Shown here piece after piece: positions 1 through 64,000 of a DNA stretch of 64,000 nucleotides; the stretch's first letter is position 1, and the number at the start of each line of letters is the position of its first letter. The notes below the pieces were generated by a model that did not search any database, was not told the origin of the DNA, and worked only from the letters and a program-made list of their open reading frames with translations. The stretch is from Candidatus Fimisoma avicola (lineage in GTDB: Bacteria; Bacillota; Clostridia; Peptostreptococcales; Anaerovoracaceae), in NCBI GenBank assembly GCA_018714945.1, contig DVMO01000006.1, forward strand, positions 945-64,944, given 5' to 3'. A program made the translations under genes and the position numbers.

Positions 1-1
1 G

Positions 2-142
2 CTTGTCGTATATCCGGCGGCAGGTTTGATACGATATTTTTCGGGTAATAATTTAGTATTGATAAACAAACAGCCGACCCCGTACGACAGCCGGGCGGAT
101 CTGGTAATAAATGACAGCATAGGAAAGGTTTTGGAATTTTAG
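2..142 (+). CDS. C-terminal fragment of a SIR2-family NAD-dependent protein deacylase; the 5' end lies outside the window
   Basis: Open frame from the window edge to TAG at 140-142 translates to LVVYPAAGLIRYFSGNNLVLINKQPTPYDSRADLVINDSIGKVLEF. This matches the typical sirtuin C-terminus (VYPAAGL ... IN...T..D..ADLVI...IG.VL). Confidence 0.6.
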   Translation, partial: LVVYPAAGLIRYFSGNNLVLINKQPTPYDSRADLVINDSIGKVLEF

Positions 143-143
143 C

Positions 144-908
144 ATGAACATACTGATATCAAACGACGATGGAATAGGCACAGAGGGCATCAGAGCTCTT
201 GTAAGGACCATGAAAGAACTGGGTGATGTATATGTGGTGGCGCCCCATACTCAGCGGAGCGCCAGCAGCCATGCCCTCAGCGTGAACGGCCAGATCTCGG
301 TCAAAAAAGTCGACTTTGAAGGGGCCAAAATGGCATTTGAATGTGACGGGACGCCGGCTGACTGTGTCAAGCTCGGAATAGACCTTTTTAAGAGAGAAGG
401 CATTGATATGGATATTGTCTATGCCGGCATAAACCACGGCGGGAACCTGGGTACAGATACCATGTACTCCGGTACTGTTTCAGCAGCAGCGGAGGGAATG
501 ATGGCCGGCCTTCCGGCGGTGGCCGTCTCTGTCAACAGCCATGGCGCCACCCACTTTGAAGGTGCATGTAAACTTGCCGCACAGGTATTGCCATATGCGG
601 TTGGTATGAAAGGACGGCGATGGGTGGTGAGTATAAATACTCCTGATATCCCCGCTGAAAATATAAAAGGCGTCAGGACCGCAATACTCGGCTCTGTGGA
701 ATATGACCAGTGGTTCGAGGAAGTGGACAGAAAGGGAGACATAAGGACATACCAGTACAGAGGGACTCCATCTGAATCAGGATCATGGACAAACGAGACC
801 GATGTAAAACTGATCAGAGAAGGCTATGCGACAATAGCTGCCGTCAGATACGACCTGAATGATCATGATGGACTTGAAAAAATAAAAGAATGGGAGCTGA
901 AAATATGA
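144..908 (+). CDS. surE: 5'/3'-nucleotidase SurE
   Basis: N-terminus MNILISNDDGIGTEGIRAL plus YSGTVSAAAEG, both SurE hallmark motifs; 254 aa. Confidence 0.9.
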   Translation: MNILISNDDGIGTEGIRALVRTMKELGDVYVVAPHTQRSASSHALSVNGQISVKKVDFEGAKMAFECDGTPADCVKLGIDLFKREGIDMDIVYAGINHGGNLGTDTMYSGTVSAAAEGMMAGLPAVAVSVNSHGATHFEGACKLAAQVLPYAVGMKGRRWVVSINTPDIPAENIKGVRTAILGSVEYDQWFEEVDRKGDIRTYQYRGTPSESGSWTNETDVKLIREGYATIAAVRYDLNDHDGLEKIKEWELKI

Positions 909-1459
909 AGGAAATCATCAGACTGCAAAAAGAGGACCTGATCTTCGTGGCCATCGACTATCAGGAAAAACTTCTGCCGGCCATGAACGGCAAAGATATG
1001 ATCGAAAGGAACATCATAAAATTGGCAAAAGGCCTTGATGTGTTTGACATACCCAAACTGGTGACGACACAGTATGCAAAAGGGCTGGGACAGACCATAG
1101 GGCCGGTGGCTGAAGCTCTCGGTGAGTTTGAGCCTTTGGACAAGTCAACTTTCAGTGCTATGGGACTTGAAGAATTCAAAGAAAAACTGGAAAGCGCAGC
1201 AAAGAAAACTGTTGTGATCGCAGGCATAGAGACACATATATGTGTGGAACAGACTGCACTGGATCTGATCCAGGCAGGATACAGGGTGGTACTGGCTGCT
1301 GACTGCTGCGGTTCCCGCAGCGAGATGAACCACAGCCTTTCGCTTATGCGGCTTTCTCAGGCAGGGGCTGTCGTTACCAGTGCGGAAAGCATCCTGTACG
1401 AAATACTGAAAGGAGCAAAAGAAGCTGAATTTAAAGCTATTTCAGCCATAGTCAAATAA
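905..1459 (+). CDS. Isochorismatase-family (cysteine) hydrolase
   Basis: IFVAIDYQ ... VVIAGIETHICVEQTALD ... pattern with catalytic Cys in ETHIC. I prefer the ATG at 905 (ATGA overlap with the surE stop, GGGAG upstream); the ORF track starts at 890. Confidence 0.8.
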   Translation: MKEIIRLQKEDLIFVAIDYQEKLLPAMNGKDMIERNIIKLAKGLDVFDIPKLVTTQYAKGLGQTIGPVAEALGEFEPLDKSTFSAMGLEEFKEKLESAAKKTVVIAGIETHICVEQTALDLIQAGYRVVLAADCCGSRSEMNHSLSLMRLSQAGAVVTSAESILYEILKGAKEAEFKAISAIVK

Positions 1460-1465
1460 AACCGT

Positions 1466-2416
1466 ATGATTTTTGAGAGAAGTTTTGACAATTTAAGCCA
1501 AAAGGATATAGAACTGCTCAACAGCTATTTTGATGGATATGATTACCAGTCATCAAGCCATACATTGGTCGCCAATTATATATGGCGCAATACTCACGAT
1601 CTGAGCTGGCAGGTCATAGGTGATTATCTATGCATTGCCGGGCTTGGGACTCTCGAAACTGAAGAAAAAGAATATTTCATGTCCTTCCCGCTGACTGCCA
1701 GCGGCACATACGAACCGGAAAAAGTCAGACAGACATTGAAGCAGGCCGAGGAGATCTTTGTAAAAAAAGGAAAAAGGCCGGAGATGGGCCTCATACCGGG
1801 GACTCTTGTACCTGTGCTTAAAGAAGCCTTTGGCGATGATGTGGAGGTCAGGCACGAAAGAGACGATGACGACTATATTTATCTCAAAGAAGACCTGATA
1901 AACCTCAGCGGCCGCAAATACCACCAGAAAAAGAACCACCTCAACTATTTTCTGCGTAATTATGAGTTTGTCTATGAAGAAGCCACCCCGCAGATGGTTC
2001 CTGAGATAATGGATTACATCCGCAGCAAAAATGAGTACAAGCTGGGTGAAACCCCAAAAGAGTGGAAAGAGATCCTGGAACTTGAGACAGAAGCCATCGG
2101 AGAACTGCTCACCTTTGTGGGAAAGGGGCTGCTTTCGGGTATCATAAGGATAAACGGCAAGATAGAAGCTGTAACTTTAGGCGAGTTCGCAAAGACAAAC
2201 AGCAGGGAAACCGTTCTTGTCCATGTGGAAAAAGCCGACGACAGGATAAGAGGGCTGTACCAGGCGATCAACAACGAATTCTGCAGGCGGCTGCCGCAGG
2301 AGACGATATATGTGAACAGAGAGGAAGACATGGGGCTGGAAAATCTCCGTCAGACAAAGCTGTCATATAAACCGGTAAAGATGGGCGAAAAATATACGGC
2401 CGTGTTCAAGAGATAA
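1466..2416 (+). CDS. DUF2156-domain protein (phosphatidylglycerol lysyltransferase C-terminal-like fold)
   Basis: 316 aa, with HTLVANYIWRN and KKNHLNYF motifs typical of DUF2156 proteins. Confidence 0.65.
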   Translation: MIFERSFDNLSQKDIELLNSYFDGYDYQSSSHTLVANYIWRNTHDLSWQVIGDYLCIAGLGTLETEEKEYFMSFPLTASGTYEPEKVRQTLKQAEEIFVKKGKRPEMGLIPGTLVPVLKEAFGDDVEVRHERDDDDYIYLKEDLINLSGRKYHQKKNHLNYFLRNYEFVYEEATPQMVPEIMDYIRSKNEYKLGETPKEWKEILELETEAIGELLTFVGKGLLSGIIRINGKIEAVTLGEFAKTNSRETVLVHVEKADDRIRGLYQAINNEFCRRLPQETIYVNREEDMGLENLRQTKLSYKPVKMGEKYTAVFKR

Positions 2417-2558
2417 AAAAGGGCTCATGGGCAGCCGGCACTGGCGGCCCATGAGCCTGTAAACCCTGATAACTTGTTAATTTTAATACTTTTATGGAAA
2501 GTATTTTCCCTTTAACAATGTTATGGTAAAATAAAAGAAATGAAGCAGAACAAGATTA

Positions 2559-2576
2559 TTGTTAATTATTTATCAA
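2559..2576. promoter_or_regulatory. Putative Rex (redox-sensing repressor) operator upstream of the thiolase gene
   Basis: TTGTTAATTATTTATCAA versus the clostridial Rex consensus TTGTTAA-N4-TTAACAA (one mismatch in the right half). It sits in the AT-rich 270-bp region upstream of thiolase. Confidence 0.45.
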
Positions 2577-2687
2577 AAAATGCTTGCTTTATGTTTTGGC
2601 TTGTGTTTTAATAATAATGTATACAAGATGTATCAGTTATTACCATGACACAGGTCAAACAAAGAAATCTAAGGAGGAAACACGAGA

Positions 2688-3866
2688 ATGAGAGAAGTTG
2701 TTATCGTAAGCGCAGCAAGAACACCTATCGGAAGCTTTGGCGGTTCACTGAAGAATGTTCCGACCAGAAAGCTTGGTGCGATCGTTATCAAGAGTGCTAT
2801 CGAAAGAGCCGGGATCAAGCCTGAAATGGTGGAAGAGGTTATCATGGGAGCCGTTCTTCAGGGAGGACTCGGACAGAATGTTGCAAGACAGATGACTTTA
2901 GATGCAGGGCTGCCTATCGAAACTCCTGCTATGACTATCAACAAGGTTTGCGGTTCAGGACTGAGAGCCGTTGAGCTGGCTGCTCAGATCATCAAGGCCG
3001 GAGACGCTGACATCATCGTTGCCGGAGGAGCTGAAAATATGTCCGCTACAGCTTATGCCATGCCTGCTGGAAGATGGGGAGCAAGGATGAACAATGTTCC
3101 TATGGTGGACATGATGGTAAACGACGGTCTGTGGGACGCTTTCAACGGATACCACATGGGTATCACCGCTGAAAATGTTGCTGAGCAGTGGGGTATCACC
3201 AGAGAAGAACTGGATGAATTCTCAGCAATTTCCCAGAACAGAGTTGAAGCCGCCATCAAAGAGGGCAAATTCAAAGATGAGATCGTTCCGGTTGAAATTC
3301 CTCAGAGAAAAGGTGATCCGATCGTATTCGACACTGACGAGTTCCCAAGATTCGGAACCACCAAAGAAGCTCTTGCTAAGCTTAAACCGGCTTTCAAGAA
3401 AGACGGAATCGTAACTGCAGGAAACGCTTCCGGAATCAATGATGCCGGAGCAGCAGTAGTAGTAATGTCAAAGGAAAAAGCTGAAGAGCTTGGGATCAAG
3501 CCTATGTGCACCATCAAATCCTACGCTTCCGCCGGCGTTGATCCTTCCATCATGGGCGTTGGACCGGTCCCTGCTTCCAAGAAAGCTCTGGAAAAAGCCG
3601 GACTGACCATCGCAGATATGGATCTGGTAGAAGCCAACGAAGCTTTTGCTGCCCAGTCACTGGCAGTAAGAAAAGACCTTGGCCTTGACCCTGAAAAAAC
3701 CAATGTAAACGGAGGCGCCATCGCCATAGGACACCCTATCGGAGCATCCGGATGCAGGATCCTCATCACCCTGATCTATGAGATGATGAGAAGAGACTCC
3801 AAGTACGGCCTTGCCACCCTGTGCATCGGCGGCGGTATGGGTACTGCTATGGTTGTTGAAAGATAA
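2688..3866 (+). CDS. thlA: Acetyl-CoA C-acetyltransferase (thiolase)
   Basis: 392 aa. [32 protein letters not shown] (active-site Cys), [15 protein letters not shown] and CIGGGMG motifs. Strong AGGAGG RBS and highly biased codon usage. Confidence 0.95.
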
Positions 3867-3890
3867 GTCAACTGACAGTAAACGACTTTT

Positions 3891-3921
3891 AAAGGCTGCC
3901 TGCGATCAGGCAGCCTTTTTG
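3891..3921 (+). terminator. Rho-independent terminator after thiolase
   Basis: GGCTGCCTG-CGAT-CAGGCAGCC hairpin followed by TTTTT. Confidence 0.8.
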
Positions 3922-3952
3922 TGAGCAAATTACCGGAGGAGACAATACATAT

Positions 3953-4837
3953 ATGGAGAGACCCAACAGACAAACCGGCGCCAATCTGATACTTGTGCTG
4001 GTAGCTGCCATATGGGGCGGCGGATTCATAGCAGGTAAAATGGCCCTGACGGACATGGAGCCATTTGCAGTCATTGCATTCAGATACTGTGCAGGCGCCA
4101 TTTTGTGCGCAGTTTTCTTATTTAAACGGATAAGAGCAGCATCCTTTGATCTGATCAAAAAAGGTGTGCTGATCGGCCTGATACAGGTGACCGGCCAGGC
4201 AGTACAGTTAATAGGCCTTCAGTATACGACCAGTGCGAACCAGTCGTTCCTCTGCAGTTCATATGTGGCGTTTGTGCCATTTATAAGCTGGATACTGATA
4301 GGAAAAAGGCCCCAGGCAAGGGCATTCATCGCCGGTCTTGCAGCTCTGGGAGGTATTGGTCTCATATCATTGAATGGTTCCCTTGAGATCGGTATGGGCG
4401 ACAGTCTGAGCGTTTTGTTTGCCGTCCTGTTCGGACTGCAGATCGTTGCCGTGGGCATTTTTGCCGATGAAAATACCGATGTTTTTGCGATGTCATTTTT
4501 TCAGATGCTGACCGCCGGACTGGTCGGTCTTGGCGGCTGTGCTGTACTTGGTCAGTGGACTTTACCCGGCGGAACAGAATCATGGACTGGTATCACATAT
4601 CTTGCAGTGCTGAACACTTTCGTTGCATTTCTTGCACAGAACTGGGCTCAGAAATATGCCAGGGACACAACGGCGGCCCTGCTGATGAGCCTGGAATCCC
4701 TTTTCGGATTCCTGTTTTCTGTACTGTACTATCACGAGACGATAACGGTCAGGTTCCTGCTGGGCAGCGTCCTTTGCTTTGGGGCAGTGCTGCTGAACAC
4801 CATAGGGAAAAAGGAGGCTGCTTCGGAAACAGATTGA
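3953..4837 (+). CDS. DMT-superfamily (EamA-type) transporter
   Basis: 294 aa, about 10 hydrophobic segments, two EamA-like halves. Confidence 0.8.
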   Translation: MERPNRQTGANLILVLVAAIWGGGFIAGKMALTDMEPFAVIAFRYCAGAILCAVFLFKRIRAASFDLIKKGVLIGLIQVTGQAVQLIGLQYTTSANQSFLCSSYVAFVPFISWILIGKRPQARAFIAGLAALGGIGLISLNGSLEIGMGDSLSVLFAVLFGLQIVAVGIFADENTDVFAMSFFQMLTAGLVGLGGCAVLGQWTLPGGTESWTGITYLAVLNTFVAFLAQNWAQKYARDTTAALLMSLESLFGFLFSVLYYHETITVRFLLGSVLCFGAVLLNTIGKKEAASETD

Positions 4838-4854
4838 AGGAGCAGTACACATGG

Positions 4855-4877
4855 AGACGGATATCCGTCTTTTTTTT
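4855..4877 (+). terminator. Rho-independent terminator
   Basis: AGACGG-ATAT-CCGTCT followed by T7. Confidence 0.75.
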
Positions 4878-4993
4878 GCGCCCGATGCAGGCGCCGGAAG
4901 CATGCCTTGCCGGCATATTTTTTATATGATATCATTGTCACAAAGGACCTCCCCGATTGTTTATATATTGAGAGAGGAAAGGAGGGAGCAGGG

Positions 4994-5497
4994 TTGAAAA
5001 GAGAGAAAGCCAAGAGCGATATCGGCGCCATGTACGAACGCTATTACGGCAGACTGATGCTCATCGCCTGCTCCTATACCCACGATAAGACACAGGCGGA
5101 AGACCTGGTACATGAGGCTTTTTTGAAAGCGATACTATCCTATCATGCGACAGGGAGTTTCCTATCATGGGCGGCCAGGGTCATCCGCAACGACTGGCTT
5201 AATAAGTGTAAACATGAGAAGTTCATGGATGACATGGACATAGGGCAGCTTTCCCTGCCGGCTCAGGAAGACCTGCTGAGAGACTACATCGCAGGAGAGG
5301 AAAAACTGCGGCTGGCGGCTATGATCTCATCTCTGCCAGAAAGATACCGTTCTGTGATGATCGCCAGCGTATATCTCAACGAGGACAATGCCCATATTGC
5401 CGCTACCCATGGCATTACAGAAGAAAATGTAAGGCAGATCAAGTCCCGCGCAAAGAAAATGCTTATCAGGATGAGGGAGGAAGAGGATGAAAAATAA
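4994..5497 (+). CDS. ECF-type RNA polymerase sigma-70 family factor
   Basis: Region 2 (EDLVHEAFLKA) and region 4 (ITEENVRQIKSRAKKML) are recognisable. I prefer the TTG at 4994 behind GGAAAGGAGGGAG; an ATG at 5030 is an alternative and the ORF track starts at 4907. Confidence 0.8.
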   Translation: MKREKAKSDIGAMYERYYGRLMLIACSYTHDKTQAEDLVHEAFLKAILSYHATGSFLSWAARVIRNDWLNKCKHEKFMDDMDIGQLSLPAQEDLLRDYIAGEEKLRLAAMISSLPERYRSVMIASVYLNEDNAHIAATHGITEENVRQIKSRAKKMLIRMREEEDEK

Positions 5498-6476
5498 AAA
5501 TATAAATGATGATCTGAAAAACCTCGCCATGGAGAATGACAAAGACTTCGACGCCTATATTGAAAAAGCAATAAACAGAAGGATAAAAAAGATCGCAGCC
5601 AGGACATTTATCGTCATGCTGGCGGCGGTGGTCGCCGTGATTTTCTGCATAAGCCCGCTGATGAGGCTGATCTTCCCTGATGCGGTCAGGATGGAAAAGG
5701 ATGGGCAGCAGCTTTTGACCCTCATGCGGGCATATTACGAGACGACCATGCCGTGGAAAGAGGTCATATCCCTGGAAGCAGAAAGCGACGGTTTCGGATG
5801 TTACACCCTGAACATGGATGTGACGGATCTGCGCCGCCAGCAATATATAGGCGAGGTCAATGTCCAGATGGCCATGCGCCTGGGGAAGCTGTCGGTAAAG
5901 AACGATCCGGAACACCTGACGGTCTTTGAGACCGGGAAATTTTATACAGAAAATATGGATGAAGTCACCGACCCGGATGCCATGATCGAGGAACTGGAAA
6001 AACTTCCCGAATCGGCCACCATATATATTTCCGTATCCCAGAAAGAGGCCTCCGATGTGAGCACTGTCATGGACCGTGCCGGCAGCATGCTCTGGTGGCT
6101 CCAGGTCTATGAGCCGGAAAACACTTTCCAGGCTGGGGTCAGCACGGCCATGAGCGCTTCTTACGGCGACAGGGACACTTACCGCAGCCAGATGACAGCC
6201 GCAGAAATAAAGCAGATATATCTTGAAAACCTGGGAATATTAAGAGATAATATGGATATATGGAAAGACCTGAATGTCTGCAGCAATTCTACCGTGTACT
6301 ATCAGGCACCGCAAGTGATCGACGAGGCCATAGCGGCCGCACAGGCGGATGATTCCTTTATGACTGTCAATTACTGCCTGGCCGGAAGCAAGGAAAAGGT
6401 GCTGGACTATCTCAGGTCTGCAGACCTGGCAATGCTCGTTGTGGAAAGGGTAGACGCCGGGGGATTCGGAGGATGA
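5487..6476 (+). CDS. Putative anti-sigma factor (single-pass membrane protein)
   Basis: Overlaps the sigma gene's end. Short cytoplasmic N-terminus, one TM helix (FIVMLAAVVAVIFCISPL), large extracytoplasmic domain. The call is by context. Confidence 0.55.
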   Translation: MKNKNINDDLKNLAMENDKDFDAYIEKAINRRIKKIAARTFIVMLAAVVAVIFCISPLMRLIFPDAVRMEKDGQQLLTLMRAYYETTMPWKEVISLEAESDGFGCYTLNMDVTDLRRQQYIGEVNVQMAMRLGKLSVKNDPEHLTVFETGKFYTENMDEVTDPDAMIEELEKLPESATIYISVSQKEASDVSTVMDRAGSMLWWLQVYEPENTFQAGVSTAMSASYGDRDTYRSQMTAAEIKQIYLENLGILRDNMDIWKDLNVCSNSTVYYQAPQVIDEAIAAAQADDSFMTVNYCLAGSKEKVLDYLRSADLAMLVVERVDAGGFGG

Positions 6477-6482
6477 CAGAGA

Positions 6483-7229
6483 ATGATCTTATATTTTACA
6501 GGAACGGGGAACAGCCGCCATCTGGCGGCCATGCTTCCGCAGCTCATAGGTGATGAGGACATCATGGACATGACAGCCATGATAAAAAGCGGACAGACAG
6601 GGGACTTCCATTCGGAAAAACCTTTCATCTTTGTAATGCCGACTTATGCATGGCGTATGCCGCGGATAGCAAGCGAGTTTATAGAAAGGAGCAGCTTTTC
6701 CGGGACCGACAGGGCCTATTTCATCCTGACCTGCGGTTCATCATCAGGGAACGCCGCCAAATATGCTGCCCGGCTGTGCCGGGACAAAGGCTTTGACTTT
6801 TGCGGCTGCATAGGCATCAGGATGCCGGAAAACTATGTGGCCATGTTCAGCGTTCCTGACGAAGAAACTTCGGCGCGCCTCATCGGAGCCGCCGAGAGGA
6901 GACTAAGGGCTGCCGCCGCAAAGATCAGTGCCGGAGAAAAACTCATGCAAAAAAGCTCTCTGCTGGGTGCGATAGAGAGCTCCATAGTAAATGTGCTGTT
7001 TTACAAGTTTGCCGTGAACGCCAAAGGCTTCAGGACTACTGACGGATGTACGGGATGCGGCTTATGCCGGCAGGTATGTCCCACCAACAATATAGCCATC
7101 GTGAACGGCAGGCCCAAATGGTCAGATAACTGCACTCACTGTATGGCCTGTATCTGCCGCTGTCCGGCCGAAGCCATCGAGTACGGCAGAGCCTCTGTGG
7201 GAAAGAGAAGGTACTATCTGGATGACTGA
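6483..7229 (+). CDS. Flavodoxin-like / 4Fe-4S ferredoxin fusion protein (EFR1-type)
   Basis: MILYFTGTGNSRHLA flavodoxin-like N-terminus. C-terminal CTGCGLCRQVCP and CTHCMACICRCP ferredoxin motifs. Confidence 0.7.
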   Translation: MILYFTGTGNSRHLAAMLPQLIGDEDIMDMTAMIKSGQTGDFHSEKPFIFVMPTYAWRMPRIASEFIERSSFSGTDRAYFILTCGSSSGNAAKYAARLCRDKGFDFCGCIGIRMPENYVAMFSVPDEETSARLIGAAERRLRAAAAKISAGEKLMQKSSLLGAIESSIVNVLFYKFAVNAKGFRTTDGCTGCGLCRQVCPTNNIAIVNGRPKWSDNCTHCMACICRCPAEAIEYGRASVGKRRYYLDD

Positions 7230-7255
7230 GATCCATGAAGTTTTTACAAATGTTC

Positions 7256-7287
7256 CATCCTGCCGGTAAGACAGGATGATTTTTTTA
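7256..7287 (+). terminator. Rho-independent terminator
   Basis: CATCCTG-(9 nt)-CAGGATG followed by T7. Confidence 0.75.
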
Positions 7288-7363
7288 TTCAGGGGCGGAC
7301 ATATGAGATCTGTGATCCGGCATGCAGTACGGGGCAGGCAGAGCCGCCCCTTGTGGCATCTGG

Positions 7364-8152
7364 CTATGCTTCCCCAAGATATTCTTCTAAGGTCAGGCCG
7401 GAGCCGGTTATCTCCTTTGCCGTATCAACCCCCACATATCGCAGGTGCCATGGCTCGTAATCGTAGCCGGTTATGTGGGTCTTGCCCTCTGGATATCGGA
7501 TGATGAATCCATATTCGCTGCAATGCTCATTTATCCACTGTCCTTCAGGATAGTTTATGAAATCCTGACTGAGGCCGTATCCCATGGATGCTGAAGTTAT
7601 GTCGACTGCCCAGCCTGTGTGGTGTTCGCTCCTGCCGGGATAGGCAGTACGGGTATAAGTGAAGTCTGCTCCATAGGCCGAAAGGGAACTGTCATAAAGG
7701 CTTTTCTGGGTGTCGTATGATCTGTAGGCAGAACATATGAGGAAGTTGATACCATCCGCTTTGGCCGCCGAAAGCATTTTCAGGTAAGCATCATAGGCTT
7801 CCCGCTTGAAATATAGCCCCTGATTGGTGGAAAGGGATCCGTCAACAGCCACCATGTCTGTCGGATAGTAATCTGCGCTTACCGTATGGAGCTTGTTGAC
7901 CAGCACAAGAAGGCCGCCGTCGTCTGAGGAACGGACATCGATAGGATCAGGCAGCCCGGTCATGTCTATGCCGGCAGAAGCAGAACCTGAAGCCGTTTGA
8001 TCATCGGGCTCCTGCGTATCAGTGGTCTGGCTGTCTGAGCCGGGGCTGCTGCTGTCATTGTTTTCGTCTCCGGAAATGGAGGGATTGCAGCCGGCAAGCA
8101 GGATTAAAACGGTGATCAGTAAAAACAGTTTTGTTATCATATGTTTCTTCAT
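7364..8152 (-). CDS. VanY-type (M15B) D-alanyl-D-alanine carboxypeptidase, lipoprotein
   Basis: Lipobox LLAGC after a signal peptide, Ser/Asp-rich linker, SAYRSY ... GRSEHHTG ... EPWHLRY zinc-peptidase motifs. Confidence 0.8.
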   Translation of the reverse strand: MKKHMITKLFLLITVLILLAGCNPSISGDENNDSSSPGSDSQTTDTQEPDDQTASGSASAGIDMTGLPDPIDVRSSDDGGLLVLVNKLHTVSADYYPTDMVAVDGSLSTNQGLYFKREAYDAYLKMLSAAKADGINFLICSAYRSYDTQKSLYDSSLSAYGADFTYTRTAYPGRSEHHTGWAVDITSASMGYGLSQDFINYPEGQWINEHCSEYGFIIRYPEGKTHITGYDYEPWHLRYVGVDTAKEITGSGLTLEEYLGEA

Positions 8153-8157
8153 ATTTC

Positions 8158-8204
8158 GTTAATCTCCTTGAGGATTATTGTAGGTTAATCTCCTTGAGGA
8201 TTAT
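8158..8204. repeat. Tandem duplication (2 x 21 nt, 26-nt period) of the vanY-like gene's RBS-containing leader
   Basis: GTTAATCTCCTTGAGGATTAT occurs at 8158-8178 and again, identical, at 8184-8204. Confidence 0.85.
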
Positions 8205-8397
8205 AGTATATTATAACTGGAATTTCGTGTCAAAACAAACCTGTATCACGGGCACGGAATTTGTACAGATAACGCATATTGTAAAAAAGATATCTGCACT
8301 CTCCTTTTGCATTTTGCATACAGTTGTGCTATGATGAAAGTGCATATTTTTGAACAGAAATTAAGGCGAAAGCCGGTGGAAGGTCTAATGGATAAAA

Positions 8398-9339
8398 ATG
8401 GTAAAGAACTTAGTTGTCGCAGTTGAAGCAGTAGCGCCCATGTTCTTGATCATGGTAATTGGAGTTTTGACGCGCAGGGCGGGCCTCATAAACGAGGCGG
8501 AAACCAAGCGCCTGAACAAGCTGGTGTTTACGGTTTTCTTCCCGCCGATGATGTTCGACAACCTATACGGGGCGGAGATCGGCGACGCTTTTGACATTAA
8601 ACTGATAGTCTTTTGCCTGGCGATGATATTGGCGGTGATCGCCGTTTCCGCGCTCATCATCTTAAAAATAGAAAAGGACAACCGTACGCGCGGCGCCATG
8701 ATTCAGGCAATCTACCGCAGTAACCTCGTAATCATGGGACTGCCGCTTGTTTCCAATATTTTCGGCGACGAAAACCTCACCACCACGGCGGTGACGATCG
8801 CCATCGTCGTGCCGGCATACAATGTTCTGGCCGTGATCCTGCTCGAGTTTTTCCGCGGCGGCAAACCAAACGCCGGCCAGATCATCAGGGGCATATTCAC
8901 CAACCCGCTGATTCTCGGCGCGATTGCCGGCGCTTTGACTATAGTTTTACATATCGAGCTGCCGGACTTTCTGGAAAGCACGATCTCGTCGATGGACGCG
9001 GTCGCTACGCCGATGGCTCTGCTGGTGCTGGGCGCGTCGCTGAACAAGAAGAGCCTTTCGCATTCATGGCGAAATCTGATAATCTGCGTATCGGGAAGGC
9101 TGATCATCGTGCCTGCCGTCGCCCTCACCCTCGGCGCCCTGCTGGGCCTGCGCGGCATCGAATTTGCTACGATGATACCGGTGTTCGCTTCGCCGACAGG
9201 GATCTCTTCTTATACGATGGCGGCGCAGATGGGCAGCGACGGAGAACTGGCAGGCAACTGCGTGGTATTTTCTTCGGCGCTGTCGAGTCTTACCCTGTTT
9301 TTCTGGATATTTCTCTTTAAGACGCTGGGAATGTTCTGA
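8398..9339 (+). CDS. AEC-family (auxin efflux carrier-like) transporter
   Basis: 313 aa polytopic membrane protein with the typical AEC two-half architecture. Confidence 0.75.
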   Translation: MVKNLVVAVEAVAPMFLIMVIGVLTRRAGLINEAETKRLNKLVFTVFFPPMMFDNLYGAEIGDAFDIKLIVFCLAMILAVIAVSALIILKIEKDNRTRGAMIQAIYRSNLVIMGLPLVSNIFGDENLTTTAVTIAIVVPAYNVLAVILLEFFRGGKPNAGQIIRGIFTNPLILGAIAGALTIVLHIELPDFLESTISSMDAVATPMALLVLGASLNKKSLSHSWRNLIICVSGRLIIVPAVALTLGALLGLRGIEFATMIPVFASPTGISSYTMAAQMGSDGELAGNCVVFSSALSSLTLFFWIFLFKTLGMF

Positions 9340-9457
9340 GCGCCCGCGCGGGCTGGTAAAACTTGGCTGGATAAATGCGGCGGATGATGGTATAATTGAT
9401 GCAAGATGTTATGCCGCAGTCCGGCGCCGTACAAATCAACCCATGGGAGGATAATAT

Positions 9458-11092
9458 ATGGCAGACAATTTTATTCAGGAGATCATCGAAAAAGATCTCG
9501 AATCAAAAAAATACGGAGACAAGGTGTGCACCCGTTTTCCGCCGGAACCTAACGGTTACCTGCACATCGGACACGCCAAGTCCATCTGTCTCAACTTTAC
9601 CACCGCAGCCAAATACGGAGGCAAATGCAACCTCAGATATGATGATACCAACCCGGTCAAAGAGGATGTAGAATATGTAGACTCCATAGAAGAAGATGTC
9701 AGATGGCTGGGTTTTGAATGGGACAAGAGACTCTGGGCTTCCGATTACTTTGACCAGATGTATGAGGCGGCTGTAGAACTCATAAAAAAAGGCAAAGCTT
9801 TCGTATGTGATCTTACAGGAGATGAGATCAGAGAATACAGAGGTACTCTTACGCAGCCTGGCAAAGACAGTCCTTACAGGAACCGCAGCATAGAAGAAAA
9901 CCTCAGACTGTTTGAAGAGATGAAAGAAGGCAGATACAAGGACGGTGAAAAGGTCCTCAGAGCCAAGATAGACATGTCATCGCCAAACATCAATATGCGT
10001 GATCCTGTCATATACCGTATAGCCCATGCATCTCACCACAATACGGGAGATAAATGGTGCATTTATCCTATGTATGATTTTGCCCACCCTATAGAAGATG
10101 CCATAGAGGGGATCACCCATTCAATATGCACCCTGGAGTTTGAAGACCACAGACCGCTGTACGACTGGGTACTCAGGGAAGTGGGATGGTGGCAGGCTCC
10201 GCCTCAGCAGATCGAATTTGCCAGGCTGAACCTTACCCACACGGTAATGTCAAAGAGATATCTCAAAGCCATGGTTGAAGACGGCACCGTAGACGGCTGG
10301 GACGATCCGAGGATGCCGACCATCGCAGGTATACGCCGACGGGGATATACTCCGGAGGCTGTCAGACAGTTCTGCGAAGACATAGGAGTATCCAAATCCA
10401 ACAGTACCGTTGATGTGGCGCAGCTTGAGCAGTGTGTCAGAGAGGATCTTAAAACAAGGGTTCCAAGCAGGAATGTCATCTTCGACCCGGTAAAAGTCAT
10501 AATAACCAATTATCCGGAAGGACGATCTGAACTGTGCGAGATAGAGAACAATGCCCAGGTACCTGAAATGGGAACAAGAAAGGTAAGCTTTTCAAGAGAA
10601 TTATGGATAGACGGAGCCGACTTTATGGAAGAGCCGCCCAAGAAATATTTCAGGCTTTTCCCAGGCAATGAAGTGCGCTTAAAAGGCGCATATTATATAA
10701 CATGCACAGATGTCATCAAAAACCCTGACGGCACCATCAAAGAGATCCATTGCACCTATGATCCGCAGACCAAGAGCGGAAGCGGCTTTGAAGGACGCAA
10801 GGTCAAAGGCACCATCCACTTTGTGGATGCGGCAAGCGCTGTTCCTTTGACCATACGCCAGTACGACTATCTGTTCATCGAAGATGAAGACGGAAAACCT
10901 GTCAAAAATCCTGAAAGCGTGAAAGTCTCCACCGCATATGCAGAGGCGTCCGTGAACGAAGCAAGGGCCGGAGAAAGATTCCAGTTTTTCCGGCATGGAT
11001 ATTATGTGGCTGACATAAAAGACCATAAACCGGGAGAAGCGGTATTTAACGAGATCGTGGGCCTGAAGAGCTCATGGAAAGGCTCAAGATGA
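9458..11092 (+). CDS. glnS: Glutamine--tRNA ligase
   Basis: [18 protein letters not shown] (HIGH) and VMSKR (KMSKS-type) motifs; 544 aa; typical GlnRS C-terminal anticodon-binding region. Confidence 0.95.
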
Positions 11093-11170
11093 CCATATCT
11101 GCGGCGCAGAAGCCATGTCCGCAGCGTGATCGTACCCATAATGCAAATGATATAAAAAGGAGAGAGATTT

Positions 11171-11851
11171 ATGCAGTACAAGATTGAAGGAGCGCCGCTT
11201 CCGGCAGTGATATGCCAGATGGAACCGGGAGAGACCATTATCACAGAAAAAGGGAGCATGAGCTGGATGTCACCGAACATGAATATGGAAACCACCAGCA
11301 ACGGCGGGTTCGGCAAAGCCCTTGGGCGTATGTTTGCCGGGGAATCCATCTTCCAGAACAAATTTACTGCACAGGGCGGGCCTGGCATGATAGCCTTTGC
11401 TTCAAGCTTTCCGGGAGATATAAGGGCAATAGAGATAACTCCCGACAGGCCGGTGATAGTTCAGAAAAGCGCTTTTCTGGCAGGAGAAGCGGGCGTAGAG
11501 CTGTCAGTTTTCTTCCAGAAAAAACTGGGCAGCGGATTCTTCGGAGGAGAAGGATTCATAATGCAGAAGCTTTCCGGAAACGGCACGGTCTTTGTGGAAA
11601 TTGACGGTTCAGCGGTGGAATATGAACTGGCAGCAGGACAGCAGATGGTAATTGACACAGGATATCTGGCCATGATGGACGCAACCTGTTCAATGGATGT
11701 GGTTGCCAACAAAGGCGTTAAGAACATGATCTTCGGCGGTGAGGGAATATTCAACACCATAGTGACCGGGCCGGGAAAGATCGTGCTCCAGACGATGCCG
11801 ATCAGTACAGTGGCAACAGCGATACTGCCGTTTGTGCCTACCAAGGACTGA
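11171..11851 (+). CDS. TIGR00266/AIM24-family protein (function unknown)
   Basis: 226 aa. GESIFQNKFT, GFFGGEGFIMQKLSG.G.VF and IFGGEGIFNT repeats are typical of this family. Confidence 0.7.
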   Translation: MQYKIEGAPLPAVICQMEPGETIITEKGSMSWMSPNMNMETTSNGGFGKALGRMFAGESIFQNKFTAQGGPGMIAFASSFPGDIRAIEITPDRPVIVQKSAFLAGEAGVELSVFFQKKLGSGFFGGEGFIMQKLSGNGTVFVEIDGSAVEYELAAGQQMVIDTGYLAMMDATCSMDVVANKGVKNMIFGGEGIFNTIVTGPGKIVLQTMPISTVATAILPFVPTKD

Positions 11852-12021
11852 TGTTGCAGTGACAGTGATGACGAGTTGCTGACCGGCGGCATGTCATGCG
11901 GGATCTGATGAAAGCAGAAGGTACAGTACAGGCGTCCGGAGGCCAGAAGGCAGCGGGCGCCTTTTGCTGACAGGGACAGATACGCATATACAGACAGATA
12001 TGTATAAACAGGGGGGATATT

Positions 12022-12735
12022 TTGGAATACATACGGATTATGGTCACATGCGCTGCAGCCATTGCCGCCGGGATCATGCTGGGAAACAGTGCAGTGGTGT
12101 TTTTCAACAGGATGCCGGGAAAATGGCTGTGCGAATATGGAAAAGAACCGGATGAAGAGCTGGCTCATCCGACGAGGCAGAGGATAAACAGCTGGCCGTG
12201 GAAATATTTTTTCTCCTGCCTTTTTGTCATGGCCTCCATAAAGACGGCCATGGATGATCCGGGATATGCTCTCATATCCATGATAACATGCTGGATACTT
12301 ACGGAGATGGCTATAGCCGATGCCAGATACATGATAGTCCCGGATCAGCTGGTCATACTTCTTATGGTAGCGGCAGTAGGATTTGTGCCGTACCATGACG
12401 GAGGCCCTTATGAAGGAGTCTGGGGCGGGCTCATAGGTTTTGGAGTTATGCTGGTCACAGCCCTTCTGGGCAGGATAATTTACAGAAGAGCGGCCTTGGG
12501 CGGTGGAGACATAAAGGTATTCGGGGCTCTGGGACTTTGCACAGGTGTGGACGGGATACTTTCGGTCTTTATACTTTCCACATTCCTGTGCGCCATCCAT
12601 ATGGCCTGGCTCCTTATGCGCAAAAAGGCAAAACGGCGGCAGCAGCGGCCGCTGATCCCTTATGTGGCCATATCTTCATCGATTTATCTGGTCATTTTGC
12701 ACGGAATAGGTTATAATATAATGGCATACCTGTAA
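12022..12735 (+). CDS. A24-family prepilin peptidase-like membrane aspartyl protease
   Basis: Two catalytic Asp contexts (AIADARYMIVPD and GGGDIKVFGALG) in a polytopic protein. No pilin genes are adjacent. The ORF starts with TTG. Confidence 0.7.
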   Translation: MEYIRIMVTCAAAIAAGIMLGNSAVVFFNRMPGKWLCEYGKEPDEELAHPTRQRINSWPWKYFFSCLFVMASIKTAMDDPGYALISMITCWILTEMAIADARYMIVPDQLVILLMVAAVGFVPYHDGGPYEGVWGGLIGFGVMLVTALLGRIIYRRAALGGGDIKVFGALGLCTGVDGILSVFILSTFLCAIHMAWLLMRKKAKRRQQRPLIPYVAISSSIYLVILHGIGYNIMAYL

Positions 12736-12748
12736 GAAAGGAAAAACA

Positions 12749-13045
12749 ATGATAACAAGCAAACAGAGAAGTTTTCTCAAAAGCCTTGCTCACAATATAG
12801 ATCCTGCTGTGTATATCGGCAAGGCAGGAGTAACGGAAAATGTGGTAAAAGAAATAGATATGTGCCTTGAGGCCAGAGAACTGGTAAAGGTTAAACTGCA
12901 AGAAGGCTGTGACCTGACTCCGAAAGATGTGGCAAACGATGTCGCCGCCCGGCTGGGGGCCGACTTCGTACAGGCCATAGGGCGTAAGTTCACTTTATAC
13001 AGACGATCAAAAGAAAACAAGCAGATAGAGCTGCCTAGGCCGTAA
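12749..13045 (+). CDS. yhbY: Ribosome-assembly RNA-binding protein YhbY (CRM domain)
   Basis: 98 aa; LTSKQRSFLKSLAH...P.V.IGK.GVT and ELVKVK motifs. Confidence 0.85.
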   Translation: MITSKQRSFLKSLAHNIDPAVYIGKAGVTENVVKEIDMCLEARELVKVKLQEGCDLTPKDVANDVAARLGADFVQAIGRKFTLYRRSKENKQIELPRP

Positions 13046-13103
13046 GCGGCAGAAGGAAAGCCTGGCCTCGATGACAGGCACAGGCCGGAAAGGTCACAGG
13101 ATC

Positions 13104-13871
13104 ATGGAAAGAAATATCTTACTTACCATAGAATACGATGGCAGCGGGTTTTCAGGATGGCAGAGACAGCCCCATGTCAGGACCGTTCAGGGAGAGATAG
13201 AAGAGGCGCTCAGCCGCATATGCGGATGCGAAATACAGATAAACGGTACAAGCCGTACAGACGCCGGGGTACATGCCCTGGGGCAGAGAGCTTCATTTAA
13301 AGGTGATTTTGGAATACCCACCGAAAACATCAGGCCGGCCCTGAACAATATCCTTGCCGGCGGCGGCCGGTACGGTGCCGTCCTGGGAGACATCAGGATA
13401 ATTGAGGCAGCAGAAGTCGGAGCTGATTTTCATGCCCGCTTTGATGCAAGGGGAAAGAAATACAGATATATAATTGAAAATAAAAAATACGGAGACATTT
13501 TCCGCAGAAAATATTGCTACAATGTGGACAAGCCGCTGGATGAAGAGGCCATGAAAAAGGCGGCCCAGGCCGTGACAGGAACCCATGACTTCGCATCATT
13601 CCAGTCCGCCGGCGGGCAGCCAAGGCTCACTACGGTCAGGACCGTTCACACTCTCGACATATACAGGCAGGGAGACGATGTTATAATGGAAATAACCGGT
13701 GACGGATTTCTGTACAATATGGTCAGGATCATCGCCGGTACATTGACAGAAATAGGCCTGGGAAAGAGGCGGCCCCAAGACATGGCGCAGATCATAAACG
13801 CAAGGGACAGAGCTGCGGCAGGCCATAAGGCCCCGGCCGGAGGCCTGTATCTGGCTGAGATATATTTTTGA
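13104..13871 (+). CDS. truA: tRNA pseudouridine(38-40) synthase TruA
   Basis: IEYDGSGFSGWQRQ and GTSRTDAGVHALGQ (catalytic Asp) motifs. I prefer the start at MERNILL (13104); the ORF track starts at 13071. Confidence 0.9.
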   Translation: MERNILLTIEYDGSGFSGWQRQPHVRTVQGEIEEALSRICGCEIQINGTSRTDAGVHALGQRASFKGDFGIPTENIRPALNNILAGGGRYGAVLGDIRIIEAAEVGADFHARFDARGKKYRYIIENKKYGDIFRRKYCYNVDKPLDEEAMKKAAQAVTGTHDFASFQSAGGQPRLTTVRTVHTLDIYRQGDDVIMEITGDGFLYNMVRIIAGTLTEIGLGKRRPQDMAQIINARDRAAAGHKAPAGGLYLAEIYF

Positions 13872-13918
13872 ATACGGAAATACCGGATAAATATTGCTGA
13901 TGTATACTGACAGGAGAT

Positions 13919-14377
13919 ATGGCAATGGACAGACCATCTTGGGATGAATATTTTATGGAAATGGCAGAGCTTACAGCCAAGCGTTCCACCTGCATGCGCA
14001 GGCATGTGGGTGCAGTCATCGTAAAAGACAGGAGGGCTATAGCTACCGGATATAATGGTGCGCCGCGGGGAATAATGCATTGTGAGGACAGAGGAGGCTG
14101 CCTGAGACAGCAGCTCAATGTGCCGTCCGGGCAGAGACATGAACTGTGCATGGCGCTGCATGCCGAACAGAATGCTATCATACAGGCTGCGGCCATGGGA
14201 AACAGCATCGAAGGCGGGACGATATATATAACCCATCAGCCGTGCGCCATATGCGCCAAGATGATAATAAACGCAGGGATAACGAGAATAGTCATCAGAG
14301 AAGGATATCCTGACCAACTGGCAGCATCAATCCTTGATGAAGCAGGTTTAAAGATAGAAAAACTGCCGAAAGAGTAA
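13919..14377 (+). CDS. comEB: dCMP deaminase (ComEB family)
   Basis: WDEYFM, HAEQNAI and [14 protein letters not shown] zinc-deaminase motifs; 152 aa. Confidence 0.85.
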
Positions 14378-14393
14378 AGGAGTCTTCGGGATA

Positions 14394-15467
14394 ATGTACG
14401 ACACACTATTGGTAACTTTTCTGGTTGCATGTGGTCTTGCGGCGGCAGTCACGCCTATGGCCATCAGGCTTGCACCAAAGATCGGAGCTATGGATATACC
14501 AAAGGACAGCAGGCGCATGCATGACCACGCCATGCCGCGCTTTGGAGGATTGGCCATATTTGCCGGCAGTTCTGCGGCGATGCTGATCTTTTTGAACTTT
14601 GACCATCAGATAACCACCATAGTATTGGGCGGCGTGCTCATATATATCCTTGGGATAATAGACGATCTTAAAGATCTTGATCCAAAAATAAAGTTTGCCG
14701 GGCAGACTTTGGTGGCAATACTTATGTATATGCAGGACATCAGGATCACCTTCATCACCAACTATTTCGGTGAAGGAAACAGCCAGCTTGGAGATGTATG
14801 GTGCTTTTTGATCACAGTCCTGTGGATAGTGGGGATAACCAACACCATCAACCTCATAGACGGGCTTGACGGACTGGCGGCCGGCACATCTGCGATAATC
14901 TCGCTGTGCATCGCATATGCCGCATATATCCACGGCACCTACGAGACCGCCGGCGCAATGCTGGCACTGGCAGGAGGATGTCTGGGATTTTTGCCGTTCA
15001 ACTTTTATCCGGCAAAGATATTCATGGGAGACGGAGGCTCCCTGTATCTGGGATTTATGCTGGCGTCACTGTCCGTAACAGGTACTGTAAAGAGTGCGGC
15101 ATTCATGTCCATGATAATCCCTGTACTGGTGCTGGGAGTGCCAATCTTTGACACGCTCTTTGCCATACTTCGCAGGTTGGTGAACAAAAAGCCCATAATG
15201 ACAGCAGATAAGGGACACCTGCATCACAGGCTCATGAAATTGGGTTACGGCCAGAGGAGAGCCACCCTCATGCTGTACGGCATGACCGCCATAATGGGAG
15301 TGGCAGCGGTACTTTTCAGCCGCGGGCTCTATGTGGAAATGGGCGGACTGATGGCCATAACATTCATGTATATATATATATTCCTGACAGACTCGCGCCA
15401 TATGATGCCGCAGATCAGAGAAAAATGCAAAGATGAGGCAGAAGGTGACGGACCGTCAGGAGAGTAA
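14394..15467 (+). CDS. MraY/WecA-family undecaprenyl-phosphate N-acetylhexosamine-1-phosphate transferase (TagO/WecA-like)
   Basis: Polytopic. IIDDLKDL, NLIDGLDGLA and FMGDGGSL motifs. Confidence 0.85.
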   Translation: MYDTLLVTFLVACGLAAAVTPMAIRLAPKIGAMDIPKDSRRMHDHAMPRFGGLAIFAGSSAAMLIFLNFDHQITTIVLGGVLIYILGIIDDLKDLDPKIKFAGQTLVAILMYMQDIRITFITNYFGEGNSQLGDVWCFLITVLWIVGITNTINLIDGLDGLAAGTSAIISLCIAYAAYIHGTYETAGAMLALAGGCLGFLPFNFYPAKIFMGDGGSLYLGFMLASLSVTGTVKSAAFMSMIIPVLVLGVPIFDTLFAILRRLVNKKPIMTADKGHLHHRLMKLGYGQRRATLMLYGMTAIMGVAAVLFSRGLYVEMGGLMAITFMYIYIFLTDSRHMMPQIREKCKDEAEGDGPSGE

Positions 15468-15546
15468 GACAGGGATAAGAGAAAAAACATCGGTACTGAC
15501 ACCCGAAGGTTTTCTGAGGGGAAAGGCTTGTAAAAAAGAAAGCGGA

Positions 15547-15576
15547 GGTGCCGGCCATGACCGGCACCTGTTTTAT
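15547..15576 (+). terminator. Hairpin plus T-tract, probably the terminator of the transferase gene
   Basis: GGTGCCGG-CCATGA-CCGGCACC followed by TGTTTTAT. Confidence 0.5.
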
Positions 15577-15595
15577 GGGAAAGGAGGTGTAAAGA

Positions 15596-15841
15596 GTGGA
15601 AACAAGAGTAGCAGTATTGAGCATAATAGTGGAAGATATCGAAGCGGCTGAAAAGATCAATGCTCTGCTTCATCAATACAGGGAATATATTATCGGACGC
15701 ATGGGGATCCCCCACGAAACGAAGCATATATCTATCATAAGCGTTGCCATGGACGGACCAATGGACGCCATAAGCGCCCTTTCCGGAAAGCTTGGGGCTA
15801 TAGAAGGAGTCAGTACCAAAACCATATATTCTAAAGCGTAA
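15596..15841 (+). CDS. Small ACT/NikR-C-like protein of the TM1266 family (annotated elsewhere as iron-only hydrogenase system regulator)
   Basis: 81 aa, GTG start behind AGGAGG. VAVLSIIVED...INALLH.Y..YIIGRMGIP ... ISIISVA.DGP.D.ISALSGKLG pattern. Confidence 0.55.
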   Translation: METRVAVLSIIVEDIEAAEKINALLHQYREYIIGRMGIPHETKHISIISVAMDGPMDAISALSGKLGAIEGVSTKTIYSKA

Positions 15842-15897
15842 GATGTGCCGGATAAATCTCCCGGACACATGTACAAAGATAATGAGGAGGTACTGAG

Positions 15898-16869
15898 ATG
15901 AAAAAAATATTAACTCTGGGTCTGATACTTGCAATGGCACTGACCATGTTCACAGCCTGCAGTTCAGAAGAAGTTCCCTCAACAGTGAGCCAGACCGTCA
16001 ACATAGCGGCCCTCAACGGACCGACGGGCATGGCCATGGTGGATCTGATGGACATGGAAGATAAATATGCCATCACGACTTATCAGGCTCCGACAGACAT
16101 AACAGCCAAGATCATCAACGGAGAAGTGGATGTTGCCGCTGTGCCGTCCAACCTGGCAGCAGTCTTATATAACAAGACTGAGGGAGATATAGTTGCGGTA
16201 AGCCCTATAGCCCTGGGCATGCTACAGATCCTTGGAAACAATGCTGATGTCCAGGAAGTATCCGATCTGGCAGGAAAGACCATTATCGCCAGCGGACAGG
16301 GAGGCACGCCTGAATATGTCCTGCAGAAAGTCCTTCAGGACAACGGACTGACCATTTATGAAGATGTCAATGTCCAGTGGGTTGCCAACCATTCCGAGGT
16401 GAACACACAGCTCCTAAGCCAGGAGGGGACCATCGCCATGATCCCTGAACCTTTTGTTTCAACAGCCCTTGCACAGGGACAGGAAGGTGTGACAAAGCTG
16501 TTTGACCTCAATGAGCTGTGGGAAGAGGCCACCGGACAGCAGCTCCCGATGGGAGTCCTTGTAGCCACAAGATCATTTGCCGAAGATAGGAGCGATGACC
16601 TGAAAGTGCTGCTGAGCGATCTGCAGGCTTCTGTGGATTATGTCAACGATTCACCTGCGGAAGCTGCCAAAGCCATAGTTGAACATGGTTTCATCGGCGA
16701 TGAAGCCATAGCTGAAGCAGCTATCCCTAACTGTCACATTGTCCTCTATACAGGAGATAATGCGGCAGAAGGGATTGAAATGCTAAAGACTTTCAATCAG
16801 ACTCTTTATGATATGGACCCTGCTTCTGTAGGAGGGGCATTGCCGGATGAAAACTTATATTACCAATAA
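15898..16869 (+). CDS. ABC transporter substrate-binding lipoprotein (NMT1/THI5-like, NitT/TauT family)
   Basis: Signal peptide with lipobox (MFTACSS), about 300-aa periplasmic-binding fold, followed by the cognate permease/ATPase. Confidence 0.7.
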   Translation: MKKILTLGLILAMALTMFTACSSEEVPSTVSQTVNIAALNGPTGMAMVDLMDMEDKYAITTYQAPTDITAKIINGEVDVAAVPSNLAAVLYNKTEGDIVAVSPIALGMLQILGNNADVQEVSDLAGKTIIASGQGGTPEYVLQKVLQDNGLTIYEDVNVQWVANHSEVNTQLLSQEGTIAMIPEPFVSTALAQGQEGVTKLFDLNELWEEATGQQLPMGVLVATRSFAEDRSDDLKVLLSDLQASVDYVNDSPAEAAKAIVEHGFIGDEAIAEAAIPNCHIVLYTGDNAAEGIEMLKTFNQTLYDMDPASVGGALPDENLYYQ

Positions 16870-18310
16870 AAAACATCATAAAAGGTCAAAGGGCAGGCAG
16901 ACAGCAGTCTGCCTGTTTTGGCTTGTCATCTGGCAGGCTGCTTCTGTGGCTGTAGACAAGCCGCTGATACTTCCGGGGCCGTGGGAGACGGTAACGGCTC
17001 TGTTTTCCCTGACCGGAGAAACTGAGTTTTATCTCAACATCCTTTGGACCCTGTTCAGATGTCTGTCTGCCATGGCCCTTTCCTTTGTACTGGGGAGCCT
17101 GTGCGCCTGGCTGTCTTACAGGAAAGACATGTTCAGGAGCCTGCTTACATTGCCGGTGGGTTTTTTCAAGGCTGTGCCGGTAATGGCCATAATCATTTAT
17201 GTGATCCTTTTGGCATCTGCCGACTGGGTAGCAGTCATAGTATGCTTTTTGATGTGCTTTCCGATAGTATACACCAATATCCTGGCAGGCCTTGATTCCA
17301 CCAGCGAGGAATTCCTTGAACTTGCATATATCTACGATCTGACTTCTGCGGAAAAGGCAAGATACATATATCTTCCCGGTATAAGGACATATATAATGTC
17401 GGCTGTGCAGCTTATAGCCGGTATGAGCTGGAAAGCGGTGGTCGCCGCCGAGGTCCTTTCGATACCCAAGTACTCCCTTGGATATGAAATGATGAATTCC
17501 AAATACTATCTGCAGACTCCCGTATTGTTTGCATATATTCTGGTGATAGTCGTCCTGAGCCTGGCAATGGAAAAGATCATCGGGCTTCTGATGGGAAGGT
17601 CAGTTCCTTCGGGATACGAAGGGAGCAGACTCCACATCAGAAGAGGACGGCAAAGGCAGGCTGATACCGATGTATATGGAAGATGCCCCGATGAAGGCGG
17701 CAGAGCTCCTGCCATTGTTTTTTCGGGCGTGACCAAGGCCTTTGAAGGACAGAAGGTACTGGACGATTTTAACGCTTTATTTGACAGCGGCAAAGTAACC
17801 TTGCTGATGGGCCCGTCGGGCCGCGGCAAGACCACCGTGGCATGGCTGGCCGCCGGCCTTGAAAGGCCCGATGGCGGCAGTATCACGATCGGTCCCGGAG
17901 CGGAACTCTCTTTTCTGTTTCAGGAGGACAGGCTGCTGCCATGGCTGAATATATATGACAACATGGCCCTCGGACTTCTCCGTGACGGAGGAAGCAAGGC
18001 ATCAGGCAGCATGACGGCAGAAGATCAGGTGATAGAAATGGCCCGCGCGCTGGAGATTGGCGATTCTCTCTGGAAGCTGCCGGAAGAGCTGAGCGGAGGA
18101 ATGAAACACCGGGCGGCTCTCGGCAGGACATTTCTGGCAGTCTCCAATGTGATGGTGATGGACGAGCCTTTCCGCGGACTTGATAAGGAACTGAAGGAGC
18201 GCATAATCAGGCGGCTCTGGAATAGGGTTTCCGCAGGAAAAACAGTCATCCTCATAACCCACGATGACAAGGATGCGCAGATCCTCGGAGAAAAGGCCAT
18301 AGAAATATGA
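16847..18310 (+). CDS. Fused ABC permease-ATPase (NitT/TauT-type)
   Basis: N-terminal ~260 aa are six-TM permease-like. The C-terminal ~205 aa carry Walker A GPSGRGKTT, Q-loop FQEDRLLPW, signature LSGGMKHR, Walker B VMVMDEPF and H-loop ITHD. Confidence 0.8.
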   Translation: MKTYITNKKHHKRSKGRQTAVCLFWLVIWQAASVAVDKPLILPGPWETVTALFSLTGETEFYLNILWTLFRCLSAMALSFVLGSLCAWLSYRKDMFRSLLTLPVGFFKAVPVMAIIIYVILLASADWVAVIVCFLMCFPIVYTNILAGLDSTSEEFLELAYIYDLTSAEKARYIYLPGIRTYIMSAVQLIAGMSWKAVVAAEVLSIPKYSLGYEMMNSKYYLQTPVLFAYILVIVVLSLAMEKIIGLLMGRSVPSGYEGSRLHIRRGRQRQADTDVYGRCPDEGGRAPAIVFSGVTKAFEGQKVLDDFNALFDSGKVTLLMGPSGRGKTTVAWLAAGLERPDGGSITIGPGAELSFLFQEDRLLPWLNIYDNMALGLLRDGGSKASGSMTAEDQVIEMARALEIGDSLWKLPEELSGGMKHRAALGRTFLAVSNVMVMDEPFRGLDKELKERIIRRLWNRVSAGKTVILITHDDKDAQILGEKAIEI

Positions 18311-18403
18311 GCTGCGGACAGGCGCCTGTCCGGCCGGACATCTCGACGGACGGAAATGCGCAAGATATACTTTTTAAGAAGCTTATTTTACGGAGGAAAT
18401 CTT

Positions 18404-21046
18404 ATGGACGGACCGGCCAGAGAAAAAAACGAAACAAGTCCTCTCTGCATGGGACTGCTGGCTCATGTAGACGCCGGAAAGACAACTTTATCAGAAGCCA
18501 TCCTCTACAGGACCGGGGCCATAAGGAAGCTGGGAAGAGTGGATCACGGCACCTCCTTTCTCGATAACGGTACGGTAGAACGGGAAAGGGGGATAACTGT
18601 TTTTTCAAAGGAGGCCCGATTCCTCACGGGAACAAGGGAAGTGACGCTGCTTGACACTCCCGGACATGCTGATTTCAGTGCTGAAGCTGAAAGGACACTA
18701 TCTGTCCTTGATCTGGCCATACTCATAGTCAGCGGGCCTGACGGTGTGCAGAGCCATACTAGGACCATCTGGAAGCTGCTGGATGCATACGGTATCCCTG
18801 TTTTTGTCTTTGTCAACAAGATGGACAGGGAGGGAAGCGACGGGAACAGAGTCCTGGCTGAGCTGAAAAAAGATTTCGGGCCCGGATTCGTTGCTTTTGA
18901 AAAGGAAGGACCTGCTGATACGGAAGATCTGGCCTGCTGCACAGAGGAGATGATGGAGGACTATCTGGAGACAGGCCAGATATCAGAAAGTGGTATCATT
19001 GCCGCCATAGAAAAAAGAAAAGCCTTTCCTGTTTTTTTCGGCTCTGCCCTTAGAGACCAGGGTGTGGAAGAACTGCTGAAAGCCATTGAGACCTACGGTC
19101 CGCGGCCGTCATATGGTGATGTTTTTTCAGCCCGTGTGTATAAAATATCCAGAGACAAAAGAGGCGTGCGCCAGACCCACATAAAGATCACAGGAGGCAG
19201 CCTGAAGAGCAAGGACATCATCAGAGGAAACGGCTGGGAAGAAAAAGCCGATGAGATACGCCTGTATTCAGGAGGCTCATATGTGCCGGCGGGAGAAGTC
19301 CGGTCAGGGCAGGTGTGCGCCGTGACAGGGCTTTCGCATACATATGCAGGCCAGGGACTGGGGGCGGAAACAGGTACAGCGGTACCGCTGATAGAGCCCG
19401 CCGTAACATACAGGATGATACTGCCCCAGGGAACAGATCCGGCTCAGGCCATGGAAAGGTTTTCACAGCTTGGTGAAGAGGATCCGGCTCTCCATATCAG
19501 GTGGGATGAACGGGCAGGGGAAATAAAGGTGAGCGCCATGGGCACTTTGGAACTGGAGATCCTCAAACGCATGGCAAAGGACCGGTTTGACCTCGATATT
19601 GAGTTTGACAGAGGCACAGTCATATATAAAGAGACCATAGCCTCTCCTGTTACAGGTATAGGCCACTTTGAACCTCTGAGACATTATGCGGAGGTCCATC
19701 TGCTGCTTGAACCGTTGGAAAGAGGAGCAGGGCTGGTTTTCTGTTCGGCTGTGAGCGAGGATGAACTGGACGGTAACTGGCAGCGGCTCATCATGACACA
19801 TCTGGCAGAAAAAGAACACCTGGGTGTTCTGACAGGATCGCCTGTAACCGATATGAAGATCACCCTGACAGCAGGGAGAGGCCATCTGAAACATACAGAA
19901 GGCGGTGATTTCAGGCAGGCAACTTACAGGGCCGTCAGACAGGGGCTCAAAAAAGCTGAGAGCATACTGCTGGAACCCATGTACGATTTTACCATAGAAG
20001 TCCCGGCCATAAATTCCGGACGCCTTCTGGCAGACCTTCACAGGATGGGAGCCTGCACCGGCCTGCCGCAGACATCACAGGACGGATCGGCATCAACGGT
20101 GGAGGGGACAGGACCTGTGGCTCTTTTGCAGGACTATCCAGTACAATTATCTGCCTATACGGGCGGAAGAGGAAAAATCTCCCTGACCTTTTCCGGTTAC
20201 GGACCATGTGCCGATCAGGAGCGCATAGTGAAGGAAAAAGCTTACGACTCAGAAAGGGACCTGGACAATCCTACGGGATCTGTTTTTTGTGAAAAAGGCG
20301 GAGCCATATATGTGAGCTGGGACAAGGTTGATGGATCAGCCCATATAAAGCCGGAAACTCTTTCCGCAGGCCATGCAGCAAGTGTGGACAGGGATATATC
20401 AAGACCGGAGGGGTCTCATGCCACCGATGAAGAACTGAATGCGATCTTTCTGCGCACATACGGAAAGAGCAAGAGGGATGAGGCAATCCGGCGCAGTCAG
20501 AAAAGCCGCGGCAGCCGCCCGTCTCGTCCGGCAGAAAGCCCGTTGCCTCCTCTCAGGGACAAAGACCGGAAAAAAGACCAGCTGCTGCTGATAGACGGAT
20601 ACAATGTGATATTCGCATGGGAAGAGCTGAAAGAACTGGCGGCGGCCAATCTGGATTCTGCAAGGGAAGCTTTTCTGGAAATAATGGAAAATTACAGCTC
20701 ATATAAAAATATCAGGACCATAGCTGTCTTTGACAGCTATAAAGTCAGCGGTGGGACAGGCTCGACAGTAAGGTACGGAATGCTGAGCGCGATATTTACC
20801 AGAGAAGCGGAGACTGCCGACAAGTTCATAGAAAAGGCCGTATACGAACTGAGGGGAAAATATCAAGTGCGTGTGGTTACTTCTGACAGGATGGTGCAGA
20901 TGGCCGCCTTGGGGGACGGGGCTCTGCGGACATCTTCGGCCGAGTTTTACACAGAGGTAACAAGTGTTTCGGAGGAGATAAGGCAAAAGCTCAAAAGTGC
21001 GGCAGGTTTTCGCAATCGTCCCTTTGAAGGCAAGTTAGATGTTTAA
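18404..21046 (+). CDS. TetM/TetO/EF-G-like translational GTPase fused to a C-terminal Rae1/YacP-type NYN (PIN-like) ribonuclease domain
   Basis: G1 AHVDAGKTT, G3 DTPGH, G4 NKMD, with TetM-like domains II-V. A basic linker is followed (nt 20579-21043) by LLLIDGYNVIFAW ... VFDSY ... REAETADKFIEK ... VVTSDRMVQ, which is collinear with B. subtilis YacP/Rae1. Start chosen at 18404 (GGAGG RBS). Confidence 0.8.
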   Translation: MDGPAREKNETSPLCMGLLAHVDAGKTTLSEAILYRTGAIRKLGRVDHGTSFLDNGTVERERGITVFSKEARFLTGTREVTLLDTPGHADFSAEAERTLSVLDLAILIVSGPDGVQSHTRTIWKLLDAYGIPVFVFVNKMDREGSDGNRVLAELKKDFGPGFVAFEKEGPADTEDLACCTEEMMEDYLETGQISESGIIAAIEKRKAFPVFFGSALRDQGVEELLKAIETYGPRPSYGDVFSARVYKISRDKRGVRQTHIKITGGSLKSKDIIRGNGWEEKADEIRLYSGGSYVPAGEVRSGQVCAVTGLSHTYAGQGLGAETGTAVPLIEPAVTYRMILPQGTDPAQAMERFSQLGEEDPALHIRWDERAGEIKVSAMGTLELEILKRMAKDRFDLDIEFDRGTVIYKETIASPVTGIGHFEPLRHYAEVHLLLEPLERGAGLVFCSAVSEDELDGNWQRLIMTHLAEKEHLGVLTGSPVTDMKITLTAGRGHLKHTEGGDFRQATYRAVRQGLKKAESILLEPMYDFTIEVPAINSGRLLADLHRMGACTGLPQTSQDGSASTVEGTGPVALLQDYPVQLSAYTGGRGKISLTFSGYGPCADQERIVKEKAYDSERDLDNPTGSVFCEKGGAIYVSWDKVDGSAHIKPETLSAGHAASVDRDISRPEGSHATDEELNAIFLRTYGKSKRDEAIRRSQKSRGSRPSRPAESPLPPLRDKDRKKDQLLLIDGYNVIFAWEELKELAAANLDSAREAFLEIMENYSSYKNIRTIAVFDSYKVSGGTGSTVRYGMLSAIFTREAETADKFIEKAVYELRGKYQVRVVTSDRMVQMAALGDGALRTSSAEFYTEVTSVSEEIRQKLKSAAGFRNRPFEGKLDV

Positions 21047-21099
21047 ACTCTTATATTGAGGGAATAATATAATAAATGACTAAGCAGGAGGTACAAAAG

Positions 21100-21468
21100 A
21101 TGAAATTTTATGTTTGCGAACATTGCGGAAATATCGTTGAAAAAGTGGTAGACAAAGGAGTTCCCGTAGTCTGCTGCGGAGAAAAGATGAAAGAACTGGT
21201 AGCCGGTTCTGTAGACGCTGCTGCCGAAAAGCATGTTCCGGCAGTTGTATGTGAAGGTGACAAGGTGACTGTTACCGTGGGCGATGTGGAACATCCTATG
21301 GTAGAAGAACATTACATCGGATGGGTTGCCATCGAAACAGAGCAGGGCGTGCAGAGAAAATATCTCAAGGCCGGACAGAAGCCGCAGGTGCAGTTTGTCC
21401 TTGCAGATGGAGACAAGCTTGTGGCAGCATACGCATGGTGCAATCTCCACGGCCTGTGGAAGAAATAA
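21100..21468 (+). CDS. dfx: Desulfoferrodoxin (class I superoxide reductase)
   Basis: MKFYVCEHCGNIVE...VVCCGEKM desulforedoxin-like centre I. HPM..EHYI.W and C..HGLW centre II motifs. Start at 21100 behind AGGAGG. Confidence 0.9.
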   Translation: MKFYVCEHCGNIVEKVVDKGVPVVCCGEKMKELVAGSVDAAAEKHVPAVVCEGDKVTVTVGDVEHPMVEEHYIGWVAIETEQGVQRKYLKAGQKPQVQFVLADGDKLVAAYAWCNLHGLWKK

Positions 21469-21503
21469 AAGAAACATACAGACATCAGGGCAAAGGCCAA
21501 TGT

Positions 21504-21538
21504 CCGGCAGATCATATGATCTGCCGGTTTCTCTTTTT
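21504..21538 (+). terminator. Rho-independent terminator after dfx
   Basis: CCGGCAGATCATATGATCTGCCGG perfect palindrome followed by a T-rich tract. Confidence 0.8.
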
Positions 21539-21651
21539 GCCGTTCTTTACATGCATATGCGCCCCATTGACAAAAAACTAACAAAAATTTCAGGAAAAGT
21601 ATTGACAAAAAAATAACAATATAGTATCCTTATAACAAAGGAGGGATAATC

Positions 21652-22353
21652 ATGTTATATGTTTCAACCAGTGAAGTCTTTGACAATACTTACCCAGGCA
21701 CCATACAGGACCGTCAGGAGATCGTAAACACCACTGCCGACAGAGAAACCATCAAAAAGGTGATCGGAGAAAATGTTTACATACAGGCGGCCCTGGTAAA
21801 AGAAACGGATTTTGTGATCGAATCTGTCAGAAGAGATAAAAAATTAAAACCTGAGCGCTGCGGTACAAACTGTATGTTCTTTTTGGACGGCGATGAAGGC
21901 AGGCTCCTTTCCGACTTATCTGCTGTATACCGCAGACTTAAACCGGTGACTGATAATGAGGGAAACCTCATTGGCTATCAGTCATCAGCCACCTCCCCTG
22001 TGGCCATAGAGCTGGTCAAAGAAATGGCCGAAGAAGGGGAACTGGATGATCTTATCTCCCATTTCATGCTTCCGGGAGAAACGGTCAACACTCCCCAGAG
22101 AGGTACATTTGCCGCCAGGATCGAAGGGGGAGAAGCGGACAAAGAATATATGGACCGCTGGACCAGTGGAGAATATTACAAGGTACTGGTCAATCACAAG
22201 AACAGGGCAGGAGCCGGTGTCATAGGGAGCAATCAGTCCAGATCAAAGGATATAGAAAAAGACCCTTATATCCAGGCGCTTATAGCTCTTGGGCATGAAG
22301 TATATGTATGCGGTTATGATGAAGATACATCCCACAGGATCGTGATAAAATAA
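21652..22353 (+). CDS. Hypothetical protein, 233 aa, no family recognised
   Basis: Good GGAGGG RBS, coding-like composition, own terminator. I recognise no motif. Confidence 0.5.
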   Translation: MLYVSTSEVFDNTYPGTIQDRQEIVNTTADRETIKKVIGENVYIQAALVKETDFVIESVRRDKKLKPERCGTNCMFFLDGDEGRLLSDLSAVYRRLKPVTDNEGNLIGYQSSATSPVAIELVKEMAEEGELDDLISHFMLPGETVNTPQRGTFAARIEGGEADKEYMDRWTSGEYYKVLVNHKNRAGAGVIGSNQSRSKDIEKDPYIQALIALGHEVYVCGYDEDTSHRIVIK

Positions 22354-22425
22354 GCTGCGGGACTGATACAGGCCGTTTGCATCTGGCAGCGGCAGGGCAG
22401 ACGGGATGCAGCGAAATTAAAAAAA

Positions 22426-22448
22426 CCAGCAGGCAATGACCCTGCTGG
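22426..22448. terminator. Bidirectional terminator between convergent genes
   Basis: CCAGCAGG-CAATGAC-CCTGCTGG flanked by A7 upstream and T5 downstream. Confidence 0.7.
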
Positions 22449-22509
22449 ATTTTTCTTTGGTATGGGAAGCCGCAGGACAAATGTCTGTCTGCGGCGGGCC
22501 GCAAAGCCC

Positions 22510-23394
22510 CTATAGTTTTATATCTCCTTCGGCCAGCATCACGGCGCTGCCGCCTACCTGTATGGTGCACTTGTCTCCGTCTGCCTCGATATGGCTGAGG
22601 ATAACAGATGGTCTGTCCATCTTTTCACCCTGAACAAAGCGGCAGTCGTCTCCGCTCCTGACAAAACCGTTCAGGTATCCGTAATAAGTCAGAGCGCCGT
22701 TGGAAGTTCCGGTGGCCGCTTCTTCATCAATATCATACAGAGGGGCAAAGTTCCTTACATGGCAAGTCGTACCCTCCTGGCAGTCTGTGGTAAAGGCATG
22801 GACTCCTACGACTTCATACTTTTCCGACAGTTTGGACAGAGCCGGAAAATCAGGCGATATGGCCTCAAGATCCGCCTGAGAGGCTACAGGCATCATAATG
22901 TCAGGAAGTCCGGTTGAGATCATCTGAGGCAGCAGGTCCACACCTTTAGCCTTCTGGTCTTTATAGTCCAGCCCCATGATCGAATACAGCTCCTCAAGGG
23001 CTGCCTCGTCGGAAATTTCATTTATCTTTACAGGCGAAGCCATGTCCATCAGGACAAATCCGTCTCTCACATCAATGTTAAGGTCTCCGGAAAGAGTGTG
23101 GTTCATGTATCTGCTGTTGTCCTTGATATGACCGCCATCCAGCAGAGCCTTAAAGGAACCGATGGTGGCATGGCCGCATAGCTCTACCTCAGCTGCCGGA
23201 GTAAAGTAACGGATGTTAAATTCACTTTCGTTCAGACGCCTTATGAAGGCTGTTTCAGAATACCGGAGTTCGGCGGCTGTCTTGACCATGACCTCATCTG
23301 GCGGAAAATCTGCGCCATCAGGAAGGATGACTACGCCGGCCGGGTTTCCTCCAAAAAGTGTTTCCGTAAAAGCGTCTACGATGTAAAATTTCAT
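22510..23394 (-). CDS. PhzF-family isomerase
   Basis: MKFYIVDAFT...F.GNPAGVV, ETAF and ELCGHATIG motifs. Start at 23394 behind AGGAGGC; the ORF track starts at 23421. Confidence 0.85.
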   Translation of the reverse strand: MKFYIVDAFTETLFGGNPAGVVILPDGADFPPDEVMVKTAAELRYSETAFIRRLNESEFNIRYFTPAAEVELCGHATIGSFKALLDGGHIKDNSRYMNHTLSGDLNIDVRDGFVLMDMASPVKINEISDEAALEELYSIMGLDYKDQKAKGVDLLPQMISTGLPDIMMPVASQADLEAISPDFPALSKLSEKYEVVGVHAFTTDCQEGTTCHVRNFAPLYDIDEEAATGTSNGALTYYGYLNGFVRSGDDCRFVQGEKMDRPSVILSHIEADGDKCTIQVGGSAVMLAEGDIKL

Positions 23395-23475
23395 TTTCTG
23401 GCCTCCTTTTGCTAAATTCACAAAATCTGCATAAAGTCATTTTTCTGTGGGATACAAATAAATAGTAAAATCATA

Positions 23476-25050
23476 ATGAGTGAACATAAGATCACCTATG
23501 ATACAAGTATATTTCAATTTGGAAAAGATAGCAATAACGCAGATGAGGAAATTTTCATGGAAAAACTCAAAGAAATGATAAATATGTTCAGAGAATATCC
23601 CTTTGCCGTCAATGGCGCCCGTTTTGTCATGACCATAGTCCTGACAGTTTTAATGTACGCCCTTTCTATGCCGCTGCCGTGGAAAATGGCATTACTGGCT
23701 GCCGCTGCGGCAATAAACTATAAAATGTTCCTGGATTGTGCAGCCGCATTGTCGGCAAAGAAAGCAGATGAGAACCTGCTGCCGTCACTGGCGGTCATAT
23801 TGTCGGCCGCAGCGCTTGCGCCCGGCTGCGGAGGAGCGGTATTGGCTGCGGTATCTCTGTCAGGGCTTGCAGCTGATCTGATCGCTCCTGAAAAGAAAAA
23901 AGACAGCTGCAGGGGATTCAGGCCAAAGGGCAGATGGGCGCTGATATTTGCCGGCGCCGGATTGGTAGTTCTTCTGGCGTGGATGATCGTGACGGGTGTA
24001 AACGGCAGCATACAGTGGAAACAGGGGCTGCTGCATGGCGCGGCACTTATGGCCGCAGTATGCGGGGCTGATCTTGTATGCGAAAAAAAACTGGCATTCA
24101 GGAAAGCTCTCAGGCAGATCAGAGAAACAGGGACAAAACTGAGGGGCAGCTCAGATGATGATGGTACGGAAGAAACAGTTAAAAACATTGGAAAGGCCGA
24201 CACTCTTATATTGGAACAAAAAAACATAGTCACCCTGGATGAAAGGATCGTCACCGAAATCTGGACCTTTTCCCATATGGATGAGCAGCATATCCTGCAT
24301 CTGTTCAACACCGCCGAGGATAACCGTAAAGGACCGGCAGGAAAAAGGATCGAGATCTCAGAAAACGGCACGAGATACATTATCGGAAAACCTACCCAGA
24401 TAAAAGGGGCGCCGAGAAAAGACGGCCATTGGCCGGAAGCGGCGGAGCGGGCTGATATGATCCGGCGGATGGGAAGGATACCGGTACTCATATGCGATAA
24501 TGAAAAAATCCTGGGGATGGTCTCAGTGGAAGAAAAGCTGAACCCCACAGCAGCAGAGGCCATGACAATGATAGGAGCCATGGGGATAGGAACGGTGATG
24601 TTTTCTGAAAATGACAGGCTGACCGCAGACTCAGTGGGCAGAAAGGCAGGAATAGGGACGGTGTATTCCGGACAGTCAAGGTCAAGCAAGCGCAGCCTGA
24701 TGGCTGATCTGGAAGCCCAAGGCAAGACGGTCGCTTTTATGGGAGAGACTCCTAAAGCAGTCATCGGGATGGGAGCGCAGGTCTCCATGGCCATCGGTCC
24801 GGGCGGCGCCGCAGATGCAGAAGTCCCCGACAACGACTTGCTGCGCATAGAAAAGCTGTTTAAAGCAGGCAAAAAGATGGCAGAGAAGCTAAAGCGGGTA
24901 AAGAGGCTGTCAGAAATATATGATGCAGCCGCAGCGCTGATGCTGACCGGGATCATGTACCTTGTTTCCGGCTCCGGGGCAGATCCGCTTACGGGATCGC
25001 TGGCGTTCACAGGCTTTATTGTCATAAGGCTTGCACTTTCCTTTTGGTAA
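23476..25050 (+). CDS. Membrane protein with a degenerate P-type-ATPase P/N-domain (all catalytic motifs lost)
   Basis: Collinear with the C-terminal half of heavy-metal P-type ATPases, but DKTGTLT is replaced by EQKNIVT, TGDN by SEND and GDGINDAP by GETPKAV. No TGES actuator domain is seen. Several TM helices sit at both ends. Confidence 0.6.
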   Translation: MSEHKITYDTSIFQFGKDSNNADEEIFMEKLKEMINMFREYPFAVNGARFVMTIVLTVLMYALSMPLPWKMALLAAAAAINYKMFLDCAAALSAKKADENLLPSLAVILSAAALAPGCGGAVLAAVSLSGLAADLIAPEKKKDSCRGFRPKGRWALIFAGAGLVVLLAWMIVTGVNGSIQWKQGLLHGAALMAAVCGADLVCEKKLAFRKALRQIRETGTKLRGSSDDDGTEETVKNIGKADTLILEQKNIVTLDERIVTEIWTFSHMDEQHILHLFNTAEDNRKGPAGKRIEISENGTRYIIGKPTQIKGAPRKDGHWPEAAERADMIRRMGRIPVLICDNEKILGMVSVEEKLNPTAAEAMTMIGAMGIGTVMFSENDRLTADSVGRKAGIGTVYSGQSRSSKRSLMADLEAQGKTVAFMGETPKAVIGMGAQVSMAIGPGGAADAEVPDNDLLRIEKLFKAGKKMAEKLKRVKRLSEIYDAAAALMLTGIMYLVSGSGADPLTGSLAFTGFIVIRLALSFW

Positions 25051-25117
25051 CGGATATGTTATAATATGGCCATAAAACAAGCCGCCATATTTTGATCAAA
25101 ATGCCCAGAGGTAAGAC

Positions 25118-26095
25118 ATGGACAAACGATATTATTACAGGATCCTCGGTCTGGTAGGAGAACCCACCCGTGACCAGATCGAAGCCGCTTACGAGACAAG
25201 GATCGCAAAGCTCCGTTCATCAGATTACGGAGATGATCCGCTGTACGCCAGGAGAAAGATAAGCGAAGTGACCATGGCGTACAAAGTGCTGACCGGAAGT
25301 GCGCCGCCTGTCAGCAAAGGCCAGAAAAAAATGGCCTTCGAGCGGTTTAAAGATTACATAGAAAACCGGGAGGGAAACGACACCAAGGAAGAACTTCACG
25401 ACTATGATGATTTCCGTGCGGAGAAGCAGACCGCCAGGAAGTCTCACCAGGCCAAGGCCATGAGAGCCGAAGCCCATACCGGCAAAAGGGTATATCCCCA
25501 TTCTGAAAAAAGGAATACAGGAAAGATCGTTGCGATCATCGTCATCATTGCAGGCGTGGTGCTGGTCGGAGTGGCTTCTGTCATAGGGAGCAGCATCTTT
25601 GACGAGGTAAGGCAGGGAATAACAGACGCCTTCATGGAAGAGGACTATGATTACGGAGCCGTCACTTCTACGGTCACGGTAGAAGAGCAGGAAGCAATAG
25701 ATGATGCGCAGAGCATGTGCTTTGGGATAGACTTTTACGAGGGCCTTGATACAAGCGCCACAAGCGGCAATCGTGATGATGTCATCTGGGGCGAAGGAAC
25801 CGATGAATACGCTCAGGGTGATCTGTTTGACAATACATGTTATCTTTTATATTCAATGGGGATCTATAATGTCAGCGGATACTTTGATTATGTTACAGGT
25901 ATCCAGGACTTCTTCTTTGAATATGACGATGCAGACTGCGCAGCAGTAGTCGTTGATTTTATGGGAGCTCCTGATTTTGAGGAGGTGGCAGGAGCCATTG
26001 ACCTTTACACCGGAGAACCCATCCTGATCTATTCAGAATATCTGCAATATCTTGAAAGGATTGTATATGGATACACAGAAAGCGGCGCTGTTTGA
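25118..26095 (+). CDS. J-domain-like membrane-anchored protein lacking the HPD motif
   Basis: YYRILGL....T.DQIEAAY...IAKL ... MAYKVL follows J-domain helices I-III, but RSSDYGDDP replaces KYHPDKN. One TM helix (IVAIIVIIAGVVLVGVASVIG), acidic C-terminal domain. Confidence 0.5.
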   Translation: MDKRYYYRILGLVGEPTRDQIEAAYETRIAKLRSSDYGDDPLYARRKISEVTMAYKVLTGSAPPVSKGQKKMAFERFKDYIENREGNDTKEELHDYDDFRAEKQTARKSHQAKAMRAEAHTGKRVYPHSEKRNTGKIVAIIVIIAGVVLVGVASVIGSSIFDEVRQGITDAFMEEDYDYGAVTSTVTVEEQEAIDDAQSMCFGIDFYEGLDTSATSGNRDDVIWGEGTDEYAQGDLFDNTCYLLYSMGIYNVSGYFDYVTGIQDFFFEYDDADCAAVVVDFMGAPDFEEVAGAIDLYTGEPILIYSEYLQYLERIVYGYTESGAV

Positions 26096-27134
26096 TATGG
26101 CGCCGGTCAGATTTGACGGGAAAAAACTTGCTCTCCTGGATCAGACGAAACTGCCCGGAGAGGAAATATACATAGAGATACAGACCAAAGAAGATATGTG
26201 GGACGCGATCTACCACCTGAAGGTGAGAGGCGCTCCTGCCATAGGGGTGGCCGCAGCTTACGGACTGTATGCAGACTCTCTCAGGTTTGCAGGAAAGGAC
26301 ATGGCCGGCTTTAGGGAACATGTGAAAAAGAGTGCGGAATACCTGGAAAGCGCCAGGCCGACAGCTGTCAATCTGGCGTGGGCGCTGAAGAGGATGTTTT
26401 CGGTCATAAAAGACCGTCAAGACCTGACTGTGGAAGCCGCACAGGAACTGCTCAGAACTGAGGCCGTAAGGATCCATGACGAAGATGTGGCGGCCTGCAA
26501 AGCCATGGGTGAATACGGGCTTTCCCTCCTCAAACCGGGAATGGGGATACTGACCCACTGTAATGCCGGGACCATAGCCACCGCCAAATACGGAACATGT
26601 CTTGCGCCCATATATTTAGGACAGGAAAGGGGATATGGCTTCAAGGTATTTGCCGACGAAACCAGACCTCTGCTCCAGGGAGCCCGCCTGACTTCATGGG
26701 AACTGAACAAGGCAGGAGTGGATGTTACACTGATATGTGACAACATGGCGTCGTCTGTTATGAAAAAAGGCTGGATAGACGCTGTGGTGGTGGGCTGCGA
26801 CAGGATGGCCGCCAACGGGGACGGAGCCAACAAGATAGGCACTTCGGGAGTTGCGATACTTGCCAAAGAGTACGGCATACCTTTCTATATGTTCGTGCCA
26901 ACTTCCACCATAGACATGGATACGCCGGACGGCGACCACATAAATATCGAGCTCCGCCAGGGGGATGAGATATATAAGATGTGGTACAAGAAGCCGATGG
27001 CGCCGGAAGGCATAAAAACATATAATCCGGCTTTCGATGTGACAGATAACAGGTATATAACGGCGGTAATAACCGAAAAAGGTGTGATAAGACCGCCTTT
27101 TAGCGAAAATTTGAGAAAGTTGATGAAAAAATAA
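26067..27134 (+). CDS. mtnA: S-methyl-5-thioribose-1-phosphate isomerase
   Basis: LDQT.LP, LKVRGAPAIG, TAVNL, THCNAG, ETRP.LQGARLT.WEL and VGCDR.AANGD motifs. Confidence 0.85.
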   Translation: MDTQKAALFDMAPVRFDGKKLALLDQTKLPGEEIYIEIQTKEDMWDAIYHLKVRGAPAIGVAAAYGLYADSLRFAGKDMAGFREHVKKSAEYLESARPTAVNLAWALKRMFSVIKDRQDLTVEAAQELLRTEAVRIHDEDVAACKAMGEYGLSLLKPGMGILTHCNAGTIATAKYGTCLAPIYLGQERGYGFKVFADETRPLLQGARLTSWELNKAGVDVTLICDNMASSVMKKGWIDAVVVGCDRMAANGDGANKIGTSGVAILAKEYGIPFYMFVPTSTIDMDTPDGDHINIELRQGDEIYKMWYKKPMAPEGIKTYNPAFDVTDNRYITAVITEKGVIRPPFSENLRKLMKK

Positions 27135-27146
27135 GGTGTTTTCCAG

Positions 27147-28058
27147 ATGGAGAGGATTGGACAAAAAGACAATTTCATAGCAAAACATGCCAAGATAGCC
27201 ACGGTGGTAGCCGTTATATTCGGTTCCACCTCAGGCATACTGGGCAATCTGATAACAGCTCCGGCCCTTGCCATAGGGTTCTGGAGACTTGCCATAGCGC
27301 TGCCGTTCTTCATCATCCCTGCAGTGGCTGACCGGGAGAAAAGGCACAAACTCAAAGGGATAAGCAAAAAAGACTACATACTCTGTTTTATTTCAGGAGC
27401 ATTTCTTTTCGGCCATTATTTTTCGTGGTTCAATGCGGTCAAGCTGACCAATGTGGCCAGCGCTTCGGTCCTTGCCGCCCTGCATCCTCTGGTGGTCCTC
27501 TTAGTAACGGTATTTGTCTACCGCAGGAAGGTCAGCCTCAGATCTGTGCTTGCCATAATAGTGGCTCTGCTTGGAGGAGTCCTTATCATGGGAGCCGATT
27601 ACAGCACTTTTGCAGGAGGAAATATCACAGGAAACATCTTCGCATTTTTTGCTGCTGTATTTATGGGACTGTATTTTGCCATGGGCGATGAGGTCAGGAA
27701 AAGAGTGGACGGAGGACTGTATGTGCTGCTGGTGTTCGCTTCATGCTGGATATGCTTTATCATCGGCAATATCGCCAGCGGTACAGAACTTTTGGGTTAC
27801 CGGCCAATGGATTATGTCTATCTTATCGTCATGGCCTTTGTATGCCAGATAGGTTCCCATGCTGTTTTCAACATGTGCATAGGCCATGTAAGCTCCCTTT
27901 ATGTGTCCACATGGGAAACGGCAGATGCGGTATTCGCGACCATAATGGCAGTGATCTTTCTGGGGCAGATACCGGAAATCTATGAAGCGGCCGGGTGCAT
28001 CATAGTCGTCGGGGCCCTGCTCTATTACAACCGACAGGAGAGTAAAAACCAGCAATGA
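27147..28058 (+). CDS. DMT-superfamily (EamA-type) transporter
   Basis: 303 aa, ten predicted TM segments. Confidence 0.8.
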   Translation: MERIGQKDNFIAKHAKIATVVAVIFGSTSGILGNLITAPALAIGFWRLAIALPFFIIPAVADREKRHKLKGISKKDYILCFISGAFLFGHYFSWFNAVKLTNVASASVLAALHPLVVLLVTVFVYRRKVSLRSVLAIIVALLGGVLIMGADYSTFAGGNITGNIFAFFAAVFMGLYFAMGDEVRKRVDGGLYVLLVFASCWICFIIGNIASGTELLGYRPMDYVYLIVMAFVCQIGSHAVFNMCIGHVSSLYVSTWETADAVFATIMAVIFLGQIPEIYEAAGCIIVVGALLYYNRQESKNQQ

Positions 28059-28822
28059 GTTACAAAGTAAAGATACAAACCTTTGAAGGGCCTTTTGACC
28101 TGCTGGTATATCTGATAGAAAACGCCCAGATGAGCATATATGATATAGAGATAAGCAGCATTACAGAACAGTACCTGGAATATATCAGGACCATGAGGGA
28201 AATGGATGTAAATGTCGCCACTGAATTTATGGTGCTGGCTTCTTCCCTTATCGAGATAAAGTCCAAGATGATCCTGCCTCGCATCAATGCAGCCGGGGAG
28301 ATGACGGTAGAAGACGACCCCAGGACAGAGCTGGTCACCAGGCTGCTGGAATACAAGCGGTTTAAGAAAGCTGCTGAAATCCTCCAGGAACAGGAAGAAC
28401 GGGCAGGAAGGATATTTTCCAAGCCTCAGGAGGATATATCGTGCTTTACAGAAAATCCGGACGAATATCTGGCGCTTGACATTAGGCAGTTTGCGGGAGC
28501 CTTTTCGGCTTTCATAGAGAAAAAGCAGAAACTTGAGGCGGTACGCCGTCAGTATACGAGGATAAACAGGGAAAAGGTTTCCATGGAAAACCGCATAACA
28601 TATATTGCGGGCAGATTGCGGGAAAGGATAGGCCATGTCTTTGACTTCAGGGAACTGGTCCCTGATAAAAAAGATAAGTATGATACCATAATAACCTTTG
28701 TATCCCTGCTGGAAATGGCCAAGGAAAGGGTCGTAAACCTGAGCCAGAAAGTGCTTTACGGCGACATAGAAGTAGAAGCGGGAGAGAAGATAAACGAGGG
28801 AGAATTCAAATATGAGCAGTAA
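28055..28822 (+). CDS. scpA: Segregation and condensation protein A
   Basis: FEGPFDLLVYLIE...ISI.DI.IS.IT.QYL motif; followed by scpB. Confidence 0.9.
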   Translation: MSYKVKIQTFEGPFDLLVYLIENAQMSIYDIEISSITEQYLEYIRTMREMDVNVATEFMVLASSLIEIKSKMILPRINAAGEMTVEDDPRTELVTRLLEYKRFKKAAEILQEQEERAGRIFSKPQEDISCFTENPDEYLALDIRQFAGAFSAFIEKKQKLEAVRRQYTRINREKVSMENRITYIAGRLRERIGHVFDFRELVPDKKDKYDTIITFVSLLEMAKERVVNLSQKVLYGDIEVEAGEKINEGEFKYEQ

Positions 28823-29411
28823 AAAGACCATAAAGTCTGCCTTTGAGTCAATGCTTTTCACATGGGGAGAGCCGCTTGAAGCCAAGGCTGCGGCAGATGT
28901 GTTCAATATAACCAGGCAGGAAGCCATAGAGTATTTCACAGAGCTTCAGCAGGAATATGAACAGGAAGGCCGCGGCATAGTCATACGCCGTATCAACCAG
29001 TCCTTCCAGTTTGTCACCAGAGAAGAAAACGCAGATTATGTGAAGAAACTCTGCACTCCGGTCAAGACCAAACGCCTTTCCCAGTCGGCCCTTGAAGTGC
29101 TGGCCATCATCGCATACAAACAGCCTGTGACAAAAGGCGAGATAGAAGCCATAAGGGGGATACGATGTGACCGGGTGGTGGACGGACTGCTGAAAAAAGA
29201 ACTGATATGCGAAAAAGGCCGGTCGGATTCGGTAGGGAGGCCCATCCTCTACGGCACGACAGATATATTTTTACAGAACTTCGGCTTTTCTTCCATCAAA
29301 GACCTGCCCCAGATCGACGACATCGAAAGCATAGTGTCAGGCGATTACGGAGACGATGCCGAAGCTGCAGACGACAGGATCGACGACGGGCAGATAATGA
29401 TAGAAATTTAA
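28812..29411 (+). CDS. scpB: Segregation and condensation protein B
   Basis: LS.SALEVLAIIAYKQPVTK.EIE.IRG and GRP.LYGTT..FL..FG motifs. Confidence 0.9.
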   Translation: MSSKKTIKSAFESMLFTWGEPLEAKAAADVFNITRQEAIEYFTELQQEYEQEGRGIVIRRINQSFQFVTREENADYVKKLCTPVKTKRLSQSALEVLAIIAYKQPVTKGEIEAIRGIRCDRVVDGLLKKELICEKGRSDSVGRPILYGTTDIFLQNFGFSSIKDLPQIDDIESIVSGDYGDDAEAADDRIDDGQIMIEI

Positions 29412-29465
29412 GATTGTGGAATATAACTTCCTTTCTACAGTAAAATGTTGAGAGGGAGTTTTTTT

Positions 29466-30383
29466 ATGAACAGAAAAATGAAAACAGCGGCGGTAATATG
29501 CCTGATCATTGGCCTTGCCGCAGGAACAGCAGAAATCCTGGGATCCAGGATCACCGACCAACCGGAGGAAGAGGAACCTCCCGGTGATGCGGCTTTAGTT
29601 GCTAAAGCCGCGTCACCGCATGAAGGGAAAAATATACATGATAGTGCTGATCTTGCACTTGGCGCCGAAGGAGCGATATTGATAGATACAAAAGACAAAA
29701 CCGTGCTTTTTGAAAAAAATGCTGATAAGAAACTGTACCCTGCCAGCACCACAAAGATCATGACTGCCCTTGTCGCTCTGGAGACACTGGAGGAGATCGG
29801 GGCCGGGCAGGACAGCCGTGTGACGGTACCTGACGAAGCCGCCGGGCTCGAAGGTTCGTCTGTTTATCTTAAAGCCGGCCAGCAGGTGACCATGGAAGAA
29901 TTGCTGTACGGCATGATGCTCCAGTCAGGAAATGATGCGGCCGCTGCCGTGGCCATATGCTGCGGCGGGGATATGGAAACTTTTGTGGAAAAGATGAATG
30001 ACAAGGCAGCCGCACTTGGCTGCGGTTCGACTCATTTTACCAATCCCAGCGGGCTGCATGATGAAGGACATTATACCACAGCCAGAGATCTTGCCATCAT
30101 CGGAGCAGCGGCTATGGAGAGGGAGGACTTCCGCCGGATAGTCTCAGCTGAAAGCTGGCAGAGCCAGGATACAGGCAGATCCTATGTCAACAAGAATAAG
30201 ACTCTTTTCCAGTATGACGGTGGAAATGGTATAAAAATAGGTTATACCAAGGCTTCAGGAAGGACTCTGGCCGCTTCCGCCGAAAGGGACGGGAAGGTCC
30301 TGATAGCAGTGGTACTCAACGATCATAACTGGTTTGAGGATGCATATGGGATGCTCGACTATGGCTTTGAGGCTGCCGGATAA
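29466..30383 (+). CDS. Serine-type D-Ala-D-Ala carboxypeptidase (S11, DacB-like)
   Basis: Signal/TM anchor; PASTTKIMT (SxxK), SGND (SxN) and KIGYT (KTG-like) motifs. Start at 29466. Confidence 0.85.
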   Translation: MNRKMKTAAVICLIIGLAAGTAEILGSRITDQPEEEEPPGDAALVAKAASPHEGKNIHDSADLALGAEGAILIDTKDKTVLFEKNADKKLYPASTTKIMTALVALETLEEIGAGQDSRVTVPDEAAGLEGSSVYLKAGQQVTMEELLYGMMLQSGNDAAAAVAICCGGDMETFVEKMNDKAAALGCGSTHFTNPSGLHDEGHYTTARDLAIIGAAAMEREDFRRIVSAESWQSQDTGRSYVNKNKTLFQYDGGNGIKIGYTKASGRTLAASAERDGKVLIAVVLNDHNWFEDAYGMLDYGFEAAG

Positions 30384-30428
30384 ATCCACAGGGCAGAGCA
30401 TAAAATCTCACAGAAAAAGGAGGATATT

Positions 30429-31439
30429 ATGGCATATATATGTATGGACAGAGGAACGGATAAATGCCCCTGCATCCTTATGGAAGCAGGACAGTGCTAT
30501 ACATGCGGGATGATCCGGACGGGCAGCTGCGACTGCCTGGCAGGCTGGCAGGGAACATGCCCTTATACGGAATATGTCCAGCAGGGGAAAAGACCTGTTG
30601 CTTCTAAAAAAGCCCGGTGTTTTACGGTGGACAGCCGCAGGGATCATTCGCCGTGTTTCAGCACAGTCACTTTGAGGGTTCCCTTTGCATATGCGGTCAG
30701 ATGCCATGATCCGGGGACTTTTGTGATGGTGGAAAGCGATGGATGGCAGATCCCGCTGTCCGTGATGGAAAGCCGGACCGGTACCGCCGCATCTGGAGCA
30801 GAAGGGCATATATCCATAGCCATAAATATAACCGGTCCCAAGACAGTGGGATTGATGAAAGGAACTTCGGTTGGCACAGTGTGGAAGGTAAAGGGACCTT
30901 ATCACAACGGCCTGCTGAACATTCAGTCATATGATCCGAAGGCGCTTTCCATAGTGGCGGCAAAGGGGATTTCCCTTATGCCTTTCTTGAACATAAAAGA
31001 CAGGATAACGGCCGGAATGGCAAGCTTCTACCTTGACAGGCACAAGCTTCCGGACAGTTTTCTGACGGAGTACATAGGTGAACTGGAACGGGAAGAAATG
31101 GATTTTGGAGCAGATATAAAGGCAATATCTGAAAAAATAAAAGATGACTATGACTATTGCCTTGAAAGCACAGGCAGGCAACCCAACATTTTTCTGCTGG
31201 TGTCGCCGTATTTTGCAGGACGGATCACAGCCTGCCTGCCGGAAAGGATCACGGCAGGTTCTGTATCTGCGGATGGAAGCGGAGATCCCGCCGGGGAAAA
31301 AGGAACGGCAGCCGTAAAAAGGCTGATCCTGCCCAATCACAGTACCATGTGCTGCGGCGAAGGACTGTGCGGGGCCTGCTCCCATACCGATGAAAACGGT
31401 GTGACCGTCAGAGGATGCAAGTGCCTGGACATGATGTGA
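30429..31439 (+). CDS. PyrK-like FAD/NAD(P)-binding oxidoreductase with a C-terminal 2Fe-2S motif and a Cys-rich N-terminal extension
   Basis: C-terminal CCGEGLCGACSH...GCKC resembles the PyrK-type cluster ligands. The central region has a flavoprotein beta-barrel-like pattern. The N-terminal ~50 aa hold 9 Cys (CPC, CYTC, CDC). Confidence 0.5.
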   Translation: MAYICMDRGTDKCPCILMEAGQCYTCGMIRTGSCDCLAGWQGTCPYTEYVQQGKRPVASKKARCFTVDSRRDHSPCFSTVTLRVPFAYAVRCHDPGTFVMVESDGWQIPLSVMESRTGTAASGAEGHISIAINITGPKTVGLMKGTSVGTVWKVKGPYHNGLLNIQSYDPKALSIVAAKGISLMPFLNIKDRITAGMASFYLDRHKLPDSFLTEYIGELEREEMDFGADIKAISEKIKDDYDYCLESTGRQPNIFLLVSPYFAGRITACLPERITAGSVSADGSGDPAGEKGTAAVKRLILPNHSTMCCGEGLCGACSHTDENGVTVRGCKCLDMM

Positions 31440-31555
31440 TACCAGATGTGAGAACGCAAACACAGGGATGAAGATCTTCTCGCTGAATATCTGAGAAGGG
31501 GCTTTTATTTCTGCCGGAAAAATGGATCGGGACGGTCGCTCCCATGCAATAAAAA

Positions 31556-31600
31556 AGTTTCACTCTGAGCTGGAGTATTGAGCTAAGGTGAAACTTTTTT
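31556..31600. terminator. Possible bidirectional terminator between convergent genes
   Basis: AGTTTCAC ... GTGAAACT (8-bp stem, long loop) flanked by A6 and T6. Confidence 0.4.
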
Positions 31601-31606
31601 ATGGTG

Positions 31607-32293
31607 TCAGCCGTGAAAGACTTTGACCAGCAGCAGTCTGCCGTCTCCTACGGTGACCCTGGCTGTCATGCCGGGCAGTACCTCGTTGCTGACGCCATAT
31701 TGATATTCACAGGTGATCTCTCCGCCGGACAGGGGAAATTTGGCATTTTCAATGGTTATATCGCGAGCTGTGCCGGATATGTTCAGCAGGGAAAAATATT
31801 CAAAACTGCTGTCTATATATGCCGGAGCATCCGAGACTATCTCCATCAGAGAGAAGTCATCTGCCATTACTGCCTTGACCCCTGCCGAATCCAGCATGAG
31901 CAGGATAGATAAATTGGCAAGGGTGTGGTCCATCCGCTGACCTGTCATCCCAATGAGCAGGAAATCGTCAAAGCCCCTGCGCAGGGCTTCCTTTGCAGCG
32001 AAAACCGTGTCTGTATCATCTTTTTCACGGGGCAGGGCGATGATCTGCAGATCATCAGCCTTATCTTCTGAGCATTTTGCCGCTGTCTTGGACATGCCGG
32101 TGGCCATGAGCCCCTCCGGCGCCGGATAGGAATCAAAATCCCCGACTATCAGATCCGGCACAGCGCCGAGGGACTGATGGTGCTTCAGGCCGCAGTCGCA
32201 GTAGATATTAAAGTCGCCGGGCCTGAGATAGCCGGAGATGAGATCATAGCGGCTGATCTTGGCGCCGCCTATTATAACACATCGCCTGCTCAT
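31607..32293 (-). CDS. thiN: Thiamine diphosphokinase
   Basis: IIGG, GDFDS, KD.TD and a C-terminal thiamine-binding beta-domain pattern. Start at 32293 makes an ATGA overlap with the thiC stop; the ORF track extension to 32359 overlaps thiC. Confidence 0.85.
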   Translation of the reverse strand: MSRRCVIIGGAKISRYDLISGYLRPGDFNIYCDCGLKHHQSLGAVPDLIVGDFDSYPAPEGLMATGMSKTAAKCSEDKADDLQIIALPREKDDTDTVFAAKEALRRGFDDFLLIGMTGQRMDHTLANLSILLMLDSAGVKAVMADDFSLMEIVSDAPAYIDSSFEYFSLLNISGTARDITIENAKFPLSGGEITCEYQYGVSNEVLPGMTARVTVGDGRLLLVKVFHG

Positions 32294-33594
32294 AATATAT
32301 CTATGTATTCGCCGCTGAGGGCCTTGTTCATGCTGCGCACGGCACAGAATTTTCCGCACATGGAACAGCTGTCATCGTGTTCGGGCTTTCTGTCGTCGCG
32401 GATAGCCTTTGCGGTCTCCGGATCCATGGAACATTCCCACTGCTTATCCCAGTCGAAAGTCCTGCGGGCATCAGCCATCTGGTCATCTATATCCCTTGCA
32501 TGAGGGACGCCTTTGGCTATGTCAGCCGCATGGGCGGCGATCTTTGAAGCCATTATGCCCTGCTTCACATCGTCCACATTTGGCAGGGCCAGGTGCTCTG
32601 CCGGAGTCACATAGCACAGAAAAGCCGCACCTGACATGGCGGCGACAGCCCCGCCGATGGCAGCGGTGATATGGTCATAGCCGGGAGCCACATCTGTAAC
32701 TATAGGCCCCAGTACATAGAAAGGCGCACCCATGCAGATGCTCTGCTGTATCTTCATATTGGCTGCCACCTGATCCAGTGACATGTGGCCCGGACCCTCC
32801 ACCATTACCTGCACATCTTTTTCCCACGCTCTCTTGGTCAGCTCGCCAAGCCGTACCAGTTCCTCGATCTGGCAGACATCGCCTGCATCGGCAAGACAGC
32901 CGGGACGGCAGGCGTCTCCCAGTGAAATTGTCACATCATATTCCCGGCATATGTCGAGGATCTCATCATAATATTCATAAAACGGATTTTCCTCTCCGGT
33001 CATGGTCATCCAGGCAAAGACCAGTGAGCCGCCTCTGGATACTATGTTCATCTTTCGCTTGTGCCTTTTGATCTGGTCGATAGTCTTTCTGGTGATGCCG
33101 CAGTGAAGGGTAACGAAGTCTACGCCGTCCTCAGCATGGAGTCTTATGACATCTATGAAATCTTTAGCTGTGAGGGTGGCCAGATCCCGCTGATAGTGGA
33201 TGACGCTGTCATAGACAGGGACCGTGCCAATCATTGCAGGACATTCAGCCGTCAGTTTACGGCGGAAAGGCTGGGTATCCCCATGGGAAGAAAGATCCAT
33301 GATGGCTTCGGCTCCCATGTCAACGGCGGCCATGACCTTTTTCATCTCTATGTCGTAATCCTTGCAGTCCCTTGAAACTCCCAGGTTGACATTGATCTTT
33401 GTCCTTAGCATGGAACCTATGCCGTTGGGATCCAGACACTTGTGGAGCTTGTTGGCGCAGATGGCGACCTGCCCTCTGGCAACAAGGTCGCGGATTTCTT
33501 CTTCGGTACGGTACTCTTTAGCCGCAACAGCTTTCATTTCCTCGGTGATGATGCCGGATCTGGCGGCGGCCATCTGTGTGGTGAAATTTCTCAT
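32290..33594 (-). CDS. thiC: Phosphomethylpyrimidine synthase
   Basis: 434 aa; DLSSHGD, VTLHCG, IVSRGG, GPGH and C-terminal CSMCG.FCA motifs. Confidence 0.97.
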   Translation of the reverse strand: MRNFTTQMAAARSGIITEEMKAVAAKEYRTEEEIRDLVARGQVAICANKLHKCLDPNGIGSMLRTKINVNLGVSRDCKDYDIEMKKVMAAVDMGAEAIMDLSSHGDTQPFRRKLTAECPAMIGTVPVYDSVIHYQRDLATLTAKDFIDVIRLHAEDGVDFVTLHCGITRKTIDQIKRHKRKMNIVSRGGSLVFAWMTMTGEENPFYEYYDEILDICREYDVTISLGDACRPGCLADAGDVCQIEELVRLGELTKRAWEKDVQVMVEGPGHMSLDQVAANMKIQQSICMGAPFYVLGPIVTDVAPGYDHITAAIGGAVAAMSGAAFLCYVTPAEHLALPNVDDVKQGIMASKIAAHAADIAKGVPHARDIDDQMADARRTFDWDKQWECSMDPETAKAIRDDRKPEHDDSCSMCGKFCAVRSMNKALSGEYIDIL

Positions 33595-33689
33595 ATATGT
33601 TTCCTTTCAGTGGTATTATGGTGCGGCAAGACGGATATTCCCGCCTGCCGGAACTTTGGCTGATCTGTGGTATTGGCTTTTGGCTGAGT

Positions 33690-34493
33690 TCACGGTTCCT
33701 GTGCGAACCGGCTGTCAAGGTCAAAGGCATGATCCATGGGACCTGAACCGCTTCCCAGATCGAGCATGGCAGAAAGAGCTCCGGAAATATAGTCCTTTGC
33801 CCGTATTACGGAGTCATCCAGTGAAAAACCTTTGGCAAGGTTGGCTGCGATGGCGCTGGAAAATGTGCAGCCGGTCCCGTGGGTATTGGGATTGTCAATG
33901 CGCTTGCCTCTGAACCAGCGGGGACCCTTTTCGTCATACAGAAGGTCGTTGGCGTCATTGACACTGTGGCCGCCTTTCAGGAGGACGGCACAGCCGTAGC
34001 GGTCATAGATGACGGCGGCAGCCTTTTCCATATCCTGTTCGCTGCGGATCTCCATATCAGTGAGGATCTGGCCTTCCGGTATGTTTGGAGTCGCCAGCTG
34101 AGCCATCGGGAGAAGTATCCCGGTGAGGGCGGAGATCGCCTCATCCTGTATGAGCTTGGCGCCGCTGGTGGAGACCATGACCGGATCGGCCACGATATGA
34201 GGCGCTTTGTAATATTCAAGCCTTTCGGCGATGACTTCTATAAGGACAGATGAAGATACCATGCCGATCTTGACGGCGTCCGGATAGATATCCTCAAAGA
34301 CTGCGTCGATCTGCAGACGGAGAAATTCCGGACTTACTTCTGAAATGCCTGTGACGCCGGTGGTATTCTGGGCGGTCAGGGCTGTGACGGCGCTCATGGC
34401 GAAAACGCCGTTCAATGTCATGGTCTTGATATCGGCCTGTATGCCGGCGCCACCGCTGGAATCGCTGCCGGCTATGGTGAGAGCAGTTTTCAT
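33690..34493 (-). CDS. thiD: Hydroxymethylpyrimidine/phosphomethylpyrimidine kinase
   Basis: ALTIAGSDSSGGAGIQADIKT, DPVMVS, LLKGGH and THGTGCTFSSAIAA motifs. Confidence 0.93.
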   Translation of the reverse strand: MKTALTIAGSDSSGGAGIQADIKTMTLNGVFAMSAVTALTAQNTTGVTGISEVSPEFLRLQIDAVFEDIYPDAVKIGMVSSSVLIEVIAERLEYYKAPHIVADPVMVSTSGAKLIQDEAISALTGILLPMAQLATPNIPEGQILTDMEIRSEQDMEKAAAVIYDRYGCAVLLKGGHSVNDANDLLYDEKGPRWFRGKRIDNPNTHGTGCTFSSAIAANLAKGFSLDDSVIRAKDYISGALSAMLDLGSGSGPMDHAFDLDSRFAQEP

Positions 34494-35203
34494 ACGGCGC
34501 CTCCTTTTACCCGGCCCATACGCAGTGACGGCCGGTTTTCTTTCGAAGAGATAAATTGAAAGAGTTTTCTCCTGTTTTCCGGTGAAAAGTCTGCCATGTA
34601 AAAGTCGCAGAGCTCCCTTAGCCGTTCATGCTCCTTCTCATAACTGTCATATACGCCAATGATGGTAAATCCGTCGTCTTTGGCTGTCAGAGCGGCATAG
34701 AGGGCATCTTCAAAGATTATGACCTGATCTTTGCCCAGCCCCATATATGCTGCGGCTTCCCGGTATATTTGGGGTTCATCCTTGCCGTGGGCAACAGAGG
34801 TGCAGGTGAATATTTCAGAAAAATACTGCCGGATGCCGCAGCGTTTCAGGGCAGCATCTACCAGATACTGGTCGGTCGCGGTGGCTATGCACATGGACAT
34901 GCCCATTTCTGACATTTCCGACAGCAGCTTTTCCGTGCCTGATTTGAGTATGAGTTCATCTCTGTAATATCTTTCTATCATCTTGTTGACCCCGGCCATG
35001 ATCTCATCGATGGACTGGGTTATGCCATAGGCTTTTCTGTAATGACAGGCAGCCTGATAAAGGCTCATTGCCTTGAAAGTTTCGTTTATGTCCTTGTCAG
35101 GTTCAAGGCCGATGGAACGGAGATAATTTTCTCCTACGGTATTCCATACGAACATGGAGTTGAGCAGAGTACCGTCGAGATCGAATATTGCACCTTTTAT
35201 CAT
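34490..35203 (-). CDS. HAD-IA family phosphatase embedded in the thiamine operon (candidate thiamine-monophosphate phosphatase)
   Basis: IFDLDGTLLNS (DxDGT motif I), ATAT (motif II), FEDA (motif IV). Overlaps thiE and thiD by 4 nt each. Confidence 0.8.
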   Translation of the reverse strand: MIKGAIFDLDGTLLNSMFVWNTVGENYLRSIGLEPDKDINETFKAMSLYQAACHYRKAYGITQSIDEIMAGVNKMIERYYRDELILKSGTEKLLSEMSEMGMSMCIATATDQYLVDAALKRCGIRQYFSEIFTCTSVAHGKDEPQIYREAAAYMGLGKDQVIIFEDALYAALTAKDDGFTIIGVYDSYEKEHERLRELCDFYMADFSPENRRKLFQFISSKENRPSLRMGRVKGGAV

Positions 35204-35841
35204 AGGAAAAGCACCTCCTTTGCTTTTTCTTTAAGTGCGGCTGCGGCAGCTGCAATGTCAGGGGCTCCGAAGATGGCGGAGATCACCGCCACCCCTGCCG
35301 CACCGCAGCCTTTCAGGGCTTCAATATTGTTTTCGTTTATGCCGCCGATGGCCACCGCCGGGATGGAAACGGATGAACAGATTTCTTTTAGCTGCCGGGT
35401 GGTTATCCGTACGGCGCTGCTTTTGGTAGGTGACGGGAATACTGCGCCTATACCAAGATAGTCAGCTCCTGCTTTTTCGGCGGCTGCGGCCTGCTCTGCT
35501 GTCTTGGCTGTGGCGCCTATGATAAAATCCCTGCCGGCAAGCCGGCGGACATCTTCAACAGGCATATCCCCGCTGCCCACATGGACACCATCGGCGCCGC
35601 TCTTTAATGCCACATTGAAATTGTCGTTTATTATGAGAGGAACATCATAGAGATGGCAAAGATCTCCTATGACAAGAGCTTCCTCTATGAATCTGTCTTC
35701 TGCCAGTTCTTTTTCTCTGAGCTGGATCATGGTCGCACCGCCCTTGAGAGCAGATTCTACCTGGCGGTACAGCGGCGTGTCTACGGCCCATTGCTGGTCG
35801 GTTATGGCATATAAGAGCAGCATATCTTTATTGAATTTCAT
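35200..35841 (-). CDS. thiE: Thiamine-phosphate synthase
   Basis: LYAITD, IQLREK, INDN..VAL...ADGVHVG, GAVFPSPTK and AIGGI motifs. Confidence 0.9.
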   Translation of the reverse strand: MKFNKDMLLLYAITDQQWAVDTPLYRQVESALKGGATMIQLREKELAEDRFIEEALVIGDLCHLYDVPLIINDNFNVALKSGADGVHVGSGDMPVEDVRRLAGRDFIIGATAKTAEQAAAAEKAGADYLGIGAVFPSPTKSSAVRITTRQLKEICSSVSIPAVAIGGINENNIEALKGCGAAGVAVISAIFGAPDIAAAAAALKEKAKEVLFL

Positions 35842-36482
35842 TGGTTCTCTCCTGTTTGTCCTGAGGCACGGTCATATCTGTTTTCCGGACTGCCGCCCAA
35901 AGCGGCAGAAAGGGCGGATGGATCGGCGCAGGTCATTGCAGCGCTCATCACACATATGCCTGCTGCCCCTGCCTCCCGTACTGCTGCGGCGTTGGCAGGA
36001 TCTATCCCGCCTATGGCGTAGACAGGTATGGAGACCCTGCTGCAGATCTGTTTCAGAAAATCTGTCCCTCTGCCGGGAACGCCTGCCTTGCAGTCTGTAT
36101 TGAATATATGTCCCGCTGTTATGTAAGTACACCCCAGCGCCTCAGCTTCGGACGCTTCGGCCGCTGAATGGCATGAAGCACCCAGAACGGACAGCTTTTT
36201 CCGCTGCTGGTGATCCAGTTTGCGCAGGCCGTCCATGGAAAGGTGCAGGGCTGCCGCATGCAGCTTTTCAGCTGTATCGGCAAATGTATGGAGTATACAG
36301 AGCGTGCCTCTTGCTCGGCATATTTCCATTACCTTTGCTGCCAGGCGGGTGTATTCTTCGGGAGAAAGATCCTTTTCCCTCAGGATGACTGCCTTTGGAC
36401 AAGACTGCGCCAGTCTTTCTATCCTGGTCAGGAAATCTTCCCGGCACAGTTTTCGGTTGGTTACAAAGATCACATCAGACAT
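35838..36482 (-). CDS. tenI: TenI-like thiazole tautomerase (ThiE-family paralogue)
   Basis: GHIFNTDCKAGVPGRG...SIPVYAIGGI...AGAAGICVMS closely parallels B. subtilis TenI GHVFETDCKKGLEGRG...SIPVIAIGGM...AGADGIAVMS, rather than the ThiE motif. Start at 36482 overlaps the thiH stop. Confidence 0.7.
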   Translation of the reverse strand: MSDVIFVTNRKLCREDFLTRIERLAQSCPKAVILREKDLSPEEYTRLAAKVMEICRARGTLCILHTFADTAEKLHAAALHLSMDGLRKLDHQQRKKLSVLGASCHSAAEASEAEALGCTYITAGHIFNTDCKAGVPGRGTDFLKQICSRVSIPVYAIGGIDPANAAAVREAGAAGICVMSAAMTCADPSALSAALGGSPENRYDRASGQTGENQ

Positions 36483-37734
36483 AGAGATAATCATTGAGGA
36501 CCGGCTGGAGTCCTTCTTTTTCAATGTCCTCATACATGGTGCCAAGACTCCTTCCATCGTCTATCTCAAACTGTTCGTCACCCTGCTGGCCCTCCTGCTC
36601 CTTTCCGCTGTATTTGCTTTCGTGGTCGCCTATGCCGGTTGAAACACCTGCTGATACTTTTGTGGCGGCGATCCTGACGATGCCGTTCCTGAACCTGGCG
36701 CTTTCGCGGGAAGAAACGGTTATCCCCGCAAAAGGCATGAATATCCGGTAGGCGCATAGTATCTGGCAAAGCTGGGTCTCATGGACATCCAGCGGATTTA
36801 TCTTATCGTTGTTCACTATGGGCCTCAGCCTTGGGCATGAAAGGGATATTTCGGCATGGGGATATTTTCTCTGGAGAAAATATGCGTGGAGCCCGGTGGC
36901 GAGGGCGTCCCTGCGAAAATCTGCAAGACCCAGCAGGGCGGAAAAAGCGACTCCTCTCATGCCGCCCATCAGTGCTCTTTCCTGGGCGTCAAATCTGTAA
37001 GGCCATACTCTCTTGTGGCCCAGCAGATGGAGAGTCTCATATTTATCCGGATCGTATGTTTCCTGGAATACGGTAACATAGTCGGCTCCGCATTGGTGGA
37101 GATAAGCGTATTCGTCAGTGTTGACAGGATATATTTCAAGACCTACCATGCGGAAATACTTTCTTGCCAGTTTGCAGGCTTCACCGATATATTCCACATC
37201 GCTTTCCTTGCGGCTTTCGCCTGTGAGGATAAGGATCTCTTCCATGCCGCTTTTTGCAATGACCTGCATTTCGTGTTCCACCTGTTCCATTGAAAGCTTC
37301 ATGCGGCTGATGTGGTTGTAGCAGTTGAACCCGCAGTAGACGCAGTAGTTTTCGCAGTAATTGGCGATGTACAGCGGTGTGAACATATATACGGTGTTGC
37401 CGAAATGCTTGCCTGTCTCTTCTCTGGCTTTCTGAGCCATTTCTTCCAGAAAAGGTTCTGCGGCCGGGGACAGGAGCGCTTTAAAATCCTCGATGCTGCA
37501 GTTTCTGTGGCTCAGAGCAGCCTTGACATCTGCTGCTGTGTACCTGTCATAGTCGTAGGTATCCACCTGGGACATGACCTTGTCACGGATATCTGAGCTG
37601 ATGACTTCCATTCCCGGCAGATATTCCATGTGGCTTTTGCGGGATGAAGGGTCGGTCTCAAGACGGTGTTTTTTGGCCAGTGCCTGGGGTGAAAGAAATT
37701 CTGAATCTACGAAAAACTGATTTTCCATTTGCAA
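36475..37734 (-). CDS. thiH: 2-iminoacetate synthase (tyrosine lyase, radical SAM)
   Basis: YIANYCENYCVYCGF (CxxxCxxC) and the conserved C-terminal ThiH region; sits between thiG and tenI. Confidence 0.92.
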   Translation of the reverse strand: MQMENQFFVDSEFLSPQALAKKHRLETDPSSRKSHMEYLPGMEVISSDIRDKVMSQVDTYDYDRYTAADVKAALSHRNCSIEDFKALLSPAAEPFLEEMAQKAREETGKHFGNTVYMFTPLYIANYCENYCVYCGFNCYNHISRMKLSMEQVEHEMQVIAKSGMEEILILTGESRKESDVEYIGEACKLARKYFRMVGLEIYPVNTDEYAYLHQCGADYVTVFQETYDPDKYETLHLLGHKRVWPYRFDAQERALMGGMRGVAFSALLGLADFRRDALATGLHAYFLQRKYPHAEISLSCPRLRPIVNNDKINPLDVHETQLCQILCAYRIFMPFAGITVSSRESARFRNGIVRIAATKVSAGVSTGIGDHESKYSGKEQEGQQGDEQFEIDDGRSLGTMYEDIEKEGLQPVLNDYLYV

Positions 37735-37741
37735 ACCTCCC

Positions 37742-38512
37742 TTAGTCTCTCAAAAATCCTGTCAGAGGGTCTGATGATGAAGCGCCTCTGGTCAGTACCC
37801 GGCCCAGACCGGAAAGATATGCCTTGCGGCCTGCTTCTATGGCCTGGCGGAAGGCTGCGGCCATCAGGGGCAGGTCGCCGGCGGTGGCAAGGGCCGTATT
37901 GGCCATGATGGCGGCAGCCCCCATCTCCATGGCTTCGCAGGCCTGGGAAGGCCTGCCGATGCCTGCGTCTACGATGACAGGAAGGTCTATTTCGTCTATG
38001 AGTATCTGGATGAATTCCTTGGTTGCAAGGCCTTTGTTGGAACCGATAGGGGCGCCCAGAGGCATGATGGCGGCGGCTCCCGCCGAAGCCATATCTCTTG
38101 CGGCGTTCAGGTCAGGATACATGTATGGCATTACCACAAAGCCTTCTTTGGCAAGGATCTCTGTGGCTTTGATGGTCTCCTGGTTGTCAGGGAGCAGATA
38201 CTTGGTATCTCTCATGATCTCGATCTTCACAAAATCACCGCATCCCAGCTCCCGTGCCAGACGGGCTATGCGAACGGCTTCCTGGGCGTTTCTGGCGCCG
38301 CTGGTATTGGGCAGCAGGGTGACGCCCTCAGGTATGTAATCCAGGATGTTTTCGTGATCGGTAGTGTTGGCGCGGCGCACTGCCAGAGTGATTATCTGTG
38401 CTCCGGCGTCTCTGACAGCTGCTTCGATCAGCTTGAGCGAGTATTTTCCTGATCCGAGGATAAAGCGGGAGTCGAAACTGTGTCCGCCGATCATTAGTTT
38501 ATCATTGTTCAT
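37742..38512 (-). CDS. thiG: Thiazole synthase
   Basis: L.IGG..F.SR...GSGKY, VKIE, LPD, VMPLG.PIGSN.G and VDAGIG.PS motifs. Start at 38512 ([10 protein letters not shown]); the Arg-rich ORF extension to 38728 overlaps thiF and is not credible. Confidence 0.93.
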
Positions 38513-38604
38513 ATTGTTACCTTCTTTCTGATAGTTTTTCAAAATCCTGATATGCGTCCTTGCGGTGTGCGGTATATGTGACCGGGCATCGAGGGGCCGG
38601 AAGC

Positions 38605-39294
38605 TCACGGCTCTTTGAAACCTGCCAGCAACCGCAGGACCATGTGGGCCTGGTGGGCGGCGCACAGAGCAACCCGTGCAGAAAGGAGACCGGGTTTTTC
38701 TGCGGAATCGCTTACGCCGTCGCCGCATAGATAAAACCGCTCTGAAATACGCCGGGTTTTTATGTCATTGGCGCTGGCTATACCGGCCATGCCGGAAGCT
38801 GCTACCAGATAAGCGGAAGGCAGTCTTTCCAGTACGGTATTTGCCAGCATCGCCTTTTGGGCAGGGTCGTCAAAGGCCTCGCATATTATATCCGCCTGTT
38901 CCAGCAGCAGAGCGGCATTTTCGGCGGTGAGCCGCAGATCATGGGCGGTCAGGCTTACATATGGATTGATCTCCCTGAGATTGGCAGACAGGGCTTCTGT
39001 CTTATCCATGCCTATCTGATCTGCCTTGTACTGCTGACGGTTCAGATTGGTCATATCCACTTTGTCGAAGTCGATGAGGATCAGCCGCCCCACTCCGGCC
39101 CTTACCAGAGAAACAGCAATGTTGGAGCCGAGGCCACCAAGGCCGCATATGGCCACGACAGCCCGGCTGAAAGCTCCTGCAAGCCTGTCGCCGCACCTGT
39201 CGGCCAGGGCCCTGTTCATTTCTTTTTCTGAGGGTATGGAACCTGATTCACAGGCACAAGGCCTGCTGCCTGATGTCACTTGGTTTTCTGCCAT
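38605..39294 (-). CDS. thiF: ThiS adenylyltransferase
   Basis: [25 protein letters not shown]...NLNRQ motif. The start at 39294 lies immediately downstream of the thiS stop (39296-39298). Confidence 0.85.
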
Positions 39295-39295
39295 A

Positions 39296-39490
39296 TCATC
39301 CGCCTCCCACAAAGCTGACGACTTCGACAACATCTCCGTCGCAGAAGAGCTTTTCATCATAAGCGGACTTTGGAACGATTTCTCCGTTGATCTCTACCGC
39401 TATACGGGCAGGATCGTATCCGGCATCGTCCAGGTAGCGGGCAAGGGGCATACCGTCCATATCCTGCATGTTTCCGTTGATCTTTACCAT
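39296..39490 (-). CDS. thiS: Sulfur carrier protein ThiS
   Basis: 64 aa ending in VSFVGGG. Confidence 0.9.
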   Translation of the reverse strand: MVKINGNMQDMDGMPLARYLDDAGYDPARIAVEINGEIVPKSAYDEKLFCDGDVVEVVSFVGGG

Positions 39491-39547
39491 CAGTTCACCT
39501 CACAAAAAATCAAAAGGAATTACCGATCTGGCAATTCCCCGATGAAG

Positions 39548-39668
39548 AATCTTATAAGTTTGCGCCTTCTGACCGGCGCAGTCATATCCCTCCGTTGGCA
39601 TTATCCAAATCAGGTAACCGGTCGGAGGTCACACCTCCCTCTCAGCCTGTAACACAAGCTCCCGTTTG
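39548..39668 (-). promoter_or_regulatory. TPP (THI-box) riboswitch controlling the thiS-thiN operon
   Basis: Minus strand reads ...ACAGGCTGAGAGGGAGGTGTGACCTCCGACCGGTTACCTGATTTGGATAATGCCAACGGAGGGATATGA... It contains the conserved CTGAGA and ACCTGAT.TGGATAATGCCA.CG.AGGGA cores. A TATAAT box lies just upstream (39684-39689, minus strand). Confidence 0.9.
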
Positions 39669-39799
39669 TCAAAAGATAGATATATTATACACCTTTGGAA
39701 CAGATAAGTTAAGTGCTTTTTTGCGGAAAAAGAGCCGGAAGGACGGCAGGAAAGGAATAAAGTATGGAAGGAAAGGAACACAGAGCAGCCTGATCCATC

Positions 39800-39837
39800 T
39801 AAAAAGGCACATGACAGATAAGTCCTGCCATGTGCCT
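39800..39837 (-). terminator. Rho-independent terminator of the lipoprotein gene
   Basis: AGGCACATG-(15 nt)-CATGTGCCT followed on the minus strand by T5. Confidence 0.65.
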
Positions 39838-39880
39838 GTTGCTGCCGTCTTATGTAAATAGACTGTGCCGGTATGACGGT

Positions 39881-40420
39881 TTAGGATAAGCTGCTTGCGC
39901 TGTTGGCAAAATCGAGCATTCCGCCGGTCAGGGCATTGGACAGCTCGTCGCTTTCCTGAACAACCCAGGCTTCGCCATCGTTTACGAGAGTAACGGTAAC
40001 GGTGGACTCGTAAGTCTTTTCGGCTGAATCCAGAGCGTCCATAAGGAGCTGGTCAAGGGTGTCCATCATGGTTTCTTCCGTCATGGTCGGATCTGCAAGA
40101 GCCTCTCCCATGAAAGAGATGAGCAGGTTGCTGAACATTTCTCCAAACGGATAAGTGGTGATGGTGGCTTCAACGGTTGCAGTGTCTCCGTCGATGGTTT
40201 CTTCGCCCAGCTCGTAATCAAATTCCAGAACCTTATCGACAAGAGCTTCGGTGGCTTCCTCTCCGAATCCGTCGCTGCCCATATCGCCGATGATCTCGTC
40301 AGGACTTGACTTGGCATTTTCCAGATCAGCCTTGAGTGCGTCTGTAGGAGAAGGTGAGCTGCAAGCAGCAAAAGTGAAGCACATGATTAAAGCCAGCAAT
40401 GCTACTGCGATTTTTTTCAT
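39881..40420 (-). CDS. Acidic secreted lipoprotein of unknown function
   Basis: MKKIAVALLALIMCFTFAACSS lipobox; 179 aa, Asp/Glu-rich. Confidence 0.7.
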   Translation of the reverse strand: MKKIAVALLALIMCFTFAACSSPSPTDALKADLENAKSSPDEIIGDMGSDGFGEEATEALVDKVLEFDYELGEETIDGDTATVEATITTYPFGEMFSNLLISFMGEALADPTMTEETMMDTLDQLLMDALDSAEKTYESTVTVTLVNDGEAWVVQESDELSNALTGGMLDFANSASSLS

Positions 40421-40558
40421 TTTTAGTGTCCTCCCAAATATACTTATAATATGCTTACACTATATTTGTACTATATTTTCGGGTAAAAATCAAGGAAAAG
40501 CTACGATTTAATTTAATGCTTTACCAAAGTGAGGTATAGGACAGGAGGAGAGGATTCA

Positions 40559-41830
40559 ATGGCAAAAATAGTCATCATAGGCGGAGGGTGGTCAGGGATC
40601 GCCGCTGCCGTACGAGCGAGAAAACAGGGGGCAGATGTGACGGTGGCAGAAAAGACCGACCTGCTTCTTGGCCTTGGAAATGTAGGCGGGATCATGCGCA
40701 ATAACGGGAGATATACGGCTGCAGAGGAAAACATAGCTCTTGGGGCAGGCGAGCTTTTTGAGATCACCGACAAATTGTCCCTGCACAAGGATGTGGATTT
40801 TCCGGGACACGATCATGCCAGCTTTTATGATGTGCTCATGGTGGAACCTGAAGTAAGGCGCCTTCTGAAAAAACTGGGCATAGAAATACGCCTCAAGACC
40901 AGGATAACAGATGTGGAAACCGACGGGGATGTGATAACCGGTGTGGTTTCCGGGGATGGAGAAAAGATCAGAGCAGATGTGTTCATAGAGACAACGGGAT
41001 CGACCGGCCCCATGGGAAATTGCATGCGCCATGGTAACGGCTGCTCGATGTGTATACTCAGATGCCCGGCTTTCGGGCCGAGGGTCAGCATGACCGAAAG
41101 GGCGGGCCTTGATGATATGGCTGCCTGCCGGCCTGACGGCATAAAGGGAGCGTTCAGCGGTTCATGCAAGATCGAAAAACGGAGCCTTTCCAGAAAACTT
41201 CAGAAAAAACTGGATAAAGATGGTTTTGCTGTGGTACCGCTGCCTGAACGGCTCATCAACAGAGAAAAACTTTCCAGAAAGGTATGCCAGCAATATGCGC
41301 TGGATCCTTTTGCAGAAAATATTATCCTGATCGATACGGGATATGCGAAGCTTATGAGCCCTTATTTTGACCTTGAAGAACTAAGGCAGGTGGAAGGTTT
41401 TGAAAATGCCAGATTTGCAGATCCTTATGCAGGCGGCAAAGGCAATTCCGTGAGGTATATGTCTGTGGGGGTCAGAGACGGGTATATGAGGGCATGCGGA
41501 CTTTCAAACCTGCTGCTTGGCGGAGAAAAGTCAGGCTTTTTTGTCGGTCATACGGAAGCCATATCCACAGGTTCACTGGCGGGGTACAACGGCGCCATGA
41601 TGGCCGCCGGAAAACCCATGCTGAAGCTGCCCCGCTCACTGGCGATAGGCGAACTGCTTGCGTTTGCCAATGAGGCCCTTGCCCGTGAGGACGGCCTTTC
41701 CAGAAGGTTTACCTTCGCCGGCGGAGAGTTCTTTGAAAGGATGAAGGAACTGGGCCTTTACAGGATGGAGCCCAAGGAAGTCAGAAAAGCGGTGGAGGCG
41801 GAGGATCTGATGGATATTTACAATAAGTGA
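40559..41830 (+). CDS. FAD-dependent oxidoreductase (GidA/TrmFO-like fold, Cys cluster)
   Basis: KIVIIGGGWSGIAAA dinucleotide-binding motif and a CSMCILRCPAFG Cys motif. Start at 40559. Confidence 0.65.
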   Translation: MAKIVIIGGGWSGIAAAVRARKQGADVTVAEKTDLLLGLGNVGGIMRNNGRYTAAEENIALGAGELFEITDKLSLHKDVDFPGHDHASFYDVLMVEPEVRRLLKKLGIEIRLKTRITDVETDGDVITGVVSGDGEKIRADVFIETTGSTGPMGNCMRHGNGCSMCILRCPAFGPRVSMTERAGLDDMAACRPDGIKGAFSGSCKIEKRSLSRKLQKKLDKDGFAVVPLPERLINREKLSRKVCQQYALDPFAENIILIDTGYAKLMSPYFDLEELRQVEGFENARFADPYAGGKGNSVRYMSVGVRDGYMRACGLSNLLLGGEKSGFFVGHTEAISTGSLAGYNGAMMAAGKPMLKLPRSLAIGELLAFANEALAREDGLSRRFTFAGGEFFERMKELGLYRMEPKEVRKAVEAEDLMDIYNK

Positions 41831-41876
41831 TCTTTTATGATAAAATATCCTGACGACAAAAGAAAAGGGAACTGAT

Positions 41877-42581
41877 ATGAGGATAAACAAATATATAGCT
41901 CAGGCCGGGATCGCAAGCAGACGAAAGGCTGATGAGCTGATACGCAACGGTAATGTAAAGGTTAACGGCGCAGTGCTGAAAGAACCGGGCTATGATGTGG
42001 AGGAAACAGATAAGGTACAGGTCAACGGACGCCTTGTGGGAGCGCCCCAGAAGTTTGTATATTTTCTCGTAAACAAACCGACGGGAATGGTTACTACCGT
42101 GGACGATGACAGAGACAGGCCGACGGTAATGGACATCATCACAGACACTGACGCCAGGCTGTTTCCGGTAGGCAGACTGGATTACAACACATCAGGGGCG
42201 CTGATAATGACCAACGACGGTGATCTGGCCTATCGTGTGTCACACCCAAGGCACGAGCTGGGCAAAACATACAGAGCTCTGGTCAAAGGCGTTATTTCCG
42301 GGGAAAAGCTTGCAAAACTGCGCAAGGGAGTGGACATAGGGGGATTTGTCACATCTCCTGCAAAAGTGAACATAGTGAAGGGGAGCGCCGGGTCTACGCT
42401 TGTGGAGATAACCATACACGAGGGGAAAAACCGCCAGGTGCGCAAAATGTTTGCGGCTGTCGGCAATCCGGTGCAGACCCTTGAGCGTATCGCGATAGGG
42501 CCGATACGCATAGGACATCTGAAAGAGGGCCATTACCGGAAGCTGACAAGAGAAGAGATAGAGTACCTGAAAAACTGCTGA
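41877..42581 (+). CDS. rluB: RluB/RsuA-family 23S/16S rRNA pseudouridine synthase
   Basis: N-terminal S4 domain (MRINKYIAQAGIASRRKADELI..G.V.VNG) and catalytic GRLDYNTSGAL motif. Confidence 0.85.
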   Translation: MRINKYIAQAGIASRRKADELIRNGNVKVNGAVLKEPGYDVEETDKVQVNGRLVGAPQKFVYFLVNKPTGMVTTVDDDRDRPTVMDIITDTDARLFPVGRLDYNTSGALIMTNDGDLAYRVSHPRHELGKTYRALVKGVISGEKLAKLRKGVDIGGFVTSPAKVNIVKGSAGSTLVEITIHEGKNRQVRKMFAAVGNPVQTLERIAIGPIRIGHLKEGHYRKLTREEIEYLKNC

Positions 42582-42703
42582 CGGCGGGCGGAGTGCCGCC
42601 GTGCCGGCAGCGCTGCATGTTCTCGTATGTCGCTTGTTCTGCGTACCGCCGCCGTACGGCATCAACCTCGGCCCCGTACGGTGGGATATATAGTAGAAAA
42701 TTA

Positions 42704-42928
42704 ATGTTGGCTATCCGCTCCGCAAAATGAGGAAAAGCCAACATTTTTAGATTCTATGCCAGATTTGCCCTGTCGAAATTTGTCGATGTTGGCTTTTTGT
42801 TCAGGTCAATGAAAAAAGGCAACGGTTTTTCAAAAAACTGTTACCTGAAAAATGCAAACCTGAGCAAAAAGCCAACATGAGGCCATATTTTAGGTCTGAA
42901 CAGCATATTTTCATGGCAGATGTTGGCT
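42704..42928. repeat. Array of five alternating-orientation copies of ATGTTGGCT(TTTT) forming nested hairpins in a 620-bp non-coding region
   Basis: ATGTTGGCT at 42704, 42786 and 42920. AGCCAACAT at 42736 and 42870. The 42786-42806 and 42858-42878 copies are a 21-bp inverted repeat with one mismatch, enclosing a second imperfect palindrome AGGCAACGGTTTTTCAAAAAACTGTTACCT. Confidence 0.8.
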
Positions 42929-43025
42929 TTTTTATCCGCAGGAAAAAGTTTAGCCATCATCCAGTAGGGCAGGGCGCAGTGTCAAAAATATATAATATCG
43001 CCGGTCTGCACCAGTCTTAAATGCA

Positions 43026-43066
43026 GAAAAAAATAACTGCGGGGCGCTGTTACAGCGCCCCGCAGT
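43026..43066 (-). terminator. Strong rho-independent terminator downstream of kal
   Basis: 13-bp stem CTGCGGGGCGCTG / CAGCGCCCCGCAG followed on the minus strand by TTATTTTTTT. Confidence 0.85.
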
Positions 43067-43200
43067 CATTTTAAAGATGTATTAGTAATTACCTTGTACT
43101 CTGTTTCGGTCATCAGACCATGCACTGCGGTCCTGACCTGACCCCGCAGCGGCTTGCCGGTCGCCGGACCGTGCCGGGCCGCAGGCGTGAAACGGCCATG

Positions 43201-43593
43201 TTATTTTCTCTTGCAGTCTTTTGGAGTCACACAGGTTCCTGTTGCTCTTGCAACTACGATAGGCTCTTCAAGGAAGTCAGCTGCGGAAGGGCTGATGTCA
43301 GGTCTTGCAGCAACAACTTTTCTTGCTTCAAACTTCATCTTTCTTGAAGTGTTTCCTACGCTGGTGATCTCGCCGTAAGCTTCGATATAGTCGCCTGCAT
43401 ATGTAGGAGCAAGGAATTCTACATTATCATAAGCGCAGAACAGGCCTTCATCTCCGTCCATCTTGATAAGAAGTTCAGTGGCAACATCGCCGAACAGGTG
43501 TACCATATGAGCTCCGTCAACCAGATTTCCGCCGTAATGAGCGTCCTTTGCGGACATTCTGAGTCTTAAAGTTGAAGTGATTTTTTCTGCCAT
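43201..43593 (-). CDS. kal: 3-aminobutyryl-CoA ammonia-lyase (hot-dog fold)
   Basis: 130 aa. Size and sequence pattern ([21 protein letters not shown] ... GDYIEA.GEI..VGNTSRK) fit Kal of the lysine fermentation pathway. Its position in the kam/kdd locus supports the call. Confidence 0.8.
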
Positions 43594-43662
43594 TTTAATC
43601 GTCTCCTTTTTCTTTAAAAATGTAAACTAAATTGTTCCTTAGATATTCCGGAATAAATGTAT

Positions 43663-43678
43663 TGCAAAATGCGTGCCA
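43663..43678 (-). promoter_or_regulatory. Sigma-54 (-24/-12) promoter of kal
   Basis: Minus strand reads TTGGCACGCATTTTGCAAT: TGGCAC-N5-TTGCA with exactly 10 nt between GG and GC, about 70 nt upstream of the kal ATG. Confidence 0.85.
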
Positions 43679-43748
43679 ATGGTTTAAGATTGAAATTACC
43701 ATACAAGTGAACCGAAATGGGTTCGCAACAGCAAGGAGTGAACACAAA

Positions 43749-45800
43749 ATGTCTATGCCATATGGTATCAATCGTGTGCTGGAACCAAAGCATGTGCTGC
43801 CAACATCAGCATGGAAGCTGGACAATAACCGCAGCATTTATTCCGATGAACTAAAGGTCTCAATACAAAGGATACACCTTGAGGGCACCGGATTCAAGCA
43901 GATTTGTACAGAATCCAACGACGATGAGAAAAAAATCAAGCAGGCCATAATAGATATCGTGATCCGCCGCGGCAAACTCCATAATCCTGTCACAGATACA
44001 GGCGGTCTTGTGATGGGAACGGTTGAAGAGATCGGCCAGGATTACGATAACAGATCGGGACTTAAAATAGGAGACGCAGTTATCTGCAATGCTTCGGCCG
44101 CATCAATCCCCATGTATATAGAGAATATAACATCTGTCAACAGGGTGTTTAACCAGGTAGAGGCAAACGGATATGCCATAGTGCACAGCCTCATACCTTT
44201 AGTCAAAGTGCCTGAGGACATACCCCTTGACCTGCTGATGTTCGTGTTTGACCAGTCAGGTACCTTGTACAGGCTCAACGAACTTGTGGGAAACAAGGAA
44301 AGGTTCCTGGTTGTCGGAAACAGCATGCTGACCAATCTGATATACGGTTATGTCATAAGGCAGAAGGCCGGAGAAGCCGGACAGATAACATGCCTGCTGG
44401 ACAAAAAAAGCAATACCAGGTTTACAGGGTGCGGTATAGACCGTCTGATAAGCCAGGTGTTTGACGAAGTGAGCTTTCTTGACATACTGAGACCGATGGA
44501 ATGCATGCGGCAGCTTGACGCCGAATCATATTACGATCTTTCCATAAACTGTGCAGAAATACCGGGAGCAGAGACTATCAACATCCTTGCCACCAAACCG
44601 GGAGGCACCGTCATGTTCGCCAATCTCATCAACAACCTGAACATAGCCCTCTACATTACGGAATCCATTTCAAAAAATCTTGAAGTCAGGGGCGCAGAGG
44701 GATATCTTGAGAAATATGATCAGTTTGATATGGGTATCGTAAGAGACATGGCTCCTTATATGGAAGATCTGACCATAGCCCAGACCAAGCCCCGTGAACC
44801 GGAGACAGAGCCTCCTTATAACAGGGCTCTGATGGAAAAGACCCTGGCTGAGGATTTTGTCTGCCGCAGCAAGGCCATGTGGAAAGTGCTGGAAGATATG
44901 ACAAAGGTATCGCGGTATGACTGTAATGTCATCATCTTCGGAGATACGGGCGTGGGAAAGGAAAAGGCGGCCAATATCATCCAGAAAAACAGCGCGCGGA
45001 AGATGCAGCCTTTTGTCAAGATCAACTGCGGTGCAATTTCTCCCACGCTGATAGAATCGGAATTTTTCGGATACGAAAAAGGAGCCTTTACAGGGGCCAA
45101 TGCTTCAGGGAAAAAAGGGTACTTTGAAATAGCCAACAATGGCGTCATCTTTCTGGACGAAATAGGCGAACTGCCGCTGGAAATGCAGGCCAAACTTTTA
45201 AGGGTCATCCAGGACGGCGAGTTTTACCGGGTAGGCGGGACGACACCCATCAAGACCAATGTCAGGATCATTTCCGCCACTAACCGTGATCTGGAAAAGT
45301 ATGTGGAGGAAGGAAAATTCCGAAGAGATCTGTATTACAGGCTCAATGTGGTACCCATCCGCATTCCCAGCTTAGCCGAGAGGACAGACGATATACCGGC
45401 TCTGATAAGCCATTTCCTGACCAAATACGGAGAAAAGTTCGGACTGAAACGGGGGATAACCGACAGCGCCGTGGAATATCTCCAGCAGCAGCAGTGGCCG
45501 GGAAACATACGGGAACTGGAAAACACCATACAGAGGCTTATGATAGCTGCTGCCGGAGAGGATATAACATTGATGGATGTCATGCGGGAAAGCCATGCGG
45601 ATCTTTTCGGCGGTGCAGTTCAAGATGAAGGAGAAGTTTTCGACCGGGAAGAAATAGATCTGCAGGCAGCCGTAGACGAGTATGAGAAAGGGCTGATAAA
45701 GTATGCATGCGATAAATACGGGTCAACCCGGAAAGCCGCAAAGGCCATAGGGATAAGCCAGACGCAGCTGGTACGCAAAAAGAAAAAGTATCAGATATAG
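43749..45800 (+). CDS. Sigma-54-dependent transcriptional activator with an N-terminal Kdd-like (3,5-diaminohexanoate dehydrogenase-like) sensor domain
   Basis: Residues ~1-340 align along their length with the two Kdd proteins downstream. The central AAA+ domain has GDTGVGKE (Walker A), GAFTGA, VIFLDEIGELP (Walker B) and WPGNIRELEN. The C-terminal Fis-type HTH is STRKAAKAIGISQTQLVRK. Start at 43749 behind AAGGAG. Confidence 0.9.
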   Translation: MSMPYGINRVLEPKHVLPTSAWKLDNNRSIYSDELKVSIQRIHLEGTGFKQICTESNDDEKKIKQAIIDIVIRRGKLHNPVTDTGGLVMGTVEEIGQDYDNRSGLKIGDAVICNASAASIPMYIENITSVNRVFNQVEANGYAIVHSLIPLVKVPEDIPLDLLMFVFDQSGTLYRLNELVGNKERFLVVGNSMLTNLIYGYVIRQKAGEAGQITCLLDKKSNTRFTGCGIDRLISQVFDEVSFLDILRPMECMRQLDAESYYDLSINCAEIPGAETINILATKPGGTVMFANLINNLNIALYITESISKNLEVRGAEGYLEKYDQFDMGIVRDMAPYMEDLTIAQTKPREPETEPPYNRALMEKTLAEDFVCRSKAMWKVLEDMTKVSRYDCNVIIFGDTGVGKEKAANIIQKNSARKMQPFVKINCGAISPTLIESEFFGYEKGAFTGANASGKKGYFEIANNGVIFLDEIGELPLEMQAKLLRVIQDGEFYRVGGTTPIKTNVRIISATNRDLEKYVEEGKFRRDLYYRLNVVPIRIPSLAERTDDIPALISHFLTKYGEKFGLKRGITDSAVEYLQQQQWPGNIRELENTIQRLMIAAAGEDITLMDVMRESHADLFGGAVQDEGEVFDREEIDLQAAVDEYEKGLIKYACDKYGSTRKAAKAIGISQTQLVRKKKKYQI

Positions 45801-45838
45801 CAGCGATCTGTCATGGCAGAGATCTGCGGCAGCAAGCC

Positions 45839-45867
45839 ATGCGAACCGAAAAAGGTTCGCATTTTTT
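45839..45867 (+). terminator. Rho-independent terminator of the activator gene (also a candidate activator-binding palindrome)
   Basis: ATGCGAACC-GAAAAA-GGTTCGCAT followed by TTTTT. Confidence 0.7.
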
Positions 45868-46031
45868 GCGCATGAAACAAAAACGGTTCAAAATTCTTTC
45901 CCAATCTACTGCGATAAAGGCCGCAAGCGGCCGGAGCAGCCGTGGGCCAAACCCTTGAAATACAATGGAACGGGGAAAAAGAACAGGAAGTTTTGCCTTA
46001 TATCCGACAGGATCCGACAGGAAAAAACGAT

Positions 46032-46047
46032 TGGCATAATTTTTGCT
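46032..46047 (+). promoter_or_regulatory. Sigma-54 (-24/-12) promoter of the kdd-kam-ato operon
   Basis: TTGGCATAATTTTTGCTT: GG-N10-GC spacing, about 45 nt upstream of the kdd ATG. Confidence 0.85.
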
Positions 46048-46091
46048 TTAATTATATGACGGTAGAAAATCGAATAAAAGGAGATAAGAGA

Positions 46092-47129
46092 ATGGAATTT
46101 AAAAAAGGAGACATATACGGTACACACCGGGTAATCGAACCAAAAGGCGTACTGCCGCAGCCGGCAGATGTTATTGACAATAACATGGAAATCTATGATA
46201 ACGAAGTTCTGATCGATGTACACACATTGAACATAGATTCCGCTTCTTTTACGGAGATCGAGAAGAGAGCCGGAGGAGATCTGGCCGAGATCGAAAAGAT
46301 CATAATGCATATAGTAGAAACAACAGGCAAGCACAAAAATCCGTGGACTGGTTCCGGCGGAATGCTCATCGGTAAAGTTGCTGAAGTGGGACCTAATTAT
46401 GTAGGAGACCTCAAAAAAGGCGACAAGATCGCAACGCTTGTATCCCTTTCCCTGACTCCGCTGAAGATCGACAAGATCATCGAGATCAGACCTGACATCG
46501 ACCAGGTAGACATCAAGGGACAGGCGATCCTTTTCCAGAGCGGTATCTATGCCAAGCTTCCGAAGGACATCCCTCAGACCCTGGCTCTGTCCGTACTGGA
46601 TGTGGCAGGAGCTCCTGCCCAGACTGCAAAGATCTGCAAGCCTGGAGATACTGTAGTAGTAATGGGCGGCGGCGGAAAATCCGGAATCCTCTGCTGCTGG
46701 CAGGCAAAGAAACAGGTTGGCGTAAACGGACATGTTATCTGCGTGGACGGATTCAAGAAGTCCATCAACAGAGCCATGTCAGTAGGCGTAGCTGATGAAT
46801 ATCTCGTGGTAAACGCTACTGACGCAGTTGCCATGTACGAAGAGATCTACGAAGCAACAGAAGGACAGATGGCAGATGTTGTCATAAATGTTGTAAACAT
46901 CCCTAACACAGAAATGGCCTCCATCCTTGCCTGCAAGGACAACGGAATGGTATACTTCTTCTCCATGGCGACAAGCTTTACCAAAGCAGCCCTGGGTGCA
47001 GAAGGTGTCGGCAAAGATGTCACCATGCTCATCGGAAACGGATATACCAAGGGTCATGCCAATGTAGCTCTCCAGATCCTCAGAGAGGACGAAAGGATAA
47101 GGAACCTGTTCGCTCAGCTTTACGCATAG
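46092..47129 (+). CDS. kdd: L-erythro-3,5-diaminohexanoate dehydrogenase, copy 1
   Basis: 345 aa from MEFKKGDIYGTHRVIEPKGVLPQPA. GGGGKSG dinucleotide-binding motif. Context with kamADE and kal. Start at 46092 behind AAAGGAG; the ORF-track extension to 45942 runs through the promoter. Confidence 0.85.
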   Translation: MEFKKGDIYGTHRVIEPKGVLPQPADVIDNNMEIYDNEVLIDVHTLNIDSASFTEIEKRAGGDLAEIEKIIMHIVETTGKHKNPWTGSGGMLIGKVAEVGPNYVGDLKKGDKIATLVSLSLTPLKIDKIIEIRPDIDQVDIKGQAILFQSGIYAKLPKDIPQTLALSVLDVAGAPAQTAKICKPGDTVVVMGGGGKSGILCCWQAKKQVGVNGHVICVDGFKKSINRAMSVGVADEYLVVNATDAVAMYEEIYEATEGQMADVVINVVNIPNTEMASILACKDNGMVYFFSMATSFTKAALGAEGVGKDVTMLIGNGYTKGHANVALQILREDERIRNLFAQLYA

Positions 47130-47362
47130 TTCCTGTGCGCAGGCAAAAAGAATATTTGTGTCAAAAAGGCGGAAAAGCCCGGAAAATGCAGGGTGCGTAG
47201 ATACTGTATTTTGTATTCATTCCCAATTAACGAGCATTTTACCTTTTTGATGTGGAAAAAGTGAAAAAACTGATATATAATTAACACGGTGACTTATGTC
47301 CAAAGCTGATACAAAACTTTTGGGCGTAAATAAATTTATAAAATTTTCGAGGAGGAAAAAAT

Positions 47363-48436
47363 ATGGCTTTTAAACACGGAGACCCATATGGTACACACAG
47401 GGTGATCTCACCTAAGGGAGTGCTGCCGCAGCCTGCTGATGTTATCGACAACACTATGGAGATCTATGACAACGAGGTTCTTATCGATGTTAAGACTCTG
47501 AACATCGACTCAGCTTCATTCACAGAGATCGTAAGAAGATCCTGCAACGGCAAGAAGCCTGCTGACATCGAAAACTCTCCTGAAGATCAGGAAAAAGTAA
47601 AACAGACAATGCTTGACATCGTTGCCAAGGCTGGAAAGCACAAAAACCCATGGACAGGTTCCGGCGGAATGCTCATCGGTACCGTTAAGGAGATCGGCCC
47701 TGCTTATGTAGGTGACCTGAAAGTAGGCGACAAGATCGCTACTCTGGTATCCCTTTCCCTGACTCCGCTGGTGATCGAAGAGATCATCGAAATGAGACCT
47801 GCTATCGACCAGGTAGACATCAAGGGACAGGCAATCCTGTTCCAGAGCGGCATCTACGCTGTTCTTCCTGACGATATGCCTGAAGGCCTTGCCCTTTCAG
47901 CTCTGGATGTAGCAGGAGCTCCTGCCCAGACAGCCAAGCTGGTACAGTGCGGAATGAAAGTCCTCATCATAGGCGGCGGCGGAAAATCAGGACTCCTCTG
48001 CTTATATGAAGCAAAGAAGAGAGCCGGAGTTACCGGAATGGTAGTTTGCGCAGCAGGATCACAGAAATCCGAAGACAGAGCAAGAAAGCTCGACCTGGCT
48101 GACGAATACTTCCACCTGGATGCTACCGATGCCGTAGCCATGTACAACAAGGCTATGGAACTTACCAACGGCGAACTGTTCGACCTGGTAATCAACTGTG
48201 TAAACATCGAAAACACAGAAATGGCTTCTATCCTTGCCTGCAAGGACAACGGAACCGTATACTTCTTCTCCATGGCTACAAGCTTCACAAAGGCAGCCCT
48301 GGGAGCAGAAGGCGTAGGCAAAGATGTGAACATGATAATCGGAAACGGCTATACAAAGGGCCACGCAGCTATCACTCTGCAGGATCTCAGAGAACATCAG
48401 GGTATCAGAGAACTGTTCCAGGAGATGTATGCTTAA
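47363..48436 (+). CDS. kdd: L-erythro-3,5-diaminohexanoate dehydrogenase paralogue, copy 2
   Basis: 357 aa, roughly 70% identical to copy 1 by eye, with a ~12-aa insertion (CNGKKPADIENSPEDQEK). Retains IIGGGGKSG. AGGAGG RBS. Confidence 0.85.
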   Translation: MAFKHGDPYGTHRVISPKGVLPQPADVIDNTMEIYDNEVLIDVKTLNIDSASFTEIVRRSCNGKKPADIENSPEDQEKVKQTMLDIVAKAGKHKNPWTGSGGMLIGTVKEIGPAYVGDLKVGDKIATLVSLSLTPLVIEEIIEMRPAIDQVDIKGQAILFQSGIYAVLPDDMPEGLALSALDVAGAPAQTAKLVQCGMKVLIIGGGGKSGLLCLYEAKKRAGVTGMVVCAAGSQKSEDRARKLDLADEYFHLDATDAVAMYNKAMELTNGELFDLVINCVNIENTEMASILACKDNGTVYFFSMATSFTKAALGAEGVGKDVNMIIGNGYTKGHAAITLQDLREHQGIRELFQEMYA

Positions 48437-48520
48437 TCGCGCTTAATCAAGATTTACCTAATCGTCTGCCGGCCTGAGCGCCGGCGGGCGGACATCTAAA
48501 TAAGATTAAAGGAGAAAAAA

Positions 48521-49783
48521 ATGGCTATTAGAAATTGGAAAGACATTCCTCTGTTCAAGGATGTTACCGATGAACAGTGGAACGACTGGCACTGGCAGGT
48601 AGAGCACAGACTCACCACAGTTGAGGAGATCGCTCAGGTGGTTAATCTGAGTGATCAGGAAAAAGCTGATATTGAAAAAGTAATGGGAGGATTCAGAGTA
48701 GGTATCACTCCTTACTATGCTTCCCTGATGGATCCTGATGATCCGAGAGATCCGGTAAGAATGCAGGCTGTTCCTACTCTGGCAGAAATGCACAGATCTG
48801 CTGCTGATGACCTGGACCCACTGCACGAAGATGCTGACTCTCCTGCTCCGGGACTTACCCACAGATATCCGGACAGAGTGCTGTTCCTGATCACTGACCA
48901 GTGCTCAATGTACTGCAGACACTGCACCAGAAGAAGACTGGCCGGCGAAACTGACGGCTCAAGATCAAGAGAAGATATCGACGCATGTATCGATTACATC
49001 AGAAGGACTCCTCAGGTAAGAGACGTTCTTCTGTCAGGCGGAGACTGCCTGCTGGTTGAAGATGAAACTCTTGAATACATCATCAGCGAGCTGAGAAAGA
49101 TCGACCATGTTGAGATCGTAAGACTCGGATCAAGAACCCCTGTCGTTATGCCTATGAGGATAACTGACAAGCTGGTAAACATGCTGAAGAAGTATCATCC
49201 GATCTGGCTGAACACTCACTTCAACCATCCTAAGGAAATGACTCCGGACGCCATGGAAGCATGCAGAAAGCTGGCTGACGCAGGTATACCTCTCGGCAAC
49301 CAGTCAGTACTGCTCAGAGGAGTAAACGACTGCAAGCACATCATGAGAGATCTGGTACAGATCCTGGTCAAGAACAGAGTAAGACCTTACTACATCTACA
49401 TCTGCGACCTGTCAATGGGTATCGAACACTTCAGAACACCTGTATCAAAGGGTATCGAGATCATCGAAGGACTGAGAGGACATACTTCCGGATATGCAGT
49501 ACCTACTTTCGTAGTAGACGCTCCTGGCGGCGGCGGAAAGACTCCTGTAATGCCTCAGTATGTAATTTCCCAGACTCCGCACAAGGTTATCCTGAGAAAC
49601 TACGAAGGCGTTATCACTACTTACACCGAGCCATCACTGCCTGAACTGCCTTGCACCTGCGATTACTGCACCGGCAAGAAGACCTACAAGTATCAGGGCG
49701 TTTCTGCTCTGGGCGAAGGTCCTGAGATCAGATACATGGAGCCAAGCAATCTGGCAAGACACGAAAGAAACAAACACGAATAA
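48521..49783 (+). CDS. kamA: L-lysine 2,3-aminomutase (radical SAM, PLP)
   Basis: CSMYCRHCTRRR radical-SAM motif, LLSGGD and the conserved KamA N- and C-terminal regions; 420 aa. Confidence 0.95.
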   Translation: MAIRNWKDIPLFKDVTDEQWNDWHWQVEHRLTTVEEIAQVVNLSDQEKADIEKVMGGFRVGITPYYASLMDPDDPRDPVRMQAVPTLAEMHRSAADDLDPLHEDADSPAPGLTHRYPDRVLFLITDQCSMYCRHCTRRRLAGETDGSRSREDIDACIDYIRRTPQVRDVLLSGGDCLLVEDETLEYIISELRKIDHVEIVRLGSRTPVVMPMRITDKLVNMLKKYHPIWLNTHFNHPKEMTPDAMEACRKLADAGIPLGNQSVLLRGVNDCKHIMRDLVQILVKNRVRPYYIYICDLSMGIEHFRTPVSKGIEIIEGLRGHTSGYAVPTFVVDAPGGGGKTPVMPQYVISQTPHKVILRNYEGVITTYTEPSLPELPCTCDYCTGKKTYKYQGVSALGEGPEIRYMEPSNLARHERNKHE

Positions 49784-49858
49784 TTTCTTTCAAAAATTAA
49801 ATGATCACCCGGAGGGAGGCCGCAAGGCCTCCCCATTGGGGAGAAAGAGGATATAAAT

Positions 49859-50878
49859 ATGGGGCTTCTTAACGACCTGTCAACTAAATACAAGACAATT
49901 TCCATAGTCGGCATGGCCAAAAACGCCGGAAAGACCACGGCGCTCAACTACCTGATAGAGGAAGCGATAGACGAGGGGATGATCCTTGGCATCACATCTA
50001 CAGGCAGAGACGGAGAAACCCAGGACCTGGTGACAGGGACAGAAAAGCCGAGAGTATATGTGGACCGGGATATGCTTGTGGCTGTGCCTTCTCTTTTGTA
50101 TGATATGGCAGACGCCGGTCTTGAGGTCATAAGAAAGACAAAATATTCAACAGCAATAGGAGAACTTCTCATATGCCGTGTCAGAGAGGCCGGATATGTC
50201 CAGATCGCAGGGCCTGTCATCAACGCCGAACAAAAGCTCCTCTGCCGTGATATGCTGGATCTGGGATGCCAGCTCATCCTGATAGACGGGGCCATAGACA
50301 GGAAATCCATAGCCTCACCGGACACATCGGATGCGATAATCTTATCTACAGGAGCCGTACTTTCCAGGAAAATGAACAAGGTAGTGGAAGAAACGGCCCA
50401 TGTCGTGAATCTTTACAGATCACCTGAACTGGAAGACGGTGTCATCAGAGACGCCATAGAAAAAAACAACTTTGATAATAAGATCATGCTCGTAAGCGGC
50501 GACGGAAAAATAACGAAGCTGGACCTGGCCACGGGCCTTGGAGCTTCAAAGGATATTAACGGAGCCATAGACGAGGAGACAAGATATATATATATACCGG
50601 GGGCTTTCACCAACAGCGTCATATGCGACATAAGCCTGAAAAACCTCAAACAGGTGAAATTCGTGCTGAAAGACCCCACCAAGATATTCATAAGAGCCAT
50701 GGACTGGGGCATTTACAGAAAAAAAGGCTTCAGGCTCAGCGTACTGAAAAACATTGAGATCGCGGCCATAACTGTCAACCCGTGGGCCCCGGCAGGATAT
50801 ACATTTGACAACCGGGTACTGCTGGAAGAAATGCAGAAGGCCATTGCCGATATTCCCATAGTAGATGTGAGGATGTGA
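49859..50878 (+). CDS. P-loop NTPase of unknown function conserved in kam loci (candidate lysine 5,6-aminomutase reactivase subunit, KamB-like)
   Basis: Walker A-like IVGMAKNAGKTT. Lies between kamA and the MutS-like gene, and its stop overlaps the next start (ATGTGA). Confidence 0.5.
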   Translation: MGLLNDLSTKYKTISIVGMAKNAGKTTALNYLIEEAIDEGMILGITSTGRDGETQDLVTGTEKPRVYVDRDMLVAVPSLLYDMADAGLEVIRKTKYSTAIGELLICRVREAGYVQIAGPVINAEQKLLCRDMLDLGCQLILIDGAIDRKSIASPDTSDAIILSTGAVLSRKMNKVVEETAHVVNLYRSPELEDGVIRDAIEKNNFDNKIMLVSGDGKITKLDLATGLGASKDINGAIDEETRYIYIPGAFTNSVICDISLKNLKQVKFVLKDPTKIFIRAMDWGIYRKKGFRLSVLKNIEIAAITVNPWAPAGYTFDNRVLLEEMQKAIADIPIVDVRM

Positions 50879-52659
50879 CCATGAAACAAGGCAAGAACAG
50901 AAGGCTGGCAAACTCCAAGACCAGGCGGGAGACAGGTCTTGAGTATGTGATGTTCAACCTGGACCTTAATACGCCTTTTGGAAAAAAACAGCTTAAAGAA
51001 ATAAGACCGTATTATCCCGGAGAAGAAGATGAACTGAGAGAAGAACTGGATCGTGTCGGCAGGATGATACAGTTTGTGAAACAGAACCAGACTTTGACTG
51101 ATAAGATCCAGGAAGTATTTATGGAAGTGAAGGATCCTTCCCTCACTGTCCAGCGCAGCGGCAGCGCCACCCTCTCTACAGTCGAACTGTATGAGGTCAA
51201 GTCCCTGCTCCTCCAGATGAGACAGCTGCGCAAGCTGACAATGGAGCACGAGATAGGAGACTATAAAGGCGTACACAGCCCGGCCGAGTGCAGAGCAGCA
51301 GCCGGACCGGAAGATGAGGGCTGCTGCACGCCTGTGACGGAAGTGTCCCGCCTTGACATGGAAAAGGATCAGGATGCTCCTGTGGTAGATACAGTGCCGG
51401 AAGAATATTTCCTGGAGGATACCGAGGATCTTCTGGACGAGCTGGATCCAAGAAAAGACAGGATGAACACTTTCTACATCTATGATGAGTTCAGCCCTGT
51501 GCTGGGTGGATACAGGTCCAAAAAGCGTGAATACGAGCTGATGATCCGCAGAGAACAGAAGCAGGCCAGGGATGAGCTCAGAAGACAGCACGGAGTCCAG
51601 CTGACGCCGAAATTTGATATCGTGGTCGCCAGATCCCATCCTGATTTTGAAAAGATACAGGATCTTCAGGAACTGGAAGCCGTGGATCAGGATTACATGA
51701 GCGTAACATTCCAGCTGAAGCCTACTGACATTATCCGCGGATATATGGCGGAAATGGAGAACCTCAATGCTGACATAGAGACCGAAGAGGAAAAAGTCAG
51801 AGAAGATCTTTCAAGGAAGATTTCCCAAAAGGCGGATGTCATCCTGGCAAACTGCCAAAAGATGGGAGCTTTGGATCTGGCCCTGGGAAGAGCCATATAT
51901 TCCATAAAACACGATCTTATAAAACCGGAGATCACAGAAGAACATGTCATCCAATTTGAAGACGGCCGCAATCTCCAGGTTGAGGATATAATAAAGTCAA
52001 AAGGAAAGGAATATTGTCCTGTGTCCCTGTCCCTGAAGGACGGGGTAACGCTCATAACAGGAGCCAATATGGGAGGAAAGACCATTTCCCTCAAACTGGC
52101 TGGACAGATACCTATCCTTGCCCAGTATGGTTTCTTTGTACCGGCAAAGAAAGCAAAGGTGGGACTTTCCAATTACATGCAGATACTCATAGGCGATTCC
52201 CAGTCCGTAGAAAGAGGCCTTTCCAGCTTCGGCTCGGAAATGGAAGAACTCAAGGAGATCCTCGATCACGGACAGGACAGGAGCCTGATACTCATAGACG
52301 AGATAGCATCCGGCACCAACCCTACAGAAGGAACTGCCCTTACCAGGAGCCTTGTGGACTATCTCATAGAAAGACCGTATATTTCCCTGATCACGACACA
52401 TTTTGAAACTGTGACCGAGCGGGAGGGCGTTGTGAACATGCAGGTGAGAGGCCTTGCCGACTGTGATTTCACAAAGCTCAACAGCGAGATACAGAGGGCA
52501 AATCGTCGCGACAGGATAAATATAATATCAAAGTACATGGATTATCGCCTGCAGCGCGTTGAAAACGGTGCGCAGGTGCCTAAGGATGCTCTGAATATAG
52601 CCGCCATGCTCGGTATCGACAAGGCGATCATAGACGGAGCGAAAAAATATATCAGATAA
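50875..52659 (+). CDS. MutS-domain-V-like ATPase (candidate lysine 5,6-aminomutase reactivase ATPase, KamC-like)
   Basis: ITGANMGGKTISLK (Walker A), LILIDEIASGTNPTEG (Walker B) and TTHF motifs as in the MutS/MutS2 ATPase domain. No mismatch-binding N-domain is recognised. Confidence 0.6.
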   Translation: MTMKQGKNRRLANSKTRRETGLEYVMFNLDLNTPFGKKQLKEIRPYYPGEEDELREELDRVGRMIQFVKQNQTLTDKIQEVFMEVKDPSLTVQRSGSATLSTVELYEVKSLLLQMRQLRKLTMEHEIGDYKGVHSPAECRAAAGPEDEGCCTPVTEVSRLDMEKDQDAPVVDTVPEEYFLEDTEDLLDELDPRKDRMNTFYIYDEFSPVLGGYRSKKREYELMIRREQKQARDELRRQHGVQLTPKFDIVVARSHPDFEKIQDLQELEAVDQDYMSVTFQLKPTDIIRGYMAEMENLNADIETEEEKVREDLSRKISQKADVILANCQKMGALDLALGRAIYSIKHDLIKPEITEEHVIQFEDGRNLQVEDIIKSKGKEYCPVSLSLKDGVTLITGANMGGKTISLKLAGQIPILAQYGFFVPAKKAKVGLSNYMQILIGDSQSVERGLSSFGSEMEELKEILDHGQDRSLILIDEIASGTNPTEGTALTRSLVDYLIERPYISLITTHFETVTEREGVVNMQVRGLADCDFTKLNSEIQRANRRDRINIISKYMDYRLQRVENGAQVPKDALNIAAMLGIDKAIIDGAKKYIR

Positions 52660-52670
52660 GGAGAAATGGG

Positions 52671-54224
52671 ATGAAAAGCAAACTTAATCTTGACCAGAAA
52701 GTTGTTGACAGCGCCCGCCAGCATGCGGCAAATATCGCCCACGACATGCAGGAATTCATCGATCGTCATACAACGGTATCCACAGAGAGGACCATTGTAA
52801 GACTTTTGGGTGTTGACGGCGTGGATGATGTTGATACGCCGCTGCCAAATGTGGTCGTAGACCAGATCAAGGACGCAGGAGCTCTGCCTACAGGAGCAGC
52901 ATACCTGATGGGTAATGCAATGGTCCAGACAGGAAAGACTCCGCAGGAGATTGCAGAGGACATGGCTGCAGGCAAACTTGACATTACCAAGCTGCCTACA
53001 TGCACTCAGGAAGAAGCTGCCGAGGCATTAAAGCCGGTCATCAAAAAGACTTTTGAGAAGATCGACGCTCAGATAGCAAAGCGTAAAGAATATCTTTCCA
53101 CCATAGGCGAAGGTCCGGAACCTTATATCTATGTAATCGTAGCTACCGGAAACATCTATGAGGATGTGGTGCAGGCTCAGGCCGCTGCAAGACAGGGCGC
53201 TGATGTTATCGCTGTTATCAGGACAACAGCCCAGTCCCTGCTTGACTATGTTCCTTACGGACCTACTACAGAAGGTTTCGGCGGTACATATGCTACTCAG
53301 GAAAACTTCAGGATCATGAGAAAAGCTCTCGACGAAGTAGGAGAAGAGGTTGGCAGATATATCAGACTCTGTAACTATTCCTCAGGAATGTGCATGCCTG
53401 AGATCGCTGCCATGGGAGCGCTCGAAAGACTTGATATGATGCTCAACGATGCTATCTACGGCATCCTGTTCAGAGACATCAACATGCAGAGGACTCTGGT
53501 AGACCAGTTCATGTCAAGGGTTATCATCGGATACTGCGGTATAATCTTCAACTCAGGTGAAGACAACTATCTGACCACAGACGATGCCATCGAAGCTGCC
53601 CACACCGTAACAGCTTCCCAGTTCATCAACGAACAGTTTGCTGTACTGGCCAACATCCCTGAAGAACAGATGGGTCTTGGACACGCATTTGAAATGGACC
53701 CTTCAACCGAGGACGGATTCCTGCTTGAACTGGCTCAGGCCCAGATGGCAAGAGAGATCTTCCCTAAGGCAAGATTAAAATACATGCCGCCTACAAAGTT
53801 CATGACCGGAAATATTTTCAGAGGACACCTGCAGGACGCTCTGTTCAATCTGGTAACTGTCTGGACACATCAGTCCATACTGCTGACCGGAATGCTGACA
53901 GAAGCCATCCATACACCGTTCATGCAGGACAGATATCTCTCAATAGAAAACGCCAAATATATCTTCAATAACTGCAGACATATAGGCGATGAGATCGAAT
54001 TCAAAGAGGGCGGCATAATCCAGAGCCGTGCTCACGAAGTTCTCAAGAAGGCTGATGACCTTCTGGCTGAAGTGGAAAAGGAAGGCCTCTTCTCAACCAT
54101 CGAGAAAGGTATCTTCGGCGGAGTTAAGCGTCCGTTCGACGGCGGCCACGGCCTTGAAGGCGTTTGCACCAAGGGCGAAAACTACTTCAATCCGTTTATT
54201 CCACTGTTCATGGATCATAAATAA
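52671..54224 (+). CDS. kamD: Lysine 5,6-aminomutase alpha subunit
   Basis: 517 aa TIM-barrel subunit immediately upstream of the B12-binding beta subunit. The sequence pattern is typical of KamD. Confidence 0.88.
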   Translation: MKSKLNLDQKVVDSARQHAANIAHDMQEFIDRHTTVSTERTIVRLLGVDGVDDVDTPLPNVVVDQIKDAGALPTGAAYLMGNAMVQTGKTPQEIAEDMAAGKLDITKLPTCTQEEAAEALKPVIKKTFEKIDAQIAKRKEYLSTIGEGPEPYIYVIVATGNIYEDVVQAQAAARQGADVIAVIRTTAQSLLDYVPYGPTTEGFGGTYATQENFRIMRKALDEVGEEVGRYIRLCNYSSGMCMPEIAAMGALERLDMMLNDAIYGILFRDINMQRTLVDQFMSRVIIGYCGIIFNSGEDNYLTTDDAIEAAHTVTASQFINEQFAVLANIPEEQMGLGHAFEMDPSTEDGFLLELAQAQMAREIFPKARLKYMPPTKFMTGNIFRGHLQDALFNLVTVWTHQSILLTGMLTEAIHTPFMQDRYLSIENAKYIFNNCRHIGDEIEFKEGGIIQSRAHEVLKKADDLLAEVEKEGLFSTIEKGIFGGVKRPFDGGHGLEGVCTKGENYFNPFIPLFMDHK

Positions 54225-54239
54225 GGAGGTGCGCTTACG

Positions 54240-55034
54240 ATGGCAGAAAATAAAACAGCTACTACCAAGGTAGATTTAACTTGTGTAAAGCCTTACGGCG
54301 ACGCGCTGAACGACGGAAAAGTTCAGATATCATTCACTCTTCCGGTACCTTACGGTGAAGAAGCGGAAGAATGTGCAAAACAGTATGTAAAGAAGCTCGG
54401 CCTGGAAGAGCCAAATGTGGCATATTACTGCGAACTCACAACAGGATATACATTCTTTAATGTTTACGGATCAGCTCAGCCTACTATCGACTATACGGCC
54501 ATTAAAGTCCCTAAGGTAGAGGGAACTGTCATGGACCGTGTTGAGTGCGGCGAATGGATAGCTGAACACATCGGCAGAGACATTGTCGTAGTAGGAGCTT
54601 CCATCGAATCAGACGCTCATACAGTAGGTATCGACGCCATAATCCAGATGAAGGGCTTCCATGGTCACTTCGGTCTGGAAAGATTCAAGAATGTAGTTGC
54701 ATACAACATGGTCTCCCAGGTTCCTTGTGAGGAACTGATAGCCAAGGCTAAAGAAGTAAACGCTGACGCTATCCTGGTTTCCCAGACAGTAACTCAGAAG
54801 GACATCCACATCAAACAGCTCACCAAGATGGAAGAACTGGTTGAAGCCGAGGGCCTCAGAGATAAGATAATCCTCACCTGCGGCGGTCCTAGGATTTCCC
54901 ATGAGCTGGCTCAGGAGCTTGGATATGACGCAGGATTCGGACCTGGAAAATATGCCGAGCATGTAATGAGCTACATCATGCAGGAAGTTGAAAAGAGAGG
55001 CTGGCAGAACAAGCCAAAGATCGAAGACCGCTAA
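54240..55034 (+). CDS. kamE: Lysine 5,6-aminomutase beta subunit (B12- and PLP-binding)
   Basis: SDAHTVGID (DxHxxG base-off cobalamin motif) and a Rossmann-like B12 domain; 264 aa. Confidence 0.9.
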   Translation: MAENKTATTKVDLTCVKPYGDALNDGKVQISFTLPVPYGEEAEECAKQYVKKLGLEEPNVAYYCELTTGYTFFNVYGSAQPTIDYTAIKVPKVEGTVMDRVECGEWIAEHIGRDIVVVGASIESDAHTVGIDAIIQMKGFHGHFGLERFKNVVAYNMVSQVPCEELIAKAKEVNADAILVSQTVTQKDIHIKQLTKMEELVEAEGLRDKIILTCGGPRISHELAQELGYDAGFGPGKYAEHVMSYIMQEVEKRGWQNKPKIEDR

Positions 55035-55125
55035 AATATGATCCCGGCCCGGTTGACATCAGCCAACGAATGGGATAAAGTTATATTAAGATCAACATAC
55101 AATATTTGAGAAAGGTGATACGAAC

Positions 55126-55851
55126 ATGATCAACAAAATTATGACTGCAGATGAAGCAGTTGCAGGCGTAAAAGACGGTATGACCATCATGGTCGGCGGA
55201 TTCCTGGCAACAGGTTCACCGGAAGTTCTTATGGATGCGCTTGTAAGAAAAGGCGTAAAGCACCTTACGGTTATAGCTAATGACGGAGGACTGGATGCAG
55301 GTCAGCCTGCCGGAGAATTTGCCGGCAAGACAGCAAGAGGAGTAGGAAAGCTTCTTGAACATCACATGGTAGACCACATCATCGCTTCCCATCTTGGTGT
55401 AAACCCTAAGCTGAACGAACAGTTTGCTGAAGGTACTCTTAAATATACCCTCGTTCCGCAGGGAACTCTGGCTGAAAAGATCAGAGCCGCTGCTTACGGC
55501 CTGGGCGGAGTCCTGACTCCTACCGGAGTAGGTACTCCTATGGAGACAGAGCTGGATGAACTGGGAAGAAAGAAACAGGTAGTTGAGATCGAAGGCAAGA
55601 AGTATCTGCTGGAGCTCCCTCTCCATGCCGACTATGCTTTCATCAGACCTTCTGTAGCTGATAAATTCGGTAATTTCTACTGCAAGAAAGCTACTAAGAA
55701 TTTCAACTATGTAATGGCAGGAGCCGCTGACAAGACTATCATAGCTCCTGAAAAAATCGTAGAAATTGGCGAGATCGACCCTGATATGTTCGCAGTAGCG
55801 GGCGTGCTGGTAGATGCAATCGCGGAAGGAGAGAAACCATGGCAGATTTAA
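55126..55851 (+). CDS. atoD: 3-oxoacid/acetoacetate CoA-transferase subunit A
   Basis: V.DGMTIMVGGF...G.P..L and PQGTLAE.IRA motifs. Confidence 0.9.
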   Translation: MINKIMTADEAVAGVKDGMTIMVGGFLATGSPEVLMDALVRKGVKHLTVIANDGGLDAGQPAGEFAGKTARGVGKLLEHHMVDHIIASHLGVNPKLNEQFAEGTLKYTLVPQGTLAEKIRAAAYGLGGVLTPTGVGTPMETELDELGRKKQVVEIEGKKYLLELPLHADYAFIRPSVADKFGNFYCKKATKNFNYVMAGAADKTIIAPEKIVEIGEIDPDMFAVAGVLVDAIAEGEKPWQI

Positions 55852-56495
55852 AACAGAGAATCGCAAAGAGATGTGCGAAAGAATTTAAAGACGGCGAATT
55901 CGCCAATCTGGGGATCGGTCTCCCTACTATGGTAGCTGACTACATTCCTGATGACATCATGGTTACATTCCACTCCGAAAACGGATTTGCCGGTATCGAT
56001 GCAATGGCTGACGAAAGCAATCTGGATGTGGATATAATCAACTCAGGCGGATCATATGTAACCGCAGTTGACAGGGTTAAATACTTTGATACAGCCGAAT
56101 CTTTCGGTCTGGTAAGAGGCGGACATGTAAGAGCCACCGTCCTGGGCGCAATGGAAGTTGCCGAAAACGGAGACCTGGCAAACTGGATCGTACCAGGCAA
56201 GAAAGTTGCCGGTATGGGCGGAGCCATGGACCTGTGCACAGGATGTCCTGAAGTTATCATCGTAATGCTCCACACCAACAAAGGTAAGCCTAAGATCCTG
56301 AAAAAATGCTCTCTGCCGCTTACTGCAGAAAAGTGCGTTTCCAAGATCATAACCGAGATGGGCGTTATGGAAGTAAGAGAAGACGGTATCTGGGTAGTTG
56401 AACTCCACCCTGATTACACCAAAGAAGACATTCAGGCTGCAACTGAATGTGAACTCCACTTCGATCCTGATATGAAGGCAATGGAAGAGGAGTAA
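55839..56495 (+). CDS. atoA: 3-oxoacid/acetoacetate CoA-transferase subunit B
   Basis: NLGIGLPT, SENG (catalytic Glu) and GMGGAMDL motifs; overlaps subunit A. Confidence 0.9.
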   Translation: MADLKQRIAKRCAKEFKDGEFANLGIGLPTMVADYIPDDIMVTFHSENGFAGIDAMADESNLDVDIINSGGSYVTAVDRVKYFDTAESFGLVRGGHVRATVLGAMEVAENGDLANWIVPGKKVAGMGGAMDLCTGCPEVIIVMLHTNKGKPKILKKCSLPLTAEKCVSKIITEMGVMEVREDGIWVVELHPDYTKEDIQAATECELHFDPDMKAMEEE

Positions 56496-56627
56496 AAAAA
56501 TTCCAGCATGACATATAATAGCAAAGACCGCTGTGTACCGCAAAGGCGCACAGCGGTCTTTGCGTATACGGAAAAAGTTCCGGAGGTTGTGTTCTCAAAG
56601 GAAAACATAAAATTTGCGTTAAGATTA

Positions 56628-56657
56628 TTGACATTTATGTAAAGAAAGTGTTAAAAT
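56628..56657 (+). promoter_or_regulatory. Putative sigma-70-type promoter of the transporter gene
   Basis: TTGACA (56628-56633), 18-nt spacer, TAAAAT (56652-56657). A second TATAAT lies at 56664-56669. Confidence 0.45.
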
Positions 56658-56716
56658 ATCGGATATAATGTTAAGGAAGTGCAAAGAAAATGCACAAAAG
56701 GAGGAATTACAATCAA

Positions 56717-58129
56717 ATGGAACAGAAGAAAAAGAAATTTACCGTACCTCATGTGTACATCTTGCTGCTGTTGATGATCCTTATTTTTTCACTTCTTTCT
56801 TACATAGTTCCGGCCGGAACATACGATATGATGACTATCGTAGACAATCCGGAAACGGGACACGAAAGAGAAGTAGTAAATCCGGACTCATTTTCGTATG
56901 TTGAATCAACTCCAGTTACGCTGCTGCAATTTCTGACTGCGGTACCGCGCGGACTGCAAGAAACTGCGCAGATCATTTTCTTTATATTTATAGTAGGCGG
57001 AGCAATGGCCGTTGTAAATGAAACAAAAGCCATTGAAGCCGGCATGGGAAGGCTTATCAAAAACCTCAAGAGCAAATCTTGGATAATCATTCCCGTGGCC
57101 ATGTTCTTCTTCTCTATCTGCGGATCCGTATTCGGTATGGCCGAAGAAACCCTGCCGTTCATCCCTATCTTTGTAGGACTGATGATAGCAGCCGGTTATG
57201 ACTCGATCACCGGAACTGCCGTTGTATTCTGCGGAGCCGGAGCAGGATTTGCCGGAGCATTTATCAACCCGTTCACGATCCAGGTTGCCCAGGGTATCGC
57301 CCAGGTGGAGATCCTCTCAGGAATGGGATTCAGGATTGTTATGTACATATGTATGCTGATCCTTACCGTGGCGTTTGTTCTCCGTTATGCTTCAAAAGTT
57401 AAGAAAGACCCTACCCTTTCTCTCATGCACGAAGATGACATCAAGAGAGAAGATGTGGTCGATCTTGAGGCTCTGCCTGAGTTTGACGGAAGAAGAAAAG
57501 CGATACTGATCGTATTCGTCATAGCTATAATCTTCCTGGTTTACGCAGTCGTTACCTGGGGATGGTACATGGACGAGATTGCTGCACTGTTCTTTGTAAT
57601 GTCATGGATAGTTGCGCTGATCGACAAGAACCTTGGATTCAACAGCTATGCTGAGACCCTTGGAAAAGGTATGGCCGATGTTGCAGGCGGCGCATTGGTA
57701 GTAGGTTTTGCAAGAGGTATCCTGGTAGTAATGACTGACGGAAATATCCTGCACACCATCCTTCACTCCTGTGCCGGTTTCCTGGAAAAGCTGCCTTCAA
57801 TGGTATCAGCCGTCGGAATGTATATCTTCCAGTGCCTGCTCAACTTCATCGTTCCGTCAGGTTCAGGACAGGCTGCCGTATCAATGCCGATCATGGCTCC
57901 TCTGTCAGATCTGGTAGGAGTTACAAGGCAGACCGCATGTATTGCCTTCCAGCTGGGCGATGGTATCTCGAATATATTCACGCCGACTTCCGGTTACTTC
58001 ATGGCCGGTCTTGCCCTTGCCAAGATTCCTTGGGCAAAATGGGCAAAATGGATCTTGCCGCTTATTGGATTGCAGTATCTGCTTGGCGCAGTATTCGTAG
58101 TTGTAGCGCAGATCATAGGATTACAGTAA
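56717..58129 (+). CDS. YfcC/DcuC-type (C4-dicarboxylate anaerobic carrier superfamily) transporter, candidate basic amino acid carrier
   Basis: About 470-aa polytopic protein with a YfcC-like pattern. Start at 56717 behind AAGGAGG. Confidence 0.75.
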   Translation: MEQKKKKFTVPHVYILLLLMILIFSLLSYIVPAGTYDMMTIVDNPETGHEREVVNPDSFSYVESTPVTLLQFLTAVPRGLQETAQIIFFIFIVGGAMAVVNETKAIEAGMGRLIKNLKSKSWIIIPVAMFFFSICGSVFGMAEETLPFIPIFVGLMIAAGYDSITGTAVVFCGAGAGFAGAFINPFTIQVAQGIAQVEILSGMGFRIVMYICMLILTVAFVLRYASKVKKDPTLSLMHEDDIKREDVVDLEALPEFDGRRKAILIVFVIAIIFLVYAVVTWGWYMDEIAALFFVMSWIVALIDKNLGFNSYAETLGKGMADVAGGALVVGFARGILVVMTDGNILHTILHSCAGFLEKLPSMVSAVGMYIFQCLLNFIVPSGSGQAAVSMPIMAPLSDLVGVTRQTACIAFQLGDGISNIFTPTSGYFMAGLALAKIPWAKWAKWILPLIGLQYLLGAVFVVVAQIIGLQ

Positions 58130-58145
58130 AATCAGATTTTTGAAT

Positions 58146-58206
58146 AAAAAGGAGTGGGGCTTCCCCGGCAGGTATAAACAGCCGGAGGAGGCCCCGCTCC
58201 TTTTTT
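58146..58206. terminator. Bidirectional terminator between the transporter and the convergent activator gene
   Basis: AAAAA-GGAGTGGGGC ... GCCCCGCTCC-TTTTTT long hairpin. Confidence 0.7.
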
Positions 58207-58210
58207 GTCG

Positions 58211-60248
58211 TCATTTTCTGCTTAACATTTCTTTGCCCTTTTCGGTGAGTCTTGAGCCTGACCGGCCGGATGAGGAATAGATGAGCCCTTCCTGCTTGAA
58301 TTCCGACAGATACCGTTTCAATATCCCTTCCCCGACGGAAAGCCCCTCCTCAGCAAGTTTGTCCATGAGCACACCCCTTCCGATGCCGGAAAAAGGTGTG
58401 GAGTTCCTGCCTATGACAGAAAGTATGGCAAGGCGCAGATCCCGGCTGTCTTTCTGACTGTCTGGAGGGGGGTAATGCCATTACATGTGATATCCGCCCC
58501 GCTGAAACCGTCATCGGGGATGTGGCCGGAACGGATGCCCGAAATATAGCCGGGGATCTGCCCCATGGTCCTGAAGTATGATGCAGCGTTTTCCAGTTCC
58601 CTGACATTTCTGGCCAGCCGTATTCCATGAGTATACGGCGGTCAGCAGGGCTCAGGAGTCCAAACTGCCTTCCGAGAAAGACCTTGAGGAGCGGCAGTAT
58701 GTCATCCTTTCTGTGACGGAGGGGAACAATGCTCAGGGGTATCACATTCAGCCGGAAAAACAGGTCCTCACGGAAATCTCCATTGGCGACTTTCTTCTCA
58801 AGATCTGCGTTGGTAGCTGCAATGATCCTGGCGTCGATATCTACGATCTTGCCGCTGCCTACGCGCATGATCTGCTTTTCCTGGATCACACGCAGCAGCC
58901 TAGTCTGAAGATTCGGCGATATATCGCCGATCTCGTCCAGAAAGATGGTGCCGTGTTTTGCGTGTTCAAACAGGCCGGGCTTTCCGCCCTTGCTGGCTCC
59001 GGTAAATGACCCCTCTTCATAGCCGAACAGCTCGCTTTCCAGCAGGTTTTCAGGGATGGCCGCACAGTTGACAGCGACAAAAGGATATTTTTTCCTGGCA
59101 GAGTGGTTGTGGATGGACTGGGCAAGCAATTCCTTGCCTGTGCCGCTCTCGCCCCGGATAAGGATGGTATAGTCGGAAAGTGCGGCCTTTTTAGCCATAT
59201 CTATGCATGTCCTCATGGGAGCCGACCGATGTATGATGTCAGAGAAAGTATAGCGGGCATAAAAACCCGTCTGCCTGAGCATGCGGCTCATATTGCTTTC
59301 TTTTTCCCTGAGATCGTTTTCGTTTTGAAGTATCAGATAGCTGCCTACATGCTCGTCCATGAGGGAAATATCTGTTTTTTCAGCCATATAATTTATGCCG
59401 TTAAATTTAATAAGCTCGTCCCTAAAGGATTTAAGCTCGAGAAGCCTGGCAGGGAGGATTTCTTTTTCCGGAAAAGTCTGACCGCATTCTATTTGAAAAA
59501 CACCGTAGGCCATCTCGTTGATAAAGTGGACCTGATCGTTTTTGCCAACAAGGATTATGAGACGAGATGAATCGTTGATGATGTTGTCGAGCATGCTGTC
59601 CTTTAAAAAATTGCTGAGAAAGCTGTTTATGTAATCCGCCCCGGTATCCAGCTCATCCCTTATCTTGCGGAGGAGGCTGCCGTGGATGTGAGCGTTGTTT
59701 AGTCCAAGGACGGAGATGACTTTTCGGAAAGTTTCAAAACTAACATCGCGGTTGTGTATGTTAAGGACATTTTTAATATGAGGAGGCACCAGATGCTCTG
59801 ACATTTCGGTGACGATGGCCGTATCAATGCTCTCATATCCATTTGATTGTGATACTAAAGGCTCAAAGGGAATAAGCTTAATATGACTGACCCCGAGCTC
59901 ATATATCATGTACATGGTCTGGAGGATGCTTTCCCTGGAATCGTTGACAACGAGGACACTGGTACCGGCAGGCAGGTCTATGACAGGCTGGAGATATTGC
60001 TGCTTTATATTCCTTTTCATTACGACTATCTTGGTAAAGTCGTCGATATGACCGAGCAGGTCGATGAGAGATTCCTCGTAGCACAGGATATACACATCTG
60101 CGTCTATCTGCTGGCCGGGTTCAAATTCGTTGGTATAATAATTGGTTATGTGTATGTAGCCTCCCAGGACATCATAGAAATTGTCCTCCAGATGCTTTAT
60201 AGCTTCTGGATTTTCCCTGTCTCTGTAAAAAATTGCGACTTCTTTCAT
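58211..60248 (-). pseudogene. Sigma-54-dependent activator (N-terminal sensor, PAS-like, AAA+, winged-helix) interrupted by two apparent 1-nt deletions
   Basis: The AAA+ domain is intact (GESGTGKE, GSFTGA, TIFLDEIGD). At ~58610 the reading YGWPEMSGNWKTL becomes YGWPGNVRELEN if one G is restored. In the C6/G6 run at 58467-58472 one extra base leads into ...DSQKDSRDLRLAILSVIGRNSTPFSGIGRGVLMDKLAEEGLSVGEGILKRYLSEFKQEGLIYSSSGRSGSRLTEKGKEMLSRK, which stops at 58211. Confidence 0.75.
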
Positions 60249-60315
60249 AAGATCGCCTCCGAACTGTCAGTTTCTGATATTGTATCAGATTGATTCTGTG
60301 ACAGTCAAGGGATAT

Positions 60316-60365
60316 GAGGAAAGGACAGGACAGATGGATGGAGGAAAGGACAGGACAGATGGAAG
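60316..60365. repeat. Tandem direct repeat (2 x 25 nt) just upstream of a sigma-54 promoter
   Basis: GAGGAAAGGACAGGACAGATGGA at 60316-60338 and again, identical, at 60341-60363. Confidence 0.85.
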
Positions 60366-60378
60366 CGACAGATCATGT

Positions 60379-60394
60379 TGGCACGGGGTTTGCA
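60379..60394 (+). promoter_or_regulatory. Sigma-54 (-24/-12) promoter of the SDR-nhaC-deacetylase-amidohydrolase operon
   Basis: TTGGCACGGGGTTTGCACAT: TGGCAC-N5-TTGCA with GG-N10-GC spacing, about 48 nt upstream of the SDR ATG. Confidence 0.85.
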
Positions 60395-60441
60395 CATAAG
60401 AAAGAATAGGATAGAAAATTATTATGGTAAAGGAGGTAATC

Positions 60442-61155
60442 ATGAAAAAGGTAGCTGTAGTTACTGGAGCCGGAACGGGTATAGGCCGGGAAATCGCCCT
60501 GGAGCTTGCCAGGAACGGGTACATGGTCTATGCCAACGGCAGGAGCGCCGAAAAACTCAAGGAAACTCTGGAAGAGGGCAAAGACCTTGATATCAGGCCT
60601 CTGATCTTTGATGTGAGGGATGTCAGGGCTGTTGAAGCCGGATTGTCTGAACTGGACAGGATAGACTGTCTGGTAAACAACGCCGGACGGAGCATCAGAA
60701 AGAAGAAGATAGAGGATATTACAGAAGACGATTGGGATCCTATCATGGAGACCAACGCCAGAGGATATTTCTTCGTGATGAAATACGCCCTTAAAAAAAT
60801 GGACAGGGGCGCATGCATCATAAACATGTCATCAGGCGCAGCCAAGACCGGAGGTGATTTTGTATCTATCCCATATTCAACCTCCAAAGGCGCCATCAAT
60901 TCTCTGACCATAAGCATGGCAAGAGAGCTTGCGCCAGAGGGCATAAGGGTAAACGCCGTATCACCGGGATTTGTTGATACAGCTATGCTTGAACTTAACG
61001 GAAAGCCAAAAGACTATTATAAAGATGTGATACCGCTGGGAAGATTGGGGTGCGCCGGCGATATCGCAAACATGGTATTGTTCCTGGCCTCTGACAAAGC
61101 AGATTTCATTACGGGCCAGATCATCGAAGTCAATGGGGGAGACATAATGGGATAG
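60442..61155 (+). CDS. Short-chain dehydrogenase/reductase (SDR)
   Basis: VTGAGTGIGREIA (TGxxxGxG), NNAG and the YSTSKGA (YxxxK) catalytic motif. Start at 60442 behind AAGGAGG. Confidence 0.85.
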   Translation: MKKVAVVTGAGTGIGREIALELARNGYMVYANGRSAEKLKETLEEGKDLDIRPLIFDVRDVRAVEAGLSELDRIDCLVNNAGRSIRKKKIEDITEDDWDPIMETNARGYFFVMKYALKKMDRGACIINMSSGAAKTGGDFVSIPYSTSKGAINSLTISMARELAPEGIRVNAVSPGFVDTAMLELNGKPKDYYKDVIPLGRLGCAGDIANMVLFLASDKADFITGQIIEVNGGDIMG

Positions 61156-61245
61156 AGGAGAAAATAGGATAAACAGGACAAAAAGGACGGAGGTCCCGTT
61201 TATCCCAAAACCGTTATCACTCGCATAAAGTTCAAGGAGGAAAAA

Positions 61246-62691
61246 ATGAACGAAAAAAAAGAAAGACAGCCTAAGATGACTTTTGGAAGAGCCCTGGCCT
61301 GTATCATAGGTCTTGTCATTGTCCTTTGCCTGGGATTTGCTGTTATTGGGTTTGATACTAAAGTCACATTTCTTTTGGCATCCATAGTAGTGGGTATTTT
61401 CCTTGTTGCCTACGGATTCAAACTGGATCAGGTAATGACATGGTATGCTGACGGCGGCAGGAGCTCTGTGGACCTGATACTTATCCTGATGAGCGTAGGA
61501 ACGGTAATAGGAACATGGATGGCTTCCGGAGCCGTGCCGACCATCGTATATTACGGACTGAAGATGCTGACACCGACATCATTTATGATAATCGGCTTCC
61601 TGCTCTGCTGTATAGTTTCGTTTTTCATAGGAAGCTCTTATTCGACCCTGGCAACTCTGGGCGTGGCCTTTATAGGTATAGGCACGGGCCTTGGTATGAA
61701 CCTTGGCCTGGTAGGCGGAATGGTACTGTCCGGAGCCATGTTCGGAGACAAGATGTCGCCGTTCTCTGATACCACTAACCTGGCTCCGGCTGTCTCAGGG
61801 ACAACGGTATACCGTCATATCAATTCAATGATATATACTGTAACTCCTACCATGATAATAACCTTTGTCCTTTATGTAATACTCAGCAGGAATTTTGACA
61901 CTCATGATGCCGAAATGACCCTGGTAGACCAGATGCTGGACGGACTTGACGACACATTTAATATTACTCCGGTATTGCTGGTTGTCCCGGCATTCGTGCT
62001 GGTACTGGCTTTCCTCAAGGTCCATCCTGTGGTAGCGCTGCTTGGAAGTTCATTCCTGGCCATAATCATGGGACTCATCACGCAGGGAAATCATATCGAT
62101 CCTATCCATCTGATAGATTCAATGGGAATAGGTTTTTCGGCAGAAACAGGTGTGCCTGAACTGGATTCTCTCCTCAACAGAGGCGGTATCGTATCCATGA
62201 TGGAAGTAATAGCATGGACCATACTGACGCTGGGCATGGGCAACTGTCTAAAGGAAGCCGGAATTCTGGACGCTTTCCTGGACAAATTGCTGGTTCTCAT
62301 CAAAAAGCCAAAACATCTTGTTATCGCCACCCTGCTCTTCTCTCTGGTGACCGCATGCCTGACAGCGTCCCAGTACCTTGCTATCATGCTGCCGGGATTG
62401 ATCCTCAGAGACCAGTACACCAAGTTTAAACTTGATAAGAGAGTCCTCTCCAGGACGCTGGAAGACGGAGGTACCATGTTCTCCTTCCTGATCCCATGGG
62501 ATACAGCAGGTATTTATACTGCGTCTGTCCTTGGGGTAGCGACGCTGACATACGCGCCGTACGCTTTCCTGCTCTGGATAAATCCGATCATAGCGGCAAT
62601 ATACGCGCTTACAGGTCTCTTCCAGTTCAAAGATGAAAGCGCGGATAAAGATAAAAAATCAGAAGAAAAAAATGAAAAGGAGGAAGCATGA
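61246..62691 (+). CDS. NhaC-family Na+/H+ antiporter-type transporter
   Basis: 481-aa polytopic protein with NhaC-like topology and motifs. Confidence 0.8.
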   Translation: MNEKKERQPKMTFGRALACIIGLVIVLCLGFAVIGFDTKVTFLLASIVVGIFLVAYGFKLDQVMTWYADGGRSSVDLILILMSVGTVIGTWMASGAVPTIVYYGLKMLTPTSFMIIGFLLCCIVSFFIGSSYSTLATLGVAFIGIGTGLGMNLGLVGGMVLSGAMFGDKMSPFSDTTNLAPAVSGTTVYRHINSMIYTVTPTMIITFVLYVILSRNFDTHDAEMTLVDQMLDGLDDTFNITPVLLVVPAFVLVLAFLKVHPVVALLGSSFLAIIMGLITQGNHIDPIHLIDSMGIGFSAETGVPELDSLLNRGGIVSMMEVIAWTILTLGMGNCLKEAGILDAFLDKLLVLIKKPKHLVIATLLFSLVTACLTASQYLAIMLPGLILRDQYTKFKLDKRVLSRTLEDGGTMFSFLIPWDTAGIYTASVLGVATLTYAPYAFLLWINPIIAAIYALTGLFQFKDESADKDKKSEEKNEKEEA

Positions 62692-63533
62692 TGCAAAAGA
62701 TAGGAAAGGTGAACCTGCCTGAAGGCAAAACGATAGCTCTTAATCTGGGGTTTGACTTCGATTCATCTTCAGTATGGATGGAATCATTCGGAAAGATGTC
62801 TCCTGTATATACCTCAAGGGGAGAATACGGCGCGGAAGTAGGCGTTCCAAGGATCCTCAACCTTCTGGATAAATGTAAGATCAGAGCGACATTCTTCGTA
62901 CCGGGTCACACCATAGATACATATCCGGAAGTATGCAAAGAAATCCTTGCAAGAGGACATGAAATATCACATCATGGTTATGTTCACGAAGATCCTACGG
63001 ATATGCAGCTTGAGGAAGAAGAAGCGGTATTTGTAAAAGGCCTTGAGGCTCTTGACAGGATAGGCGTAAAACCTAAGGGATACAGATCTCCGGGATTTGA
63101 TTTCAGCCCTAACACCATCAATCTGCTGGAAAAATACGGGATAAAGTATGACAGCAGCCTGATGGGACAGGATTTTTATCCATATTGCCCGGCTCCTTGC
63201 AAGGTAAACTTCGATAAGGGCAACGAGTTCGGCGAGCCTTGCAAGATCGTTGAAATGCCTGCGTCGTGGTACATGGATGATTTCCCTCATTCAGAGTTCA
63301 TAATGACAAGGACCGGAATGAAACCTCAGAGCCAGATCTTCGAGATCTGGAAGACAACATTTGATTACGGCGTTGCCAATACCCAAAACGGAATGCTCAA
63401 TGTGGCCATGCATCCGCAGGTAATAGGCAGACCTCACAACATCACGATGCTTGAAGAATTTATCAGGCATGCTCTTGACTGCGGCGCCTGGATCGCACCG
63501 TTTGAAGAAATTTATGACCGGATAACATTTTAA
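62688..63533 (+). CDS. Polysaccharide deacetylase (NodB/PuuE-like) family hydrolase
   Basis: DFDSSS, ATFFVPGHT and HEISHHGYVHE motifs resemble the divalent-metal NodB/PuuE fold. ATGA overlap with the nhaC-like gene. Confidence 0.7.
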   Translation: MMQKIGKVNLPEGKTIALNLGFDFDSSSVWMESFGKMSPVYTSRGEYGAEVGVPRILNLLDKCKIRATFFVPGHTIDTYPEVCKEILARGHEISHHGYVHEDPTDMQLEEEEAVFVKGLEALDRIGVKPKGYRSPGFDFSPNTINLLEKYGIKYDSSLMGQDFYPYCPAPCKVNFDKGNEFGEPCKIVEMPASWYMDDFPHSEFIMTRTGMKPQSQIFEIWKTTFDYGVANTQNGMLNVAMHPQVIGRPHNITMLEEFIRHALDCGAWIAPFEEIYDRITF

Positions 63534-63612
63534 CCGGCTCAGGCTGAAATGACCGGATACGGCTCCCGGCACGGCCAGAAGCGGCAGGCCGGGAGCCTAA
63601 AAGGAGGATATA

Positions 63613-64000
63613 GTGGACAGAATTTTTTATAACGGCAAGATCTACGCCATAGATCAGCAAAACAGTTTCTATACGGCCATAGGTGTGGAAAAAGGCAAGA
63701 TCGCTTTTCTCGGAAACGATGCTCAGGCAGCGGAGATAGAGGCCGATGAAAAGATCGACCTTCAGGGAAAGACGGTGCTGCCGGGATTTGTGGACTCACA
63801 TCTGCATATGCTGAACTATGCTTTTGTGAAGCAGTCCTATCAGATGTTTTCGGCCGGATCTGTGGAGGAAATCATAAGAGAGGGCCAGAAGATAGCCGAG
63901 CGGATGAAAGACGAAGACAGGAGCCAGTGGATCTATGGCAGAGGATGGAACGAAGAAAATTTCAGCGACGAAAAGCGCCCTCTTGATCGCTTTGATCTTG
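63613..64000 (+). CDS. Amidohydrolase-family (amidohydrolase 3-like) protein, N-terminal part; continues beyond the window
   Basis: GTG start behind AAGGAGG. IFYNGKIY...GK.VLPGFVDSHLHM metal-binding HxH motif. Confidence 0.7.
   Translation, partial: MDRIFYNGKIYAIDQQNSFYTAIGVEKGKIAFLGNDAQAAEIEADEKIDLQGKTVLPGFVDSHLHMLNYAFVKQSYQMFSAGSVEEIIREGQKIAERMKDEDRSQWIYGRGWNEENFSDEKRPLDRFDL

What the first reader, a model, noticed from the sequence alone, without database searches (positions are those of the whole stretch)
43749..45800. Enhancer-binding protein whose sensor is a catalytically degenerate copy of the pathway enzyme Kdd
The first ~340 residues of this sigma-54 activator align end to end with the two 3,5-diaminohexanoate dehydrogenases encoded just downstream. 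Examples: YGINRVLEPKHVLP versus YGTHRVIEPKGVLP; GKLHNPVTDTGGLVMGTVEEIG versus GKHKNPWTGSGGMLIGKVAEVG; INCAEIPGAETINILATKPGGTVMF versus INVVNIPNTEMASILACKDNGMVYF. The dinucleotide-binding glycine motif VVMGGGGKSGILC of the enzymes reads LVVGNSMLTNLIY in the regulator (nt ~44307-44336), so NAD(P) binding is probably lost while the substrate-binding fold is kept. This domain replaces the usual PAS/GAF/V4R/receiver module in front of a complete AAA+ domain (GAFTGA present) and a Fis-type HTH. The simplest reading is that an enzyme paralogue was recruited as the ligand sensor. It would probably detect 3,5-diaminohexanoate or a neighbouring intermediate and switch on the pathway that makes and consumes that ligand. 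I do not know of any experimental description of this sensor class.
Basis: partly seen in the sequence, partly recalled or inferred. Interest (0 to 1): 0.8.

Follow-up and report, generated by a model that had tools for sequence, protein, structure and literature searches.

The report
Lysine-fermentation activator with dead-enzyme sensor
A sigma-54 transcription activator that sits between the lysine-to-butyrate fermentation genes of a gut anaerobe uses, in place of a usual sensor module, a full-length but non-catalytic copy of one of the pathway's own enzymes (3,5-diaminohexanoate dehydrogenase); this sensor type is conserved in many genomes, and I found no paper that describes it.

Summary
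Window 43749-45800 (+) encodes a 683-aa sigma-54 enhancer-binding protein. Residues 4-334 are homologous end to end to the two Kdd enzymes encoded just downstream (28-29% identity, E 2e-40 and 2e-44). An AlphaFold model matches the solved Kdd structures (E about 1e-28, TM 0.69-0.83). All three glycine positions of the dinucleotide-binding motif are replaced in 81 of 81 orthologues and kept in 94 of 94 neighbouring Kdd enzymes. No other glycine-rich motif exists in the domain.

The domain is conserved rather than decaying: 106 columns are at least 90% conserved, and 36 of them are fixed differently from Kdd. The gene lies between two conserved sigma-54 promoters, one toward kal and one toward the kdd-kam operon. 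Both have a conserved palindrome (GAACC-N6-GGTTC) upstream.

Other fusion proteins still carry an intact glycine motif. In a rough tree they fall between the enzymes and the degenerate clade.

What the domain senses is not shown. A pathway diamino acid is the most likely ligand, and gene contexts make lysine or beta-lysine as plausible as 3,5-diaminohexanoate.

The architecture can be read from the Pfam domain hits (KDD_N plus Sigma54_activat). I found no published description. Verdict: a real, new sensor variant of a known regulator kind.

The parts
43749..45800 (+). Regulator gene: 683-aa sigma-54 enhancer-binding protein (Kdd-like sensor, linker, AAA+, HTH)
   Evidence: ORF; Pfam domains; 79 complete orthologues of 682-704 aa in related loci.
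43758..44750 (+). Kdd-like N-terminal domain (residues 4-334), a two-lobed medium-chain-dehydrogenase fold
   Evidence: BLASTP E 2e-40 and 2e-44 to Kdd1 and Kdd2. NF052381 E 2e-41. PDB 7DL3 E 4e-29. AF2 pLDDT 89.7; Foldseek 7DL0/3/7 E about 1e-28, TM 0.69-0.83.
44316..44336 (+). Degenerate dinucleotide-binding motif G190-N-S-M-L-T-N196, at the strand 185-190 / helix 193-210 turn
   Evidence: Aligns to G199-A-N-G-K-S-G205 of 7DL3 and to GGGGKSG of Kdd1/2. The glycine triad is N / hydrophobic or other / N in 81 of 81 regulators and G/G/G in 94 of 94 Kdd. The secondary structure of the model places it at the beta1-alphaA turn.
44661..44663 (+). Glu305, counterpart of Glu310 of the enzyme
   Evidence: Aligned; at least 90% conserved in both families. 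Glu310 hydrogen-bonds the NADPH amide, and E310G changes substrate scope (PMC9902596).
44751..44861 (+). Proline- and glutamate-rich linker (residues 335-371)
   Evidence: pLDDT below 50 from residue 345; sequence; no Pfam hit.
44862..45359 (+). AAA+ sigma-54 interaction domain (Walker A 44940-44963, GAFTGA 45081-45098, Walker B 45144-45161)
   Evidence: PF00158 E 1.4e-67; motif coordinates.
45651..45797 (+). [quoted passage not shown]
   Evidence: PF18024 E 3e-14, residues 635-683.
43663..43678 (-). Sigma-54 promoter toward kal (TGGCACGCATTTTGCA)
   Evidence: Exact match to the consensus. A promoter with the same orientation and position is present in 58 of 77 related loci.
43709..43724 (.). 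Palindrome GAACCGAAATGGGTTC: candidate activator binding site for the kal promoter, lying in the regulator's own leader
   Evidence: Present in 51 related loci at a fixed 37-38 bp from the -24 element, about 40 bp before the regulator ATG.
43201..43593 (-). kal (3-aminobutyryl-CoA ammonia-lyase-like, hotdog fold), the divergent target gene
   Evidence: 4HBT hit. A divergent kal is conserved in 62 of 71 loci. The name follows the lysine pathway as described in PMC3149608.
45843..45858 (.). Palindrome GAACCGAAAAAGGTTC: candidate upstream activator site 1 of the kdd promoter; also a terminator-like hairpin of the regulator gene
   Evidence: Sites of this type occur in 58 related loci, at a median of 126 bp upstream of the -24 element.
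45874..45889 (.). Second site GAAACAAAAACGGTTC, 31 bp from the first
   Evidence: Paired sites 31-32 bp apart occur in 24 related loci, plus one at 33 bp.
46032..46047 (+). Sigma-54 promoter of the kdd-kam operon (TGGCATAATTTTTGCT)
   Evidence: A promoter in the same place is present in 63 of 77 related loci.
46092..47129 (+). kdd1, 3,5-diaminohexanoate dehydrogenase
   Evidence: NF052381 261 bits against a cut-off of 200.
47363..48436 (+). kdd2, 3,5-diaminohexanoate dehydrogenase
   Evidence: NF052381 247 bits; E 4.5e-103 to 7DL3.
48521..58129 (+). Rest of the putative target operon: kamA, a 339-aa ORF, a MutS_V protein, kamD, kamE, two CoA-transferase subunits and a DcuC-type carrier
   Evidence: Pfam hits. 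The same gene order is found in most related loci.

Best explanation
This is the dedicated sigma-54 activator of the lysine-to-butyrate fermentation genes of an Anaerovoracaceae bacterium. Its signal-input module is a complete but non-catalytic descendant of the pathway enzyme Kdd.

Shown by computation:
- The protein binds DNA through an HTH_50 domain.
- Candidate binding sites are GAACC-N6-GGTTC palindromes. One lies next to the kal promoter, and a pair about three helical turns apart lies upstream of the kdd promoter.
- The AAA+ domain has all the motifs needed to remodel sigma-54 RNA polymerase.
- Both flanking promoters are of the -24/-12 type.

Inferred:
- The Kdd-like domain no longer binds NAD(P) in the canonical way and cannot oxidise substrate.
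- It keeps the inter-lobe cleft, where it binds a C6 diamino acid of the pathway: 3,5-diaminohexanoate, beta-lysine or lysine.
- Without ligand, the domain, probably as a dimer like medium-chain dehydrogenases, holds the AAA+ domains in an inactive state through the flexible linker.
- Ligand-induced closure of the two lobes releases them, so they assemble into the active ring and switch on kal and the operon kdd1-kdd2-kamA-(two accessory genes)-kamDE-CoA transferase-carrier.
- The site in the regulator's own leader may also give autoregulation.
For: Homology and fold.

Loss of catalytic competence: the glycine triad is replaced in 81 of 81 regulators and kept in 94 of 94 Kdd. The Kdd-invariant Thr10 and His11 are free to vary. 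There is no alternative glycine motif.

The domain is functional, not decaying: 106 columns are at least 90% conserved among the regulators. Of these, 43 are shared with Kdd, including Arg12, Lys85, Asn88, Pro89, Glu310, Gly323 and Tyr324 (7DL3 numbering). Another 36 are fixed to a different residue. The best-conserved blocks (RGKLHNPVTDTGG and NCADIPGAET...FANLINNYNIALYITES) correspond to the most conserved blocks of Kdd.

Regulon: kdd lies directly downstream in 60 of 70 loci, kamA within 6 kb in 54 of 61, and kal is divergent in 62 of 71. Sigma-54 promoters face kal in 58 of 77 loci and kdd in 63 of 77, and none faces the regulator gene. The palindrome is about 30-fold enriched in both intergenic regions, at 4.9 and 5.3 per kb against 0.17 per kb over all loci. 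Its position and 31-32 bp pairing are conserved.

Evolution: fusions with an intact glycine motif lie beside kdd or kdd-kce-kal-permease operons. In a neighbour-joining tree they branch between the enzymes and the degenerate clade.
Against: No ligand binding, ATPase control or promoter activation was measured or can be computed here.

No substrate-bound Kdd structure is listed: the four entries found are the wild-type enzyme without a named ligand and NADPH complexes. So I could not say which conserved residues touch the substrate.

Glu305 corresponds to a residue that contacts the nicotinamide amide in the enzyme. A conserved Asp218 sits at the end of Rossmann strand beta2, where NAD-dependent enzymes bind the adenosine ribose (established knowledge of Rossmann folds). 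Some residual nucleotide binding is therefore not excluded.

The site near the kal promoter is unusually close to it (centre 37-38 bp from the -24 element). The first site upstream of kdd is also a good intrinsic-terminator hairpin.

Close relatives beside kamA but without kdd or kamDE in reach argue against 3,5-diaminohexanoate as the only candidate ligand.
Confidence: 0.6

Rival explanations
1. The remodelled cofactor pocket still binds a nucleotide (NAD(P)H or another adenine nucleotide). The domain would then report redox or energy state rather than a pathway amine, or would need both signals.
For: Glu305, the counterpart of the NADPH-amide-binding Glu310, is at least 90% conserved. So is Asp218 at the end of beta2, and Asn191 and Asn196 replace two of the glycines in a conserved way. 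The Rossmann lobe is predicted with high confidence. Fusion relatives with an intact motif exist.
Against: All three positions of the GxGxxG triad are replaced in 81 of 81 members, the second by Met, Leu or other bulky residues. By established knowledge of Rossmann folds this should block approach of the pyrophosphate to the helix N-terminus. No other glycine-rich motif is present.
Confidence: 0.15
2. Partner switch. The pseudo-enzyme domain pairs with the real Kdd enzyme, with which it shares the dimer-forming fold. The regulator would then read the occupancy or abundance of Kdd rather than binding a metabolite itself.
For: Regulator and kdd are adjacent in 60 of 70 loci. The fold is shared end to end. 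Enhancer-binding proteins controlled by enzyme partners are known, for example DhaR with DhaK and DhaL (my own knowledge).
Against: Close relatives with the same conserved residues lie beside kamA without kdd in reach. A more distant member (L083) heads an operon with no kdd at all. The most conserved blocks of the domain are those that are also most conserved in Kdd, and I read these as cleft-lining, which was not verified on coordinates. No interface analysis was possible.
Confidence: 0.12
3. The Kdd-like domain is only an oligomerisation or stability scaffold with no signal input. The operon would then be controlled by the amount of regulator or by something else.
For: No ligand is shown. 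The palindrome in the regulator's own leader could make expression level the controlled variable.
Against: 106 highly conserved columns, concentrated in the blocks that are also the most conserved in the enzyme, are more than a scaffold would need. Input-less activators of this family, such as PspF, simply lack an N-domain (PMC6615313).
Confidence: 0.08
4. The protein is a bifunctional active dehydrogenase-regulator whose cofactor site is merely shifted in the alignment.
For: End-to-end homology and retention of Glu305, Gly318 and Tyr319.
Against: Three independent alignments (BLASTP, phmmer against 7DL3, MAFFT of 175 sequences) place GNSMLTN on the glycine motif without gaps. The model puts it at the beta1-alphaA turn. 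No glycine-rich motif occurs elsewhere. The Kdd-invariant His11 is lost. Two intact kdd genes follow.
Confidence: 0.02

Closest known systems
L-erythro-3,5-diaminohexanoate dehydrogenase (Kdd; PDB 7DL0, 7DL1, 7DL3, 7DL7 from Candidatus Cloacimonas acidaminovorans)
   Same: Same two-lobed fold over the whole length (Foldseek E about 1e-28, TM 0.69-0.83). 43 columns are conserved in both families, including Arg12, Lys85, Glu310, Gly323 and Tyr324.
   Different: 24-29% identity. The glycine triad and Thr10/His11 are lost, and 36 positions are fixed to other residues. It scores below the NCBIfam equivalog cut-off (141.9 against 200 bits). It is fused to AAA+ and HTH domains, and it is not expected to catalyse.
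KamR of Bacillus thuringiensis HD73, the sigma-54 activator of kamA
   Same: An enhancer-binding protein encoded next to kamA that activates a -24/-12 promoter of a lysine/beta-lysine catabolic locus (PMC4428206).
   Different: KamR carries a PAS sensor, not a Kdd-like domain. Its locus is the Bacillus kam locus, and kdd and kamDE are not among the genes named in PMC4428206.
PrdR and other clostridial amino-acid-fermentation activators (OrdR, LeuR)
   Same: The AAA+ and HTH part is most similar to PrdR (NF041552, E 4.9e-100 over residues 368-682). The logic is the same: one activator per Stickland or fermentation operon (PMC6615313).
   Different: It scores far below the PrdR equivalog cut-off (335 against 795 bits), and the N-domain is unrelated. 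The survey of clostridial activators lists PAS, GAF, PrpR_N, ACT, CBS, V4R, receiver and hydrogenase-like input domains but no Kdd-like one, and it does not mention lysine.
Ligand-sensing activators XylR, DmpR and MopR (V4R-type sensor) and NorR (GAF)
   Same: One-component design: an N-terminal small-molecule sensor, a linker, AAA+ and an HTH. Negative control by the N-domain is the usual mechanism (my own knowledge; MopR papers surfaced).
   Different: The sensor fold is unrelated, and those sensors are not derived from an enzyme of the regulated pathway.
Regulators with enzyme-derived effector domains: MocR/GabR (aminotransferase fold), BzdR (shikimate-kinase-like), ROK repressors (sugar-kinase fold)
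   Same: Same evolutionary idea: an enzyme fold that already binds the metabolite is reused as the sensor of a transcription factor (my own knowledge, not tested here).
   Different: Those are sigma-70-type repressors or activators with different output domains. None has a medium-chain-dehydrogenase fold, and none is an AAA+ enhancer-binding protein.

Membership tests
Bacterial enhancer-binding proteins (sigma-54 activators) | AAA+ sigma-54 interaction domain with Walker A, Walker B and the GAFTGA loop | tested here: met
   PF00158 E 1.4e-67; GDTGVGKE 398-405, VIFLDE 466-471, GAFTGA 445-450.
Bacterial enhancer-binding proteins (sigma-54 activators) | C-terminal DNA-binding helix-turn-helix | tested here: met
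   HTH_50 E 3e-14, residues 635-683.
Bacterial enhancer-binding proteins (sigma-54 activators) | -24/-12 promoters at neighbouring target genes, with upstream activator sites | tested here: met
   Promoters at 43663-43678 (-) and 46032-46047 (+) are conserved in 58 and 63 of 77 loci. A conserved palindrome lies upstream of both. Binding itself was not tested.
Bacterial enhancer-binding proteins (sigma-54 activators) | rpoN (sigma-54) present in the genome | not testable with these tools
   rpoN was not looked for in the 64-kb window and the rest of the genome is not available. A second activator gene and a third -24/-12 promoter in the window make it likely.
Kdd enzyme (NCBIfam NF052381 equivalog) | Score at or above the curated cut-off of 200 bits | tested here: not met
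   141.9 bits against 261 and 247 for Kdd1 and Kdd2.
Kdd enzyme (NCBIfam NF052381 equivalog) | Glycine-rich dinucleotide-binding motif G/A-x-G-x-x-G | tested here: not met
   N191, M193 and N196 occupy the three positions. The triad is lost in 81 of 81 orthologues and kept in 94 of 94 Kdd. No alternative motif exists.
Kdd enzyme (NCBIfam NF052381 equivalog) | Kdd-type medium-chain-dehydrogenase fold over the full length | tested here: met
   AF2 pLDDT 89.7. The top seven Foldseek hits are all Kdd structures; the next hits are at E 1e-11, TM about 0.5.
Kdd enzyme (NCBIfam NF052381 equivalog) | NAD(P)-dependent oxidative deamination of 3,5-diaminohexanoate | not testable with these tools
   This needs an enzyme assay. 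Absence is predicted from the motif loss.
Pfam KDD_N (PF26370) domain family | Match to the family model | tested here: inconclusive
   The local Pfam copy lacks PF26370, so neither the regulator nor the two Kdd enzymes hit it. Homologues at 50-85% identity carry precomputed PF26370 hits together with PF00158.
KamR (Bacillus thuringiensis) type | PAS sensor domain in front of the AAA+ domain | tested here: not met
   No PAS hit at E up to 0.1 in residues 1-370. KamR is described as carrying a PAS domain (PMC4428206).
PrdR (NCBIfam NF041552 equivalog) | Full-length match above the 795-bit cut-off | tested here: not met
   335.5 bits, and only residues 368-682 align.

The most novel reading that the evidence does not exclude
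The Kdd-like module would be a new class of enhancer-binding-protein sensor. A pathway dehydrogenase was fused to an AAA+ activator, first as a cofactor-competent and perhaps still catalytic domain. The fusions of Cohnella kolymensis (P0074, L081) and of a Bacillota MAG (P0135, L088) represent that stage: they keep the GxGGxxG and Thr-His-Arg motifs and sit beside kdd-kce-kal-permease operons. Later the cofactor pocket was rebuilt, so that the domain became a pure receptor for a C6 diamino acid. In some lineages its specificity shifted from 3,5-diaminohexanoate to beta-lysine or lysine. That would give a stepwise natural series from enzyme to pseudoenzyme receptor inside one regulator family.
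Probability: 0.4. Interest if true: 0.75.

Novelty: new variant of a known kind. Interest (0 to 1): 0.62.

Why it matters
Lysine fermentation is one of the routes by which gut and oral anaerobes make butyrate (PMC4697335, PMC3994512). In the library searched, I found no description of how it is switched on outside Bacillus KamR. This regulator gives a concrete, testable control point that is conserved in Anaerovoracaceae and relatives. It comes with predicted promoters and binding sites.

For the sigma-54 field it adds an input module of about 340 residues that derives from the regulated pathway's own enzyme. A solved structure of the parent enzyme is available, and natural intermediates still carry the cofactor motif. 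That makes it a good system for studying how an enzyme becomes a receptor.

The domain could also serve as a starting point for biosensors of beta- or diamino acids.

Tried and rejected
- **Shifted cofactor site.** Rejected: no glycine-rich motif exists anywhere in residues 1-345, and three alignments and the model agree on the position.
- **Chimeric contig or recent local duplication.** Rejected: all 80 best genome loci have the same fusion, and the 79 ORFs that could be read through to a stop are 682-704 aa. The N-domain is no closer to its neighbouring Kdd (28-29%) than expected for an old split.
- **Stand-alone degenerate Kdd-like proteins.** P0108 runs off the end of its contig, so it is a truncated gene call. 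P0113 (322 aa) was not checked.
- **Longer TTG-started ORF from 43632.** Rejected: homologues start at the MSM..YG position, a ribosome-binding site precedes 43749, and the extra stretch overlaps the kal promoter.
- **Residue-level pocket comparison.** Not possible. The Kdd structure paper (PMID 33624917) is not held, model coordinates are not returned, and the PDB entries hold NADPH but no substrate.
- **Bacillus KamR paper (PMC4135644).** Not held.
- **Sigma-70 promoter for the regulator.** The consensus scan gave nothing convincing in the leader. My by-eye candidate TTGCAA-17-TAAGAT scores only 8 of 12.
- **kce.** Searched in the window and in the loci. It is absent from the window and present only in L055 and L057.
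- **Count of about 598 genome hits.** This cannot be read as 598 fusions. The search pattern RGK[LM]HNP also fits many stand-alone Kdd-like proteins. Only the best 80 were checked.
- **Full-length structure prediction.** Not run, because the tool returns no inter-domain confidence.
Full report
**Observation**

The ORF at 43749-45800 (+) encodes a 683-aa protein. An AGGAG lies 10 nt before the ATG. Pfam places a sigma-54 interaction domain at residues 372-537 (E 1.4e-67), an AAA lid at 544-615 and an HTH_50 at 635-683. It finds nothing in the first 370 residues. Walker A, GAFTGA and Walker B are intact.

The first 374 residues align by BLASTP with the two downstream genes. Against 46092-47129 the identity is 28% over 332 aa (E 2e-40). 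Against 47363-48436 it is 29% over 347 aa (E 2e-44). These two genes are 69% identical to each other. Both pass the NCBIfam equivalog model for L-erythro-3,5-diaminohexanoate dehydrogenase, at 261 and 247 bits against a cut-off of 200. The regulator hits the same model at E 2e-41 but with only 141.9 bits.

**Fold**

The only solved structures related by sequence are the four entries of 3,5-diaminohexanoate dehydrogenase from Candidatus Cloacimonas: 7DL0, 7DL1, 7DL3 and 7DL7. They match at E 4e-29 over residues 4-334. Kdd2 matches them at E 4.5e-103.

I built an AlphaFold2 model of residues 1-354 on 37 aligned sequences. Its mean pLDDT is 89.7 and its pTM 0.88; only the tail from residue 345 is disordered. 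Foldseek against the PDB returns seven Kdd chains first (E about 1e-28, TM 0.69-0.83). Ordinary medium-chain alcohol dehydrogenases follow at E about 1e-11 and TM about 0.5. The domain is therefore a complete two-lobed Kdd-type fold and not a fragment.

**Cofactor and catalytic motifs**

I extracted 80 regulators and 91 Kdd enzymes from 80 related genome loci. To these I added the window's three proteins and 7DL3, and aligned all 175 sequences. This makes the 81 regulators and 94 Kdd compared below.

In 7DL3 numbering the dinucleotide triad is at positions 200, 202 and 205, within G199-A-N-G-K-S-G205.
- All 94 Kdd sequences have [GA]-x-G-x-x-G at these positions.
- All 81 regulators have Asn, then a bulky or other non-glycine residue, then Asn. 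The consensus is GNNLLxN, and the window protein has GNSMLTN at residues 190-196.
- The model puts these residues exactly at the turn between strand 185-190 and helix 193-210.
- No other glycine-rich motif exists in the domain.

Thr10 and His11 of the nearly universal YGTHRV motif of the enzymes are free to vary in the regulators.

The domain is clearly under constraint. 106 columns are at least 90% conserved among the regulators. Of these, 43 are shared with Kdd: Arg12, Lys85, Asn88, Pro89, Glu310, Gly323, Tyr324 and others. Another 36 are fixed to a different residue: G200 to N, G205 to N, G227 to D, H86 to L, K87 to H, G92 to D and others.

A review states that Glu310 hydrogen-bonds the amide of NADPH and that E310G alters substrate scope (PMC9902596). 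Its counterpart Glu305 is retained in the regulators. The former cofactor pocket has thus been rebuilt, not abandoned.

**Surroundings and regulon**

Upstream and divergent lies a hotdog-fold gene, kal (43201-43593). Downstream lie kdd1, kdd2, kamA, a 339-aa ORF, a MutS_V protein, kamD, kamE, two CoA-transferase subunits and a DcuC-type carrier. These are the genes of the lysine fermentation pathway as described in PMC3149608, except for kce. kce is not in the window.

A perfect -24/-12 promoter faces kal (43663-43678, minus strand). A one-mismatch promoter faces kdd1 (46032-46047).

In the 80 best loci from species-representative genomes, all matches are the same fusion; 79 ORFs read through to a stop are 682-704 aa. 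These genomes are mostly Anaerovoracaceae / Family XIII, including Emergencia timonensis, Ihubacter, Aminipila, Anaerovorax and Sinanaerobacter.
- kdd follows directly in 60 of 70 loci that extend far enough.
- kamA lies within 6 kb in 54 of 61.
- kal is divergent in 62 of 71.
- A sigma-54 promoter faces kal in 58 of 77 loci and faces kdd in 63 of 77. None faces the regulator gene.

A palindrome, GAACC-N6-GGTTC with at most one mismatch, occurs at 4.9 and 5.3 per kb in the two intergenic regions. Over all loci it occurs at 0.17 per kb.
- Upstream of kdd its centre lies a median of 126 bp before the -24 element. Twenty-four loci have two copies 31-32 bp apart, and one more has them 33 bp apart.
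- Next to the kal promoter a single copy sits at a fixed 37-38 bp from the -24 element.
- The window has all three copies, at 43709, 45843 and 45874.
- The copy at 45843 is also a good terminator hairpin for the regulator gene.

These are the expected binding sites of the activator. Binding itself is inferred.

**The wider family**

An exhaustive search of 1.84 billion representative proteins with the N-domain gives 748 clusters at E up to 0.001 and 72 at E up to 1e-30. The best 150 include at least 21 full-length fusions of 679-717 aa at 29-60% identity.

Precomputed domain hits call the N-domain KDD_N (PF26370), together with Sigma54_activat. The local Pfam copy lacks that model. The window protein belongs to a 137-member cluster named only 'sigma 54-interacting transcriptional regulator'. 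Kdd2 is identical to a protein of Candidatus Fimisoma avicola.

The fusions fall into two groups.
- Seven (P0074 of Cohnella kolymensis, P0135, P0124, P0130, P0150, P0145 and P0147) keep a glycine-rich motif in whole or in part, from GAGGKLG in P0074 to GADNRGG in P0145. P0074 and P0135 also keep Thr-His-Arg.
- The rest, including the window protein, have lost the motif.

In a neighbour-joining tree the degenerate fusions form one clade, and the intact-motif fusions branch between it and the stand-alone enzymes. The tree is crude and only indicative.

Intact-motif fusions sit beside kdd alone (L086) or beside kdd, kce, kal and an amino-acid permease (L081, L088). A sigma-54 promoter was checked and found after the regulator gene in L081 and L086.

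**What does it sense?**

This is inference. The parent enzyme binds 3,5-diaminohexanoate and NADP(H). The kdd-kce-kal-permease operons next to the intact-motif fusions contain no aminomutase within reach. That fits induction by imported 3,5-diaminohexanoate.

In the degenerate clade the picture differs. The regulators of L039 and L053 lie next to kamA, a CoA transferase, a thiolase and a class-III aminotransferase, with no kdd or kamDE within 10 kb. They differ from the family consensus at only 2-3 of the 106 conserved columns. A more distant member heads an operon of CoA transferases, a thiolase, two aminotransferases and enzymes of the 4-hydroxybutyryl-CoA type.

If those close relatives bind the same ligand as the window protein, then lysine or beta-lysine fits better than 3,5-diaminohexanoate. 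However, those genomes may carry kdd and kamDE elsewhere. I therefore name the ligand only as a C6 diamino acid of the pathway.

**Mechanism**

My best estimate, at about 0.6 confidence for the whole chain, is as follows.
1. The Kdd-like domain holds the AAA+ domains inactive. It probably acts as a dimer and works through the disordered, proline-rich linker (residues 335-371).
2. Ligand binding in the cleft closes the lobes and releases the AAA+ domains.
3. The ring assembles on the palindromes and opens both promoters.

Negative control is the norm for ligand-sensing members of this family such as XylR, DmpR and NorR (my own knowledge), but it is not shown here.

The rivals are listed with their tests: residual nucleotide or redox sensing (0.15), pairing with the real Kdd enzyme (0.12), a scaffold without signal input (0.08) and an active bifunctional enzyme (0.02).

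**Comparison with what is known**

Sigma-54 control of lysine catabolism is known in Bacillus thuringiensis, where KamR activates kamA. KamR has a PAS sensor (PMC4428206).

The survey of clostridial sigma-54 regulons lists many input domains, including a hydrogenase-like one. It lists no Kdd-like domain and never mentions lysine.

Searches for the dehydrogenase, for lysine fermentation together with sigma-54, and for dehydrogenase-like sensors of enhancer-binding proteins found no description of this architecture. The searched library is incomplete, since most subscription-journal papers are missing.

The reuse of an enzyme fold as the effector domain of a transcription factor has precedents (MocR/GabR, BzdR, ROK repressors; my own knowledge). 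The principle is therefore not new. New here are the fold, the output domain and the fact that the donor enzyme belongs to the regulated pathway.

**Verdict**

It is a new sensor variant within a known regulator kind. It is widespread, it is already recorded as a domain combination in the precomputed Pfam hits, and it is functionally uncharacterised. Interest 0.62.

Noticed in passing
window 58350-60394: A second sigma-54 activator gene lies on the minus strand at 58350-60248. It faces a perfect -24/-12 promoter (60379-60394, +) that leads into a short-chain dehydrogenase, a transporter and a further ORF. Its reading frame breaks at the conserved GWPGNVRELEN motif and continues in other frames, which suggests a pseudogene or a sequencing error. 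Its first 335 or so residues have no Pfam hit.
   Followed up: partly
window 46092-47129 and 47363-48436; Kdd genes of L001-L080: Two Kdd paralogues (69% identical) are kept side by side in many related genomes. The Kdd1 type always has Asp at the end of Rossmann strand beta2 (VICVDGF, 27 of 27). Most of the Kdd2 type have none (V[VI]C[AI][AG]GSxKS; two of the listed 66 read VIVIDGF). This suggests different NAD versus NADP preference.
   Followed up: partly
L039, L053, L065 (about 12000-18000); L083 10318-18109: Relatives of the regulator head or adjoin clusters of kamA, a CoA transferase, a thiolase and one or two class-III aminotransferases, without kdd or kamDE in reach. In L083 the cluster also holds HpaB/AbfD-like and acetyl-CoA-hydrolase-family genes. 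This looks like a route from beta-lysine through a 3-keto-6-amino intermediate to 4-aminobutyrate and butyrate that bypasses the B12 aminomutase.
   Followed up: partly
window 1-64000; L055 7717-8538, L057 6771-7583: [quoted passage not shown] In this lineage it must lie elsewhere in the genome.
   Followed up: yes
window 49859-52659: A 339-aa ORF with a P-loop-like start and no Pfam hit, followed by a 594-aa protein with a MutS domain V ATPase, lies between kamA and kamD here and in nearly all related loci. They may be accessory or reactivating factors of the aminomutases.
   Followed up: no
L065 7038-11279: An Anaerovorax odorimutans genome carries two copies of the Kdd-like activator in tandem (43% and 53% identical to the window's N-domain) in front of kamA. 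The more divergent copy departs from the family consensus at 28 of 106 conserved columns.
   Followed up: no
L081 10001-12048: The Cohnella kolymensis fusion keeps an intact GAGGKLG motif and the Thr-His-Arg motif of the enzymes. NCBI names it as the dehydrogenase itself, and in the deposited assembly it is split into 535-aa and 161-aa pieces within the AAA+ part.
   Followed up: partly
L047 2834-5744, L061 5459-8382, L058: Some genomes have the regulator but no kal or kam genes within reach. In L047 it lies next to a pseudouridine synthase gene and DNA-repair helicase-nuclease genes, and L061 has the same ORF layout (not scanned). L058 was not examined beyond the tblastn map. The operon may have been lost or moved.
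   Followed up: partly
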